From Holothuria leucospilota (Eukaryota): a stretch of 64,000 nt of DNA. The notes beneath the pieces are model-generated. The model was not told the DNA's origin. It did no database searches and worked only from the letters and a program-made list of their open reading frames with translations. Within the stretch, counting starts at the first letter, position 1. Each line of letters opens with the position of its first letter. A program made the translations under genes and the position numbers. The DNA lies in assembly GCA_029531755.1 (NCBI GenBank), contig CM055964.1, forward strand, positions 36,034,802 through 36,098,801, in the 5' to 3' direction. Shown in pieces: positions 1 through 64,000 of this stretch.

Positions 1-2139
1 CACTGCCACAGAATCTATAGTTTTGATTGGACAATGAAAAGATGTACTCACTAGCTTATAACAAATACAATTCGTCATCTTGTTTTAAAATTTCATTGGT
101 CTATTTAAAAACAAGTTCAGTAGCTTATAACTAAGCTTCTCTTGGCAACCTGTTTCTAAGTGATTGTGTACATGCGTAGCTAGGTTTTTCGCCGTGGCGC
201 GGTTTATGATGTAAATACTGTAGTCTACTGTGCCGTGAATTGAAGTCCATGCACTGTAGCTGGCGACAGAATCTTACCATGGAAGTGCTACCAGGTATTA
301 GTACTTCGTCGGAGATAGTACTTCCATGGTGAATTAATGGCCATACTCAGGGCATGGAAGTAGTAACTACCACTTCCATGGTCAGGGAGTTCGATTGGAA
401 TCTCAGGCTTATAAATAAACTGTTTCACGTAAGAGGTTTAGCTAGTAGTACGAGGCCCGTAGCCACCAGACAAAGTGTTAGGAGCTGGGGAGTCTCCAAG
501 AACTTTCGACCCTAGAAATTTTTATTGCCTTTATTTCTGGCCCACTAAAAATACCTGCAGACATTTCAAACCTCACTTGGACTTTCAAACCGAGTCAATT
601 ACAAAACTTCGACCCTCAGTTCACTCCAAGTTCAAGTTGAAGGTATGGCGCAATGTATACCAGGGTGATTGCGTATAAATGATTGACATGTAGGCCAGGG
701 AACCTGGGGAGCAGTTCTTGAAGTGAGGGGAACAGGGATGAAAAATAAGGTAACTGTTCCTACAGCACACAGTCAATGTACCGACACTTAGTGTCAAAGG
801 GTTATCACTTAACAAGTCACCCCCCGCACCCGTGACCCTCCATCCACCCAGGGGTGGCTCCAGGACTGCCCAACGGGAGGACCAGAGACTCGAAGCCTCA
901 GACAGCTCTGATCCCGTCGAGAGGTTGGTGAGGGAGAATTTGAAAAAAACCTGTGTACTATACCATATCATTGCGAGGCATATTTTGCATAAAACTTGCA
1001 TTTACTAGAGGATAATTTGTTCCGCGCCTGTTTAATGTTTTGCCGGACTCTAAGCTGTGAAAAAGGGCGCGAAGCACGTGAAATTGTTTTGGGTGAGCCT
1101 ATACACTAAAAAGAATCTGTGCTTATTTAAAGCTTACATAGGTCAATTTTCCTGGCAGATGGGGAGTCGGGCACAACTTACATTTTACTCCCCTCCTCGA
1201 GTCACTAGCCGTACCGCAAGACAGATACATACCGCAAGACAGACAAGAGAACATTAACTAAGTCTAGCGAAATGAGATGAAATTCCCGACATTTACTAAT
1301 TCCATGTATTCTACTTATGAAGTTACTTGAAAAGATGCAAAGGGAATGTAGCCCAGTTAGCTATAGGTAACGGATCTGAGGACCAGTGGATAAAGCGCGC
1401 CGAAAATTTTGGGTTTTATCTCAGAAATGACCCTGTTTGGAAAGCCAAAATAAATAGACCATGCACATGTGGTGATAGAATTTTCCCGACAGGGGGGCGG
1501 GCCATGCCAGCGATCCCAAGTTCCGTCAGCTCCTTTACCGAGGGGGTGGTGAGAAGTAGATATGAAGGTGCCTGACTATCTCATGCCATTGCAGGGCATA
1601 TTTTGCACAAATCACTTATAACTTCAAGAGCCGACTTGCGCACTGATAGTGTTCTTTTGAGTCTGAATCGTGAAATTGCAAAGCGCGCGAAGCGGGCGAA
1701 AATTTTTAGTAGGCTTAGCCTACATCAGTGACTGGCCTACATTAAAAATATATGTTATTATTAAGAACAATAAAAAAAAAAATAAAAAATGTAGGGGTTG
1801 TAGACCGTATCGGGGATAACATACATTGTGTCGAAAGCACCTGGACTGCCCGATGGAATAGCCAAACTTTGCTCCGTTAGTCGCTCGCGCATGACACACA
1901 CGAGAGAACGGCAAATAGCTTTGCGTTAATAGGATGAAATTTACGACCTCCACATAACCTGTGTGCTCTGCCTTCAACAATTATTTGTCGGATGTTTCCC
2001 GTGCATACACGCCATAGGTTACTACTTGAGTTGTAGCGTGCAGTGGTGTAATATTATAAAGGGGGCCAGGGACTATACGGGATAGTGTCTATAGCCCCCC
2101 CCCCCCGTGTCAATTGTCCCCGGCGCCCCGTCTCATTCG

Positions 2140-2290
2140 TCCCCCGTCTCATTGGTCCCCTAACCCTTACCATAACCTTAACCCGGGGGACTAATGAGAC
2201 AGGGAACTAATGAGAGGGGGGACTAATGAGACGGAATAATGAGCGGTTGCCTAATGAGACGGGGATTACTGAGACGAATTACGCTAAATG
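2140..2290. repeat. Degenerate telomere-like repeats (ccctaacccttaccataaccttaaccc) centred between inverted tandem motifs: gtctcattNgtcccc x2 upstream and gggRactaatgagac x5 downstream.
   Basis: ccgtctcattcgtcccccgtctcattggtcccctaacccttaccataaccttaacccgggggactaatgagacagggaactaatgagaggggggactaatgagacggaataatgagcggttgcctaatgagacgggg. Confidence 0.75.
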
Positions 2291-5200
2291 GGGGACCAAG
2301 GGACGGGAACCAATGGGACGCCGGGGTACTATAGAGCGGATCCTCTCCATACACTGGCCAGGGGGCGCAAAGTGAAGGCAGACGAAAAAAGAAAAATTGA
2401 GAAAAAGATAGGAAAACAAAGAATAAGAAAGGAAAATGAAAGCTTGCGTACTTTTCGCGCCCCTCCGCCTCCTAGGAATTGTTAAGTCGTGATGGGAATT
2501 AGAGCACTTAAATTGAGCGGTATGGTACGGTCATTTTCTTTTGTTGTAAGGGGCTCTGGGGGCGCACGTCGAGTCCCTTAACGACCCTTGTGACGCCACT
2601 GCTACAACGTGCTGACTCTGATTTCATCTTTATGGGCAGTCGGAGTATCAGTATGGTTCATACGTCGAGCGGATAGTGATAATACACAGACAAAATGTTT
2701 ACTGAATCAGTCTGTTAAAATGACAGTTCTGTTTCTACTTCACTTTTGACCTATATGTTTCTCTTTGCATGCGCCCACGCGTCTCAGTATCATCGGAAGG
2801 TGCCCGCTTGCAACAGGGACTCGGACAGAGTTAGCCTTTGTCAGGGCTTTTCTGGCATTTATTATCCCTCCTTTGTTATTTCGATTCGAATATTTGCATT
2901 CACCTAGCCGGCCTGGTATTTACTGCGCCTCCACAGATCTAGCCTCGGCATCAAGCGTAGCGCATACTGGGGGGAGTATAACACAGAGGAGGTAACAGCC
3001 AGTGTTTACAGGGGGAGGTGAAAGAAACTTACGCCGGAAAGACTCGGCAGAGGCTAGGACAGAGTTAGCTTTTCTATACTAGAATTTTTGATCCGCGTGA
3101 TAGAATGCCTATAGGGGAACCGCCTAACTGTATTTTGAGATCGAAAATCAGTTTTGTTTTCCTAATAGGGCCTAATGGAGGACAATCTCTTCTCCTGCAT
3201 TGCTGTACTATGTGGTGTTGTAGCAAACTTCGATAAGCAATCCTTGATAGTTAGATAACGTGCCTACCTATATAATCCATGCGATATTGTCTCCCGCTAA
3301 CTAATATAGCTAACTGGCGATAGAACTGGGACACCGGGACAGCATAGCCCAAACAAGCCCGGCTACCCAAGGAGGCGAGGCCCCCGGAAAAAAATTTCGC
3401 CACCGAGAAGATAAAAAATTACTTCTGCCAGTCTTAATGCATTTTAGTGTGTCTTGCCTCCTCTGAAAATCCTCCCCCCCCCCCCACGTAGAAGCTATAT
3501 ATCTCGCCTTTTCATACCTTGTCTGACTAAGGGCGTGAACCAAAACCGGGGACAGCCGCGATCGAACTGCCAGGCAGTTCGAATCTTTGCCCTTTGAAGC
3601 ATTTCACCCCCTTTGTTGATTCTCGTATGGCTACATGGCCTGAACCAGGAGTAATTGCGGCGATTTGTGTTGCAACGTGGAAAGGGTTGAAAAAACCACC
3701 AAAAAGAAGAAAAAAGGTGTATTTTCGTATAGGCCTACACGGGTTTTTTCACTAGGTGTTGTATGGGAAATTTCCCGGGGAAATTTCCAGAAGAAAGAAT
3801 AAGTTTGGAAGTCGGAACACTGCGGAAAATTCAGGAATTGGAAGAAGTTTTTTTGTTGTTTTATTCAAATACAAACCTTTTATCTTGTTATGAGGTTCGC
3901 CCCTGATGAAACAGCGGCGAATAGCACACTGGTAATGTTCTCGGAAGTTCACGAAATGACCATGGTTATACTTGAGGATGTATTTTGAGTCTCGGACAAG
4001 TACGTGTTTAGGGTGCTTTCAAAAAAGCAATGGTCAAGCTTGATACCCCCTTGTCAATGATCAGTGCCCCCCTCCCCCGGGGTTGTATCAATAAAAGGGA
4101 TTGGAAACACGGGGAAACGAAAAAGCCAAACAAATTTTAATATCACAATATCCACGCAATAGTTGAAATAAGTATGAGGCTAGTTTGCTGGAGAAAGATT
4201 CATCTAAAACGTCCTGTTGAAATTGAAAACAAATTTTTCAAAATGGTTAAGAATAAAAATCTTGTCAAATATTTCAATATTATCAACTGAGCTGTTTCAT
4301 TTTTAACCAGTCTTTGTAAAGGTTGAATCAAATTTAGTCAAACCCAGTTCTGGTTCATGCCCCAATGGATAAGATATAAGTTTAGAGTTCTGTGGCAACT
4401 CTCATTGTTACATGGGGATATTCCAATGCGCGCAAAACGCCCCGACAAATTGGTTTTTCATGGTCAATAGAGGTGAATATTACTGTCGTTGACAGAAAGT
4501 TTAGTGAAAAGAAAGAGATTCAATTCCCCTCAACCAAAACACCATAAGGATAATGCCTTATAGCCTAAGTCTACAGGCAAACATTAGCAAATACTGGGTT
4601 TTGTCATAAATTTGAAGGTACTCTGTCCTCATAACCAAATTATTGGAGGGGACTGCATTCCCACAACTTCACCAGGTTTAGCTAATATCACTTTAGTTGA
4701 CCAAATCTACATGAAGATTATGTAGGTTTTACCTTACCAATCAGATTATAGAGGGAAGGTACACTTCTGCCGGGCTGTCTTTTTGATCACCGAACTCCTA
4801 CTCCTGTTAGTGTGCGTGCGAAGCGCTTGAAAAAAATCGTTTTTGATGACTTTTACGTCATCGGAAAGTCTAACACTCGCACAAGTATCACCAGGTATTA
4901 CAATTTTTGCCAAAATATCAATTTCGTTCCTTATTTTGAATAACATATATTAGTTGCGTGTCAAGCAAGAACTCAACATTGCCGGCCCGATAGGCCTATC
5001 CGTTAATTGTAGTTGAGATAAATCAACTGATTTATAGACAAATGTAATTTGTGCAAGGCCCGTGAGGTAAGGAGCACTACATATCATGTGCTTGTTTGTT
5101 TGTGATGATCCTCCCCAGCACCAGCGTAACTGAAGGGGGGCAGGGGTGGTCGCCCCCCCCCCCACTTGGCTTCCGGGGATGGTCTGTCGGTACATTTGCT

Positions 5201-6230
5201 GATCTTGTCGGTACATCCGTCCGGTGTAAACGACGACTAGTCTCCCCGACGGTTTACCAGTTTTTGCTCTCAAGAGCACAACTTCTCTAATAAGAACCCA
5301 AAATTTTCTTCGTCATCACTTTTCTCGGTATAACAAATATTTATCGGTGCCAAATATAAACACAAAAGTTAACTGTTTACAATTGTTGCTGAAAACGGAC
5401 AAACTTTACGGAAATCACAGTACAACCCGGAAAATACAAAAAAATTGAGAAAACGAAAAGCGCATGAAAAATTGAAAACACTCAAACATAAGTAAAGTTA
5501 ATAATTTCTCATCCTTTTCAAACTAATGTTATGCCATTTTACAAATCAAATCAATTGTGATCCAAGTCTGTACAAATCCACTAAAATTGTAAAATCTCGA
5601 CTTGATCTTCAAGTTTCGTTGTAAATTGAAATAACTTACGGCACATAATATTCTTACTATCGTTGCTGTACTTGATCCCATTGGCGGCGACTTGTTTTCA
5701 ATATTGAGGGGTGGGGACATGACCCCATTTTCATATAATTTACTGTGTGAAAAATCAAAGTCAATGTGCGATTTCTCAAATATTGGGGGGGGGGACATGT
5801 CCCCATTGTCCTCCCTCCCTCGGATCGCCGACCATACTGAATCCTACCTTTACAATGGAAATCGACTATGACAAATGGAAATCTGCATGTGCAAATTAGA
5901 AAACGGATATACAAAACTAAATCTGGAATTTACATACGTAAATTTCTCTCTAGGCCTATATCCAAATATGGCTGCGACTGTTCGGTGGACTTGTATTACT
6001 CCTGCTCCTATATTCACTGTAAAAATTGATTAACACTTTTTTGTAACAGATAATAAACGCGTCTTGGCGTTTATGTAACAGAAAAAACAATAAAATACAT
6101 AAGCAAATTAAACGTCTAAAACGCCAACTTTAACACATTGACGCCACTTTAAAGCCATCTCGTAAACACGTTTATGCGTTTATTTCATGATAACTGTAAA
6201 CATCAAGTTGTTTTTAATAAAGAAAAATTA

Positions 6231-6368
<138 letters not shown>

Positions 6369-6625
6369 GTTTTCTACCAGTTTAGCCCTGACTAAGTGAG
6401 ACTGTAGGTTTCTTGGTTGACGGTATATAACCTGAGGGGGACTGGAAAGGACATTCATTAGGTTAGGGGAAAGCTGTAAAATGTGGAAATATTTGTTTAT
6501 AATGGATCTAAGGTTAGGGAGTCTAGGATTACGTGTAGAACCTGGACTCTTATATAAGGGACACCAAACATGTTCTTAATATAATTAAAGAAATCAATGA
6601 CTCTGGGCCTCTCCCCCAAGGCACC

Positions 6626-7153
6626 ATGATGTTTACCATTGACGTAAAATCAATGTACCCTAGCATGCCAAGATCTCTAGGAGTGGAAGCGGTTAAAAGA
6701 GCTCTGGAGGAGAGGGAAACAAAAATTCCATCAACAGAAAATATCTTACGTTGTCTCGATATATGTCTTAGGGAAAACAATTTTGAGTTTAATGGGAGAC
6801 ATTTTACCCAAATTCACGGGACTTCCATCGGTCCGAAGATGGCACCGGGATATGCTTGTTTAGGGATGGGTCTTTTTGAGGAGGAACTCAAGTCTAAATT
6901 ACATCCTAATCAACTACCTTTTAAGTGGTATAGATATATAGACGATATCTGGGGGTTATGGTTGCAAGGGGAGGAAGAATTTCTAGTTTTTGTTAATGTG
7001 ATGAATAGCCTTTACCCAGGGGTTCTAGAATTTACTTATGAATTAAGTGATTCTGAGGTATGTTTTCTTGATCTTCGCATCAAATTGGAAGGCGGAGTAC
7101 TGACTACTGATCTGCATACTACCTTCCAATCTCAACCTTTACCTACATTATGA
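6626..7153 (+). pseudogene. Reverse transcriptase domain fragment of the Penelope-like element.
   Basis: The 175-aa ORF contains FTIDVKSMYPSMP, GTSIGPKMAPGYACLG, YRYIDDIWGLW and FLDLRIKLEGG. The N-terminal part of the RT is missing and the frame is broken downstream. Confidence 0.8.
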
Positions 7154-7503
7154 CTCGTACCATAGTAATTGTACGAAAAAGGGAATTGTATTTAGTCAGG
7201 CTTTGAGGGTCAAAATGATATGCTCTGATCCAGAAAAGACCCAACAACATTTCGGGGAGCTTAGGTCTAATTTTCAAGACAGAGGTTACCCCTCCTCCAT
7301 CGTAGACCCAGCTTGCGAAAGGGTTCAAAATCTATCCAGAGAGGACCTTTTGGCTGGCAAAGGTAGGAGAACTCGGAAGCCTGTTAGGGCCCCCCTTGTT
7401 GTTACACGTAATCCTAGACTCCCTAACCTTAGATCCATTATAAACAAATATTTCCACATTTTACAGCTTTCCAAGAAACCTACAGTCTCACTTAGTCAGG
7501 GCT

Positions 7504-7758
7504 AAACTGGTAGAAAACGTCAAAAATGTTCACAAGGGTTGTTATAAGACCCATTTTAAGAATTGTGTTACCTGTAATGTCCTACAGGAAACTGACAGAG
7601 TTTACAGCAATGCTACCGGAGAAACGTTTGCCATTTTTAGCACCATAACTTGTACGTCGGTAGGGGTGGTTTACTTAATTAACTGTAAGGACTGTGGGAA
7701 ACAGTATGTGGGTGAAACGGGAGGCATCAATGTAAAAGATGTGCGTACCGTGAGTTAA
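7504..7758 (+). pseudogene. GIY-YIG endonuclease domain fragment of the Penelope-like element. It lies in a different frame from the RT, separated by a linker ORF at 7203-7505 in a third frame.
   Basis: Translation ..KTHFKNCVTCNVLQETDRVYSNATGETFAIFSTITCTSVGVVYLINCKDCGKQYVGETGGINVKDVRTVS* carries the GIY...YIG-like motifs (VYLI ... YVGET) and a CxxC zinc-finger-like motif, as in PLE endonucleases. Confidence 0.7.
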
Positions 7759-7979
7759 TCCTCTTTTTTAACCTTTTCGATTTGGTTCGTTCGCTTTTCT
7801 TAAACTTTTGGCTTGGGCTTTTCTTTGTTCGTATTACGGCCCTATGTGAAGCAGCTATGCTCAGTGTTATTCGTTTTTTGGTGACCAAGGATAGCAGAAC
7901 TATCCGAAACGTCCTGTTTTTTACAGTCTTCTGCATGGGAAATTGGGTAGATCTACAGGAACTTCTAGTTTTTTGTTTT

Positions 7980-8112
<133 letters not shown>

Positions 8113-9959
8113 TGTAAACGTGTTTGCGGAGTGCATTTTAATTGACGTCATTATCCTTATCATGTGTTAATATTCGTTCAGTCATTTACTGTGCGTATCC
8201 ATTTTGTTGTTCATTGTCTAATTCTTAAACGCCATATATGTGTTAAAAATGAAGACGTCTATTTTTACAGTGAATTGGCTACAGTATAACAATGGGCTCT
8301 AACTTCAAGCATTAGTGTGTTTCCATTGCTTCATGGTACAGACTTGGTTTAACTGAGTACCAAAACAAAGAGCAAAGACAAATCTTTCTAATGATATTGT
8401 TTTCTTGTGTCTATAAAGAAAATAATTTTTCCAAAATAAGGGAGGAATCTTTGTTAATTCGTATTTTTGACAAATTTCGACCAAATCCTGGGAAGGAACA
8501 AAAAATTCATGTGGGAGCAAGCTATCCCCTAACTACCCAAAAAATAACTTTTTCCTATGTCTAAATACTTCCTAAAAACATCGTGAAAAACTTGGGACCA
8601 TAGTTAGCTGATTCTCCAAGATATTGCAAGTTTTGTCTTCAAAAAATGTCAAAATTTTCCAAATTCTAGCCCCCAAATGATCTCTTTTTAAAGAATGATA
8701 GCATCGAACGGTTCAAACCTCTATACATGCTAAAGCAAGAGTGATTGCTTTTGGCTTTCTCACACAATAATAAACCCAGAAGATTTATTTTTTGAGGGGG
8801 TGGGAGGGGGGAAATTTCTCTAAAGATACATACTGCCGTCGAGCCCAAATCAAAGCCAGCCAAGCATTTTTAGTGTTAGGTTCTGTGGGTTCACTTACTG
8901 TTCAGTATGTAGACAGCTGTATGGTAGCAATTATCCGTCGACTTTGGCGAAGAACCCAGGGTCGAAAACCAAACGTTACTCCCGGAGTTCTGCTCCCAAA
9001 AGGAGTTACGTCCCTAAGGGAAGCTAAGACTTAACAATGATGACCAACCTCTTGACTTCAGATCTCTACAACATGGGTCTGTCCATACGTGGCCCTGTTC
9101 TAGATCGACTCTGAAAAGAACAATTACTACATGATCTTAGCCAAAAGGCCACGAAGCCTGTACAACTGTGCGTTGAGGTACATCAAATACGATGATAGCC
9201 CTGCGTTGCCTTGGCAAGGCAATATTCACTTTTTCCAAAGTCCTCAAAGTAGAGGGGACTTTGGAAAAAGTATCAGGGAGATGTTTACCGACGTAGCAGC
9301 TTCCTCTTCTGAAGGTCAAGAGTCATATTAAGTCTGAGAGTCCGGGGGCGTAGCTCCTGGGGAGGGGGGCAGAACTTCGGGAGTAACGCTTGGTTTTCGT
9401 CATTGGGCTCTTCACCAAAGAGAGAGTAGAGGGGACTGTGGGAAAAGATGAGCTTCCTGGTCGTATTCAGTCTCATGCAGAGTCGAGTATGAGATATGCA
9501 AGTCTCCTCTCGACTATAGTAGCCTTTGTTCTGTAGAAGAAAAAACACCCCCTAAAAAAAGGTGTAATCCCCCTTCGGTGCCTCCACCAGAAAAATCCTG
9601 GCTGCGCTAGTGCAAAAGCAGTGTCATTTGTATATAAATTGAAGTTAGATTTTTCATCCTGATGTCCACATTTTTTTGGCCATGACAATGCTCTGATGCG
9701 CAAGCTTCTTTGGCGACAAGTACCAAGATGAAATGGAGAATTTCAGTTTAACGACTGTCCATAAAAGTTTAAATATAGAAATCTTTCCTTGTTTTAATAC
9801 GATTTTGATTTGTCATCTTCTTCAAACATTGCTCAAATCTAAAACAATTCCAGCTATTCTGACAAACTTTCGCTTCAGTAAAAAACAAAATCGAAATAAC
9901 GAAATGAAAGTTTTGAGGAATTTGTCATCGCAGTGAACTGAAATGAGATTTATGGCTGT

Positions 9960-10085
9960 GACGAATAATGACGAAAATTCAACAAGTGAGTATGACGACT
10001 GACAACGAAACTGAAGGTGTTACGTGCAAGCAGTGGCTTTTTCATTGTCATACTGGCAGCACTAATCTTCGTTGACCCGGACGTG
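9960..10085 (+). repeat. Direct repeat copy 1 of about 115 bp. Copy 2 lies at 10735-10845, about 650 bp away, and the intervening 10320-10450 stretch is pyrimidine-rich low complexity.
   Basis: tatgacgactgacaacgaaactgaaggtgttacgtgcaagcagtggctttttcattgtcatactggcagcactaatct versus tatgacgactggcaacgaaactgaaggtgttatacatctatgagcagtggctgtttcattgccatcctggcaatgcagcactaatct. Confidence 0.85.
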
Positions 10086-13000
10086 TATTAGCCTACGTCA
10101 ACACCTAAAATGGACTACGTAACAACATGTACGGTAGGAAGAGGATATTCCGACGCCTGCTATTAAATAAGGTTACCATCCGAACGAGCCTTGCTTCAAA
10201 GCAGTCGCGTAGCCAGCTTTCCCAGTCAGGGGGCAAGGGCAATTTTCTTCCCAATCTTGACATTTCGCCCCGGACTTCCCTGAGCCCCAGTTTCGGGATC
10301 GCAGGCCTGGCGCCGGGACTGGCGGCCTTAGGTGTATTTATTTTTCTTCTCCTTTTCTATTCCTACTTCTTTTTTCCTTTTCTTCTCCCTCATTTTCCTC
10401 CTTCCCTCCCTCCTTAATTTCCCCTTTTTTCCTTCCCCTTGCCGATTTTCCCTCTCGATTTTTTCAGGGGCGGCCCCTGCCCCCACTGGCTACGCCACTG
10501 CTTCAAAGGGTTACAGACTGCTGTGTATCTAATTATGTGAAAAAAACCGAACTGAATGAAAGGATATCCGGATAGCCAATTGGCAAGAGAGGAATTGTCC
10601 ACGTGAGAGGTCAGTTGGAAATTTCAGGTGGAAACATGGGCATGGCTATTTTGCAGCCATGATGCCGTTTGAGATTCTTTTGGAATGGTGGCGAGCCCGT
10701 AGGCAAGGCGCGGGTGGAGCTTCCTGGAATGTTCGCAATTTGACAATTGTATATGACGACTGGCAACGAAACTGAAGGTGTTATACATCTATGAGCAGTG
10801 GCTGTTTCATTGCCATCCTGGCAATGCAGCACTAATCTGGAATATTAAAAATTACTAGAGCATTAATGCATTTAAGTATGTCTCGCACCCCTAAGAAAAC
10901 ATCCCCCCCTGAAAGCTACCCCTTTTAGTAGCCTTCCTCGTCAGGCTACGGGCATGAATGGTGGAGCAATAAAACAAACGGGTCTGGACTACCTTTGTGA
11001 AGGACAACAAATTTTGTGACAGGGGACTTCGCGAGGTTTCCCCTCCATTCGGTATGGATCATTCCAAACGATGAGTGTAGCATCAATGATACCACAACAC
11101 CAGCAATGGAAGACTATAAATACTGCAGAAAAATTATACCTACTGCGCTTACCAAACTTGTAAAACATTTTTTTTTTACGTAAAGAACTTTCAATTGAAA
11201 CTTTCTCTAGGGAAGCAATTTTTTGTAAATCCTGAAAAAAAGAATGGCTTAAAACATTTTGCCATAAATTTGTCAAAGAGCGTAATATGAAAGAAAACTT
11301 CCTAATGTATACATACAGGCATAGGCTTAGGAAGATTTTCAAGATGGAAGTGGGGGGGGGGGGATTGAAGGGGTAATATGTGAAGTTATCTAAGCTTAGC
11401 GCCACCATTAGTTAGCCCGTAGTGGGCAAAAAGATTTGGCACAAAATGCCACCCAGAATGCAGGAGATGACACATTCCGGGCCTTGAAAGTTGCGTCTTG
11501 GCATTCAATAGGTGTAAAAATGTATGCCTCCACAAAAACAAATAAATAAAATAAACTTAAAATCACTTTGTAGGGCAAAACAGTACTGGATGTTACCCTG
11601 TAAGCTTACATAAACTTGGTATAACTATAACTCATTTAAGTAAAGACAGAAAATTGACTGTAGAATTCTGGTCCATGAAAGGTTTCTATATTTGTAGATC
11701 AGGGTGGGGGTACCAGGGGAATGTGTGTCCCCCTCCCGTTATAGGAAATTTTTCATTCTGACGATACCTTCACGCAAAATGGTGGCATTTACAACACAGG
11801 AAGTTGACCCACACGATTGATCTAACTTTTTCAAAATTTTTAAATACACTCGTGAATTTGACCATGAAGCTACAGCAATCCATGATTGAAGGTACGGTAG
11901 CCTATTGCCATGCATTAAATCGTCCATACTTAGCAAAATACGTCGTTAAGGGAATAAATACAAGGAATAATGATGCCGTTTCAATCTCTTGACTTAGGCC
12001 CAGCCAAAACATAGGAAAATATAACTAAATGATAAGGTTATGAATTGGTACATATATAATCAGTTCAAAGCTTTGCCAACGATAGCACAATTTTGCACCT
12101 AAGCCAGGCTTTACATGCACCTCTCCCCTCAGCACCCTCCTAACGGATGACACTCATGCACAGGTTAAAACTGAGGAAAGGTCTGCCCGGGCGTCAACTA
12201 TCTGTATAGGCACGCCACTTGGTGCCCCGCTTAGCTGGTGTCGTGAACTGCCCCCTAGAGGTTTTGCCCAGGCTGCGCCCTGGCTTCCAATGGGGAAGGA
12301 GCAAAGGGGAGAACAGGTATAACAAAATGTGTAGAGGACTAATAAGCACATGTTTAATAATGCTCTTACACTGGAAATGTATTAAGCAATTAATGACTTT
12401 CTTGAGACTTGAAATTGTACCTCTAGCTTTTGGAAATAAGTTTTTCGCCAGAATAATTCTTGCACATAATTTCGTAGTAATGGTCACCAGGCACATGGAG
12501 TGTAAACTAGCCATTGATCGCAGAAATTTTGCATTCGAATTGTTGTAAAATGTAAACCCTTCACCGTTGAACAAGAAGAATGTGTTTGAAACGGTATGAA
12601 TGATAAACAATAGAAATGATGGTAAAGCGCGCGGAGAGAGAAAATTTTGAGTTTTTGAAGGACTTGTGAAATATTTGAGTTTGCGAACGATTTGTGACGG
12701 GAAATGATTAAAATAAATACATCACTGGCGGTCGAAAAAACACCTTACCCTAACATCGCATAAACGCCGTTTGGGCTTATTTTAAAACATTTCGGAAATA
12801 CTTAGAAGAGGGAACGCAGCCCCCTATCCCCCTCCACTCGTGCAGCAGCCACAAAAGTACAGTATTATCAGTAGCCTACATAGTTAAGAAAGTTATCGTT
12901 TAGAGAATATTTTAGCTGTGGTATTGCACTCCCCAAGGCCGGTGCCCGGGCGAACAGCTCCTTTTAGTGCGTTACTTGGTATAACAAAACAAATCATTGG

Positions 13001-13473
13001 AGGACAAGCATGGAATGACCCAGGAGTCTGTCTCTGGCCTTTGATGTGTGTCCAGGGGCAATATGATCGTTTTGCACTTATTAGACCACAGATGTCACAA
13101 TTTAATACCTTTGTAATCATAGCCTGTCCCAGACTGTGACCAGGCGGTCGGTGTGATGATGCATGGGGATTGAGAAGGAGGCTAGATCAATGATGGTATG
13201 GGTTGTGTATAGGTTTTTGATACAATAGTATCACATAAGCTGTCCAAAATGGGCCCGTGGGCTGGAAGGTCACTGAAAAATGCCATACAAAGGCAATTTA
13301 GTAATTATCCAAAGTCTAAAGCACTTATCGTAAGCTCTTTCTAATTGAACAAGGAGCTACAGCTATGTGTAATTTTTGGATAAGTGCTGAATTTATTTGG
13401 GGGAAAGTGGGGACAAGGAAAAGTCTGAGCATTTCCCTCACGACCCCGTACTGTCACCACTGTTTACCGTGTA

Positions 13474-13736
13474 CACTCTAAAAAAAATCTGGTGAAATTT
13501 TCACCAGATTCCGTGTTCATATGCTACCCACACAGTCCTGGTTAATTTAACCAGGAATTCTTATTCGACTTAACGAAAAACTGGTTAAAAACTAGAATAA
13601 TAACCAGGTATTTGGTTAAATTCACCGGTGTATTGGTTCACATGACCATTATTTCCTGGTGAAATAAATAACCAGGATTGTGTAGGTGGCATATCAACAT
13701 GGACTGGTGAAATTTCACCAGACGTTTTTTAGAGTG
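13474..13736. mobile_element. MITE of about 263 bp with roughly 35-bp TIRs (CACTCTAAAAAAAATCTGGTGAAATTTCACCAG ... CTGGTGAAATTTCACCAGACGTTTTTTAGAGTG), possibly flanked by TA.
   Basis: The terminal inverted repeats are visible directly. Internally AT-rich with further sub-palindromes (ggttaatttaaccagg). Confidence 0.65.
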
Positions 13737-15504
13737 TACTTAATTGTAAGGGTACATTCACGCGAATCGAGCTGAGATTTTGTACTTACACCTCATGGCC
13801 GTCGAAGAAGGGTAAATTTGTTGCATATGGGTTAAATAAAACGAAAAAGTAATAACCATTATTAGTTTTGAATACCTTTCAATATATTTGATTAGATGCG
13901 AAGACACTTATCCTATATGTGTTTCCTGGGGGGGGGGGGGGGCAAAAGGTATCTCGGCCCCCTCAGTCAAATGATTGGAGGCCCATCTCCCTTTCCCTCA
14001 CCCCACTTCCTAAGCCTATGCATACAGGCATATTTTTAGGGAATTTAGGTCTGACTTAAATGTGTCATTTGAGAGGACCACAGGCGGTATGGGAAGACAT
14101 TTTACAAATGGCTGAAGTTTTTCTTTCCCTACTATTTCTCTGATTGGAAAACAGGTGGGGTGGGGGTGGAAATCCCCCACATTTTGAAGGGTGGACACAT
14201 AATCAACTAGAACTCCTGTTTTTCACCCTTCTTTCCTTAATGCCCCTCTTTCCTTTGAAACTGACGCCCAATACTGAACTTTGTCCTGAAAATGGTTTTC
14301 GTTTTAAAATCTGCATTAGCTAACTCGGAAGGGGGAGGGGACAATGAACCCCCGTCTTATACACCTGTGGAGCGGAGAGTTAGCTGTCAAGGGACGAGGG
14401 AAGGATACTCTAGCAGTCAAGCTTCCATGTTTAAAAGGCATGATATTTGGCTTGGCTTAATTCTAGTTAAAATTCGACGCGGAGTGGCGGAGGACAAGCG
14501 TACTAGGCGCAAGGATGATTTATGGGCCCGGGGTCACACCTTCGGGCGTTTTAGTCTACCATGGGTGAAGTGCCAGTAGGGAGGAAAGGGATTCACACCT
14601 CCTAAATCCACCACTGGTTTAAGCAATTGACAAACATAAAGGTAATAATGGCTAACGTCCGCCGTTTCGAAGTCCGATGCCGACGCAGGCTATTTAATTT
14701 TAACTGCATCGAGTGAGGTACATTTCAATTTTTGCTTGACTTCATATAGTTCAACGAAATCAGGGCCAGGGAGGGGCTCATCGAGAACACAATACCACAA
14801 TACCGCCTTGACTTTTCTTCTAGTGCTCAGAGGGTAGGTAACGAGGCAAAGGTCGGCTAGTCGATCCCCAATCCTACTCTCGGGACATCCATTTGACGTC
14901 CTCATTCGACGAATCAGAATATATCCCCAGTATTAGGCCACATTCCCAAAGGCTGGGCGAGATAACTGAAGAATCCTTGCTTTGCATCGCTGCTCAATAG
15001 CTGAACCGAGCAAAGACACGAAGCGGAAAGATGGGACAACTTCCTTGGTCTGACAATCAGAAATCCATTTAAATCACTAACTTGCAACAGCCATGCCGAA
15101 CAAACAATTCTGAGCCACCAGCAAATTTCCAGGTATTTCTTTATTGTCAAAGCGCCTGTTAAGCCACCAGAAATAAGGATTTCGTTCTTTTGTTGTTTCT
15201 GATATACAAAAGAGAGATTTGAAACTAAGAAGGGTTTATTCTGTTGCAAACTGATTAACACTTCTTTTCAATAAATACAAATTGGTATTTTACCAATCGA
15301 TGTTGTTCCCTACTTTGGATTTTATCATTGTACCTGCTACTTTGCCGGTGTCTGTAAACATCCTGCTGATGTCCGATGATGATGTAATCACACGAAAGCC
15401 GTCTCTCGTAACTTAGCGTAAGAGTAACATACGCAAAGAGGGTGATGAGAGTATGTAAAGCAGCAACCGTAGGAATGTAGTTAGGACCTTACTTTTTTAA
15501 TTTA

Positions 15505-15790
15505 AAAGGAGAACTTAAAGGGAGAATGCAGTCACCCCAATAAAGAATTGCATAGTAGACTATCTTATTTCCTGAATAGCTCTTGAGAATCATGTGATAG
15601 TATTTTTCTCAATTGTAAAATGTACGAAGAGGAACTGCTTGGTTTACCTTGAATATGCAAGATTTATGACATAAAATATCATGAAAGATACTTGGAAGAG
15701 AAATAAGAAGAAATTTGTGACATTAAGCTATTGTTTCAAAATAAGTCGGGGCGACTGCTTTTGACCTTTAAGGACCAACAATATCACGCA
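15505..15790 (+). repeat. Dispersed repeat of about 280 bp (SINE-like or unknown family), with a second copy at 57575-57850.
   Basis: gggagaatgcagtcaccccaataaagaattgcatagtagactatc...ggtttaccttgaatatgcaag...atgaaagatacttggaagagaaataagaag...ggggcgactgcttttgacctttaag here, versus the near-identical string at 57575-57850 in the same orientation. Confidence 0.85.
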
Positions 15791-18700
15791 AGAGCAAAAC
15801 AAAATACAAAAATAAAAAAGGTTGGTTGTAGGCCTATGACGGTATGCTTATGGATGTGACCATACCCTAATGGCATATTAATTAATATGAAATGCCTTTA
15901 ATTCATAATTAATCTACATATAGAAAAGGCAGAGGCATGCAATGGGGGGGGGGGGGGGGCGCTAACTTTGTGAAGGCGAAGTCCAAACCTACAAGCGACA
16001 AATGTGCCAAGCCTCGATGGGAAAGCGGCTGGAGAAAATTTTGGAATAAGACACTGACAAGTCGTATTTCCTGGCATCTGGCAATCAAGATAGGTATACT
16101 TGATGTACAGCTTTTCAGTCATTTTGCAAAACAAAACAAAAACATAGTGGCAAAAAGGAGGGGGCTGGAGACAAAAAACCCCCGAACCTGTAGAAAAGAA
16201 AATTGCAGGGTAGTTTTCTCAAATCATGCATGATGATGAACTATGATCAGGTCACACTGGGTTTCAACTTCAAGATGGCCTAGGGTGACTGTGGATGACC
16301 TCCTTTTCTTGCAAGGAGAGGCACACGAACCTGTGTCGGGCCTACATACTGACATTTCTGAAAGCTAGACTTGTGGCACTCGACGTATCCTCCCTCTTGT
16401 CTTGGTCAAGGCATTATTTGCACATTCAGCACCTACCCATCTAATAATGGGCGCTTGCAAACAGAACTGAACAAACCCAAATTTACTACCAAGATGGGGA
16501 ACTCAAAGTTACAGAAGCCGCCCTCACTTAGCTCCCAATTACTATTGCATACAACTTACTATACATATATTTAGAACTTGGAATAGTATAAAGTCTTCAA
16601 CGGGACTGTCCTCTCTGCTGCCACCTATATGCCCGCCATGTACCTCTCTGCCCCTCACCAAGTAGACTAGCTGCTGATTTCAACTTTTAAAGTTTACATC
16701 TAACATTTTTTTACCTTTTCATAGCACACACTCAACAGAGTTTAAGGTCATGCAAGACCCTTCATTCTGATGTCCGCTATTATGTAATCGTATCTAACAA
16801 GCCTGTCAACCTTACCAGTTTCCTGATAGGCTCTCAGTTTTTCGTCAAATCTCTCGGTCTCATGGCCACAGTGACAAGGATAAAAGTATGTTACTGCCAG
16901 TGCATTTTGAGACGTAGTTTTTTTACTCTGGTGCGAATCTATGTTGGGCTCCTTCACCACTCAATGGGCTCTTCAGAAAACCTGATATAACAGATACCCA
17001 GGTACACCATGCTCTGCAAACATGGTAAGCCTAAAAATACAGACTGATTGCATTAAACAGGTGAAGCTTTAACATGGTAGCTAGTGGTCGTTTGCGTACC
17101 GCCACTGTAAAGAGTTTTGTTTTGACTCAGAAAGATGAAGTGACTGCATTGACTAGAAATCATTTTTAGGATGTACCAAGTCCTCCCTTAGAATAAAACC
17201 ACAAATATGATACCTGACATTGCAGGACCCTTCTGTATGTAGGCCTCTGGATTAAGACTAAAATGAATCTCACAATAGCCCTAAAAGAATATGATATCCT
17301 TATTTGTGAGACCCCATTTGTATGGGGGCCTGGGAACATGCCCCACTGGCCTATGCCTAAATCCCACCCTGTCTTTAACATCTTGAAGTAAACAAAGTTA
17401 GACAATGAGAAATGCACAACACGCTGATATTTGACCACTATAATTGCACCACAGTCAATGGACCAAGGAGAGCCGTTTACTACATAAATCCTTTTGCAAA
17501 TGATTTGTCAGTATAAGAAAAAAGCTACTAAAGAAAAGTTTACTTTTAAAGTAATCTATACATCTATTTTATAGAAAAGGTAAACATAAAATCCATCTCT
17601 CCGGTTATGTTTCATAATTGTTATGATGTACCTTATGAACACAAAAAACAAGTCCTAAAGCATGCAATTTTTCATCCCTATGTCAAACTTGGCTACAAAA
17701 TTAAATCTTACGTACAAATGATAAGAGATTGCATGCATCAATGTTTTTAAGAAGTCACGATCCAATTACAAAATGACTTCAAAGTGTGTCATGCCCTCGC
17801 CAACCCGAAGGTGCAAGACTGCAAAGTGTAACAACAGCATGACATTTAATACTTAAAGTGTACTTTAAGTCTAAAATATCCAAAAAATATGTTACAAAGC
17901 TTGAAAAATGAATCCTATTGGTCCAACTCCAATCTTCACAGGATATTCCTGAGCTGAGATATAAAATATTGAACATTATTCTCTCAATTTAAAATGGTAG
18001 GTTACACAATATTTGTGATGTCATATTTGTACTACTAAAATTAGCATCTTAATTTTTCTTTTGTTTTTTTTTCAAAAGCCACTCCACCTTGTGCTAACAT
18101 GTCATAACTATCTTACTGTTATAAGGTGACTTAACTATAGACACCCTCTCTGTAAAACATACTGTACCACGAAACGGTCATTTTTTCAAGGTCACGTAAA
18201 CATTTTAATTTCCAAAGGAAACAAAAGCAGGCAATGTGAGTTGTACAAGAAGGGCATCACAAATTACTGCGCAATCGACTATTTCAAATTAAGTGAATAT
18301 CTTTCAACATTTTAAATCTCACTAACAGAGTAAGCTATAAACATGGGTGCTGGATGAATGATATTCATTTCCCAACCTCTAAAATATATATTCTTATATA
18401 TTCTTATAATTCTAGACCTCAGGTACACTTTAAGGATCATTATTGCCATATATCCAAAGGTTTCAAATGTAAAAGAAGAACGAAGTGCTAGAATATCTTT
18501 AATATCAGACTAATATAATCCTTCTTCTGTCTTGATATAAATGATTTGACATTAGCTTTTATTGATCTTAATCTAATGCATACATTTAACAAATAAAGAA
18601 CATTTATATAAAATTTGACCAAATGCTTAATTTTTTGGCCATAATGCCTTTCCTATAAAGATGCAAATGTTTCTGATACAGGCACATGGCAGCTATAGGT

Positions 18701-19327
18701 GTAAAGTTATAAACATTAACTATCAACTAAAGAAGAAAACATGAACTTCCCAATTCAGTAACGTAACAGAAAAGGTGTAACTGAAAAGAATTCAGAACCC
18801 ATGCTTGAAAAGGAATAGTCAATTAACTAATGAATTCACAAAGAGGTTTGTACAGATTCCTAGAACATGATTTGATGAAAAATCTCATTTGTGAAGTACC
18901 ATACTTTTTGACTATATTTCCTCTTTACTAGCTCAATTCCTCTACTTCAACACATGCAAGGACACACATCAACTTAATCACAAACAAAAGGGAACGTTGA
19001 TGAAACACTTGAAATGAGCCTGAATAACATAGAGACATACAGCACAATTACTGAAGACAACCTTTATACTACACTTCCTTCCATGAACCAGAAACTCTTC
19101 CTTATTACAAACATTTTCGTTGTAATTAAAAACGTATCGTGGAATGAACACGATATTCTTAAGTAAGGCACATAGCAAAGAAAGCAAAACATAAGAACAA
19201 AAACTTGTCTGAAAGATAAAAGCATGCTATATACTTTATGGATAAACTCATTGACTGTGTCTAGGCAACTGCAGACTTGTGGTTTTCGATACTGCATATC
19301 ATAGAACTTGAATGAAAGACTTCTATA

Positions 19328-19333
19328 TTTATT
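19328..19333 (-). promoter_or_regulatory. MVP: Candidate polyadenylation signal AATAAA for MVP, about 24 nt downstream of the stop codon.
   Basis: The plus strand reads tttatt at 19328-19333, which is AATAAA on the minus strand immediately 3' of the TAA. This would give a very short 3'UTR, and more distal signals cannot be excluded. Confidence 0.4.
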
Positions 19334-19356
19334 TTTTACTTTGTTTTTATCAAAAG

Positions 19357-19515
19357 TTACTCATCATCACTGGTATCATCATCTTCTCCTTTAACTCGCT
19401 TTTTGGGAGGTTCTAGGGCCCCGACGAGACCAGTAGCAGTGTTAAAGAGGTTGATGGGACTTGCCCCATCTGTGATGAGAGTTGATTTGATGCCAAGAGA
19501 CTGCAGCAGTTTGAT
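19357..19515 (-). CDS. MVP: Major vault protein, terminal coding exon 14, including the TAA stop at 19359-19357.
   Basis: Acceptor tttgtag|A. Translation [52 protein letters not shown] matches human [32 protein letters not shown].... Summed over all 14 exons the CDS is 2604 nt (867 aa), an independent frame-consistency check. Confidence 0.88.
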
Positions 19516-20695
19516 CTACAAATACATGGAAGAAAAATAACACATACTCAATTGATTCTATCCTACAAACACATTCATAATCTTGAAACTATACCAGACA
19601 TCTGTTTGCAGCTGGCTGCTATGTAGATGCTGAATGGAAAGAAAGCCATTTTGAAAGAAGGCATGACAAATTTTTGTTTCAAGCGAAGTCTGTCTCTCAG
19701 TTGTGGGTTAGTGAAAAATCTGAGTCTCCCACCAGCAACCAACTTCCACCTACGAACGTACAATACTAATACTGGCAAATTGCAAAAGGCTACTTTCAGA
19801 CATATATAGCAAGTATGATAGCCACCAAACAGTAGCACCACCACACTGAAGGGGTGGGGGAGCAGGAGAAAATTCCCCCTGTCAGGGCCTTTTCCTCCCA
19901 CTTTCCCCCCGTCCCCTCCTGTAGGAAGGTATAAAGTTTACAGGTGCAATGCACAGGAACAGTTCCCTCCCAAATTTTGGCTTTACCCCACTTGCACCCC
20001 AAACTTTTGAAATCCTGACAGCCACCAAATTCTCCTCCATGAATATGCATGATTTCAAACTTCATACAAAACTTAATGATTTTAGATCAACTTTTACAAT
20101 CCCAGCCAGGGCTAATCCTGAGATTAAGCTGAAGAAGCACAAACCCAGAGCATAAGTTGAGCAAACAGCCACAATGGGAATCCAGTGTTTATGCAAGTAC
20201 ATCAACAAAAGTCAATACAAACATCCCTTATGTAATTGAAGGTAAAAAGCAGTCGCCCTTCCCCCCTTCCCCCTTCCAAACTTCTTTTGTAATATCAGCT
20301 TAACCTTACCATTCACCAATAATGTCCCTTACAAACTTGCATAGATCTTTCTGTATGTTTCAGAACATGTAGTAAAGGATGGCCAAAAGAAATATCGACA
20401 AAACAAAGTGGGTACTTACATTCCTAACCCACACCCACACACAAAAGACACACACTTACACCCACACCAGGGTGCAGACGTAAGTATCTTTCCTTTCTTC
20501 AAGATTACTACTTGCAACTCCTAGTTTCTAGACTACTAAACTGCACTGTGACTTATTTCAAACCAGATTGACAGTCAACTCTTAGCACTAGCTGAAGACA
20601 AGGAAAGTCAGGTGCAAAGATGAAAAGATAAAATCAGGAAAAAAGGATAAAGGACAGGGAGGGGAACCCCCCCTGGGAAAGGTGTGCCAACTTAC

Positions 20696-20884
20696 CTGCA
20701 TCTCTGGTCCAGCCACTGCAATGGCTCTAATAGTGTCAGAACCAATTGCAGATACCATATTCTTGAATTTATCAGTTTCAATATCAGCAAGTTGCTTAGA
20801 CTTGGTAATCTCCAGCTCGTTTTGGTCTCTGATGTACTTGGTCTCGGCCTCACGAGCACGGGTCAGTCGCTCCAGTTCTGATTC
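20696..20884 (-). CDS. MVP: Major vault protein, coding exon 13 (189 nt).
   Basis: Acceptor ccccag|G and donor CAG|GTAAGT. Translation [63 protein letters not shown] matches human ...[42 protein letters not shown]. Confidence 0.9.
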
Positions 20885-21506
20885 CTGGGGACAAAGAGAG
20901 ACACAATACGAATACAAACAAGCCAACTTGAAGATTTAATCCATTTAAAGTAAGGTGGGAGTTTAACGTCCATTCACAATCAAGGATTTTTAAGAAAGCA
21001 GTTTGAATTCTATTAAGTGCAAAGTATTAGTTGTAATATGATGCAACAGTCACATAGAAAAAAATGAAATTGCTTAATACAAAGTTGAACAAATTTTCCA
21101 TCGAAGTTACTCTACGGCTAACTACTTATCTACAAAGGTTATTTTACCATTAGTCAGCTGGGTTTGCTTGGCGCCATCCCCCAATATGGGCCCTTTCCCT
21201 TACCCATGGGCAATTAATCTAGCTTAAAAATATGGTTTGGGATCATCTTTTTTTTAATCTTTTTTAGAGTCAAGAGCTTTGCTAAAGAAGCAAAATTCTG
21301 CATGAAAACCATTTTGACATACACAAAGATTTGCAATATACACGGTGTACCTCTCCCCTTAACCTCTCCTCATGGTTCCATACTGTTGTCAAACCATCCC
21401 TCCCAAACCCTTCTGCACCCTACCCCCACCCCTCAAAAGAAAAATGCCTGTTTTACATTACTTTTCAAATGCCAACTAATCACATTTAACAAACTTTGGT
21501 ACTTAC

Positions 21507-21750
21507 AGCTTCAATTCTTGCAGCTTCTGATTTCAATCGGGCCTGCTCAACAGCTGCTTCACCGTCGATTTTTTGGGCTTCGGCCCTGGACTGTGCTTCA
21601 GCCTTGGCTTGACCGGTGCTTTCAACAGCAGCACTGTAGGCCTGCAATTCCAGAAGTTCCTTGCGAGCCTTCTCTGCCTCTGCTTCATCCAGAATCTTCT
21701 GCCTTTCCAGCCGTCCCTTTGCTTCCTGTTCCAGACGTTCTGCTTCATGC
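21507..21750 (-). CDS. MVP: Major vault protein, coding exon 12 (244 nt; coiled-coil cap-helix region).
   Basis: Acceptor cattag|G and donor GCT|GTAAGT. Translation [81 protein letters not shown] matches human [81 protein letters not shown]. Confidence 0.9.
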
Positions 21751-21912
21751 CTAATGGAAAATCACGGAAGGCGCCAATGAGAGTTTACCCACAATGCCTT
21801 GTTGCCATTTTGCATACCCATGGGATAAGTTACTACAAAAAATTACAATACTCTTTTTAATATACAGCGAAACACCTTTAAGTTCATGTTAATGGGAACA
21901 AAGTGACAAAAG

Positions 21913-22078
21913 GTCTTGCCAATAGACCCTTTTCCAAACAGCAACTTCAAAGGATTATGGGATAGACTTTAAGTACGCATTTTTTTGTCCACAGTAAAAT
22001 GGCATTGACGAAAACAACACACACCAAAACTCGATCCCACAATCCTTTGTAATTGCTATTTGGAAAAGGGTCTATGGC
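21913..22078. mobile_element. MITE family A copy 2 (MVP intron 11).
   Basis: Same TIRs (tagacccttttccaaacagcaacttcaaaggattatgggatagac ... ctcgatcccacaatcctttgtaattgctatttggaaaagggtcta), flanked by TA. Confidence 0.7.
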
Positions 22079-22183
22079 TGATGGTAAATTGATGGCAGTT
22101 ACCATACCCAATTTGTGACAATAGAGTACACAACATATGGACTAACACAGCTGATCACTCTATGACAGCACTGGTCTACACTT

Positions 22184-22345
22184 ATTACAACAGATCCTTT
22201 ATGAAATAGCAATTACAAAGGATTATGGGCCAGAGTTTTGGGACACATCTTCTTTGCCAATGGCATTTACTGCGGCCAAAAATAGCAGATACCACAACTC
22301 TATACCATAATCCTTTGTAACTGTTATTTGGAAAAGGGTCTACTG
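22184..22345. mobile_element. MITE family A copy 3, left TIR partly truncated (MVP intron 11).
   Basis: ..gaaatagcaattacaaaggattatgggccagag ... ctctataccataatcctttgtaactgttatttggaaaagggtcta. Confidence 0.6.
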
Positions 22346-22906
22346 TAACAGAATATAAAAGAACAAAAGAGATGTACAAATCCACAAATCAGTTTGATAG
22401 TGCCGCTGTTACAGCCAACAGGATTAAGGTATACAACTAGGGCTTGATGTAGCCCAATAAAGGGCACTGCAAAACTGAATCTTAGGGAAGGTTACTGACA
22501 CCAACATTAACCACCGCTTAGGTTGTTTTTTGAGGGGTAGTTTGCCAAACATTAAGAGCATGCCAGCTTTTACAAGGCAAAAGAAACTTTATCAACTCTA
22601 GATACCAGCCTGGAAGAGGATGTGAGTGTTCTCAAGGATTCTATGATCATATTCTATTAATTTTCCCAGCTATCATCGCGCAGGGTACCCTCGGACTCCT
22701 GATATTTCAATCCCTGTTTTAGACATCAGAGCCTTTGACAATATCACGCCCATAGTGCGTAAAATGAAGGCACTAAAAAAGAAAAACAGAATAAAAAAAA
22801 TACACACCTTAAGACTCATAGGTAGATGACAAAAATGTCAATTCCACCACTTCATCCCCAAAAATGCCTCATGCTGTAGCATTTTAACGGTAACTTATTA
22901 TTTTAC

Positions 22907-23118
22907 CTGGCTGCAGCTTCCTGTGAGTTGGTAGTGATTTCAATGGCCAATTGCACTGACTTCATCAAGGCATCTCTTGTCCTCTGGTCAACAGGTTCTA
23001 CTGACTGGATATCAATGCTTGTAATAACCAACATATTTTGAGGAAAGGAGAAACTCTCGCGAACTTTGTTCTTATCATCAAATCCAAAGACAGATGCTCT
23101 GATGATCTTAGCAGAGTT
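22907..23118 (-). CDS. MVP: Major vault protein, coding exon 11 (212 nt, ends in phase 2).
   Basis: Acceptor ttttcag|A and donor AG|GTAAAA. Translation [70 protein letters not shown](R) matches human NSARIIRTAVFGFE...[37 protein letters not shown]. Confidence 0.92.
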
Positions 23119-23715
23119 CTGAAAATTGATTGTAAAAACAAAATTACATAAACATGTGAAGAGCAATGATAAATGCCAAGTTCTGGGCATTGCATAAATT
23201 AAACCATCTTGGTCAGGGATTCCCAAATTGTGGGTTGCGAGGTGGAAACTGATGTCCCAAACCCATGTGGGGGTCGCGGGGACCTCGGAGCGTTGTAGTG
23301 GGTTGCAACGGTTTTAAGGTCAATATTCTCTGCTCTGAATATGCGTAAAACTCCTACCGGTAGGACACAGTAGCGATCTCAGATGGTGGTTTGGTCGCCG
23401 AAAAATGTAAAATCATCAAATTTTGGTCGTTTCAAAAATCCAGTGGGAATCACTGATCTTGGTCAATAATAAAATGGATACTGAAGCACATTTGTACACG
23501 AAGTTGCCAATTCATGTTAAATGTAACACAGTCACTGTCAGATGTGGTAAGTACTACATTGCATGATACAGAATCCAAGACCTTAATGTATAATCTTGTG
23601 CAGTAGAAGAAAATCAAGAAACTACTGATTACAAACTGCTTGAAAAAAAATTTACTTTCAAACTGGAGTACAAATGACTACAGCTTTTACAAGACAGTAA
23701 AACATGATGGCATAC

Positions 23716-23857
23716 CTTATGGAAATCATCAAATTGGACTCCAGCCACTGCTCCACGGATTCTGGAGGCAATTGCCTTGCATGCATCACCAACAAAATCT
23801 GGGACACTGAACAATTTCTTTCCTTCGGCATCATTCTTGTCTTTGACTGCAAAATGC
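23716..23857 (-). CDS. MVP: Major vault protein, coding exon 10 (142 nt).
   Basis: Acceptor ttttcag|G and donor AAG|GTATGC. Translation (W)[47 protein letters not shown] matches human [49 protein letters not shown]. Confidence 0.92.
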
Positions 23858-24519
23858 CTGAAAAAGGTCATAATCACATGAGAAAAATACTATTTCTAAT
23901 AATTTCAGTTTCCCAAGCAAAATTTAACACTTGTTTTTAGATTTAATACTCTTTTGCCTTTCTGGTATGTTTGTAATACCTTTAAAATTTCCATCTGAGG
24001 ATACTCAGCCAAAGTTGTCTTTACAATATGAACTCCTCATCCCAAAATGAGATCAGACAACTCCTCCTTAGCCAATTCCCACTCAGACTGTTTGCACCTG
24101 GAAAACTATCCTCAGGCAATTTCCAACCATGAAATTTATTGTCCTGGGTGGAAACTGTTCTAAGGATATTGTCTGGATGGGAATATTCCAATGGAGGAGA
24201 TGTCAGAGACCTTCAAAATGTACCTCAGTATTTTAGGAACATGTTAAACTCCACCTACCATTTTGCATGTGCCTCATACGAAAATATCAGCCAATGAAAA
24301 TCAGAACTAAGAAAATCAGAACTAATATAATGGCACCCCCAGATCACCAACTAACGAACTCTCTCCTGCTCATGTTATAATTTTTAGGACTACTGTCTAC
24401 ATTTACTTACGACTAGGACAACTGGGTCTAACTTGCCCAATCAAATAGGTTGACTGCCCCTGCAGTTGTGCTAAATGATTACAGCTAAACAGTCTGAATG
24501 TTGAGGAGGTAGCTCACAA

Positions 24520-24900
24520 AGTTTAATATCACTCGTACGCATAAACAGGGTCACTATTTGATGATGCTCATAAAATATGGTCACACTGCAGTTGTCCCAT
24601 AAACATGGTCTCTACCTACTTGGGTTCATAAATAGGGTTAAACTGCAGTAATACTCATAAAAAGACTAACTTTGTATTTGTACTAAAAAAGAGAGCCACT
24701 TGTGCATTTGCTCAGAAGCAGAGCCACTTTTTTTTGGCACTACAAACAAGTACACTTTTATACTCATAAATAGGCCACTTTGTTCTTGTGCAGCTAAGTA
24801 GGATTCCATTGTATTCATAAAAAGTGCCACTTTGTTTTTGCACTCATGTAAAGGATTACTTTGTACTTGTAACATGGTACTCATTCTTGTACTCAGTCCC
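24520..24900 (+). repeat. Degenerate minisatellite with a period of about 40 bp (..ctcataaa..ccactttgt..ttgcac..) in MVP intron 9.
   Basis: The motifs cataaacagggtcactatttgatgatgctcataaaatatggtcacactgcagttgtcccataaacatggtc...actcataaataggccactttgttcttgtgcag...attcataaaaagtgccactttgtttttgcactcatg recur repeatedly. Confidence 0.6.
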
Positions 24901-24959
24901 ATTTTATTGTACTCATATTTCTCTTCCATAAAATGCAAATGGACCTTACTGAAACTCAC

Positions 24960-25157
24960 CAGTTGTATGCGAGTTGGAGCTGGAGTCTAGCGTGATCAGC
25001 CGTTTCTATGGTGATGATATCTGTACAGAAATCTGGTCCCAGAAGAAGACAGAGGGACTTGATGACATTTGGTCTCTTGGGTTTGCCCCCAGAGAGGCTC
25101 AACTGTGTAAACTGCTCATCAGGGCCCAGCATGACCAGTTCTGGACCAAACACAACT
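24960..25157 (-). CDS. MVP: Major vault protein, coding exon 9 (198 nt).
   Basis: Acceptor tgtacag|A and donor TG|GTGAGT. Translation (R)[65 protein letters not shown](W) is nearly identical to human [66 protein letters not shown]. Confidence 0.92.
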
Positions 25158-26397
25158 CTGTACAAAAGCAAATTATTAAAGTTTTGTTCAAAACAACCTA
25201 TCTTAAACACAAAAATACACATCACCAATAAAAACAAATACTAAAATACTAAATAAGTGGGTCATAGAGTGTAATCTTTTGCTGTGCACCTCTGATTGGC
25301 CATTTAAACCAAGTTCACTTCGTTGCCCTTCTTATCCTCAAGGCGGGAGAGCATTTAAGTTTTGAATGCTTACAACAGAGAATGAATAATCATCACTGTT
25401 ATCAAAGCTTCTTGACCTAGCAACTTTATGACCATGGAACCCTTCATTACATTCTATACCACCCACACAATTTTGAAACACTTCTGAAACTTTTATCACC
25501 TTTTCTTGTAAAATTTATGATATTTTATGGCACATGATGTAAAATTCATATTTTCCATACTTTCTTTTTGCCTACATAGCCTTAATTAATGTATATCTAT
25601 GGATTTATGGGTTTTGCTTCCCAAGGCACTTGAAGTTAGTAAACAGCTTTTGTTTGAAAAGGCTAGTTCTGCCCATGATATTAATATTTCTTTGAAAAGT
25701 CTGTAATTATTCAAGATTATATGACCTTCTTCATGCTTTTTGTCTCTACCCTGATTGTAATATTATGAGTTTGTGACTTTAAGCCATATTACGTATAGAT
25801 GCCCTGTTTATTACAAATGGCCAATGCTATCACTTGATTTGAGACTCATGTACTGCTGACAATGAAGCATCATTGCATCACTGCGTGAAAATTACAAAAC
25901 AAACTGACTTTAGAGTTTGCACAGGTAACCTGTTTACATGATATATGGACGTGAAAGAGAATAACCTGTGTCGAGGCCTCTGATTGCTAAAAATTTTCGT
26001 GCCTAAATGTCTAAAGAGATTTGAGTTAGGCTTGCTACCAGCGTCAGAAAACGTCTCAAAATTCAACCGGAGAAACTTGTAGGACCATATAAAGTACTCA
26101 TTTTTCTTAATTGGTTATTTTTTATATGGTTTTTTTTATTGGTAAGTTTTGATTTGAAACAAAATGGCACATTTTGTTGTGACAATTTAGTCTCCCTTAA
26201 ATGGTCGCTGCCTCTTCGATATAGTTCAGGTAGTGTTATGAAGTCTCTGTGCCTATCAAAATTAGCTGCTATTTTAAAGTCACAGCGACAGCAGGTACCC
26301 GGGTCCCCGATGGGTACATCAGGTACCCAGTTCCTGTTTTTTGTACCCATGCAAACATTAATTGACTTTCCACAGAGCAATTTTTTTGTAAAGATAC

Positions 26398-26633
26398 CTT
26401 GCTTTCTTTTCTTTATAGTCATAAATCTGTACTGCAGCATTGTGAGGTACACGGAAAGTAACCACTCTGGTCTTCTCCCTGGGGCGTCTTTGATCTGACC
26501 TGTTTCGGTCACTACGGTCGGCCAAAGGGTCACGTGAATTCTGAAGGAGATCCTCGACAGCGGGAGGGAGTTCCTTGGCCCACAGTTCCTCATCTTGGTT
26601 CAACATGTACGTTACTCCTTTCACTGCCCTGAC
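26398..26633 (-). CDS. MVP: Major vault protein, coding exon 8 (236 nt, ends in phase 2).
   Basis: Acceptor gatag|G and donor AG|GTATCT. Translation [78 protein letters not shown](R) matches human [40 protein letters not shown]...[25 protein letters not shown]. Confidence 0.9.
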
Positions 26634-26721
26634 CTATCAAAGGAAAGATCAATTTCACAGGATGGGTGAGCCTGTATGCAAACCGATTCTGGTGAATGGA
26701 TATCAACCTTTAATATATATA

Positions 26722-26857
26722 TGTTAATCTTGAAACTCTTTTGTAATTTACATGATTAATGTTACCATAGTACTGATATCACCAACATCATGTTAATCTT
26801 GAAACTCTTTTGTAATTTACATGATTAAAGTTACCATAGTACTGATATCACCAACAT
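26722..26857 (+). repeat. Tandem duplication of a 68-bp unit (two copies) in MVP intron 7.
   Basis: atgttaatcttgaaactcttttgtaatttacatgattaa(t/a)gttaccatagtactgatatcaccaacatc occurs twice in tandem. Confidence 0.9.
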
Positions 26858-26982
26858 CTGATTGTCTATTCTCAGTATGGCCAAGACCCATCCACTGACG
26901 ATCATTTTCATACTGTATGTAAATCCATATGGTAAATGTGCAATATGCCAATAACTGTTACAGGTCAAGTGAAAACACACAA

Positions 26983-27137
26983 TTGACCCTTTTTGAAATA
27001 GTGATTGCAAAGGATTGTGGGATGCAGATTTGGGGTCATTTTTGTCGATTGATGGCAATTTACTGTGGGCAAAAATGGCACCCACCAAACTCTATCCTAT
27101 ATTTCTTTGTAATCACTATTTGGAAAAAAGGAGTCTA
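26983..27137. mobile_element. MITE family A copy 4, diverged (MVP intron 7).
   Basis: gaccctttttgaaatagtgattgcaaaggattgtgggatgcag ... ctctatcctatatttctttgtaatcactatttggaaaaaaggagtcta. Confidence 0.6.
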
Positions 27138-27474
27138 TAGTTGAGAGATGGGCATTGTTTCCATGGAGATAAAACATAATGCTGAAGATTTGTCATAAGA
27201 AGCTGATTGTAACCATCATTGTGCAATGCACAATTTCATTTATGCATGAGGCAGAAAGGTCAAATGTCCAATCACACAAAATGTAAAATAACTTTTGTAC
27301 AAAGTATGAATTCAGCAATATTACCATTCTGTGAGTTTTACAATATTGATATTGAATACGATCATCGACCACTAGTTGCCAAGCACTGACTAAATTTCAC
27401 ATACTTGTTTATCATTTAGTCTGCACTTAACAGTACTGAAAGACTACAACAAGTTCAAAGATTTCAGAACTAAC

Positions 27475-27627
27475 TTTTCCTGTCTTTGTATCTCTCACAT
27501 AGATACCCTCGTTCTCATCCAGAGGAATGGCTTTTCGTTTGCAGACTACTTCAACTTCCACAGGGGGAACATACTCCTTTGGGCCACGGATCATCCAGCG
27601 GTCACCAGGCTGACGCCGTTTGTCCTC
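27475..27627 (-). CDS. MVP: Major vault protein, coding exon 7 (153 nt).
   Basis: Acceptor cattacag|G and donor GTTAGT. Translation [51 protein letters not shown] matches human [44 protein letters not shown]. Confidence 0.9.
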
Positions 27628-28721
27628 CTGTAATGGAGACAAAATACCTCAGCTGGTGAATGAGAGTTAAATAGATCTGATTTAACTTGAAAGACAACTG
27701 TAATACATAACATTGCAGAAAAGCTGCAGTTATTTTTTAGTTTATTTGGCCTATGCTATCTAGCTGGAACAAGAACTGCAGAGAATTTGTTCCGTATCAT
27801 GCTTGAGATACTGTACAATTAGAACCTCAAGTTAGAATTGAGTAATGTAAGCTAATAACTGTAGGAGAATTTCACTGTTTTCACCATTGTCAAAGCACCT
27901 CCACAACTTCATTATTTCTAGCAAGAAACTTAACTCTCCCTCCATCAGCACTCTCACCCATCCTAACTTAGGATAGGTGAGAGTACTGGAAGAGTTTCCT
28001 GGTGTACACAAAAAAAGTTCTGTGACAAATTACCCCTTTTTGGTGTTCTGACAAATACACAAAGCCTTTGCATGGAGTAGTGACAAATCGTGCACTACAT
28101 TTTAATAGTACATTCAACAGTAGACCAGACAAGTTTTGCTTGATAATATGGAGCTGTCCAGGGTGGGAAGTGTCCCATGGGGGGTTGTCAACGGGGCAAC
28201 ATTCCTTATGGGACTTTTCGGGGGGAGAGGGAGGAGGGAGGTATGGAAACCTATAAAAATAAAAGTCGTCCATGCATAAATTCAAAAGAAGTCCCATAGT
28301 CTTTGTAAAGTTCCCTGACTTTTATTAGCCCAAAAGTGAAAAATACACAAAACACACCTGCCGTACATAGTATAATTGTGGACAGATTATAAGGCACTTT
28401 TAAGGCCAAGAAGAGGATGTTAATGTTGTTCAAGACAAAACCACATGTAAGAATGCTTCTTACACTCCAGGCTGATCTAAAATGGAATGATTTATATATC
28501 TTCTAAAATAAACACAGTTTCTTGGCACAATTTGTAGGTACGGCAGTGTCTTTGTTTACCCCCAGTTTATCAAGATCTGCACATGCTCAGTCGATATTGC
28601 GAAAAAACCTATTTACAAAACTTCATTAACTTTAGGGTCACTCAATGACTACTACACTAGTACCTCAAACTTTATTGGTGTCAAGAATATTAGGGTTTGA
28701 GCAAATAAATGTAATCCTTAC

Positions 28722-28847
28722 TGCTTGGTCATCAATAAAGGCTTCCTGAGCTCTCAAAATGAGACCCTCATCTTCTCCCAACACGTACACATCCTGGATA
28801 CCTTTCTCAAGCTTCTCTCCAGGTTGAAGAAAGAAAGATTTCTCACC
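28722..28847 (-). CDS. MVP: Major vault protein, coding exon 6 (126 nt).
   Basis: Acceptor ctacag|G and donor GTAAGG. Translation [42 protein letters not shown] matches human [41 protein letters not shown]. Confidence 0.9.
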
Positions 28848-29203
28848 CTGTAGAACAACAAAACCAGTACAAGAAATGCTGAGGCATTATGCTAACATGA
28901 GCAGAGACTGACATTATGAATTCAGAGAGAACTGAGATGCAAAGAGAAGGAAGATGAGACAGAAGGAAGAAGCGAGTAAACAAAATTTGTTTTCTTTTTC
29001 TTTTTAGGTGTAAGAAAGACTAGCATTTTACACATCATAGCCTGTAAAATGATTTCCTTTCTTCATCATCTTCCACTGGTCCTACCAGCCTATAAAAAAC
29101 CTCTCCTCTGCAACATGATCTTCATCCTGTATTCTTGTTTCTTATGTGATCGGTTAAAACAACTACTGATATTAACTAATCAAATTTAATATTTAATACT
29201 GAC

Positions 29204-29314
29204 CTTCACCAGTTTCTTCTGACCAAGCTGAGGCTTCCCATCCTCTCCAACTGGATCCAAGATAACACAGTATTGGCGATTGGTCAAAGTTGTAATCTTG
29301 ATGAGACCAATGAC
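29204..29314 (-). CDS. MVP: Major vault protein, coding exon 5 (111 nt).
   Basis: Acceptor taccag|G and donor GTCAGT. Translation [37 protein letters not shown] matches human [37 protein letters not shown]. Confidence 0.9.
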
Positions 29315-29635
29315 CTGGTAGGGGAACCAAAAGTGACGTGCAACGGTACCAAACATGAATATTCATTCTAAAACATCAATCTTGTATCTAGCATTTCAGA
29401 ATGATTTCCATTTGATATCCAACACTCTACCAGATATTATAGCCTTACCTAAAACGTTCGTATTTTGTTTGAAACATTGCAGATTCATCATCAAATTACG
29501 CACACAATGGTATCCTGGCAACCATCTTGGCAAGCCTAAATTTGTCCGACAACCCTTTTGGTCACCTAATCTTCTGTCTATATGTATAGAAACCTGTAGA
29601 TGAACTTCAAAAATATGACAAGCTTTTGACCATAC

Positions 29636-29761
29636 CTCCTCATGTACATTGGGGATATGAGCATCTGTATCTTCCATGGTAATCAGCCATTCCTCACCGT
29701 TCTTGCGAACAGTACCCTTATCGTCCTTAAATGTCCTCGAGGCTTGCATGTGGAGAGCATC
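29636..29761 (-). CDS. MVP: Major vault protein, coding exon 4 (126 nt).
   Basis: Acceptor tttag|G and donor GTATGG. Translation [42 protein letters not shown] matches human [42 protein letters not shown]. Confidence 0.9.
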
Positions 29762-30322
29762 CTAAAGTAAACAAAAATGTTGCATCTGAAATTTCAATAT
29801 CCTCAGAAGATTTTAGCAAGTAGTTAAAATAACATACTGCCTGCCATATCACAGAAACTTCCACATTTCACTTAGGTTCTACTGGCATTTAATAGTTAAT
29901 GTCAACGTAACCAGCAGAAGCTTGAGTGTATCGGAGAGTCCACATTCACAGCCTGGAAGAAGGTCTCTAAGTGAAAGCCCAAATATTTTCAATTTAGACA
30001 ATTCTTAGAAGTAAAAAAGTACAAAAGTTAACTTAATACACTGACATCAATGATACTGAAGTCTGATACTGAAGTAGGTATCTGATGGACGATTTTTCTT
30101 TTTTTTAGCAATGCAACAAACTTTGACCTTGAGTGTTATAATTGATCTGAGCACTCTGTTTAAGCAGTTCTGCCATGTGAATTTTACTTCATGATTTCTG
30201 ACTTTTCTAAAATGGCTGAAAAATACATCTACAAGTAAGATAGTAAATACTGATCTTTTACACTGCACAGTGTGGATTACCATGTAAAGGCAAAAAAAAA
30301 ACCCCTACTGACAGCAGCTTAC

Positions 30323-30673
30323 CTTGTCTGTCAGGACAAAGGCATTAACCACACCCACAACTTCCTCATAAGCCCCAGGCAGGTAAGCTCCCACCTTCTT
30401 AACTAGCCACTCCTCTCCCGTCACCCTGTCTTCACCACTTCGGTCCTTTGTCTCCTTGCGGGCCCTAAGTTTGATGGCCTGGTTGGGCTTGATTACCGTG
30501 GCCCTGACTGTTTCATCAACAATGACTTCCTTTCGGGGAATGTAGGTCCCTGGTCCCTCAAACAGCCACTCATCTCCAGCTACGTACTTCTTCTTGTCTT
30601 CATCTTCGAAGTCAAGTACAGCCCTCAAGCGAAGCGCTGAATTGGCAGGCACAACTTTCAAAGGAGTAATTTG
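30323..30673 (-). CDS. MVP: Major vault protein, coding exon 3 (351 nt, phase 0).
   Basis: Acceptor ttcag at 30675-30674 and donor GTAAGC after AAG at 30325-30323. Translation [117 protein letters not shown] carries the hallmark MVP repeat motifs ([27 protein letters not shown]). Confidence 0.92.
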
Positions 30674-31460
30674 CTGAATGAGTGAGAAACAGCAGTTTCA
30701 AAACAGGTGAACATTATGCACATACCAGGGTTGTAATAGTCTCCAATTTTTTTCTTCATGATTCAATAAAGCGAGACAAATACAAAATAAAATCATGAGT
30801 ATTCAAGGAACAATCCCCAACCTCAATTTCAATGGCCTGAGTTTGGCTTTGAAAACCACATGATCCATGCCAGAGGTACCGCTTTTTTCAGATGAAACTT
30901 AACATTGCCACTGACAGAGTTACCCTTTAAAACTTTTTTTGCAAATTTCCAAAAGTGCTCGTCCTTTAAATCATAAACCAATGTACAAGAGGTTATTTGA
31001 GGACTTCCAAGTGAGTCCTACAGAGAAAACAAAATGATGGTTTGATTTTATCAACTGACTCTTTGGCCATGGATGGAGGGGGTAATATTCGAAGATACAA
31101 AACTTAAAAACCAGGAAGTTCAAGGTTTGATCCCGAGCCAGGTAAAAGTAACGCCTGCTTTTCATTCATTGACAGTCTACTGCTTTCCCATCTAAAATGG
31201 CTTTCTTACCTGAAAAGATTAAAGTTTTGAGTTGAAACAGAACTGGAAGCTACCCAACAAAGAGGTGTAATCCATTATGTCCTTGCTAGCTTCTTTCACA
31301 TTTGTGATTGCCATGCACCCCATGTCTCCCTGCCTCCCCTCAAAAACCAACTGACCCACTGCTAAGGGTCAAAATGAAGAAAAAAAAGTGTCTTCAGGTT
31401 TGATGTGGTACAAGAGGTCCACTCTGAAAATGTCAAAATGAGCATGGGGTGAGTACTTAC

Positions 31461-31656
31461 CTGTCTGAGTGTTTCCCCAGGGTAGAGAGGAAATGGATCC
31501 TGTGTAAACCTAATCTCCTGGTCAGCATGACAAAGCTTGACCTGACCATTCCGGTCAACCACCACATCACTGTTTGCATCTCGCAGAGCAGGGTTCTCTA
31601 TGATACAGTAATGTCTTGGTGGTATCGTGATCATATTTTGGGGGTTGAAGAGGACC
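31461..31656 (-). CDS. MVP: Major vault protein, coding exon 2.
   Basis: Acceptor cag at 31659-31657 and donor GTAAGT at 31460-31455. Translation (R)[65 protein letters not shown] aligns to human [26 protein letters not shown]...[25 protein letters not shown]. Confidence 0.88.
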
Positions 31657-31886
31657 CTGCGTTGAGAAAAAAAGAAAACATCGTTTCAAACACAATCTCA
31701 TTGCTCTTTATTACAGTTACATAATCATCATGGTAGTGCCAGCAAGTTGGATCTCATTCAGAAGCATTACTACAGTTAGTGCAGGGTTCTCCACTGGTCT
31801 GTTTTCTGTCCGGGGGCTCTTGTGATCGCCTTGAGGGGTCTAAGGGTAGGGGGACATGGGGAGGGGGTGTCCCCTCCCCTTAAACC

Positions 31887-31906
31887 CCCTAACCCTAACC
31901 CTAACC
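31887..31906. repeat. Interstitial telomeric repeat (CCCTAA)3 flanked by inverted G-rich palindromic arms (gggggacatgggg ... ccccatgtcccc), in MVP intron 1.
   Basis: ccctaaccctaaccctaacc lies within gggtagggggacatggggagggggtgtcccctccccttaaaccccctaaccctaaccctaaccccatgtccccttcccc. Confidence 0.85.
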
Positions 31907-33037
31907 CCATGTCCCCTTCCCCTTTGGGAAAATTTTGACAATTTAGGGGGGCTTAGATTGCAAATGGTGCAATTCTACGGCCTTGTTCTTAGCCTTCCCT
32001 ATGTGTTTAAATCTGGGCATTTTGTGGGCATTTTTTTTTTGCACATTGCATTTTCTTAATATCTTTGACTTTACTTGCAGATCTGAAGCTCTAGTTTCCA
32101 CTTGGACGTATTCAAGAATGTAATAGTTCACTTTAATGTAAATTTCGGGTGAAAATCGGGAAACCTAGGGGACAAAACAGCTAGTGGAGAACACTGTTAG
32201 TGATAAAGGAACAAGGCAGAGAGAAAAAAGGGGGGGGGGGTGTGTTGGTGACAACTATTCTGACACCAGCATAAGTATTTCATTATCCCAACATCAAGTT
32301 GAAGTCATGAGGCCATAGTGTTTGACCCAACATCTACGATGTGGACTGTATGATTGATGCTGAGTAAATGAATATTTGAATCCTATCCTTCATTTGGCAT
32401 TACTTAAATTCTTTTACTTCCTTGTTAATGTCCCTCCCCACTCTACACTCTTTCCCCCTTCCCATCATACTGATGTTTTAAAAGCTTTTTACATTATGCC
32501 CTTTTAATTTTTTTTCACCAATATGTCACAACTACATGCCACGTTTTTAGAATATGACCAACATTTAATATAATTACTGTACAGCTATGGCAGCTGGGCC
32601 CCATTTCATGAAGAGTTATACTCTATCTCATGTTTGATCTATCATAAAATAGTACTATTGAAATGGTTTGAATCAACAGGTGGGGTACAACGGAGGGGGG
32701 ATGTTCCCCACTTCTGAAAGTGCAGAGGATTTATCCCCTCAACTTCTTTCCAAAACCCAAATGAAAATAGCAGGCACATGTGTTTGATTCCATAGCTTGC
32801 AATATGAATTCAATGGAATCAAACTTTATAATGATGGAAATGCCATTTAAATTAAAATTATAAATTTAAATTGTGGGGAATTGATTCAGATGGATTACAC
32901 CACAGATCATCTCGCCTCCAACTTTTTCCACGGACCTTGAGGGAGCCCTGGATACCTCTCTTCTAGGGTTTTGCTAAATTCGCACTTAGAAATAGTTCTG
33001 CTTAAGCCCATGACCCCTCCCCCCCCCACTTTTTAGA

Positions 33038-33330
33038 GGGTGCTGACCAGGGATGTAGCTAGCCAAATTTGAGTGCCGGGTAAAAGTCTGATCTGGGGAA
33101 AGCACCTCACCCCACTCCATGGCATCTACCACATTTTTCAGCCATTAAATTTTCATTTTTCCCTCATTTTACTTTAGGGAGTAAATTTAGGGCTAGTTTT
33201 AGGTCCTGGTTGGCAGATTTGTGGTGGGCGGGGAGACGTGTGTTTGCCTGGAGTGCCGGGTGGAAATATCAAGCGCTGGGTGTGGCTGCCCAGCGCCGCC
33301 CACCGTAGCTACATCCATGGTGCTGACACC
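33038..33330. mobile_element. MITE-like element of about 290 bp with TIRs GGTGCTGACCAGGGATGTAGCTAGCC / CCGTAGCTACATCCATGGTGCTGACACC (MVP intron 1).
   Basis: Imperfect inverted termini, with internal repeats of gagtgccggg. Confidence 0.5.
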
Positions 33331-34059
33331 TTGACTGAAATCAAACTTAAGAACATCAACCCTCCATGAAACTGGGACCTGGCTCTCCATGGAACAGAGA
33401 CCTGGTCACATATTATCTCTCTCCCCCCCCCCCCACACCACTATCTGTGATACTTCAGACCATGTGTGTGTCGATTGTTCTTGAGAGTGATATGTCCAGG
33501 GTGCTGGGGCTCCTTGCATCTTGTTCTGTTCATTTTAAGAGCCCCCTTCCATGTACGATAATCATAACATGATAACAGGATAATGGAATTTGTCACATTT
33601 TAGCCCCCTGGTTACTTTATCAGGAAGTACACTGCACATGAGAAATCAGTAATATGACATTCTGTGAACTGCTGCCAACCTTACAGTAGTTTTATTTGTG
33701 TAAAAGGATAAAATGAATATTCTTAACTACAGTAGGTGGTACACTACGTTAATTTTCCATTGTGAATATGACACAGTTCTTGTCACCTCAAAAGTAGCTC
33801 ACAGTTGATGCAAGACTAGTTCCAGGTCTACTCAAAAAGTTCCAGGGACCAAAAGCTACTGCAGCTCTCATTAAATTCACCCCAATCAATTTACATGCCC
33901 CTACAAAACAAGTTGAAAGCAAAGGCAACAATCTACCATCAACATTATGATGGATGACTATCAAATGTTTGACTTATTCATAAGATTACTGATTGATTAA
34001 TAGCCTGGTTTTGAAGAGGAACATACAATTCTCCAACTCATAACCTAGATGTACCCATA

Positions 34060-34480
34060 ATTTGACTATCACTAAAGAAAAATATTTGCCACAGTTAAAG
34101 GCTAGCCTACTTGGTTTAATCCAGACTCCAAAATTTGCCATCAGTATTATGGTGGATAATTACCTAGCTTATAAATCAGTTGCTACATGTGCAAACAGAA
34201 CGAATGTGCAGGCTAACATTAGAAAAAGAATTCTTCAACTGATGACCGTCAGATTAGATGTATATACTAGAGGTCTGACTGTCAGTAAAGAAAATATTTG
34301 TCACAGTTAATGCTCTTTTCAAAGATCTAATTTTAGTATAAATATGCCTTCACATAAGTGGCTAATTATTAATGGAAGACTGCAAATCAGTTTGCACACA
34401 GACAGCATGATTTCCAGAGAAATATAAGACGAGGAATTTTTTAACTGATGACCACAAGATTAGATACACCTATATTTTTG
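34060..34480. repeat. Two tandem copies of a family of units of about 205 bp (..tatcactaaagaaaaatatttg.cacagttaa...caaacag.a...aattcttcaactgatgacc..agattagatgta..) in MVP intron 1.
   Basis: Direct self-similarity between 34060-34265 and 34265-34470. Further copies lie at 35960-36070 (partial), 36430-36640, 36640-36860 and 41695-41830. Confidence 0.8.
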
Positions 34481-36082
34481 ATCGTTACTAAAACAGTAGT
34501 CATAGCTAATGATCATGTCAGAGGAATTCTCTGTCTCAGATAGGCTTCAGTAAATCTCTAAATAATTCCTTTTGTTATGTAAATAAGATTTCAAGTCAGT
34601 ATAATCTTCCATTACCTTTGCTCTTCATCAACTAATATTGTGAATGATGAGAACTTCCATCATTGAGCCAATTCATAGCATGACTGTGTTGTAGTTTAGT
34701 GCATGAACTCCCTGTGTGCCCTCATTTTATCATTGTGTCATGCTTCCTTAATGAGAGAAACGGACATACAAGATCCATTGAGATGGCTGTGGGGGGTGAA
34801 ACCAGCACTAGTCAGGATACCTGCTGCAGGGTTAGTGAACAAGTGGACAATGATGTGGTTTGAATTTTATGCAATTATATTTCAGCATATAACATCCTTC
34901 AAATGATCATGGCTGTGAGAACTTCCTTGCTTCTTTTAATGAATATTCATTTCATGTCTAAGTCCCACTATTCAAAGTGAGGTGGACTCCCTAACATCAA
35001 GGGGAACGTGTAAAGTGAGAAAACCTAAAGAAAGCACAATCACTTTAGCGCTGGATAACCCGATGTCAGCTCCTACAGATTAAAGTGACCTTGTGTCTGT
35101 TTCTATGTTTAGGTGCCTATGATGGTTTGGTCAAGTACAGTGAGGTGGGACTTGACCCTTGGTTAAATTATGTGATATAGTAACTAGTGTCACTGCAGAG
35201 TGAGGACAATCACTGGAGGAAAGGCAGACCCTCACACTCATGTAAGGAGGTTCTTATGGTACTGTATCTCAGTCAGTTAGATGAGATTTAACGACACACC
35301 AACATGAATGTGTTATAGTGTCAACTAGATAAAAAGGTAAAGTTTAAATGTGGTCTAAAATACAGTACAAGTCCTTCCCTTTACAGTAGTTGCCTCTTAT
35401 GACAGGCCAGAAATACCGTGGTATCTCAGTCGTCAATGATGAGTTGGAAACACCAAAGAAGCCCTTGACCATGGTTTTGACCCTTGGAACCCCTTTTGGG
35501 ATCAAACCCCCAGACCCCAGTGATGATTTCTTCCATCTCGCTTGCACAATGTAAGCTCGACACTGGAGAGAGAATCACTTCTCTCTGCTGATAACACCCT
35601 AGTTAGAGTTAAATGGAAGTGTGTACTTAAAACTTGGTCAAACCCACTAAGTGGGTGGAGCCAGTGCAGTAACTGGGTATGTTGGGTGCGTGTTACCATT
35701 GCAATGTTCACTTCGATGACTGACAAACATACAGTACAGTATGAAAGACAACATCGTAATTGCTTCTGCATGTGTGACCAGATATGATGACAAAACAATC
35801 ATGATGTTGCGTACACATGTGAAAATCCTGTTCGTTTAGTTGCACAATTGGGGGATGATAATTCCAATGATGAGAATATGCACGTATGACTGAGGCATAA
35901 ATAGGTTACACTTTAAATCTGAAATTATTGGTCCTCACTATTTTGATGGATGGTTATTGATTATAAACTGATTAAAAACAGTTACATGTGTACACAGTCA
36001 AAGATTGCAGAGGAACATATGACCATGAATTCTTAAACTGATGACCAACATAAGATTAGATGTACTGTGCAGAAACAGTACC

Positions 36083-36420
36083 AGGGTTTCTGCCAAAGGG
36101 GGGAAAGGGGGGGATTTGTCCCCCCCTTTCCAGAAGAAGGTGGGTAAAATCCCCCCCTTTTCATTTCCATAAAAATTAAAAAATTGTCCATATCTTGGTT
36201 TCTTACTTAAGAAAAGGGGACCTTTGCAGCAATGTTTGGACTTTCATAAGTAAATGGCCTTTAAAACCCTTCAAAATGCACCTTATAGGGGTCTTGAAGC
36301 AAGCTTTTGTCCCCCTGAACCCACTTGTAACTTTAGCCAGGGACAGCATCAGTTTGGACTAGGGGTTTAGGAGCAATTAATCCCCCCCTTTTTTGCATTT
36401 CTGGCGGAATCCCTGAGTAC
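36083..36420. mobile_element. MITE-like element of about 340 bp with TIRs CAGTACCAGGGTTTCTGCC / GGCGGAATCCCTGAGTACTG (MVP intron 1).
   Basis: Inverted termini beginning with CAGTAC (Tc1/mariner-like). The interior is rich in G/C homopolymer palindromes (gggggggatttgtcccccc). Confidence 0.45.
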
Positions 36421-36429
36421 TGTATGTTT

Positions 36430-36860
36430 GACTATCACCAAAGGAAATATTTGTTACAGTTAAACATTGCCATCTTTAATTGGTTTTAGTCTACAACTTC
36501 CCATCAGTATAATGATGAATGATGAATAGTTATTATTGATTATAAATCAGTTCATGCGCAAACAGCACAATTTTCCAAAGGAACACAAAACAAAAAATTC
36601 TTCAACCGATGACTACCAATAGATGTACTGTACTGTACCTGCTGGCTTGACTGTCATTGGAAAAGAGGTTACTGTTGTCAAACTCAAAAACAATGATAGC
36701 CTCACTTGGTTTAATTTTTAAGTCTACAATTTGGCTTACGTATTATGACAGCTGATTGTTTAAGTATTGATTAAAGAGTCCATGTACAAACAGTACAAGT
36801 TTTAGAGAAACAAAACAAAACAAACTCTTCAACTGATGGTCATTATAAGATAACTGTACG
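36430..36860. repeat. Two more tandem copies of the same family of units of about 205 bp.
   Basis: ..ctatcaccaaaggaaatatttgttacagttaaacattgcc...caaacagcacaattttccaaaggaacacaaaacaaaaaattcttcaaccgatgactaccaatagatgtactg.. and the following unit. Confidence 0.8.
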
Positions 36861-39309
36861 TGTATTTGATTTTCACCTATGAAGTAAAATATTTTCCCAG
36901 TCAATCAGCACTCATGTCATGGGCTACGGTAAAATCTATCAATATTCGCTTCTCTTGTGAAAAAAAAGTTGAGTGAATTCTTTCCTTATCCTAAATTCTC
37001 TATACAGTATTTGTTTTTTTTTTTTTTTGGGGGGGGGGGGGTCTGAAATGGTCTGATACCCCTGGACTGCACTAGGCAAGTTTACTTATCTTATACCCTT
37101 CTCTTTTTGTTCTACTACCAGTTAGAACAAGCCAGCTGCCACTTCACTCCCATAATTGGTTTAGTTTACCTGTAACACCTCTAATAACCTCCTGAGTTAA
37201 GAGAGTTAAAACAGTTAAAGTATATTTGTCTTCATCGTTCTCTTTGTTTCCAGTACGAGAGCTCATTTTAAAAGCCCCCATGCTCCTGCTACACTTTCTT
37301 TAAAATGGTTAAATTTCTCAACTTAAATTTGCCTTTAATACACTACGTATGGTATGATCATAGTTAATATACACATCCCTGGTTGGGAAACTCAGGGAAC
37401 TGCACTATGTTGAGATCCTGATTTTCAGTAGTCATGTGACACTAACCATACACAAGGCTGGTTGATTAGCACTCGTAGCACAAGGCGTGACATACACCAC
37501 TATGGAAGTACTACCTACCTACCTCCGAAGTAGTACTTCTGTAGCACTACTTGTGAACCTTTATCAAACGGTAATTATGAAATTTTTTTGTAAAAGTTTG
37601 GTTTTCGTTACTTTTCAGTCTTAAAACCTCCAAACACCGATTGGTATTTGCTTTAGAGTTACCGCTATAGTTAGTAGCCTACCTACTACATTACCAACTT
37701 CACCGATAAAACCTCCGCAATTGTCAACAGACCAAAATAGGGAAGCTAAATTTTTCAGGGCAAAAAATAGCAAGATAAGTGGAAAATTAGAGAGACTGGT
37801 AGATTTTCATCTAAATATAGCCTTGTATTGCCAACTCAAATCGATCGTACAGTTGTATACGCCGCGTTATTCGCTACAACTTGTGTATGAATTGAAGCTC
37901 CCTGGTATTTCCACCGTTGCAGCTACTCGTACGCCGTATTGTATGCATATCTCACTGCCCAAGGTGTCGGCATGCAAACTACCAGAGTCTCCCGGTAAAA
38001 CCAGGGGTAAAGTTGGCATGTCTGTGTCAATTTGAGAACGACTCACTTTCTTCCTAAAGAGTGGAATTCAGTGCTTATATCAAGTATATCATGATTGGGT
38101 ATTTTCCCTAGAAATGTAACAGTTAACCGACTTGGTAACGTCAGATAGTGAACCGCCTACCCCCTTTTACTTTCACACGTGATAGTATTTAGCTATAACG
38201 CTATACATCAATGCAAAATTGCAGAGTACGGTAGTCTAATTCTGTTCAAACAAGAAACGTGGGGGTTGTGGGCCATGGTTTTCTTCGTTTATTTGAATGT
38301 TCACAAATACTTACTGATTCGGAAGCTTCCTGAAACCCTTTCATCCCTTGAACCAACTTCAATTTATTTCCAAGAATGGCTGAACAATGCAACACTCAAT
38401 GCAGCCATATTGCTACTCGATCGATCGTGTGCACAGTCAATGCCATGTGATGCACTTTTCTGCACGTCTCAACATAGCTACTCGGCTTGTATGTGGTGTG
38501 TACAGGTTGTACGAAAAGTTTCCTAACCAGGGATGTGTATATTAACTATGGTATGATGAAATCTGTAATTTCTGCCATTATTCAAACTACCCCTGTATGG
38601 TTTTTTAAACATTGCTCCAATAAAGATAGTTCTTGGGAAAACCTATTGTGACACCCAGATGTACTGTACTTATACAATTCATGATTGCTCTACCTCAACA
38701 ACAGGACACAGGACTCCAGGGTATCCACTTATGTGCCCATTATGTCAGACATACTTACCAAATCACATACTGTATGTAAAAGTAATTAAGTTACAGTAAT
38801 CTCACATATCTGGGCTGTGCATAAATTTAGAAGGTGTTCTATAAGTACATACTGAACTACAGTGTACTGTACAGTAGGCCTAAATCATACATCTCAGCAG
38901 ATACTACTGTATCACCCATGATGTAGAGGTCTGAGGGTCGAGAAGTCGGTCAGTCTGGTTTGTTGTCCCTTGGGGACGTAGCTCCTTCGGGGAGCAGAAC
39001 TCCTTCCAGAGTGATGTTTGGTCCCCCCCCCCCGGGCTCTTTGCCAGAGAGTCGAGGGGACTTTTGAAAAAGTACATCTCTGCAGATACTACTGTATCAT
39101 AAGCAATCATTGCAACTCTTGATATATTTGTATGGATCCCCTCTCAGTGGTACATGCCTGAGGTACATACACTGTTTGCTGTGACAGGGGTTCACCATAA
39201 CACATGCCCCGAAATGTCCAACAATGCAAACTGTCATGCTCAAAGACAACAAATTACAGTACATTCTTTAACTACAACAATCAGTGAACTACTTCAAACT
39301 GTAATGTTG

Positions 39310-41295
39310 AAAATGGGTCATTCTCTGCCAACTCAACAAATTTTCAGAAAATCATGGTCGGGCACCGACCCAGATTTTGCTGAAAAAATTCCCTAGTGTC
39401 GTTCAAGTAGTAGATAGAACACACCAAAAATTTTAGGTCAAAATTCTTAGCCGTTTGGGAGTTACGGCCCATTGAAAAGTGGCCCAAACCCCCTTCTTTG
39501 CATGCCCAAATTGCATGGTCCACATCTCGGTCATTTTTGAGGGCCTATATCTATACAGAAAATAAAGATACAATGCTGAAAACACCTACCTGGGATAATT
39601 TCTGCCCAAATTTTCAGAATCTGGCATCAAAAACACTGTATCTGGCTTAATTATGAAGAGAATGAGCTCTAAACATTGCATTTCATTTTAGGCGTCAATG
39701 TGATTTATGATATTTGGACCCCTGTGGTTCAATCGACTTCTATCAGATAAGTACCATTTTTCATATACATAATATCTGTTGGGTGCACTTTGCTCTCACA
39801 AAGTTAAGGACCTTTAACAACTTCCATGACAAAATGGTTGGGGGTCAAACATGGTCCCAGAGCCAAAAAACCAAAATTTTGATGTTTTTCGGGTTGACCT
39901 TTGACCTTGTTTATCACCTCCCATGAACTTGAAAATTTTTTTTTCATTAGCTCTAACCCCCTTTTATATTTAGTTAAAATTTCAGAGAGGGGTTTTTCCT
40001 CATTCTTGCCAAATCATTTTTTGAGTTTTGGTAGAAGGTGGTCAATGTCACATACTGTACACAATGTACAGTATGTAGGCCTACTGTACATATGCATATA
40101 GTACAAACTACTCATGTAGCACACATGACCTTACATCATGGCCTGTTTGTATAATTTCAACCACAGAAGTAATACTATTTTTATTTAAAGTTATCTACTT
40201 TGGAAAAGACATTTTAAGTAACTTACAGTACAAACTTGTAATAATTGTACTATTAAATTTAACAGTATGCACTGTATGTACAGTATACAGATACTGTATA
40301 ATACAGCACTTTACACATATTAACAAATGTCTAAGAAATCAAAGGGGCTGTCGTGCCCATTTAAGACTTGTGGAAAGATATATACTTATTTTTAAAGCCA
40401 TGAGCTGTGCTTAAACAAGAATAATGATCATTAATTGTATTACCACACTGCAAACAAGGTATATGTGAGCTATTGGGCTACACTTGTGGTACACTCACTA
40501 CTAATTTCTGTATATACATAGTGTACAGTATATACACAGTATATACACTGTACACTGCTATGTGAAATGGTGCACCACCTACCCAACTCAAAGATTTTTT
40601 AATTAAAAATGGGGGGAAACCCCTCTCTGAAATTTTAACCAGATATAGAAAAGGGATAGAGCTTTTGGTAGAAAAAAATTTTAGTTCATGGGAGGTGATA
40701 AACAAGGTCAAAGGTCAACCTGAAAAATATCAAAATTTTGTTTTTTTGGCTTTGGGACCATGTTTGACCCCCAACCATTTTGTCATGGAAGTTATTTCAG
40801 GTCCTTAACTTCGTGAGAGCAAAGTGCACCCACCAGATATTATATATATGAAAAATGGTACTTATCTGATAGAAGTTGGTTGAACCACAGGGGTCCAAAT
40901 ATCAAAACTCACATGGACACCTAAAATGAAATGCAATGTTAAGAGCTCTTTATCTTCATAATTAAGCCACATACAGTGTGTCTGAGGCCAGATTCTGAAA
41001 ATTTGGGCAGGAAATACCCCAGGTTGGAACTTATAGCTTTGTATCTTTGTTCTCTGGGAAGTTATAGGCCCTCAAAAATGATCGAAATGGCATGCGCACA
41101 AATTGGGCATGAAAAGATGGGGTCCGGGCCATTTTTCAATGGGCCATAACTCCCAAACCGTTTGGAATTTTGACCTGAAATTTTTGGTGTGTTCTTTCCA
41201 TAAGTGGAACTATGGTTCATAAAAGTTTCAGCAAAATCTGAGTCGGTGCCCGACCGACCTATTTGTTGAGTTGGCAGAGAATGACCCAAATATAA
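39310..41295. repeat. Large inverted duplication (hairpin or foldback) in MVP intron 1. The arms of about 770 bp lie at 39310-40075 and 40520-41295, separated by a spacer of about 445 bp rich in tgtacagta motifs.
   Basis: The left arm (ctctgccaactcaacaaattttcag...ggcaccgacccagattttgctgaaa...) reappears as a reverse complement in the right arm (..tcagcaaaatctgagtcggtgcccgacc..ttgttgagttggcagag). The mirrored pseudo-ORFs 39154-39396(+) versus 41062-41319(-), and 39901-40101(+) versus 40478-40711(-), confirm the inversion. Confidence 0.9.
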
Positions 41296-43404
41296 GTTCA
41301 AAAGTTCTACATGAAACAAGTTTCAAGTAACAGTCTTTACAGTAAATCAATCCTATTAGTAAGGTGTCCATCCAATACTGTTGAGGTATTAAACCACATG
41401 TGGCAAGTTATGGGCTGATAGGGGAAGGGGTCATCACTAGATTTTTGAAAGTTGCTTATGTCATTGTCCATTGGGTAATATGTAAATGAAAAAAAGGGAG
41501 TGAAGTGGAAACTTAACCCTGTGATTAAGAGCCAATGAATTGTATGTATACTGTGATTGCATGATGTTTCTTCTTTAGATATTGCCCTGCAATGGCCCCC
41601 ATGATTAAGAACTGAATAAACAGTTATACCCTGTATGCACACAGCAAGAGTTTGCAAAGGAATGTCAGATGATGTATCTACTGATGACCAGACCATTGGA
41701 CATTTGATTATCACTAAAGGAAAACATTTGTCATGGTTAAAAAAAACAATCTTTCAATTAGTTTGATTTTTAAGTCTGTATACACACGATAACAAGAACA
41801 AAACAAAATTCTTTTAAGTCACCCATTCCTCAAAGTCTGTCCAAACAACTGCCAGGGGAATGTGATTGGTCAAAGATTTTGTTTAACAATCATGCAAAAG
41901 AGTGCTGGAAATTGGTACTGTAACAGGTGGAAATGACAATTACTGTACAACCAACCAATGAAGACAGCAAAGAAGGATTAGCCAAAAATCACACATCACC
42001 CACATGCCATGTACTATATATAATGCACTTTTCACAGAGCTCTTGTTTATGTCCCTGTTAAATCATCTTAAACAATGACACTTTTAGAATGGGTTGTCTT
42101 AGTCAATCCTCTGACATTGCTATGAGTACACCTACCTCCCATCTAGCTGACATTTAATGTCCAGGTTTACTTATTTATCAACCTTTCATGTTACAGATTT
42201 ATCCTTGTGTGGCATCATGACCAATTTAATGTTGACCCTGCGTGTCCAGCTTCTAGGTTCAATGTTTATCCTCATGTACCTACGCCTATCCATAGAAATA
42301 AAAGTAAAGGAGAATGCTGCACTGACACAATGCATCCCTGCATGTTTAACCGGTGAAGCCACAAAAATTGTGAGGGCGCTTCCGCTGCATGGCAAAAGAC
42401 TGGTTGATTGGTGTGTCTCCGTACATACAGTGTGCATTCTGCTGCAGAAGTTATAGCTCATTTTATCCGTTTTTCAAAAGATTAGGAGTAATTTTCACAA
42501 CAGGAATAAGTCATGGTGCCTTAAGTATTTTGTTTTATACTCCTAAATTTCTTGTGAACTTGTAGTTTCTTTGCCAATTCCTTGGGCAAAAGCAATGATG
42601 TGATATTTGTATTACGCGCTGGTGCTCCGTTGCCGTACAGCCTAGCCAAACCAGTGGCTTCAGGCCAGATCGGCAGATGTCATTCTCCCTTACTTTAATT
42701 TCTTTGGGCCTATCATATAATCACCTATTGGCAATAAATTCTAGGACTTGACATGTGCTGCTATAGTGTTTTTAGTATGTTAGTGATAAAAGCTATCAAA
42801 AAAGAAGAGCTTGATTCAGATGGAAAAACACTAAGAATTTTGACTTGACTTGTAGAGCATCACCAAGCAATCTTGTGAGCCTTGACCCTGCACCGTACAC
42901 AGCTCAGCAATAAACCCTCACAGATACCCAGTTTGTGCTATCCCTTTGTTATCTTTTGTGTGTGCAACTCGTCTAGCTACACACACTGTCAAACATTTGT
43001 AAGAAAAATGTTTTTGAAGCCTGTTTAACTCAAGTTCTACATCAGAGATAAGCTTCCATTGATTTAAGGGAAATATTGTGTCAAAGGTGCAATTTTCATT
43101 CTGAGCCTTAAAAACTATGACTTATGGGTACAGAATGATAGGCAATTCAAAATTAAGTGGCTGGAAAAATTTCTTCTCAAAAAATGAGGTTTTTATTTGA
43201 AAAAAGAAATTCACGGCTTTGATGCTCATGGGTGGAAAAAATCAGGGATGTGGGAAGCTTCTTGTGAGCAAATTTTGGTATGCGGAGGGAAATGTGAGCA
43301 GCTGGAGGGAATTTGACTTGAACATATTCTATATTAAAACTTGTAAAAATTTTGGGAAATTTGACTTCTGTGCTGGGAGCCTGGGAAATAAACATATTTT
43401 CTAG

Positions 43405-43562
43405 CCATAGACCCTTTTCCAAATAGCAGTTACAATGGATTGTGGGATAGAGGTTTGGTTCACATCATTTTTGGCCACAGTAAATTGCCATTGACAAAAA
43501 TGGTGTACACTAAAACTCTATCCCATAATCCTTTGTAATTGCTATTTGGAAAAAGGTCTATG
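43405..43562. mobile_element. MITE family A copy 1, about 158 bp, with TIRs and flanking TA (Tc1/mariner or Stowaway-like).
   Basis: The TIRs are GACCCTTTTCCAAATAGCAGTTACAATGGATTGTGGGATAGAG and CTCTATCCCATAATCCTTTGTAATTGCTATTTGGAAAAAGGTC, with TA on both sides. Confidence 0.7.
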
Positions 43563-44484
43563 TTGAAGCTCCTGTCTAATCACCCAAACTTTCCTTGACA
43601 AGCTTACTGAAGTAACTCTTGTAATGCATAATAATTTTGGGAGGAAGAGTTACCTGTACTGCTGAGTTTGTTAGTGAGAATCAATGGTTTTCCTCTATGT
43701 GTCACCTTGATGCAACAGAGATGCAATATTTCCCTTTCATACTTTGAATCTAGATCTATCTGTTGCCAAATCACTGGCAGCAACTACTTTGAGCAGTGGT
43801 CATAAAGTAGCCCCCATAATTCAGTGTTGAGTAGCTGAGGGCTAGAGTGTCTGGGTTAGGGGTAGATCAAACTGGGTATCCACAACTTCTCTTTCCGTGA
43901 AATTCCATGCATAAAATTAAATTCTGTTTTTTGCCAAGTTTTTCCGCAGTGGACAATCCTTGGCCCTACTTCTCATAAGGTAGACACAACTCAAGACTAG
44001 GGAACTTGAGCCAGCATTCTAACTCACAAGGTACACCTTGGGTGACCTGTGTAGGATTTGTCCCTCTCTCTCTAAATCCAATATTTTCATTTTGACAAAT
44101 TTTTCTGAAATGGAAGAAATCTGACTCAATTTTCACCCCACACCAGTAACCTGAAAATACACAGGGTCCATAGGGTCCCATATAAACTTTCAGTATACTC
44201 ACCAGCACTGGGGGACTGAAATTCTGGACAAGTATGCTTTGTAGTTACAAAAAGTGTAAGGGTTTATGATTGGGGTGGGGGTTTCTATGCCTAAAAGAGG
44301 CTTTCAATACCATGTAAGCCCACCTAGATGCCTCTCGCAGTACTTAACCAACCATCAGTCATCACGAACAGTTGACAATATAATGTTCACATATAATCTT
44401 TACACCCCAACCACAGACTCTGCACACAGTTTAACTAACTGATGAGAAAAATCCACCTCAAAATATAATATCAGTTTTACTAAC

Positions 44485-44645
44485 CTTTCATGATCCTGTC
44501 GGATGTAAGTCTGTGGACCTACTTCTACTCTGGTGACATTGGTGTTATGGTTGAGCACATGGATGTAAAAGTAAGGTGGTATTCTGTAGATGGATTCACT
44601 GCTATTAATCTGCTCCTGGCCACGTCTTTGCCCGTCACGACTCAT
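44485..44645 (-). CDS. MVP: Major vault protein, coding exon 1. ATG at 44645-44643; donor GTTAGT at 44484-44479; ends in phase 2.
   Basis: Translation [53 protein letters not shown](R) matches the conserved MVP N-terminus (human ..[36 protein letters not shown]..). The start codon was verified on the plus strand as cat at 44643-44645. The split codon AG+G gives R and joins exon 2 in frame. Confidence 0.8.
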
Positions 44646-46293
44646 GTTGGTTGTTTCAAATTTCTTGAATCAAACTGGATCTTTCACATAAACTGGTGGG
44701 ACAAAGATAAAGATTAACATAGTGTAAAAAATATAATGTATAAAATCTTGAAAAAGAATACCAGAGCTAAATTAAACATGAAATTTCTTTTTTTTGTTTT
44801 TGTTTTTTGTTTTTTTTTTTTTGTTTTGACCACTTAGAACCCTAACACTTCTGTGCTGTGGTAGATAATAATGCAGCCACCGGAGTTTGAATATAAGTTA
44901 TCCACCCCCTCCCTACTCCCATTATTCATGAACAGCTCCTTCTAATCATGCCACAATATATTTCTTTGTTGAAATGTGTCCCCAAATAGATGTAGTAACC
45001 AAACTGAGTAAATCAGGTTCGCTAAACGTGTGGCGAAGTGGCAAACCCAACAATTCAACTGTAACCTCTGACATTTTGTGGGAGGGCTGGAGTCCCTCCC
45101 CCATAGCTACACCACAGGTCAGTTCAGTGCAGCGAGCGGGGTATTCTGCTTTAATGGGTGGGGTATTCTACAACTACAGTCATAAATTTGGATATATATC
45201 TACACCCTGGGTGGAAAATGTTGGGAAGCTGGGAGGTACCTTTCTGGGGAATTTGGGCATTTGAAGGGAAATTTTGTTCACTGAAGGGAAATTTACACCT
45301 TTTATGTACATGAAAGTATGGCAGGACTCTCAGGAAGATTGACTCTCTTCCCTGGAAATTAACATTCTTTCCAACCCTGATCTACACTGAAGGCTTAATG
45401 AAAATTCTCCCTATTAGTGTCGCTCACAACAGGTTCACTAATCACAAATTTTAGGGAAGCTGCCATGAACATATTTTGGGACAATGGAAGGCTTACCTTC
45501 AAAATTCATAGTTACTGTCCCTATTTGCCTTATTTTTGTTTGTTTGTTTTTTTTTTTTTTGAATGACTACACAAATATACTGTAGTTGCAAAGACCAGTT
45601 GTACTGTACGAGGAACTCTCAAACTGCCCTTCCCTTAACGCTGAGTGTTAGGAAGACACTATACCATCACAATGTCAACATGCTGTCTATCATCCTGCCA
45701 TCTTCTTTACAGCTGTATAAGTAATTTATAAATTTTAAACCATTTTAGGACCTTCTGTAAGCTGATAAAATTAAAACAAATATATTCTTGTTTACATCAA
45801 CTGAAAAACAAGATCAAGGTAACAATGGGGGAGGGCCCTTATTTTCAGTAACAAGGAAGTGGTTTAAAGTGAGCGCAAAGGATATTTACTCACACTATAT
45901 CATTTCCTGGTGTGCTTGAGATTCTTGACTGCACTCTATATTACACATCACTTTGTAATGAGTACCCTTTAGACCACAACTAAATTGAGACAGCCATCAA
46001 AATTTATTTACATACTGTACCTTCCTCTTCTCTCACTGTCAGTTGAATGCCAGGGTGTATTTCCTCCTTTATGACCCCAGTTTTACTGTATTTAAATTAA
46101 AGTCTACAACACTATACGATACTACCCCATACTGTATCCTACAGGAGGGGTTCTCTTGTGTTTCGTGCAACAAACTATCTTTGGCGATTTTGCTTTGAAT
46201 TTATTGTAGTAGCCAGGATTGCGTTCAACACCTTGATTTTGGTGGATTAAGTGTCATTCTCAAAATTTTTCTTGTTAGAATATGGATGAAATC

Positions 46294-46718
46294 TAGGGCT
46301 GTGAACGTTAAGCAAAATTACTAAACGTTTAATCGCAAAATTTTGCAATCGTTTAGCGATTAATCGCAAGTACGTATGATCAAAATAGAGACTTTAAATG
46401 TGCCCTTGAACATGATGAATATGTTAAATGCGTTAGTGACGTCCAGGGGTCATAGTTTTTATGAACCTCAAACACAGATCCCCATAGAAGCTCAACTTTG
46501 ATGTCATATATTTACGTGTGTGCCATTTATATAATTATGTATTTCACTTTCAAAATGGGTTGAAGTGAACATCTATTTTTCTGTAATGACTGCAGACTGT
46601 TTTTTATTATTTCGTACGGAAAAATGGGTATTGCGATTAATCGCTGGTAGCTTTGCACTAAACGCTTATTACACATGCGATCATTTAGCGATTAATCGCT
46701 AAACGGTCACAGCCCTAA
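46294..46718. mobile_element. hAT-type MITE of about 425 bp with an 8-bp target-site duplication ATGAAATC (46286-46293 and 46719-46726).
   Basis: The TIRs are TAGGGCTGTGAACGTTAAGC...TTAGCGATTAATCGC and GCGATTAATCGCTAAACGGTCACAGCCCTA. A perfect 8-bp direct repeat flanks them, and both the 8-bp TSD and the TAGGG terminus are typical of the hAT superfamily. Confidence 0.75.
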
Positions 46719-49700
46719 TGAAATCTTCATACATAAATACAACCGAGAAAAGTTTGGGAATGAAGTACTCTTAATAATGGCTATTAGTTATACTGTACAA
46801 AGCAAAAGTCTCAACACTTAAATCATGGTTAGAATTGTCCATTTGTCTAGCTGGCCAACTTTAGTGGCCAAAAGGAGGAGGGGGAAGGGGAACTGGTGAT
46901 TTGCATCTGCTTGGGTCCGTAATTTTGATACCCATCCAAAACACAGAGTTAGAATGCGAATACCCCCAATACTTATACATAGGTTCCACAAAATGCACTT
47001 TCAAAATGTGATATTGATGGGGGAAAAATATATTGACAAGATGAGGAAAACTGTTCTTGTAAGTCCTTGTCAACAACTCTCTATAGAAGAGTCACAAGCA
47101 GCCAAAATTACTTCACTTAAGTTGCACCCAAAATAAGATTTAGCATGGAGGGTTGGAATGGTGCACACTTCAGCAAAATATTGGCGATTGCGGAGACAAA
47201 GAAGGAAAAATAATCGGAAATGACACAGACATCGACTCATGCATTTCTTTTCTGTAACCTTACTTGCAAATTTCTGGTGATCAGCACGATTACGTGAAAA
47301 TTTTGCCACGTTTTTTACAGGTACCGTTGAGCGATTTCGAATCATGAGAGGGTCGTAATGTTGTGCACTAAGGTAAAAAGGGCTGCTGATTACCTCACAA
47401 CAACCCCGCCTACTGTCAGAAAATATGGTTTGTGTTGATAAGAGATGAAAAGTATTTGTTCCCTACACAAGTGAGTCAGAAATCAGCAGTTTGAGCCACG
47501 AGCATCCGATTTTTGGGGCCGGGTTGGCTTGACCATGCCCATTTTTAAGCACATGAAAAGCAGGATTATCTAAAATATGTGACGGGTACCGGGACGTGAT
47601 GGTTTCCGTGATGGCTTGACAAAAAACGTGATGGCTTACCGTGACTGCCTAACGAGTAACGTTAAGCCTGCCACTAGCCTAAGTAGCAATACTGGCCTAA
47701 CGTTAGGCCTAGGGCTATGGCCTACGTATATCCATAAACGGTAACATAAGGCTACAAGTGTGGCCTGCCTTCCATGTTGGTCTGCTGAGTGGCCTAACTT
47801 TTGGATGTTTTTAACTCTTTGTAAAAATGTCTTTAAGTAACAACCAAGTTACTGAAATAGACTAAATTTCACCTGCAGTTTTTATCTCCTGACTCCTCAC
47901 ACTGTTTTGCATCCTGCACGTACTTACTGTAAAATATAATGAAACTCAGTGAAACTTAGGAAATTTCACGAGACAATTCAAAGTTTCAAACAAAATTTGG
48001 TGACGAGCGGATAATTTATGTTCATGGATAAGAAATATGATTGGAATAATGGGATTATTTTGAAACAGAATGTTTCGATACAGAAGAACCCAAACATAGA
48101 AGTTACCTAATTGAAAAGTTGTGTTGTAACTTAAAAAGTTGATCTTTGCAGTCAATCATTATCATTTTTTCGAAGTCCTTTATCAATTTAATTTTTCCAC
48201 AGACAACCACTAGATCCGGGAATGTATGTATCACGTGGACAAAGTCTTTACTTTCGTATGCTATTTCATGCAAATTGTAGAGACTGTTGACGACTGTTGT
48301 AGAATACAAGTAGGACCTACTAACGCTTGTCTCCGTGACGTGACTTATTTTTTCAACCGTCACAGCCGTGATATCGTCACATACTTTAGTATACCCCTGA
48401 AAAGCACCACAGTGAAAAATCAAAATCAAGGTCATAATTTAGCCACATTTAGGCTAGGCATTATCGTTTGTTCATTCATGTTACGTTATTATTAACTGAA
48501 TATTATACCTCGTGTGTAGGTTGTTGGAATCGTCTCTACAATTGCACTGCAATGGAGAAATCCAGGAAATTCAAGGTGTACGCAACATTATGTACTGTGC
48601 AACGTTGTGTATCACGACTACATACAGGTAGGGGTCGGTTCTCCTTCAAAACAGCACCTAAAAATAAATTATTTCAGACACTGAGTCTGCTGTTTGAAAT
48701 ATACTAGGCTACATTTTACTTGTGCCGATATCTACAGTAGCTGTTTTTTTTTTTTTTTTTAAAAAAACTTAGGCCTACTATAATAATTGTCTATTTGAAA
48801 GTAGCCTAAAACGGTTGTTATTCACCTGTTATGCCACATTTTAGCCCGTGACAGCTGTTACTGGTAAAGTAGAACGCCTAGGCTAAGTCAAACTAAAAAA
48901 GCCTATCGGTTCTACGCCGTGCAGTAGCATGAAAAGTGTGCCATGGACATGCACAGTTAAGGCTACGTTTTAACTCAAAGAAGATAATGACACACTTATT
49001 TGTTGTGAACAGCATTTGCAAATGAAAACAAGGTAGCTTTAAATTTATGAAACCTTACGTGATTGAGCTTACTTTCTGTTTTTCTCCTGAAATTCGCGTG
49101 GGCTGAGGCAGGTTCAGACTTCAGCAGCTTGCACGCTCTCTTGCATGCAGATGAAGTGGTAGAGTGAAGTATACAAGTTGCTAGTGTTTTGCATACATGT
49201 ACACTAAATGTACATGTGACGACTGTACACACTAAGGCGCTGTGCACAGTACAGACTACAAGCTGCACCCAAGAGTTTACGAACCGGATCAATAAATGAA
49301 GCGGATACCTCATGTCTATTTTAAAGTTACATGACGTCACGTTTTACCCCCTGTCATATGATGGTCTCTTCCATTTCTTTTTATTTCTTCATTTCAGAAT
49401 TAAATGTTAAGTGAATGTTTTGACCTTTGTTGCCCATTTAAGATTGACAATATTATTTTTAAAGAAAAAATTGGCATACCTGTTTGTAAAGGCTGTAAAC
49501 GATAAACACTATTTTCTTCTTCCCATTACATTTGGGTTATGTATGAAGTTGGAAGTTGCAATGAGATGTTGCAACAGGACCGTACTAACAGGTCCCTGGA
49601 CCACACTCACTTAATTAATATTGGTTGCGACACCTTTTCGCAATTAAAGGCAATAGGCAGTCGCCCCAAAATTTTCTTTGAAAAATCAGCAAACTCTTGC

Positions 49701-50510
49701 AAATCTCCTCTTATTGCATTACAAGCACCTCTGAAGACGTTTTATACTATATATAATAACTATTACAAACAATAGGTAAAGCAAGGCGAAGTTCTCCTTG
49801 AATTCCACAATTCACTAACAAAAATATTGTCACATGATCAAAATAGGCCATTCATGAACTAGAGTGACAGGATACACCCACTTTGTTTGGGGTGACTGCC
49901 TACTGCCTTTAATATGTACGGACTTGCTGAAGACAAGCTCCGAAAAATGAACAATTTGAATACATCATATTTTTTCTGCCTGTCATTTAGAGTTTCCAAG
50001 CAACATAATATGCCCGAGGTATTACTTTTCCAAAGACCCGTGACGAAAGGGTATGTCAACTACAATTTTTTACCCTAATCCAGTGGCTAATTCTCAAAGT
50101 GGTACCGTCCTCCGGAGGGCGTTGGGAAGTCTCAGGTGGGCGCTACAGAGTACATGGAGAATAGGGGCACTGACACTGATTTGGGGGTCCATGGTGATTA
50201 AGACACATCACTGAAGCAATTTAGGACACAATAAGGCATCCAGGGTGTCTGTTCCTCCGCTTCTCACTAAAATAGTGAACGTTCGTAATCTCGCAGAGTT
50301 ACACCACAGGCGTTCGAAACACTACGTACATATACTACACACTATACATATATAACACACGGTCGTGCAATAGTCTAGTATAACACACGGCTGTGACGTC
50401 GCAATCACTGCGCGTACGTACAAACTATGCCGCAAGTCAATAATGATCAACGCAACTTTGGGGATCGCACATTGCATACCGTATATGGCAAGCCGAATGT
50501 TCAATAAATA

Positions 50511-51380
50511 GATAATCCAAGATTATAGGTCGAGAATGCAAGATTATCGGCCGAGAATCCAAGATTTTCGACCGATTATCTTGGATTATCAGTCGATAAT
50601 CCAAGATTATCAATGATAAACCAAGTTTATCACGAGATAATCCAAGATTATCAAAATAACTTGGACTATTGATCGATAATCCAAGATTATCGACCGATGA
50701 TCCAAGATTATCAAATTAATTCGGTATATCAGTCGAAAATCTTGGATTATCTAATGATTTTAGTGTACCTCATTCGATAAACTTGGATTATCGATTGATA
50801 ATCCAAGATTATCGTCGAGAATCCAAGATTATCAATTTTTTTCCGATAATCCAAGATTATCGGTCGAGAATCCAAGATTATCGGTCGATAATCCAAGATT
50901 ATCGGTCGATAATCCAAGATTATCGATCGACAATCCAAGATTATCGACCGATAATCCAAGATTATCGATCGACAATCCAAGATTATCGGTCGAGAATCCA
51001 AGATTATCACATTCACTTTGATAATCCTAGTTTATCTGTTGATAATCCAAGATTATTAAAAAAAATTGATAAACCCGGTTCATCATCCGAGAGTCCAAGA
51101 TTATCGTTTGATAATCCAAGATTATCAAAAATTATTTTGATAAACCTGGTTATCGGTCGAGAATCCAAGATTATTAAAATATTTTTCGATAATCCAAGAT
51201 TATCGGTCGAGAATCCAAGATTATCGAAATATTTTTCGAGAATCCAAGATTATCGGTCGATAATCCAAGATTATTAAAATATTTTTCGATAATCCAAGAT
51301 TATCGGTCGAGACTCCAAGATTATCAAAATATTTTTCGATAATCCCAAGATTATCGGTCGAGAATCCAAGATTTTCAAAA
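50511..51380 (+). repeat. Satellite block I of about 40 copies. The 21-bp unit is GGTCGATAATCCAAGATTATC, with a higher-order variant of about 52 bp containing an AAATATTTTTC spacer.
   Basis: Direct tandem repetition is visible in the sequence. The unit core GATAATCCAAGATTATC is an imperfect palindrome made of two inverted GATAA motifs. Confidence 0.95.
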
Positions 51381-51839
51381 TTTCAGTACAGTTCACTGAA
51401 GGTTTTTTCAGTAGCCTATACTGAATCTTCCGTGTTTTATTATACACCAGTTCACCAGGGCATGCGATGAAATGGTCCAAAATTGAGATAAAATGGATCA
51501 CAATATGTTATTTTTATCATCAGTTCTGTCGGTTGTGTTATCACCATTGCTATACAGAGAGGAGAGAACTTCTCTGCTATCGATCGATACTTTTCTGGGT
51601 ACAGTATCACGTCTGCTCCATGGGCTGCAACGGTAAGACGCGTATCATAACGTTGTCAGCATAGGCTTGAATAGCAACTCATAAAACGTAGCTACATCAA
51701 TTCCCCAACGGTCTTTCCTATGCAGCACGACAGCTCACGTAACCTTCCCACCAGGACCTTCGCTAGAGAGGGATGTGGGGATGTAGGGCCGTCGCTAGAG
51801 CGGGATGGGGTGTGACACCATCCCCCCCCCCCCCAAAAA

Positions 51840-52070
51840 AAAATCATCCACACAGTCGGCAAAATCCTGCACTGGTCGGCAAAATGAAGGAAAGGGGGAA
51901 GTGCAAACGAAGGAAAGTTAGAGGGAAGAAGAAAGAGAAAAAAGAGAAAAAAAGGGGAAAGAGTAGAGGGAGAGAGAAAGACCGAGCGAACAGAGAAAGA
52001 ACAGGGGAGGGAGGGGCAAAGCAGGGCAAAAGAAAGCCGGGGTTGGTGCAGACGGAAGACAGGAGATTGG
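51840..52070. repeat. Low-complexity purine-rich (GA/AG) tract. The long ORFs here on both strands are artefacts.
   Basis: gaaggaaagggggaagtgcaaacgaaggaaagttagagggaagaagaaagagaaaaaagagaaaaaaaggggaaagagtagagggagagagaaagaccgagcg.. Confidence 0.9.
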
Positions 52071-52169
52071 AATGCATGTGTAGACAACGTTTATCACAAT
52101 GTTTTCAAAGCCCGTAAGCAACACCTTTTGAAACTTGAAACATATTCTGTCGGCAAAAGAGCTACATAG

Positions 52170-54420
52170 GGCTTTGCAGTGTCACTGCATACTAGAGGAG
52201 TTCATCGTTCATGTGGTATTCTGGCACTGAGTCGGTAAATTCTGCACCAGTCGGAAAAATGAAGGAAATGTGCGGAAAAGAAAGAGGAAAAGAAGTGAAA
52301 GGAAGAGGACAATTTCTGTAATCAGAACCCCAAATCCCCTTCTCACCACTCCTCGACATAGAGCTGTCGGAACTTGGGGTCATTTCTGCGATAAAATTCA
52401 AAATTTTCGGTATGCTTTGCCCACTCTTCCTCAGTTTTGTTACTAATAGCTAAGTATGGAACAAACCCTTTTAATCTTTTCAAGTAACTTAATAACTAGA
52501 AATTATCGTTTTATGGAAATGCCGGGAATTTCATCTCATTTCGCTAAACTAAGTTAATGTTCTCTTTAGTCTGTCTTTCGGTACGGCTGGTGACTCGAGG
52601 AGGAAAGTACAATTTAAAGGCATTTTCCAGTGGCTTTTCAAAAGGGTCCCATGTGAAAGAGCAAAAAAAAACAGTTCATTCCCTCTAAACCCGTAGCAAT
52701 ACTCTTTTCCTTACTCGAGATATCTAATATTAAAGACTACTTATTTTTGTCAAAAAATACCTCTAGTTCTCATCAAGGTCACAGAATGTTATGTAAAGTG
52801 GGCACATTGCCTCAGGTTTCTTTTGTTTTCCTTTATAATTGAATGTCCTGTTGTCCTTGAAATTTGATACTGTTGGAATGTTTGAATAGCTTTTCATGTA
52901 GGTTTAGCATAAATCTACACCATATGTACGACATAACAAACAAAGTTACTAAACTTTCTCTACAACAGTGTTAATATCGTAGTAAAGAAATTCAATGCTT
53001 TGTCAAATTAACTTGAATGTGCCGGGATGACATCACTGATTTCCCATAATGCACTTTCTTGTGAGAAAAAATTGCATTTGTTTGAAAATTAGTATCTTCA
53101 AAACGCTACAAGCTATTGAGATGCGGTTTTCACCTCCTAGAAGAGAAAAAGTTTCTGCGTTTTTTGAAGTCATTGATTTTTATCACTGGCAAATCCCTTT
53201 AAGTTGTGCCTGATAGAGCCCAACTGCCTGGACAATTGACCTATATAAGCTTTAAATTGGTACAGATTCTTTTTAGTGTAAGTTTACCCAAAAATTTCGC
53301 GCGCTTTGCAATTTCACAGTTTAGATTTCGAGTAAAACCTTAAATCAGGTTGAACTATTTTCCTTGAGTATACAGTGGCGGCGGAACGGAGGTGGGGTGG
53401 GCCTTGGGGCTCAGTCCCCAATGAAAAGAGTAAGGGGGCTAAACGTATGTTCAGCCCCCCAATATTTGTTCAACTCATCTGATATGTATAACCATTTTTC
53501 ATAGATTGATTTTTTTCTCATTAGTTAAGAAATTGCAGACATAAGATCCATATTTCAAGGCTGGATGCATGCAGCTTAGAACACTCGGGAAGTGCCGTTT
53601 CTGGCCATCTGGAGCCAAAATTTTCTTGTATGCTCCGCTTCAACTGATGGTGGCGCTCCGCTTAGATAGTCTTGCTCGCACCAAGCCCCCCCCCCCCCCC
53701 CAATATTTTTCCGTTCCGCGGCGCCTGCGATTATATATAAAATTTTATGCAATTTATGCCTCGCAATGGCAAAGATTCAAAATAACACTATATAAAGTGC
53801 GCAACTCGGCTCATGAAGTATTAAGTGATATCATGTAAAATATGCCCTGAAATGGCATGGGATAATAAGTCATATCCCCTTGTCACCACCTCTGCGACAG
53901 AGGGCTGTCGAAGCTTGGGTGGCTGGCATGGCCCAGCCCTCTGAAAATTCTGTCGCCACCCATGATCTGTTTACTTATTTTGGCTTTCAAAGAGTCATTT
54001 CTTCAAGGAAACCCAAGATTTCCGGTACGCTTTGCCCACTCTTCCACAGTTCTGTTACTTATAGTTAAATATAATACAAACCATTTCCACCTTTTCAAGT
54101 AACTGAAGAAGTAGAATTCATGAATTTATGTAAAAGTTGGGAATTTCACCTCATTTCACGTTATTCAGTCAATGTTCTCTTGGGTCTGTTGTGCGATACG
54201 GCTATAGTGACAAGAGGAGAGAAGTACAATGTAAGTTATGCCCGATAGGGACCAACTGCCCGGACAATTGACCTTGATTAGCTTTTAATAATTATACCGA
54301 TTCTGTTTAGTGAAGGATAACCCAAAAAATTTTCGCTCGCTTTGCAATTTCACACTTTAGATTCTGGGGAAAACATTAAATCAACCCCGAAACTACGTTC
54401 CTCTAGTATATACACCCATT
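52170..54420. repeat. Diverged tandem segmental duplication in the foldback middle segment. Paired blocks include 52340-52620 versus 53890-54240 and 53200-53380 versus 54240-54400.
   Basis: Shared strings: ..ttcggtatgctttgcccactcttcctcagttttgttactaatagctaagtatggaacaaaccc.. versus ..ttccggtacgctttgcccactcttccacagttctgttacttatagttaaatataatacaaacc.., and gcccaactgcctggacaattgacctatataagctttaaattggtacagattctttttagtg versus ggaccaactgcccggacaattgaccttgattagcttttaataattataccgattctgtttagtg. Confidence 0.75.
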
Positions 54421-55039
54421 TTTATGAAATGTATGTCCCGCAATGGCATGGTTTAGTACACAGAGTTTCTTCAGATCCCTCCTCACCATCCCCTTGACGG
54501 CATCTGGGCTGTCGGGGCTTCAGGTCGCTGCCTCCGCCCGTCTGGCCACCTGTCGGGCAAATCCTGGCGCCATCCCTGGCACTCAAAACTAGTTAGAAGT
54601 AGCCTACAGAATGATATTAGAAGAGATTTTTTTTTTCATTTTTTGGTCGTTTACCAAAGGATAGAGCTCTTCCAATTGTCTTCCAGTGAATAATCAGACA
54701 GGATGCTATCAATATCAATATCTGTCTCATATGGTGCAGGTAGGCCTACTATCATTAAGTTCCCTTCGCCCTTCGCGCTAGTCACTTTAACCATCTGTAA
54801 TGGTAAACTATATAGGTTTAAGGATGAAACAGCGCTGTTAACTTTTGCGATCATCTCAAGCAGCCTTCTTGACTGGCTTCGTGATCTTTAACGTAGTCCT
54901 GTCAATGTATGTGACACATACTGTAGCACACTGCAGCTTTCAACGCATAGAGGATAACCTGAACTGACACCGAATTTTACAAAATCTGAAACAAACGAAA
55001 TCTGATCAATAAGGCCTCTAGAACCAATTTAGGGCGGTC

Positions 55040-55340
55040 TTATGAGCTTATATTGCAGGAGCTTCCGGGGGCTTCGCTCCCTGGACCCCCACCGGGGCCC
55101 TGCCCCTGGACCCCGCCAGGGTGCCTGGCGCGGGCCCCTGGACCCCAAGCGTGCAAACTCGCGCTTCGCGCTCGTGGTGCACCTTCGGTGCACTTGTCAC
55201 ACCCCTCCATGTCAGTCGGGGGAATCACAGGTTGTGCCCCCCACCTTCGAAATCCTGCACACGCCACTGCGGCACCACACCCCCTTGATAAATGCTCTGG
55301 CGACACCCCTGCTTCCCACCACTCACGTATAGCCATTTAA
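55040..55340. other. CpG-rich, GC-rich island of about 300 bp inside the middle segment of the foldback-like structure. It carries ORFs on both strands as a composition artefact.
   Basis: Local GC content is far above the surrounding AT-rich DNA. There are many CpG dinucleotides (ccgggggcttcgctcc, ggcgcgggcc, ctcgcgcttcgcgctcgtgg) and repeated ccctggacccc motifs. Confidence 0.6.
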
Positions 55341-56249
55341 TGCATACCACTGTCTTCTTCCAATTTTATGATGCCCTTACCTCTATTCTATCAATTTGTC
55401 TCTCCCGCCTTTTGAAAGACCTTTTTGTTCTCTTTCCAATGATACCTGCCAGACTCATAACCTAAATTTACCGTTCTCTGTCGGACCAGGAAGCTGTCAC
55501 TTATAGTGGCAGCTCCCTGGTCGGACCAAGGGTTTAAAGAAGTATACTTCTTCAATTTTTGCAATTTTGTCGGTAATGTGATATGCCACAGTGTTTTCCT
55601 GTATAGAGCCCTGAAGAGTACCTAGCCCTCTGTGGGCTGGGGGTTGTAGAATATGCCCACGGTATTTCCCGCCTGTCGTAAGAGGCGACTAAAGGGAAGG
55701 ACTTGCACTGTCAAAACTTTGCTTGACACTATATGACACATTTGTGTTGGTGTGTCGTTAAAGTAACTAACTGAAGAGTCCCTACTTTGAAAGCGGTGCT
55801 ACACACCTTTAACCTATTTCCTTATGGTTGTCTCTCGTAAAATTCGAAAGATAACAAATTTTTCTTACTATCTATATAAACTTTATTGCCATTGGTTCTT
55901 TTTCTTTGAAGGACCACGAAGATATCGAATGAGAATCTGTGTTATATTTCGAGCATTCCCTTCTTTCTCCCTGTAATATCTTGCTACGTAGCAGGCTGTA
56001 CGGCATATTCCTTGTTTAGTTGGAAAGCGAAGAAGCTGAGCAGACAGTCCGCTCAGCGGGTCGGTATTAAATCATGCTAGCACAGTACACAGTGCATACA
56101 ATGCTGAGTGCGCGGTCAAGCTCCGCACACACTCTAAGGAATTTCGTTCTCACCAACGATGGTCCTCGATTCTAGCGATAAACGGTCAAATTTCTAGAAG
56201 CACACACGTGGCGAAAGGTTTTGATATGCTACTCTTAGTATACACGGCC

Positions 56250-57470
56250 AATTATCATGGATTGTCGTTTGATAATCTTGGATTCTCGACCGATAATCTT
56301 GGATTCTCGACCGATAATCTTGGATTCTCGACCGATAATCTTGGATTATCGAAAAGTATTTTGATAATCTTGGATTCTCGACCGATAATCTTGGATTATC
56401 GAAACATATTTTGATAATCTTGGATTATCGACGGATAATCTTGGATTATCGACCGATAATCTTGGATTCTCGACCGATAATCTTGGATTATAGAAAAATA
56501 GTTTGATAATCTTGGATTATCGACCGATAACCTTGGATTATCGACCGATATTCTTGGATTATCGAAAAAAAATTTGATAATCTTGGATTCTCGACCGATA
56601 ATCTTGGATTCTCGACCGATAATCTTGGATTCTCGACCGATAATCTTGGATTCTCGACCGATAATCTTGGATTCTCGACCGATAATCTTGGATTATCGGA
56701 AAAAAATTGATAATCTTGGATTCTCGACCGATAATCTTGGATTCTCGACCGATAATCTTGGATTATCGGGAAAAAAAATTGATAAGCTTGGATTCTCGAC
56801 CGATAATCTTGGATTCTCGACCGATAATCTTGGATTATCGAAAAATATTTTGATAATTTTGGATTATCCGTCGACCGATAATCTTGGATTCTCGACCGAT
56901 AATCTTGGATTATTGAAAAATATTTTGATAATCTTGGATTCTCGACCGATAAACCAAGATTATCGGTCGATAATCCAAGATTGTCGGTCGAGAATCCAAG
57001 ATTATCGGTCGAGAATCCAAGATTATCGGTCGAGAATCCAAGATTCTCGACCGAGAATCCAAGATTATCAATCGAAAATCTTGGATTATCTGGCCAAATG
57101 TGCAACAAAGTGATATTCCAAGATTTTCGCGTGATAAACCAGGTTCGACGAGCCGAATGTTCATTAAATAGATAATCCAAGATTATCGTTCGATAATCTT
57201 GGATTTTCGTTCGAGTATCCAAGATTATCAAAATAATATTGCCTATCGGGCGACAATCCAAGATTGTCTGGATAAACCTCGATTTTCATTTGATAATCCA
57301 AGATTATCAGTTGATAAACCTGGTTTATCATTGATAATCCAAGATTATCACGAGATAAACTTGGTTTATCATTGATAATCCAAGATTATCGACTGATAAT
57401 CCAAGATAATCAGTCGAGAATCTTGGATTCTCGACCGATAATCTTGGATTATCAGTCGATAATCTTGGAT
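56250..57470 (-). repeat. Satellite block II of about 55 copies of the same 21-bp unit, mostly in reverse-complement orientation (CGATAATCTTGGATTCTCGAC) with internal orientation switches.
   Basis: Orientation flips occur at about 56945, 57060, 57160 and 57410 (ccaag versus cttgg cores). The ORFs 56488-57261 and 56574-57113 are frame artefacts of the 21-nt (7-codon) periodicity. Confidence 0.95.
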
Positions 57471-57574
57471 TTTCTATTTATTGAACATTCGGCTTGCCAT
57501 AACCGTACGTAGTAGACGCGTAGCTAGCAAACGACAAACCATGGAGCACGGACAAACTCCAAAACACAACTTAA

Positions 57575-57850
57575 AGGGGAAATGCAGTCACCCCAACTTG
57601 AAGCAGTGTAGTAGACTGTCCTGTTTCATGATTGGCTCTTGAGAGTCATGTGACAATATTTTTTCTCCTCAAATGTGAAATTTACAAGAAGTAACTGATT
57701 GGTTTACCTTGAATATGCAATATTAAAGTCCTAACATATTATGAAAGATACTTTGAAGAGAAATAAGATGACAATTGTGAGATTTAGCTGTTGCTTCAAA
57801 ATAAGTTTGGGGCGACTGCTCTTGACCTTTAAACCAACGACTAGATAAAG
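57575..57850 (+). repeat. Second copy of the 280-bp dispersed repeat, inside the right arm of the foldback-like structure.
   Basis: See the 15505-15790 entry; about 80 percent identity by eye. Confidence 0.85.
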
Positions 57851-57879
57851 GTAACGTTGTATAGTTATAAGGTGTTATA

Positions 57880-58055
57880 TAAAACAAATAATGAATGTTT
57901 TTCATTCGTGCGATAGTACGAATAATTTCATTCGTTGAAAGATTTAACGTTCTATTCAACTCGGCTTCGCCTCGTTGAATAGAACGTTCAATCTTTCAAC
58001 TCATGAAACAATTCATACTATCGCACTCATAAACATTCATTATTTGTATAACAAT
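57880..58055. repeat. Long palindrome with arms of about 85 bp centred near 57965, directly abutting the (TA)n run.
   Basis: Left arm ..gtgcgatagtacgaataatttcattcgttgaaagatttaacgttctattcaactcggc and right arm gcctcgttgaatagaacgttcaatctttcaactcatgaaacaattcatactatcgcac are reverse complements with few mismatches. Confidence 0.85.
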
Positions 58056-58075
58056 ATATATATAATAATAAGTCT

Positions 58076-58213
<138 letters not shown>

Positions 58214-59394
58214 TGCAGTATATGTACGTAGTGTTTCGAACGCCTGTGAGTTACACCTGGCTCACCCTTCACATTGACTGAACTACATCTGAGATCGCTA
58301 CACCAGTTTCATAGTATGCCTGCCTTCTGCAGGTTTTTGTTGTTCTTGAAAATAGAAAAGGTAACTGACAAAAAAATATTGTTGAGCTTCCGACTATGAA
58401 TGGTAGGACGAGGGGAGGGGGCACTGGGACAGTTCAAGATAATGGAAGGGGCGGTAGTCTAAAAAATTTTGAGAACCACTGCCATAATCCTAACCTGCAT
58501 GAGCATTACTCGTTTTTCACGTTTTCTAAGAAGATTACAAACATTCGTCCTGGAAAAATATCTGCGTCCTGGCTGCTGGGATGTCATAGTAGCTATATTG
58601 CGTACAGCAGTAGTGCTGTATTCATTGCCAGGCCTGGGAACTTAGGTGGGGTGAGAATAACATCGGTAAGCACTGCAGGGCCGTAGAAGGGTGGGGTCAG
58701 CTGCTACATCCTTTGGTTCAGTGGCGTTTGGCATTTTTTACCGTCACTTTAGGCCACTCTCAAACAACTCAGTGATATTTTTTTAAACACTTCAAGCTGA
58801 AAACTATTGGGAAGGGGATATTTTTTTAAACTTCAAGCTGAAAATTATTGGGAAAGGGGCGTCCCTTCCTGGCTGTAGCAACCCTGAGGTACTTCTGATG
58901 CTGGAAGAAAAGAAGGAGTAAGAAGGGACTGACAAGTGCTTCCCAACCCCAATCTCCTCCTGGTGCCATCATGTCCCTTACAAAATCTGGAGGCACTCAT
59001 GAAAGGACCAATATGATTGTATTTTGAGTTGAGCTGAGACAGACACAGACTTGGATTGCATAATTTGTGACTGACATTTAAGTAATGTTAAAATATTTTT
59101 TTTAAAATAATTTACACAATATGTGATATTGCTTAGGTGGATCTGTGGAGGGGGGACGGTCTGGGGTGTGGGCGCTCTTTTTGATTTGTTGCCATAGACA
59201 CTACAAGTATAGACACTACAAGTAATGATCCGATCTTTTGTTACACAACCGTACTTGCCCTTGGGTTCTCCTTTTCAGACCTGAAAGCCAAAAGGCTTAG
59301 TGATTCCTTGAAGAAAGGGGGGTGCTTTGTTACACTGAGGTTCATCCATCAAATTTATACTTCTCTTCTACATCATTTTTTATGATGTGGTCAC

Positions 59395-61120
59395 AATTTG
59401 ACCCCTGCTCACATCAGCTCATGTCACATGACCTTTAAACCGAAACTTGAATAACCACAAAAAAATGAAAAAAAAATAAAACGAATGAGAAGGGATTTAT
59501 CTGTGCTTCCTCCCTTGTAATGACATGTTTACAAAGTTTCAGTTTTTGACCTCTGGTGACCTCAAATGGCTTGTGCCCTCCACAAAAAACAATAGGGTTT
59601 TTCCTCGCACCATAACACATCCACATACTTAGTATAAAATCTATCCAAGCTTCCTACCTTGAGATACTGTGTAAACAAGGTTTTCAGACTTTGACCCCTG
59701 GTGACCCGAAATGACCTTTGACCTCCACCAAAAACTATACGCTTCTTCCTCGCACCATAACGCATCCACATACTTAATATGAAATCAATACAAGCTTCCA
59801 ACCTTGCGATATGGTATAAACAAGGTTTTCAGAGTTTGACCCCTGATGACCTTTGACCTCCACCAAAAATAAGAGAAATCTTCCTCTCACCATACCACAT
59901 CCACATACTTGGTATGAAATCTATCCAAACTTCCTACCTTGAAATATCATGTAAACAAGGTTTTCAGACTTTGACCTACCGGTGACCCCAGATGACCTTG
60001 ACCCCCACCAAAAACAATAGGGTTCTTCCTCTCACCACAATGCATCTACATACCAAGCATGAAATCTATCCAAGCTTTCTAACTTGAGATATCGTGTAAA
60101 CAAGGTTTTCAGATTTTGACCCCCGGTGACCCCAGATGACCTTTGACCTCCACCAAAAACGATAGGGTTCTTCCTCTCACCACAACGCATCTACATACCA
60201 TGCATGAAATCTATCCAAGCTTTCTAACTTGAGAAATCATGTAAACAAGGTTTTCAGATTTTGACCCCCGGTGACCCCAGATGACCTTTGACCTCCACCA
60301 AAAACGATAGGGTTCTTCCTCTCACCACAACGCATCTACACACCATGCATGAAATCTATCCAAGTTTTCTAACTTGAGATATCGTGTAAACAAGGTTTTC
60401 AGATTTTGACCCCCGGTGACCCCAGATGACCTTTGACCTCCACCAAAAACGATAGGGTTCTTCCTCTCACCACAACGCATCTACATACCAAGCATGAAAT
60501 CTATCCAAGCTTTCTAACTTGAGATATCGTGTAAACAAGGTTTTCAGATTTTGACCCCCGGTGACCCCAGATGACCTTTGACCTCCACCAAAAACGATAG
60601 GGCTCTTCCTCTTACCACAATGCATCTACATACCAAGCATGAAATCTATCCAAGCTTTCTAACTTGAGAAATCGTGTAAACAAGGTTTTCAGATTTTCAC
60701 CCCCGGTGACCCCAGATGACCTTTGACCTCCACCAAAAACAATAGGGTTCTTCCTCTTATCACAATGCATCTACATACCAAGCATGAAATCTATCCAAGC
60801 TTTCTAACTTGAGATATCGTGTAAACAAGGTTTTCTGATTTTGACCCCCAGTGACCCCAGATGACCTTTGACCTCCACCAAAAACGATAGGGTTCTTCCT
60901 CTCACCACAAAACATCTACATACCAAGCATGAAATCTATCCAAGCTTTCTAACTTGAGATATTGTGTAAACAAGTTTTCAGATTTTGACCCCTAGTGACC
61001 CCAGATAACCTTTGACCTCCACAAAAAACAATAGGGTTCTTCCTCTCAATATGGGCCATCTATGTACCAAGTTTGAGAACTGTCCAACTTTCCCTTCTTG
61101 AGATATCGTGTTAACAAGCT
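59395..61120. repeat. 145-bp tandem satellite of about 12 copies. The first three copies are more diverged.
   Basis: The string agattttgac recurs at 60111, 60256, 60401 and 60546, giving a period of 145 bp. Unit consensus: ..GACCCCCGGTGACCCCAGATGACCTTTGACCTCCACCAAAAACGATAGGGTTCTTCCTCTCACCACAACGCATCTACATACCAAGCATGAAATCTATCCAAGCTTTCTAACTTGAGATATCGTGTAAACAAGGTTTTCAGATTTT. Confidence 0.95.
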
Positions 61121-61130
61121 AAGCCATCAC

Positions 61131-61153
61131 ATACACACACACACACACACACG
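61131..61153. repeat. (CA)n microsatellite terminating the 145-bp satellite.
   Basis: acacacacacacacacacac. Confidence 0.9.
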
Positions 61154-64000
61154 ACATCACCATCGCATAGATTCCTTGCCTGCCTTCGGCAAGGAATCAA
61201 AAATACTGGATCTGCAGGGGCCATGGAGCCAATTTTGAAGTGGGGGAAGGGGAGGGGGGCTAATGATCAAAGCGGCCCAATATATGTTCAAGAAAATAAA
61301 AGCCTATCATCCCAAAATGCCCAAGGCAGAAAGAGTGTGGAAGCTAAATCCCCCTGCCATGTGTCTCTTTGCGGTCCCTGATCTGCCTCATGTATTGAAA
61401 AATGTGTGAGAGACTTGCAAGACTATGGGAAATGGGATCCCAAATACTTTCTTTGGAATCAGAGCCATGAAGCAGGCCTCACAAACAGTGGCTTCAAAAT
61501 ATCTCTAGACCACATGAAAAAAGGGGCCACCATTGCTGGGTTCCTACAAGAAACTTCCACATCCCCAAGGTCCTACCATACAGTAGCCTTGGAGGTAATT
61601 TTGGCATTCTAATACACAGTATATTGATGACAAATGTTTGACCAATCCAGTTTGGCATCTACCACACAGAATGTCAGCACGGTGTTTGTAAAGGGTAGGT
61701 AAGGAGGGAGGTATGGTGGGTAGAAGGCACTCATGGCTCACAAGGGAGATGGTGCACCCAGTGACATGATAAAACAACACTTTAAAACAGAAGACACTAA
61801 CAAATTTTCATATCTCATACAATTTCAGTGTTAAAACTCTATTCCAATCAATGCATTAGAGTCAAAACTTGCAAAGCATCATTAAACTGGAAGGAGAAGG
61901 GCAATACTGCCCCCACTTCTTACTTTAAGCAGTGAACTGCAAAATATGCAACTTGCGAATGAAAAAGGGAAAACAGACAGAATATTTGATATTCTTGATT
62001 TCTAGGTACATAGACATTTTTTGTACTACACCTGAATACTTTAAATTGAGTGAAACACTTTATATCTAAAATTCCTTTGAATGCTGATGTCAGCTTCCTT
62101 TCGGAGAAAATGGAACAAATTAGTGCTTCACAAGTATGTTAATTATGGTTGCAGAATGATTCTAGCAATCTCATATGTTTATGTCAATGTACCCTGGCTC
62201 TCCCTTTCAACTGCTGCTTTTAAACTTGACTTAAAAACAAAAATTTGAACACAAAGTAAACTGAAGCAATTTCCACTGCTTCTGAAAGGACCAAACTACC
62301 ATCACTCTTGTACTACAAAAATGTATAAAAGTCATTTCCCCAATTCACTGATCCAGTTTCACCTTAATGTTTATTCAAATACATGTCAACAGGGGCAACA
62401 AAAATAGAAGAGGGGGTAAGATTCCCATTTTTACAGAATTTTCCATACATTCACACAAATTTTCCATAAATTGTTAAGTTCCATCTTGTTTAAAAGCAGC
62501 TTACAGCTTTTTCTAACTGTAACATTACATTTGATCCTGCGGACAAGATACTATTCCCCAATTTCAAACTGTTTTTCTGCCACCATATTAAACTGCACCA
62601 TACAAATGGTGGAATGAATTGAAGCACCCTTCCATACAATCTGACACATTACCTCTAACAAAACTGTATCAAAATTTGTACTGTTCTCCTCCCTTGAAAT
62701 GGAACATTGTCACATAAACCCCATCATTCACTGTTAAATCTTTGCTTTATTTGACTTGCTCAAAGTTCTGTGAACAGCCACACAGAATAGCCTACGAGGA
62801 CCACACTGTTCATCCGCAACTGCTTGTCCCTTTGGCATTCTTACCCGATTCCCGGCCCACCCCCTTCCCCTCCTCCTCCCCTCTCACCATGCTACTTAGA
62901 AAAATATTATCTACAAAAGTACAGCAACCCCCACCCAACAACTACTTTTATCCTTAGAAACGTATCATCATGCAGGTAGCTACCAAGTGGCAGTTCCCTG
63001 GATTAAGGCAAATTATCTTGTTGCACTTTAAAACCCCAAATATGACAATTTTTAATACCAAACATTCTACAATCACCTTAGGGTAACACTGCGCATCTAC
63101 TTCATTAGGGAAATATGACCAAAACAACTACAGTACAAATTAACTTTGGTAACAACTCTATGTTCCGACATCTCTGTTCTAAAACCCATACCAATAACAC
63201 TTTCACCCTAACCTAACCCCAACCTAACCTTTATCCTAACATGGACCTTTGAGTAGACTTCTGGAATACGGACACCTTGGAACAGAGAGCAGTCCCCAAA
63301 AAATTTTATGATCTCACCACTTCCTGATAAAACTGTATCCCATGTCACTTGGCTGCATTTCATTTCACAAAAAACTGACATTGTTTGCATTTTATTCAAA
63401 ACTTACGTCTCTTTGTGATGATATTCTAACAAGAGACACCCAATGCTACGTACCATCAAGCCACCTCAAGAAAAAAAAAAGAAACTGAAATACCATTTAT
63501 AGCACCGCTGTCAATTACGTTGTAATACAAAATGGCATCTGCATGTTAATATTTGAAACAGTTGATCAGATAGACAAATAATTCATACCAAAATGGCCTC
63601 AAAGCCATGTCACATAATTGGACAATCAAAAGGTCTGGTTTTTAAATAACCCATAATGGTTTGAACTTTTGGACTTGCTATTGCTATTATAACATGGCAG
63701 TCAACGTGTTATGTAGGCACAACACGTATTCTGGGCAAAAGAAACCTATAACAATCCAGCAATAAGCACAGCTCTTTGAAATGGACTAACAATCAAAGGC
63801 AGTATGGACTTACCTTGCAAATTTCACAAATATTTCATTCTACCTACTAATTTCATTAGAAGTACAAACTGTTTAAGCCCTTCTTGCCACACCAGTAGTA
63901 TCAGGCGCGGATCCAGAAATTTTGAAAAGGGGGGGCTGACAGCCCCCTTGAATATTCTCCTAGATTAACATTATGCTAATTTTCGTGTATTTGTTATTGT

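Follow-up and report, generated by a model that had tools for sequence, protein, structure and literature searches.

Short telomere-like tracts between inverted repeats in Holothuria leucospilota: candidate telomerase repair scars in hairpin-prone DNA

In the present study, two short telomere-like tracts, referred to as locus A and locus B, were found between inverted repeats in the window (the whole 64-kb stretch of Holothuria leucospilota DNA that was analysed), together with a third, degenerate tract. Herein, we propose that each is a short interstitial telomeric sequence (ITS) that was inserted independently where DNA prone to form hairpins had broken, a proposal that we judge to have about an even chance of being correct. 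Under this proposal, the common layout of inverted flanks with a telomeric core is best read as reflecting a shared mechanism and not a shared ancestry. First, an inverted repeat prone to form a hairpin or cruciform would break at its centre or close to it. Second, telomerase would add a few repeats to the broken end, and end joining would seal these repeats into the chromosome. ITS scars are a known kind of feature, and inverted repeats are described as established break-prone sites (PMC10164571, PMC10622511). As judged from sequence, the tracts at loci A and B would be insertions made by telomerase, the palindromes would have pre-existed, and hairpin breakage would have been the trigger. The three tracts are as follows.

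2161 to 2184, plus strand: degenerate tract of locus A, TAACCC TTACCA TAACCT TAACCC (21/24), exactly at the junction of two inverted modules.
31887 to 31907, plus strand: perfect tract of locus B, (CCCTAA)3.5, found by TRF with 100% matches and by pattern searches.
63204 to 63240, plus strand: third telomere-like tract, degenerate (CCCTAA CCTAA CCCCAA CCTAA CC...), score 21, in the same orientation as A and B.

The original prediction had described perfect CCCTAA units between inverted flanks at locus B and a degenerate tract of about four units between inverted tandem motifs at locus A, and both descriptions were confirmed. Its view that such tracts are truly telomere-derived was likewise borne out, as all three lie far above the shuffle expectation. 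The tract of locus A, TAACCCTTACCATAACCTTAACCC, has 3 mismatches to (TAACCC)4, with 0.00 such matches expected in shuffles, and its score of 19.5 exceeds the shuffle maximum of 13.5; (TAACCC)4-like 24-mers with at most 3 mismatches occur twice in the window versus a shuffle expectation of 0.00. The telomeric 18-mer of locus B was found once in a pattern search of the window versus 0.06 expected, even with 3 mismatches allowed. In terms of the units used to define short ITSs (about 4 or more TTAGGG units with less than 1 mismatch per unit), locus A has 4 units with 3 mismatches and locus B has 3.5 perfect units, borderline on count, its 24-mer being within 3 mismatches. The motif is assumed to be that of the host telomere by analogy with the sea urchin, in which the telomere is (TTAGGG)n (PMC3308324); the window itself includes no chromosome end.

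These counts bear on an explanation without telomerase, in which slippage and mutation would have acted on CCCTAA-like seeds in C-run-rich low-complexity DNA, the position within palindromes being incidental. The surroundings of locus B do consist of G-runs and C-runs with short spacers, its left arm carrying TAAGGGTAGGGGG, which pairs with CCCCCTAACCCTA, and mini-hairpins of G-runs and C-runs without a telomeric tract are common in the window (40 versus 4.5 expected). However, two (TAACCC)4-like 24-mers are present where shuffles give none, besides the third tract; the arrays flanking locus A hold no CCCTAA-like seed; and comparative data in the literature point to a one-step origin of short ITSs, as opposed to gradual growth like that of a microsatellite (PMC7215372). 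We consider slippage a very unlikely origin.

The setting of locus B is given by the following features.

31461 to 31658, minus strand: coding exon 2 of the major vault protein (MVP) gene, identified by tblastn with human MVP (Pfam Vault_2, E = 3.6e-24).
44478 to 44609, minus strand: MVP coding exon 1, identified by tblastn with human MVP, bounding the 12.8-kb intron.
31842 to 31868, plus strand: left G-rich palindrome arm of locus B, holding GGGGACATGGGG and the left half of an inner hairpin, GGGGAGGGG.
31869 to 31879, plus strand: loop end and right half of the inner hairpin (..GT CCCCTCCCC).
31880 to 31908, plus strand: putative 29-nt insertion TTAAACCCCCTAACCCTAACCCTAACCCC (filler and tract), on the basis of a virtual deletion.
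31898 to 31924, plus strand: right C-rich outer arm ACCCTAACCCCATGTCCCCTTCCCCTT, containing CCCCATGTCCCC.

The DNA of locus B is unique and lies within the first coding intron of the MVP gene, about 190-270 nt from the 3' splice site of that intron. The tract reads (TTAGGG)3 in the sense direction of the gene (minus strand). The MVP exons on either side are intact and colinear and the gene is apparently intact, so that locus B is taken to be an insertion instead of a relic of a chromosome end. The best MVP homologue in the collections has 76% identity, and look-ups with exact proteins for the locus gave either no match or uninformative 1-kb contigs. This setting weighs directly on the view that the tracts are relics of terminal telomere arrays, left in a subtelomeric window or at a site where two chromosome ends had anciently fused. 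Subtelomeres typically contain degenerate telomere islands that share one orientation, and the window, which is rich in satellites and repeats, does hold three same-orientation tracts in 64 kb. Nevertheless, a former chromosome end cannot lie in an intron between intact, colinear exons, where the perfect 21-nt tract of locus B is found, the tracts are merely 21-37 nt long, and three tracts would share one orientation by chance with a probability of 25%. Each tract has a single orientation, and head-to-head (TTAGGG)n-(CCCTAA)n arrays were not found in the window. A terminal origin is, in our opinion, highly improbable.

The hairpins at locus B are consistent with the insertion of repeats into a pre-existing palindrome. 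GGGGACATGGGG (31850-31861, plus strand) and its complement CCCCATGTCCCC (31905-31916) belong to an outer inverted repeat of 27 nt with 81% identity (31842-31868 and 31898-31924). Thus, the inverted flanks described earlier around the tract do exist, but the left flank is not adjacent to it, being separated by a second, inner hairpin, GGGGAGGGG-GTGT-CCCCTCCCC (31858-31879), followed by TTAAA. Virtual deletion of 29 nt yields a perfect 17-bp stem with a 4-nt loop, the restored hairpin being GGGGACATGGGGAGGGGGTGTCCCCTCCCCATGTCCCC, and the edges of the insertion are ambiguous by a 4-nt CCCC found on both sides. A 17-bp stem of this kind was obtained in 20 of 1000 shuffles that kept the G/C runs (p ~0.02 under a composition-favourable null), a modest and post hoc value. 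The tract interrupts one arm of the palindrome and is not placed between newly copied arms. At the G-strand junction, ...ACATGGGG|TTAGGG, the GGG (3 nt) at the presumed 3' end of the break is in register with the repeat, and a short non-telomeric filler is present at the other junction.

On the repair-scar reading, the G-run/C-run palindrome GGGGACATGGGGAGGGG-gtgt-CCCCTCCCCATGTCCCC in MVP intron 1 would have been broken in its right arm, and the G-strand 3' end ...ACATGGGG would have provided a GGG that aligns in register with the template of telomerase. After the addition of three repeats, the end would have been rejoined via the filler GGTTTAA to give ...ACATGGGG|TTAGGGTTAGGGTTAGGG|GGTTTAA|GGGGAGGGG..., and because the tract is perfect, the event would be recent. 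Among horse ITSs, approximately 78% have 1-6 nt in register and approximately 18% have random filler, inversions or inverted duplications flank 4.5% of the informative loci, and the inverted duplications measure 38-53 bp; 31% of human ITSs are intronic, and 229 ITSs are counted in the human genome (PMC7215372). The tracts described here resemble the short ITSs studied by Nergadze, Santagostino and Giulotto (PMC7215372, PMC8537989) in having few exact or slightly degenerate TTAGGG units at internal and partly intronic positions, and also in the in-register GGG of locus B and the filler at its other junction; a documented minority of the published insertions carry flanking inverted duplications. 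They differ in that all two to three tracts lie between inverted repeats, compared with the small share (4.5%) of informative horse loci, in that their density is hundreds of times the mammalian average, and in that the host is an echinoderm. To our knowledge, ITSs have not been surveyed in echinoderms.

Neither the window nor any of the collections scanned contained a second copy of the flanks of locus B; the hairpin of this locus, with or without the insert, gave 0 matches in metagenomes, and its outer flanks gave 0 in viral contigs. The homology of locus B to GGGGACATGTCCCC sites at 5.7-5.8 kb was rejected as not significant (P = 0.04-0.16).

Locus A is built differently, from two modules that meet at the tract.

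2064 to 2160, minus strand: left arm module of locus A, with 16/23-nt units, GGGGGGCTATAGACACTATCC and about 15 nt in minus-strand order, the array tip at 2160 facing the tract.
2185 to 2361, plus strand: right arm module of locus A, with about 9-10 units, then GGGGTACTATAGAGCGGATCC and about 15 nt; its array tip (2185) points towards the tract.

Arrays of GTCTCATTNGTCCCC / GGGGACTAATGAGAC in inverted orientation form the flanks; the arms, 34-35 nt long, are 86-88% identical (self-BLAST E = 5e-6), and each module combines tandem 16-nt units with a conserved anchor, GGGGnCTATAGAGCnGATCC. The left array has 2.2 copies of the 16-nt unit and the right array about 6-10, in inverted orientation. In the right arm, three inner GGGGACTAATGAGAC units are followed by degenerate units and two outer GGGRACCAAKGGGAC units. 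The arm is a dispersed module of about 100 nt that also occurs in two metagenome contigs, L017 and L025, which represent one independent outside locus sampled in two assemblies. The left arm carries GGGGACCAATGAGAC (C-type, as in L017) and GGGGACGAATGAGAC (G-type), and it is nearer to L017 (94%) than to the right arm of its own locus (86-88%), so the two arms are not fresh copies of each other.

This last result is relevant to the idea that the repair event which inserted the tract also generated the inverted flanks, through fold-back or snap-back synthesis, the palindromes not having pre-existed. Horse ITS insertions with inverted duplications of 38-53 bp are documented (PMC7215372), foldback priming at double-strand breaks is an established route to inverted duplications (PMC10622511), and the arms of locus B are short (12-27 nt) and nearly perfect around a perfect tract, which is compatible with a single recent event. 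However, the arms of locus A differ systematically, the tract of locus B interrupts one arm, and tract-less mini-hairpins of G-runs and C-runs are as frequent in the window as noted above, GGGGACATG occurring 5 times versus 0.47 expected. Flanks made by the repair itself are therefore, to our judgement, quite unlikely.

Returning to telomerase repair at pre-existing hairpins, the two dispersed-repeat modules of about 100-180 nt at locus A lie tip to tip, a now degenerate and presumably older four-unit tract filling the junction exactly. Either the centre of a long inverted repeat would have broken, or two transposon ends would have been joined in gap repair, and telomerase would have been the source of the filler. 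No in-register nucleotides were found at the presumed 3' end (...TCCCCC|GGGTTA). Herpesvirus-type terminal telomeric repeats and parvovirus-like hairpins were also weighed as candidate classes and were dropped, given that no open reading frame scanned within about 3 kb of locus A matched a Pfam family, that locus B is intronic, and that orientation and architecture are unfitting.

The outside copy informs the question of whether locus A is mobile as a whole. L017 and L025 contain a solo arm without any inverted partner within 1 kb and with non-telomeric sequence at its tip (P = 0.5-0.7); the module thus occurs elsewhere without a telomeric tract, which indicates that the tract is dispensable to that repeat. 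All three arm copies lose homology at one common outer point, and the array copy number differs between L017 and L025. The core of locus A and the tip flank of L017 show a marginal likeness (TTACCATAAC versus TTACAATAAC, P = 0.048). An open reading frame next to the array in L017 weakly resembles Tc1/mariner, at scores under the Pfam cut-offs, and terminates in a donor-like GTAAGT site, features that do not fix the orientation of the module; used as a query, this frame returned the same locus again (L025) and a paralogue without the array region (L026). The pattern of the A arm was found at 22 metagenome loci, L017 being the only true relative, and the remaining loci were attributed to an unrelated bacterial motif, an 8-mer array or chance. 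A stricter pattern gave 0 matches in prokaryotic genomes and viral contigs, and a single viral match to a looser pattern was rejected as chance. With one independent outside locus known, a telomere-cored version of the A element could still be common in the source genome.

These observations might be taken to mean that the loci are mobile hairpin elements of foldback or MITE-like type whose loop is the telomeric repeat. Locus A would then be a complete non-autonomous transposon, an idea that is less plausible for locus B. The real dispersed module with tandem sub-repeats, the shared outer end of its three copies, the variable array number and the marginal likeness of core and tip flank all favour this reading, and the high density and single orientation of the tracts would be easier to explain if they rode on elements. 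Other MITE-like families of palindromic structure also occur in the window, as do two giant 21-nt satellite arrays that are inverted to each other. Foldback-type transposons with arms of short tandem sub-repeats include the Drosophila FB and sea-urchin TU elements, and locus A resembles them in its long inverted arms of 16-nt units with an anchor, dispersed and variable in unit number, in an echinoderm host. Unlike these elements, the arrays of locus A face inward to a 24-nt telomeric core, the outside copy is a solo arm, and searches around locus A revealed neither a clear target-site duplication nor a transposase, nor a second complete copy of the locus. The direct repeats flanking it are 4-8 nt long and ambiguous (AGGG / GGCCAGGG), and the 8-nt GGCCAGGG was rejected as a hAT-type target duplication, as it belongs to the inverted arms (CTGGCC). 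The open reading frames scanned within about 3 kb of locus A matched no Pfam family (reverse transcriptase or other) and included no transposase. Furthermore, loci A and B have no sequence in common beyond the CCCTAA tract, the sole outside arm lacks a telomere-like tip flank, neither locus has a second copy in the window, and the hairpin of locus B is absent from the metagenome and viral scans. We regard a complete transposon as unlikely. If the ITS reading is true, the loci would be ordinary repair scars and markers of past breaks, and a small warning against taking every telomere repeat with inverted flanks for a mobile element.

A small family of hairpin elements had been suggested at the outset. 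The arms of locus A are indeed a real dispersed repeat, but loci A and B do not form one family: the only sequence common to them in self-BLAST is a 21-nt CCCTAA match, and the flanks of loci A and B and the third tract are mutually unrelated. Further copies with the same flank architecture, searched as sequence-defined families, were found neither in the window nor in the metagenome or viral scans.

The footprint of a retroelement was considered as well, because a Penelope-like element (PLE) is present in the window.

6468 to 7755, plus strand: fragment of an endonuclease-positive PLE (reverse transcriptase and the start of GIY-YIG), with an inverted partial copy.

The element is bounded by (AT)n at 6239-6367 and 7979-8110. 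Its part at 6539-7755 shows 60% identity over 89 aa to the C-terminal region of the homologue P0122, for which the precomputed Pfam annotation includes the GIY-YIG domain PF01541, and its closest relatives are from Holothuria. According to PMC8557442, PLEs of the Athena/Coprina type are without endonuclease, are located at chromosome ends and carry reverse-complement telomeric repeats and a hammerhead ribozyme; endonuclease-deficient PLEs carry (ACACCC)n or (NNNCCC)n stretches; and endonuclease-positive PLEs typically have a (TA)n target and an inverted truncated copy. A footprint of an endonuclease-deficient element of this type, with reverse-complement telomeric repeats at its 3' end, is suggested by the PLE fragment 4 kb from locus A, and on the plus strand an element end followed by (TAACCC)n at locus A superficially has the layout of an Athena 3' end. 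However, the sole PLE of the window is endonuclease-positive and lies in (TA)n with an inverted truncated copy, as described for the other class. No reverse transcriptase frame lies beside locus A, locus B is inside an intron of an intact gene, and the stretches reported for endonuclease-deficient elements are (ACACCC)n or (NNNCCC)n. Rfam at the gathering threshold detected no hammerhead ribozyme and no telomerase RNA in the whole window, and at E<=1 no hammerhead was found around locus A, locus B or the PLE, only sub-threshold miRNA-like hairpins appearing around loci A and B. In comparison with the Athena/Coprina elements and Terminons of PMC8557442, which lie at termini with a hammerhead and no GIY-YIG, the present case shows an endonuclease-positive PLE 4-24 kb away, no ribozyme and one intronic tract. 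The PLE lies 4 kb from locus A and 24 kb from locus B and is connected to neither. An Athena-type footprint is scarcely credible and has already been effectively refuted. Structured-RNA readings (telomerase RNA template, hammerhead and pre-miRNA) were rejected too, with only far-sub-threshold matches to miRNA models and fold z-scores of only -2.2 to -2.6.

The placement of the tracts between inverted repeats exceeds chance, as had been anticipated. Relative to random non-satellite positions, the inverted-repeat flank scores have p = 0.006 at locus A, 0.014-0.03 at locus B and 0.07 at the third tract, where the repeat is weaker and not G-rich; as background, perfect inverted arms of 12 nt or more, separated by at most 60 nt, enclose only 1.2% of the window. 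Two to three ITSs per 64 kb correspond to hundreds of times the mammalian density. This high local density and the common orientation stay unexplained under the ITS reading, and they hint at an added regional or element-borne process. We put forward, as a decidedly speculative extension, that in this genome hairpin-forming inverted repeats, including abutted ends of foldback transposons, might be preferred substrates of telomerase repair, with dense ITSs marking palindrome centres, or that a foldback class with a functional telomeric loop might exist. Reports on fold-back inversions and hairpin-capped breaks in yeast gross chromosomal rearrangements (PMC10622511, PMC7467729, PMC3974649) describe break-prone inverted repeats at which telomerase competes or combines with other repair, de novo telomere addition being an alternative outcome, similar to the mechanism proposed here. 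The events in those reports are chromosome-scale and in yeast mutants, whereas the present loci involve tens of nucleotides in a colinear chromosome. If the pattern of the three tracts holds genome-wide, it would link the fragility of palindromes with repair by telomerase in an animal lineage whose telomerase stays active throughout life. At locus B, the UUAGGG and hairpin block, also a potential G-quadruplex, might conceivably affect MVP splicing from its position about 200 nt upstream of the 3' splice site.

The window contains telomere-like tracts set between inverted repeats at two loci, with a weaker third case. At locus B, TRF recovered (CCCTAA)3.5 at 31887-31907 with 100% matches, and its perfect 18-mer is far beyond chance. 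At locus A, the core TAACCCTTACCATAACCTTAACCC (2161-2184) is degenerate and differs by at most three mismatches from (TAACCC)4, a match that shuffles never produced; as originally noted, this tract of about four units lies between inverted tandem motifs, exactly between two arrays of 16-nt units. A uniform scan for telomere-likeness revealed a third, degenerate tract at 63204-63240 (CCCTAA CCTAA CCCCAA CCTAA CC...), whose flanking inverted repeat of 22 nt is weak (16/22 paired) and not G-rich. The plus strand carries CCCTAA in all three tracts, an agreement with a chance probability of 25%; the telomere repeat of sea urchin is (TTAGGG)n (PMC3308324).

The association of these tracts with inverted repeats is real, though n = 3, because of the flank scores and the low background of the window. 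When the left flank was scored against the reverse-complemented right flank, the fraction of 3616 random non-satellite positions scoring at least as high was 0.006 for locus A, 0.014-0.03 for locus B and 0.07 for the tract at 63.2 kb, and only 1.2% of the window, much of it satellite, is enclosed by inverted arms that match perfectly over 12 nt or more and stand no more than 60 nt apart. Folding energies alone were unremarkable (z -2.2 to -2.6), owing to the abundance of G-runs and C-runs in the composition. The view that the tracts are not random interstitial telomeric sequence (ITS) holds insofar as the flank scores and shuffles mark a real, non-random feature, and they are best filed as short ITSs.

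Locus B lies within the 12.8-kb intron between coding exons 1 and 2 of the major vault protein (MVP) gene, with the following features.

31850-31861, plus strand: left flank motif GGGGACATGGGG, with its reverse complement at 31905-31916
~44609 to ~19420, minus strand: MVP gene (Pfam Vault, Vault_2 and MVP_shoulder in exon fragments; tblastn with human MVP)
44478-44609, minus strand: MVP coding exon 1 (tblastn)
31461-31658, minus strand: MVP coding exon 2 (tblastn)

The flanks are inverted around the tract, as noted, but the left one does not adjoin it: the 25 nt between them hold an inner hairpin, GGGGAGGGG-GTGT-CCCCTCCCC, followed by TTAAA. The MVP 3' splice site is located 190-270 nt downstream, and the MVP sense strand reads (TTAGGG)3. 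Because the MVP exons on either side are intact and colinear, a former chromosome end at locus B is excluded, and we give very little credence to the tracts as subtelomeric relics. Virtual removal of 29 nt, TTAAACCCCCTAACCCTAACCCTAACCCC (31880-31908), yields a stem of 17 perfect base pairs closed by a 4-nt loop, GGGGACATGGGGAGGGG-gtgt-CCCCTCCCCATGTCCCC, with more, imperfect pairing outward; a split stem of this length was observed in 2% of shuffles that preserved the left-hand G-runs and the right-hand C-runs. That the same repair event made both the inverted flanks and the tract, a reading mainly for locus B, we consider quite unlikely.

The junctions of locus B, read on the G-strand as ...ACATGGGG|TTAGGGTTAGGGTTAGGG|GGTTTAA|GGGGAGGGG..., include in-register bases, and their layout is what has been published as the signature of ITS insertion by telomerase at double-strand breaks (PMC7215372). 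Among informative horse ITS loci, 1-6 nt are in register in ~78% and random filler is present at ~18%, while 4.5% (3/66, Table 5) show flank inversions or inverted duplications; 31% of human ITSs are intronic (PMC7215372). Replication slippage as the source of the tracts appears highly improbable.

Scanning metagenomes for a two-unit pattern from the arms of locus A gave 22 loci, of which contig L017 is the sole true relative. In this contig, three 16-nt units precede GGGGGACTATAGAGCTGATCC; it matches the left arm with 94% identity over 35 nt and the right arm with 89% over 46 nt (E 4e-9 to 1e-8), as well as the distinctive anchor at 2323-2343. Another assembly has this locus, as L025, with two units. 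The three-way alignment defines a discrete module of units, anchor and ~15 nt, beyond which homology fades in every copy. The module in L017/L025 is solo; no inverted partner was found along its 1 kb of contig. Bases at the array tip do not resemble a telomeric repeat (P = 0.5-0.7) and are only marginally similar to the locus A core (P = 0.048). At locus A, two modules stand tip to tip, with the junction filled exactly by the telomeric tract. The arms are not recent copies of one another: identity is 86-88%, the right arm has T-type inner units (GGGGACTAATGAGAC), and the left arm holds one C-type, L017-like unit (GGGGACCAATGAGAC) and one G-type unit (GGGGACGAATGAGAC).

Mobile foldback elements with a telomeric loop might account mainly for locus A, where the module does belong to a family. 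No Pfam match, reverse transcriptase (RT) and transposase included, was found among scanned ORFs within ~3 kb of the locus, and this explanation seems unlikely. Inner arrays would make locus A a complete foldback/MITE-like element whose spacer is telomeric; outer arrays, the arrangement in Drosophila FB and sea-urchin TU elements, would by analogy make it a pair of element ends that meet across an ITS. A weakly Tc1/mariner-like HTH ORF was also observed in two paralogous metagenome contigs (L017, 333-797; L026, 231-563), ending in both at a GTAAGT donor-like site, and in L017 the 16-mer module lies ~45 nt inside the putative intron past this site.

The tracts are not a new element family. Loci A and B had been suggested to form one hairpin family, yet self-BLAST between them gives the CCCTAA match only, and neither belongs to a repeat family with a second copy in the window. 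The motif GGGGACATG from the locus B flank is found repeatedly (5 occurrences, 0.47 expected, counting the palindrome GGGGACATGTCCCC or its half), and two of its sites, at 5.7-5.8 kb, are without a telomeric tract and show no significant homology to locus B past the motif. Moreover, GGGG-N(2-12)-CCCC mini-hairpins are ~9-fold enriched across the window (40 against 4.5 expected; e.g. 5713, 5791, 11716, 14162, 32695, 36107 and 63929), so G/C-run palindromes are common here regardless of telomeric repeats.

A footprint of an Athena-type Penelope-like element (PLE) had also been suggested. A PLE fragment (RT and the start of GIY-YIG) does occur at 6.5-7.8 kb, within 6231-8110, 4 kb from locus A and 24 kb from locus B. 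Among named sequences it is closest to those of Holothuria leucospilota (54-67%) and of a brittle star, which makes an echinoderm host probable, and it is 60% identical over 89 aa to the C-terminal region of a homologue (P0122) annotated with a GIY-YIG domain (PF01541). Athena and Coprina are described as endonuclease-lacking PLEs that attach to telomeric overhangs and carry short reverse-complement telomeric stretches beside hammerhead ribozymes, and endonuclease-positive (EN+) PLEs as preferring (TA)n targets, often with an inverted 5'-truncated copy adjacent (PMC8557442). The present element is a textbook EN+ insertion, with long (AT)n tracts on both sides and an inverted partial copy (6468-6537, the 100% reverse complement of 7403-7472). 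Rfam gave no hammerhead and no telomerase RNA in the window or around the two loci. With the element EN+, in a (TA)n-type site and distant from both loci, the suggestion was abandoned, and a PLE footprint has scarcely any probability.

Herein, we propose that the tracts are independent short ITSs from telomerase-assisted break repair at inverted repeats, a proposal to which we assign about an even chance. Breaks would fall at pre-existing hairpin- or cruciform-prone inverted repeats, described as established fragile sites (PMC10164571, PMC10622511); telomerase would add a few repeats to the broken end, and end joining would reseal the chromosome. Breakage at hairpin-prone repeats would explain why one architecture is combined with sequence-unrelated flanks. 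The tracts themselves, their inverted repeats, the position of locus B in an intron, its in-register bases, the family of the locus A module and the dissimilarity of the two loci are shown, whereas a role of telomerase, palindromes older than the tracts and breakage as their trigger are inferred. The tracts would be further examples of known short ITSs, whose context suggests palindrome breakage. The human genome has 229 ITS loci (PMC7215372), and 2-3 per 64 kb is hundreds-fold above that density; either ITSs are very common genome-wide here, or the region is special. Interest is modest unless the link to palindromes and the high density hold genome-wide.

The window is metazoan nuclear DNA in which long ORFs are nearly absent and microsatellites, satellites and interspersed repeats are present. 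The MVP gene appears complete, with a colinear series of at least 14 exon blocks (tblastn, human MVP query), and its top database match is only 76% identical. A ~155-bp self-complementary MITE-like family has at least four copies, all within MVP introns (21922-22075, 22185-22348, 26982-27127 and 43406-43562); self-complementary sequence also occurs in blocks at 13471-13739 and 57884-58047. MVP intron 1 also holds an inverted repeat pair of ~800 bp (39314-40100 and 40511-41288; 82% identity, ~400 bp apart). Two arrays of a 21-nt unit (GATAATCTTGGATTATCGACC), ~0.9 kb each (50484-51383 and 56569-57501), are inverted (71% over 981 nt) and form a giant foldback-like structure, the enclosed ~5 kb of which holds copies of the repeat at 873-1664. 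A 145-bp satellite occupies 59537-61048 (10.5 copies, 90% identity), and GC skew is strongly negative over the final 4 kb.

Follow-up and report, generated by a model that had tools for sequence, protein, structure and literature searches.

Does the inverted duplication of about 2 kb in an intron of the major vault protein gene (MVP) of Holothuria leucospilota specify a hairpin RNA with a role of its own, or is it an inserted mobile element that is transcribed along with its host gene? The anatomy of the repeat, its intronic position, and its folding potential were demonstrated within the 64-kb stretch of DNA analyzed here, which we call the window; the account of its origin and fate given below is read from sequence features and from analogy with other animals.

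Anatomy of the inverted repeat and its host intron

An inverted duplication was borne out at the place where the original prediction had put it, and was confirmed as real and well beyond chance by repeat finding, blastn, and MAFFT. Repeat finding returned a gapless arm pair at 39523-40027 and 40585-41089 (505 nt, 87% complementary) plus two outer pieces, and a blastn search of the region against the window aligned 39314-40100 with 41288-40511 (82.3% identity over 795 columns, E = 0). In the MAFFT alignment, the outer edge of the homology is sharp at 39314/41288, to within one base on either side, whereas the inner edge is gradual and passes into TGTACAGTA-like sequence near 40056/40555. The whole unit occupies positions 39315-41287 (1,973 bp) and consists of two arms of ~740 bp with an AT-rich spacer between them; the earlier figures of about 770 bp for the arms and 445 bp for the loop are thus replaced by ~740 and 498 bp, the latter value falling to 410 bp if the inner ends, which are rich in the motif, are assigned to the arms. 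The features are as follows.

31657-44484, minus strand: host intron, first coding intron of MVP, 12,828 nt
39311-39314: candidate target-site duplication, left, AAAT, 4 bp (letters read directly)
39315-40056, plus strand: left arm, 742 bp (repeat finding, blastn, MAFFT)
39315-39341, plus strand: left terminal inverted repeat, 27 bp, GGGTCATTCTCTGCCAACTCAACAAAT, exact match to the right end
39341-39386: subterminal palindrome of the left arm, stem around GGTCGG...CCGACC (self-inverted match of 47 nt, 81%)
39664-39913: best-conserved arm core, ~93% identity to its partner at ~40699-40948 (binned identity)
40057-40554, no strand: spacer, i.e., hairpin loop, 498 bp, 31.7% GC, CpG observed/expected ratio 0.08
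40555-41287, minus strand: right arm, 733 bp, reverse complement of the left arm (repeat finding, blastn, MAFFT)
41261-41287, minus strand: right terminal inverted repeat, 27 bp, exact
41288-41291: candidate target-site duplication, right, AAAT, 4 bp (letters read directly)

According to a tblastn exon map, the host intron separates the exon carrying the ATG from the coding exon that follows, and its splice sites, read from the sequence, are GT at 44484-44483 and AG at 31658-31657. A distance of 3.2 kb separates the repeat from the donor on its upstream side, and 7.7 kb separate it from the acceptor on its downstream side. The gene was identified as MVP by Pfam Vault-domain matches of its homologues, the best relatives (Acropora, Strongylocentrotus, and a Logan transcript) being 74 to 76% identical. 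Exon map and splice sites uphold the earlier placement of the repeat in an intron that is transcribed as part of MVP, a minus-strand gene; "intron 1" is to be read as first coding intron, since a noncoding exon farther upstream, if present, would turn it into intron 2.

The alignment of the two arms comprises 744 columns, with 613 matches, 119 mismatches, and 12 gap columns, corresponding to an identity of 83.7% without and 82.4% with gaps and to a K2P distance of 0.184. The 85 to 90% identity stated originally was therefore too high: the arms are 82 to 84% identical overall, and values of 87% and ~93% are reached only in the 505-nt gapless stretch and in the segment 39664-39913, respectively. 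The longest perfect Watson-Crick runs between the arms (41, 38, and 32 bp) are found in this 250-nt core. In bins of 25 columns, the differences are clustered, with four blocks of ~56% identity, 87.5% identity in the remainder, and ~93% in the core, and they are overdispersed (index 2.87, a value reached in 0 of 5000 permutations). The first bin, i.e., the terminus, contains no difference, whereas the adjoining one contains 13 in 25 columns. The subterminal palindrome of the left arm folds with -23.1 kcal/mol (z = -5.0); its counterpart in the right arm, where a 9-bp alignment gap partly deletes the palindrome, reaches z = -1.8. Local palindromes in the core are no more stable than shuffled sequences (z of about -1).

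That this structure was generated during assembly, by a chimeric long read folded back on itself or an overlooked adapter, is scarcely credible. Both events do create inverted duplications in long-read assemblies, but the false palindromes are near-identical and spacerless, whereas here 17 to 18% of the columns differ, indels and replaced blocks occur, and a unique spacer of 498 bp separates the arms.

The GC content of the spacer is below that of all 198 windows of 498 bp in the remaining intron. The motif TGTACAGTA is enriched about 100-fold in the spacer compared to the rest of the window and forms three clusters (40053-40092, 40277-40299, and 40522-40555), so that it is common to the middle of the spacer and to both inner arm ends. 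Beyond this motif, no palindrome or direct repeat was found within the spacer, and the palindrome formed by the arms stops short of crossing it. The earlier description as a low-complexity, motif-rich spacer is thus to be corrected: the spacer is AT-rich, but most of it is unique sequence.

Origin of the repeat unit

We favor the view that the unit is a single old insertion of a DNA transposon of the cut-and-paste type, non-autonomous and noncoding, whose inverted ends are very long and imperfect, and would give this reading about an even chance. Points that favor it at the sequence level are the exact termini beside divergent blocks, the flanking AAAT, and the foreign spacer with its shared motif. 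Specifically, both termini of the unit begin with GGGTCATTCTCTGCC and are identical over 27 bp, and a pattern search allowing up to 3 mismatches returned two matches to the 27-bp terminus in the window, both exact. Identical termini beside divergent blocks are the pattern expected where constraint is limited to the ends bound by the transposase. Class II elements have terminal inverted repeats whose ends are sharp and match each other, and such repeats are present here. The AAAT direct repeat abuts both ends of the unit; when two sites are placed at random in this intron at a distance of 2 kb, the chance that a direct repeat of at least 4 bp abuts them is 0.6%, or 1.2% with two boundary choices. 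As a presumed 4-bp, AT-rich target-site duplication observed in one instance, it is weak evidence. Because the spacer is foreign in composition and carries the TGTACAGTA motif of the arm ends, arms and spacer are suggested to form one unit. The element would have entered the intron as such, giving rise to the AAAT duplication, and would now be immobile and evolving without constraint on pairing. A young foldback or hairpin transposon had been offered as an alternative in the original prediction; the transposon part of that proposal is the reading favored here, whereas its youth finds no support, and tandem subrepeats like those of classical foldback elements are missing from the arms.

The arms could instead represent two independent tail-to-tail insertions of one interspersed repeat of ~740 bp, e.g., a retroelement that is non-autonomous and ends in a simple repeat; independent insertion was the case named in the original prediction as refuting it. 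The spacer would in that event have belonged to the intron from the start, and the hairpin would owe its existence to chance proximity, as in an inverted Alu pair. This origin is possible, if rather doubtful. Both arms stop at the same element positions, and their inner ends enter a degenerate TGTACAGTA-type simple repeat; retroelement tails often run into simple repeats. Mosaic differences, with blocks of ~56% beside a core of ~93% identity, are typical of subfamilies with a conserved core, and two insertions are the commonest origin of intronic double-stranded RNA in animals (PMC5625713, PMC7006430). On the other hand, no direct repeat flanks either arm alone, no k-mer of at least 6 bp being shared at fitting positions, yet a 4-bp repeat flanks the pair; old target-site duplications around single arms could have decayed. 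Pol III heads of the tRNA, 5S, or 7SL type were not found: ARAGORN detected no tRNA, either in the region or elsewhere in the window, and an Rfam search at E ≤ 1 gave three chance-level matches only, none of them to tRNA, 5S, or 7SL and none reaching the family threshold. The window contains no solo copy or fragment of an arm and no further copy of the terminus, as judged by blastn, a profile of the two arms run with nhmmer, and the 3-mismatch pattern search. Finally, the composition of the spacer is unlike that of the remaining intron, and the arm-end motif recurs in its center.

The clustering of the differences bears on both readings, as it is not predicted by simple decay of once-identical arms. 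It would require that the arms were already unequal in the source element, that gene conversion occurred from arm to arm, or that the arms derive from different subfamilies; the last possibility would favor two insertions.

Of the features looked for in the case of SINEs, neither a Pol III-type head nor a target-site duplication per copy was found. Some further assignments were considered from the termini and rejected: a Helitron, since there is neither a CTRR end nor a hairpin at Helitron spacing; and solo LTRs or 5'-truncated LINEs, since target-site duplications per arm are absent and the outer ends are identical, without variable truncation. The Rfam matches to mir-299 and mir-308 (E = 0.2 to 0.5) lie in the TGTACAGTA motif and were attributed to chance. 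In six-frame translation, the arms possess one frame with few stops, which had no match among 5.8 billion proteins (stops treated as X), and the ORFs of arms and loop matched no Pfam family. An 80-residue stop-free ORF gave one match among 1.84 billion representatives (HMMER, E = 2.6e-6), namely a repetitive protein of 1,695 residues, which resembles a bacterial polysaccharide-export protein with SLBB-type repeats. A coding relationship was judged spurious because a single 43-residue match is counted six times, each repeat scoring only 25 to 29 bits. The lack of any coding or RNA-gene signal in these searches speaks for the noncoding transposon favored here.

Outside the window, neither back-translated patterns nor the 23-nt terminus had a match in the JGI metagenomes, and there was none in IMG/VR or the GTDB genomes. 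These metagenomic, viral, and prokaryotic negatives say little, as the collections do not include the genome of the source animal. They are relevant to a further explanation, which we consider unlikely, namely that once-unique intron sequence was locally duplicated in inverted orientation by template switching or foldback repair and has since diverged. An inverted duplication with a spacer is a typical product of these processes, and no other copy was seen in the window or the searched collections; however, the latter negatives weigh little here too, since the collections hold no animal genome. Moreover, uniform decay would be expected, whereas the differences are overdispersed, and neither the exact 27-bp termini beside divergent blocks nor the flanking AAAT is predicted. 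The lack of a second copy of the arm or the terminus in the 64-kb window also counts against the single transposon insertion favored here, whose mobility and family membership are conjectural.

Other repeats were noted in the surroundings. An unrelated foldback-type element with tandem subrepeats in its arms is located at 50.4 to 57.5 kb of the window, so that long-inverted-repeat elements occur in this genome. A reverse-transcriptase ORF at 6.5 kb has its closest named match in Holothuria leucospilota (52%).

The predicted hairpin RNA and its likely fate

The minimum free energy (MFE) of the MVP-sense RNA is -1117 kcal/mol, compared to -480 ± 11 kcal/mol for dinucleotide shuffles, and for either strand, folding yields the hairpin of the whole unit as the MFE structure. 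The predicted fold comprises 619 arm-to-arm pairs, with helices interrupted about every 7 bp. A long hairpin in the transcript, as anticipated originally, is thus supported by the MFE fold, but with 17 to 18% of the alignment columns differing it is not near-perfect. Long nearly perfect double-stranded RNA has been given a working definition of >300 bp at >96% identity (PMC7006430), and the unit falls short of this with 83.7% identity overall, ~93% in the best 250 columns, and a longest perfect run of 41 bp.

If the unit is a transposon insertion, the sole likely consequence would be the presence, in the intron of every MVP pre-mRNA, of a long RNA duplex interrupted by mismatches. Neighboring inverted repeats in pre-mRNA are the main substrates of ADAR hyper-editing across Metazoa, the working criterion being a partner in reverse orientation that is at least 65% identical and lies no more than 2 kb away (PMC5625713); the arms, with 82 to 84% identity and a distance of 0.5 kb within one intron, lie inside these limits. 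Intronic inverted duplicates are common, and those of >96% identity are depleted (PMC7006430). By analogy, Dicer processing and ADAR editing of the hairpin are both plausible, and passive A-to-I hyper-editing of intronic double-stranded RNA is the most likely outcome: as is typical of such duplexes in animals, this one would be bound by ADAR, hyper-edited, and then removed with the intron, and a minor fraction could be diced to small RNAs.

There is no evidence for use of the hairpin by MVP or the organism, i.e., for a dedicated function. A functional hairpin-RNA locus, whether a source of Dicer-dependent endo-siRNAs regulating a target or an editing-dependent or structural regulator of MVP, appears very improbable. 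The structure would form, the 250-nt core of ~93% identity contains perfect runs of Dicer length, and the hairpin RNA (hpRNA) loci of Drosophila demonstrate that such loci exist (PMC10317233). Against this stand the overall identity of 83.7% with four nearly unrelated blocks, arms that have no homology to MVP exons, to any possible target, or to anything else in the window, and a context in which nothing points to an independent transcription unit. The mismatches argue in the same direction. Those compatible with G:U pairing number 26 on the MVP-sense strand and 30 on the other, so that the transcribed strand shows no excess of them over A:C mismatches and no hint of selection for pairing; together with 8 differences of the CpG/TpG type between the arms, this pattern is consistent with unconstrained decay.

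We would give equally slim odds to the more general notion of a hairpin kept for a purpose, be it an intron-hosted hpRNA with endo-siRNAs arising from the ~93% paired 250-nt core, or a paired regulatory module. The latter rests on the motif AGGTCAAAGGTCA, a perfect direct-repeat-1 site of the nuclear-receptor type, which occurs once per arm in the best-conserved core (39895-39907 in the left arm). If the hairpin were kept for such a purpose, the conservation of the core beside decayed flanks would reflect constraint and not gene conversion. A satellite with a 145-bp unit, located 19 kb away, contains the AGGTCAAAGGTCA 13-mer in every unit; no extended homology between satellite and arms was found beyond the 13-mer.

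Overall, this is an ordinary kind of feature: animal genomes abound in intronic inverted repeats of mobile-element origin, and it is usually from these that edited double-stranded RNA arises. Its practical value lies in annotation, where masking of the 2-kb unit as a repeat is advisable and where A-to-G mismatches as well as multi-mapping small RNAs can be predicted to concentrate at this place in the MVP intron. If many copies with AAAT-type duplications existed in the genome, the unit would belong to an unusually long-armed, non-autonomous, possibly Sola-like family from a marine invertebrate, which transposon curators would find modestly interesting.

Comparison with known systems

Foldback-type elements with very long terminal inverted repeats include FB of Drosophila, Galileo, and the TU elements of sea urchins. 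The unit resembles them in that long inverted arms make up nearly all of it, with a short noncoding middle between the two, in being able to fold back, and in having sharp, identical termini with a short flanking direct repeat. Unlike those of FB and TU, its arms are free of tandem subrepeats, TRF reporting only micro-arrays of 2 to 3 copies of 7 to 11 bp, and of internal direct repeats; and unlike Galileo and FB, whose target-site duplications are longer, it has a candidate duplication of 4 bp.

A 4-bp AWWT target preference is a hallmark of Sola1 (PMC3845634) and also occurs in Sola2-type elements (PMC3627910). The single AAAT fits AWWT, and the terminus starts with GG, as in Sola1-type non-autonomous, MITE-like elements. 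In a comparison confined to the terminus, GGGTCATTCTC agrees with GGACCGTTTAT of Sola1_NA (PMC3845634) at 5 of 11 bases, and the terminal inverted repeats listed for such elements measure 12 to 36 bp, in contrast to 740 bp here. Repbase places non-autonomous elements by aligning terminal bases 1 to 11 with at most one mismatch (PMC4455052), a match that the single printed Sola1_NA terminus does not provide.

With the hpRNA endo-siRNA loci of Drosophila, the unit shares a long inverted repeat and a hairpin of several hundred base pairs. Those loci are dedicated transcription units with arms homologous to target genes and Dicer-2-dependent siRNAs (PMC10317233), whereas the present unit is a passenger in an intron, with much decayed arms and no target homology in the window.

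Inverted Alu pairs differ in being two insertions of a high-copy family, whereas a single-unit origin is favored here; the present arms are 2 to 3 times as long as an Alu, and their editing is a prediction only. Like such pairs, the arms are reverse-oriented, intronic, less than 2 kb apart, and 65 to 90% complementary, and are predicted to form a long imperfect duplex (PMC5625713, PMC7006430).

The inverted repeat and its host intron

With a vertebrate MVP sequence as query, tblastn recovered a complete exon set for this gene on the minus strand, extending from 44609 to about 19420. The joined exon translation matches proteins with Pfam vault domains, named major vault protein by their sources; similarity includes Strongylocentrotus and Acropora, and the closest relatives are only 74 to 76% identical. 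The ATG exon ends in ...GAAAG, followed by the donor GTTAGT (44485/44484), and the next coding exon is preceded by the acceptor ...TCAACGCAG (31657/31656), giving an intron of 12,828 nt. Between the donor and the inverted repeat lie 3.2 kb, and 7.7 kb separate the repeat from the acceptor; the predicted location of the repeat inside an MVP intron is borne out by exon map and splice sites. "Intron 1" denotes the first coding intron here, an upstream non-coding exon being possible.

The repeat itself was recovered at its predicted position by repeat search, blastn, and MAFFT alignment. Specifically, the inverted-repeat search returned a gapless 505-nt arm pair (39523-40027 and 40585-41089, 87% complementary) plus two outer pieces, and a blastn comparison of 38800-41800 with the entire 64 kb produced a single inverted HSP (39314-40100 versus 41288-40511; 82.3%, 795 columns, E = 0), with no further arm copies at any other position. 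Homology in the MAFFT alignment stops at a precise base on the outer side (TGGGTCATTCTCTGCC... at 39314, ...GGCAGAGAATGACCCA at 41288), and on the inner side it fades into degenerate TGTACAGTA-like sequence near 40056 and 40555. The arms proper span 744 columns with 613 matches, 119 mismatches, and 12 gap columns. Their identity, 83.7% without and 82.4% with gaps, is lower than the 85 to 90% of the original prediction; the arms measure about 740 bp (770 bp proposed) and the spacer 498 bp (445-bp loop proposed). Transitions and transversions number 56:63 (K2P distance, 0.184), and the four longest perfect stretches measure 41, 38, 32, and 28 bp. Arm divergence and the unique spacer exclude an assembly artefact for all practical purposes.

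Features of the inverted repeat (forward-strand coordinates)
39315-40056: left arm, 742 bp
40057-40554: spacer
40555-41287: right arm, 733 bp
39315-39341 and 41261-41287: termini, 27 bp, the same in both arms
39311-39314 and 41288-41291: AAAT, adjoining both ends if the element is taken as 39315-41287
39333-39364, 39379-39415, 39507-39533, and 39996-40019: low-identity blocks, only 56% identical
39664-39913: core, about 93% identical
39341-39386: stable subterminal palindrome of the left arm (z = -5), partly deleted in the right arm

Internal anatomy and origin

The 27-bp terminus is absent elsewhere in the window, even allowing three mismatches. Among 200,000 random site pairs of the same intron, a flanking direct repeat of at least 4 bp arose by chance in 0.6% of cases, or 1.2% with two boundary choices allowed. 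The spacer, with a GC content of 31.7%, lies below every one of 198 overlapping windows of 498 bp taken from the remaining intron (mean, 39.2%; minimum, 32.3%); its CpG observed/expected ratio is 0.08, and neither a palindrome within it nor a counterpart elsewhere was found. Its center (40277-40299) and both inner arm ends share the TGTACAGTA motif, and of the 11 copies of this 9-mer that the window contains, 5 are located in the 540 bp of spacer and inner arm ends. Because of the identical termini, the flanking AAAT, and the low-GC spacer with its shared motif, we favor a single transposon insertion, albeit at about even confidence: the repeat would have entered as one unit with functional termini and most likely represents a dead non-autonomous DNA transposon whose inverted ends are long.

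Arm-to-arm differences show strong clustering (index of dispersion, 2.87; reached by 0 of 5,000 permutations), with 87.5% identity outside the four low blocks; had two initially identical arms simply decayed, such a pattern would not be expected. This clustering needs arms already unequal in the source element, gene conversion between the arms in the core, or a pair of copies that belong to different subfamilies. The third option keeps alive a rather doubtful rival, two independent insertions of one repeat, against which stands that no comparable direct repeat was found around either arm singly, whereas AAAT flanks the pair. A local inverted duplication appears less probable still. The broader statement, that this is a functionally neutral intronic inverted repeat derived from a repeat or duplication, can be made with high confidence.

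Searches of the arms found no tRNA-like head, Rfam family, or tandem subrepeats. The original prediction had offered a foldback or hairpin transposon as an alternative; the transposon part is the reading we favor, but arms without tandem subrepeats are unlike those of classical foldback elements and of the foldback-type structure at 50440-57500. Arm ORFs measure 47 to 85 amino acids, and in one frame the 241 codons include just 7 stops; no relatives of this pseudo-protein were found, nor any Pfam family in arm or loop ORFs. In an exhaustive HMMER scan, an 80-aa ORF matched only one repetitive protein of 1,695 residues, which presumably resembles bacterial polysaccharide-export proteins; the match was judged to be chance, a weak 43-residue similarity (25 to 29 bits each) added over six repeats. 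All scans for the unit in DNA-scannable collections (metagenome, viral, and prokaryotic, with no animal genome among them) were empty.

A 4-bp AWWT target-site duplication has been described as characteristic of Sola1 elements (PMC3845634), and Sola2-type elements are reported to have it as well (PMC3627910). AAAT fits this pattern, but the terminus agrees at 5 of 11 bases with the one Sola1 terminus compared, where the Repbase rule requires 10 of 11 (PMC4455052); a Sola link suggested by AAAT is only a lead.

Other repetitive elements in the window

A 145-bp tandem satellite occupies 59537-61048 (10.5 copies, 90% matches, some neighboring units 95 to 97% identical). The exact 13-mer AGGTCAAAGGTCA, a DR1-type nuclear-receptor half-site pair, occurs in eight of its units and once per arm of the MVP-intron repeat (39895-39907 and 40705-40717), i.e., 10 exact matches versus 0 expected; extended homology between satellite and arms was not found.

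Upstream of MVP, two blocks of about 1 kb of ATTATCGGTCGAGAATCCAAG-like 21-bp tandem subrepeats (50440-51400 and 56150-57500) lie inverted, 5 to 6.7 kb apart, with arm pairs 89 to 95% complementary (e.g., 50484-50654 and 57331-57501). The arrangement looks like that of a classical foldback-type element, about 7 kb long, and recalls the TU elements of sea urchins and the FB elements of Drosophila; two interior ORFs that were tested gave no Pfam match. Within it lies a direct two-copy repeat (52379-52588 and 53994-54203; 210 nt, 78%), and another joins 15603-15751 and 57663-57811 (149 nt, 82%).

Reverse-transcriptase ORFs at 6539-7755 (plus strand; Pfam RVT_1, E = 2e-4, under the cut-off) precede a GIY-YIG-like motif (VYLINCKDCGKQYVGETG; a weak match in Pfam) and have (TA)n on both sides (6160-6430 and 7920-8170). 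They are probably a Penelope-like retroelement in degraded form; among named proteins, the best relatives, at 52%, are from Holothuria leucospilota. Directly left of the inverted repeat, a GC-richer segment (38888-39099, about 48% GC) is bounded by 27-nt direct repeats (38888-38914 and 39073-39099, 96%), and its interior (38914-39022) matches 8968-9078 inverted (74% similar); this segment, too, is probably a small interspersed element. A 95-nt interspersed repeat (69 to 85% identity) occurs twice in an MVP intron farther downstream (21982-22076 and 22250-22344) and once in the host intron (43468-43562). Throughout the 64 kb, no tRNA gene and no Rfam family at gathering score were found, the MVP introns being without vault RNA or snoRNA.

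RNA folding and likely consequence

ViennaRNA predicts a minimum free energy of -1117 kcal/mol for the MVP-sense RNA of 39300-41300 and -1108.5 kcal/mol for the opposite strand, compared with -480 ± 11 for dinucleotide shuffles (n = 12; z of about -58). In the model, 619 of 796 pairs are arm to arm, and the longest unbroken helices, G:U counted, are 44, 43, and 38 bp. The anticipated hairpin in the MVP pre-mRNA is thus a real predicted potential, but not "near-perfect": the duplex would be rich in mismatches, the arms differing at 17 to 18% of columns.

A sequence-only test for selection on RNA pairing revealed no bias, with 26 G:U-compatible transition-type mismatches in the MVP-sense transcript versus 30 in the antisense. 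The 8 CpG/TpG-type differences would be as expected under unconstrained decay. Despite the strong predicted fold, a functional hairpin is very improbable, given the absent bias and the lack of any sign in the sequence of an independent transcription unit or target. The repeat is real but ordinary: decayed, non-coding, and long-armed.

Across Metazoa, ADAR hyper-editing typically affects sequences that have, within 2 kb of the same pre-mRNA, a partner in reverse orientation with at least 65% identity (PMC5625713). Intronic structures of this sort are common, and those longer than 300 bp and more than 96% identical are selected against (PMC7006430). The MVP-intron repeat falls within the former range and outside the latter, and by analogy the most likely consequence would therefore be that the intronic duplex is passively hyper-edited (A-to-I) and discarded together with the intron; its core may to some extent be diced. 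Compared with this hyper-editing context, the hpRNA loci of Drosophila (PMC10317233) offer a far weaker analogy.
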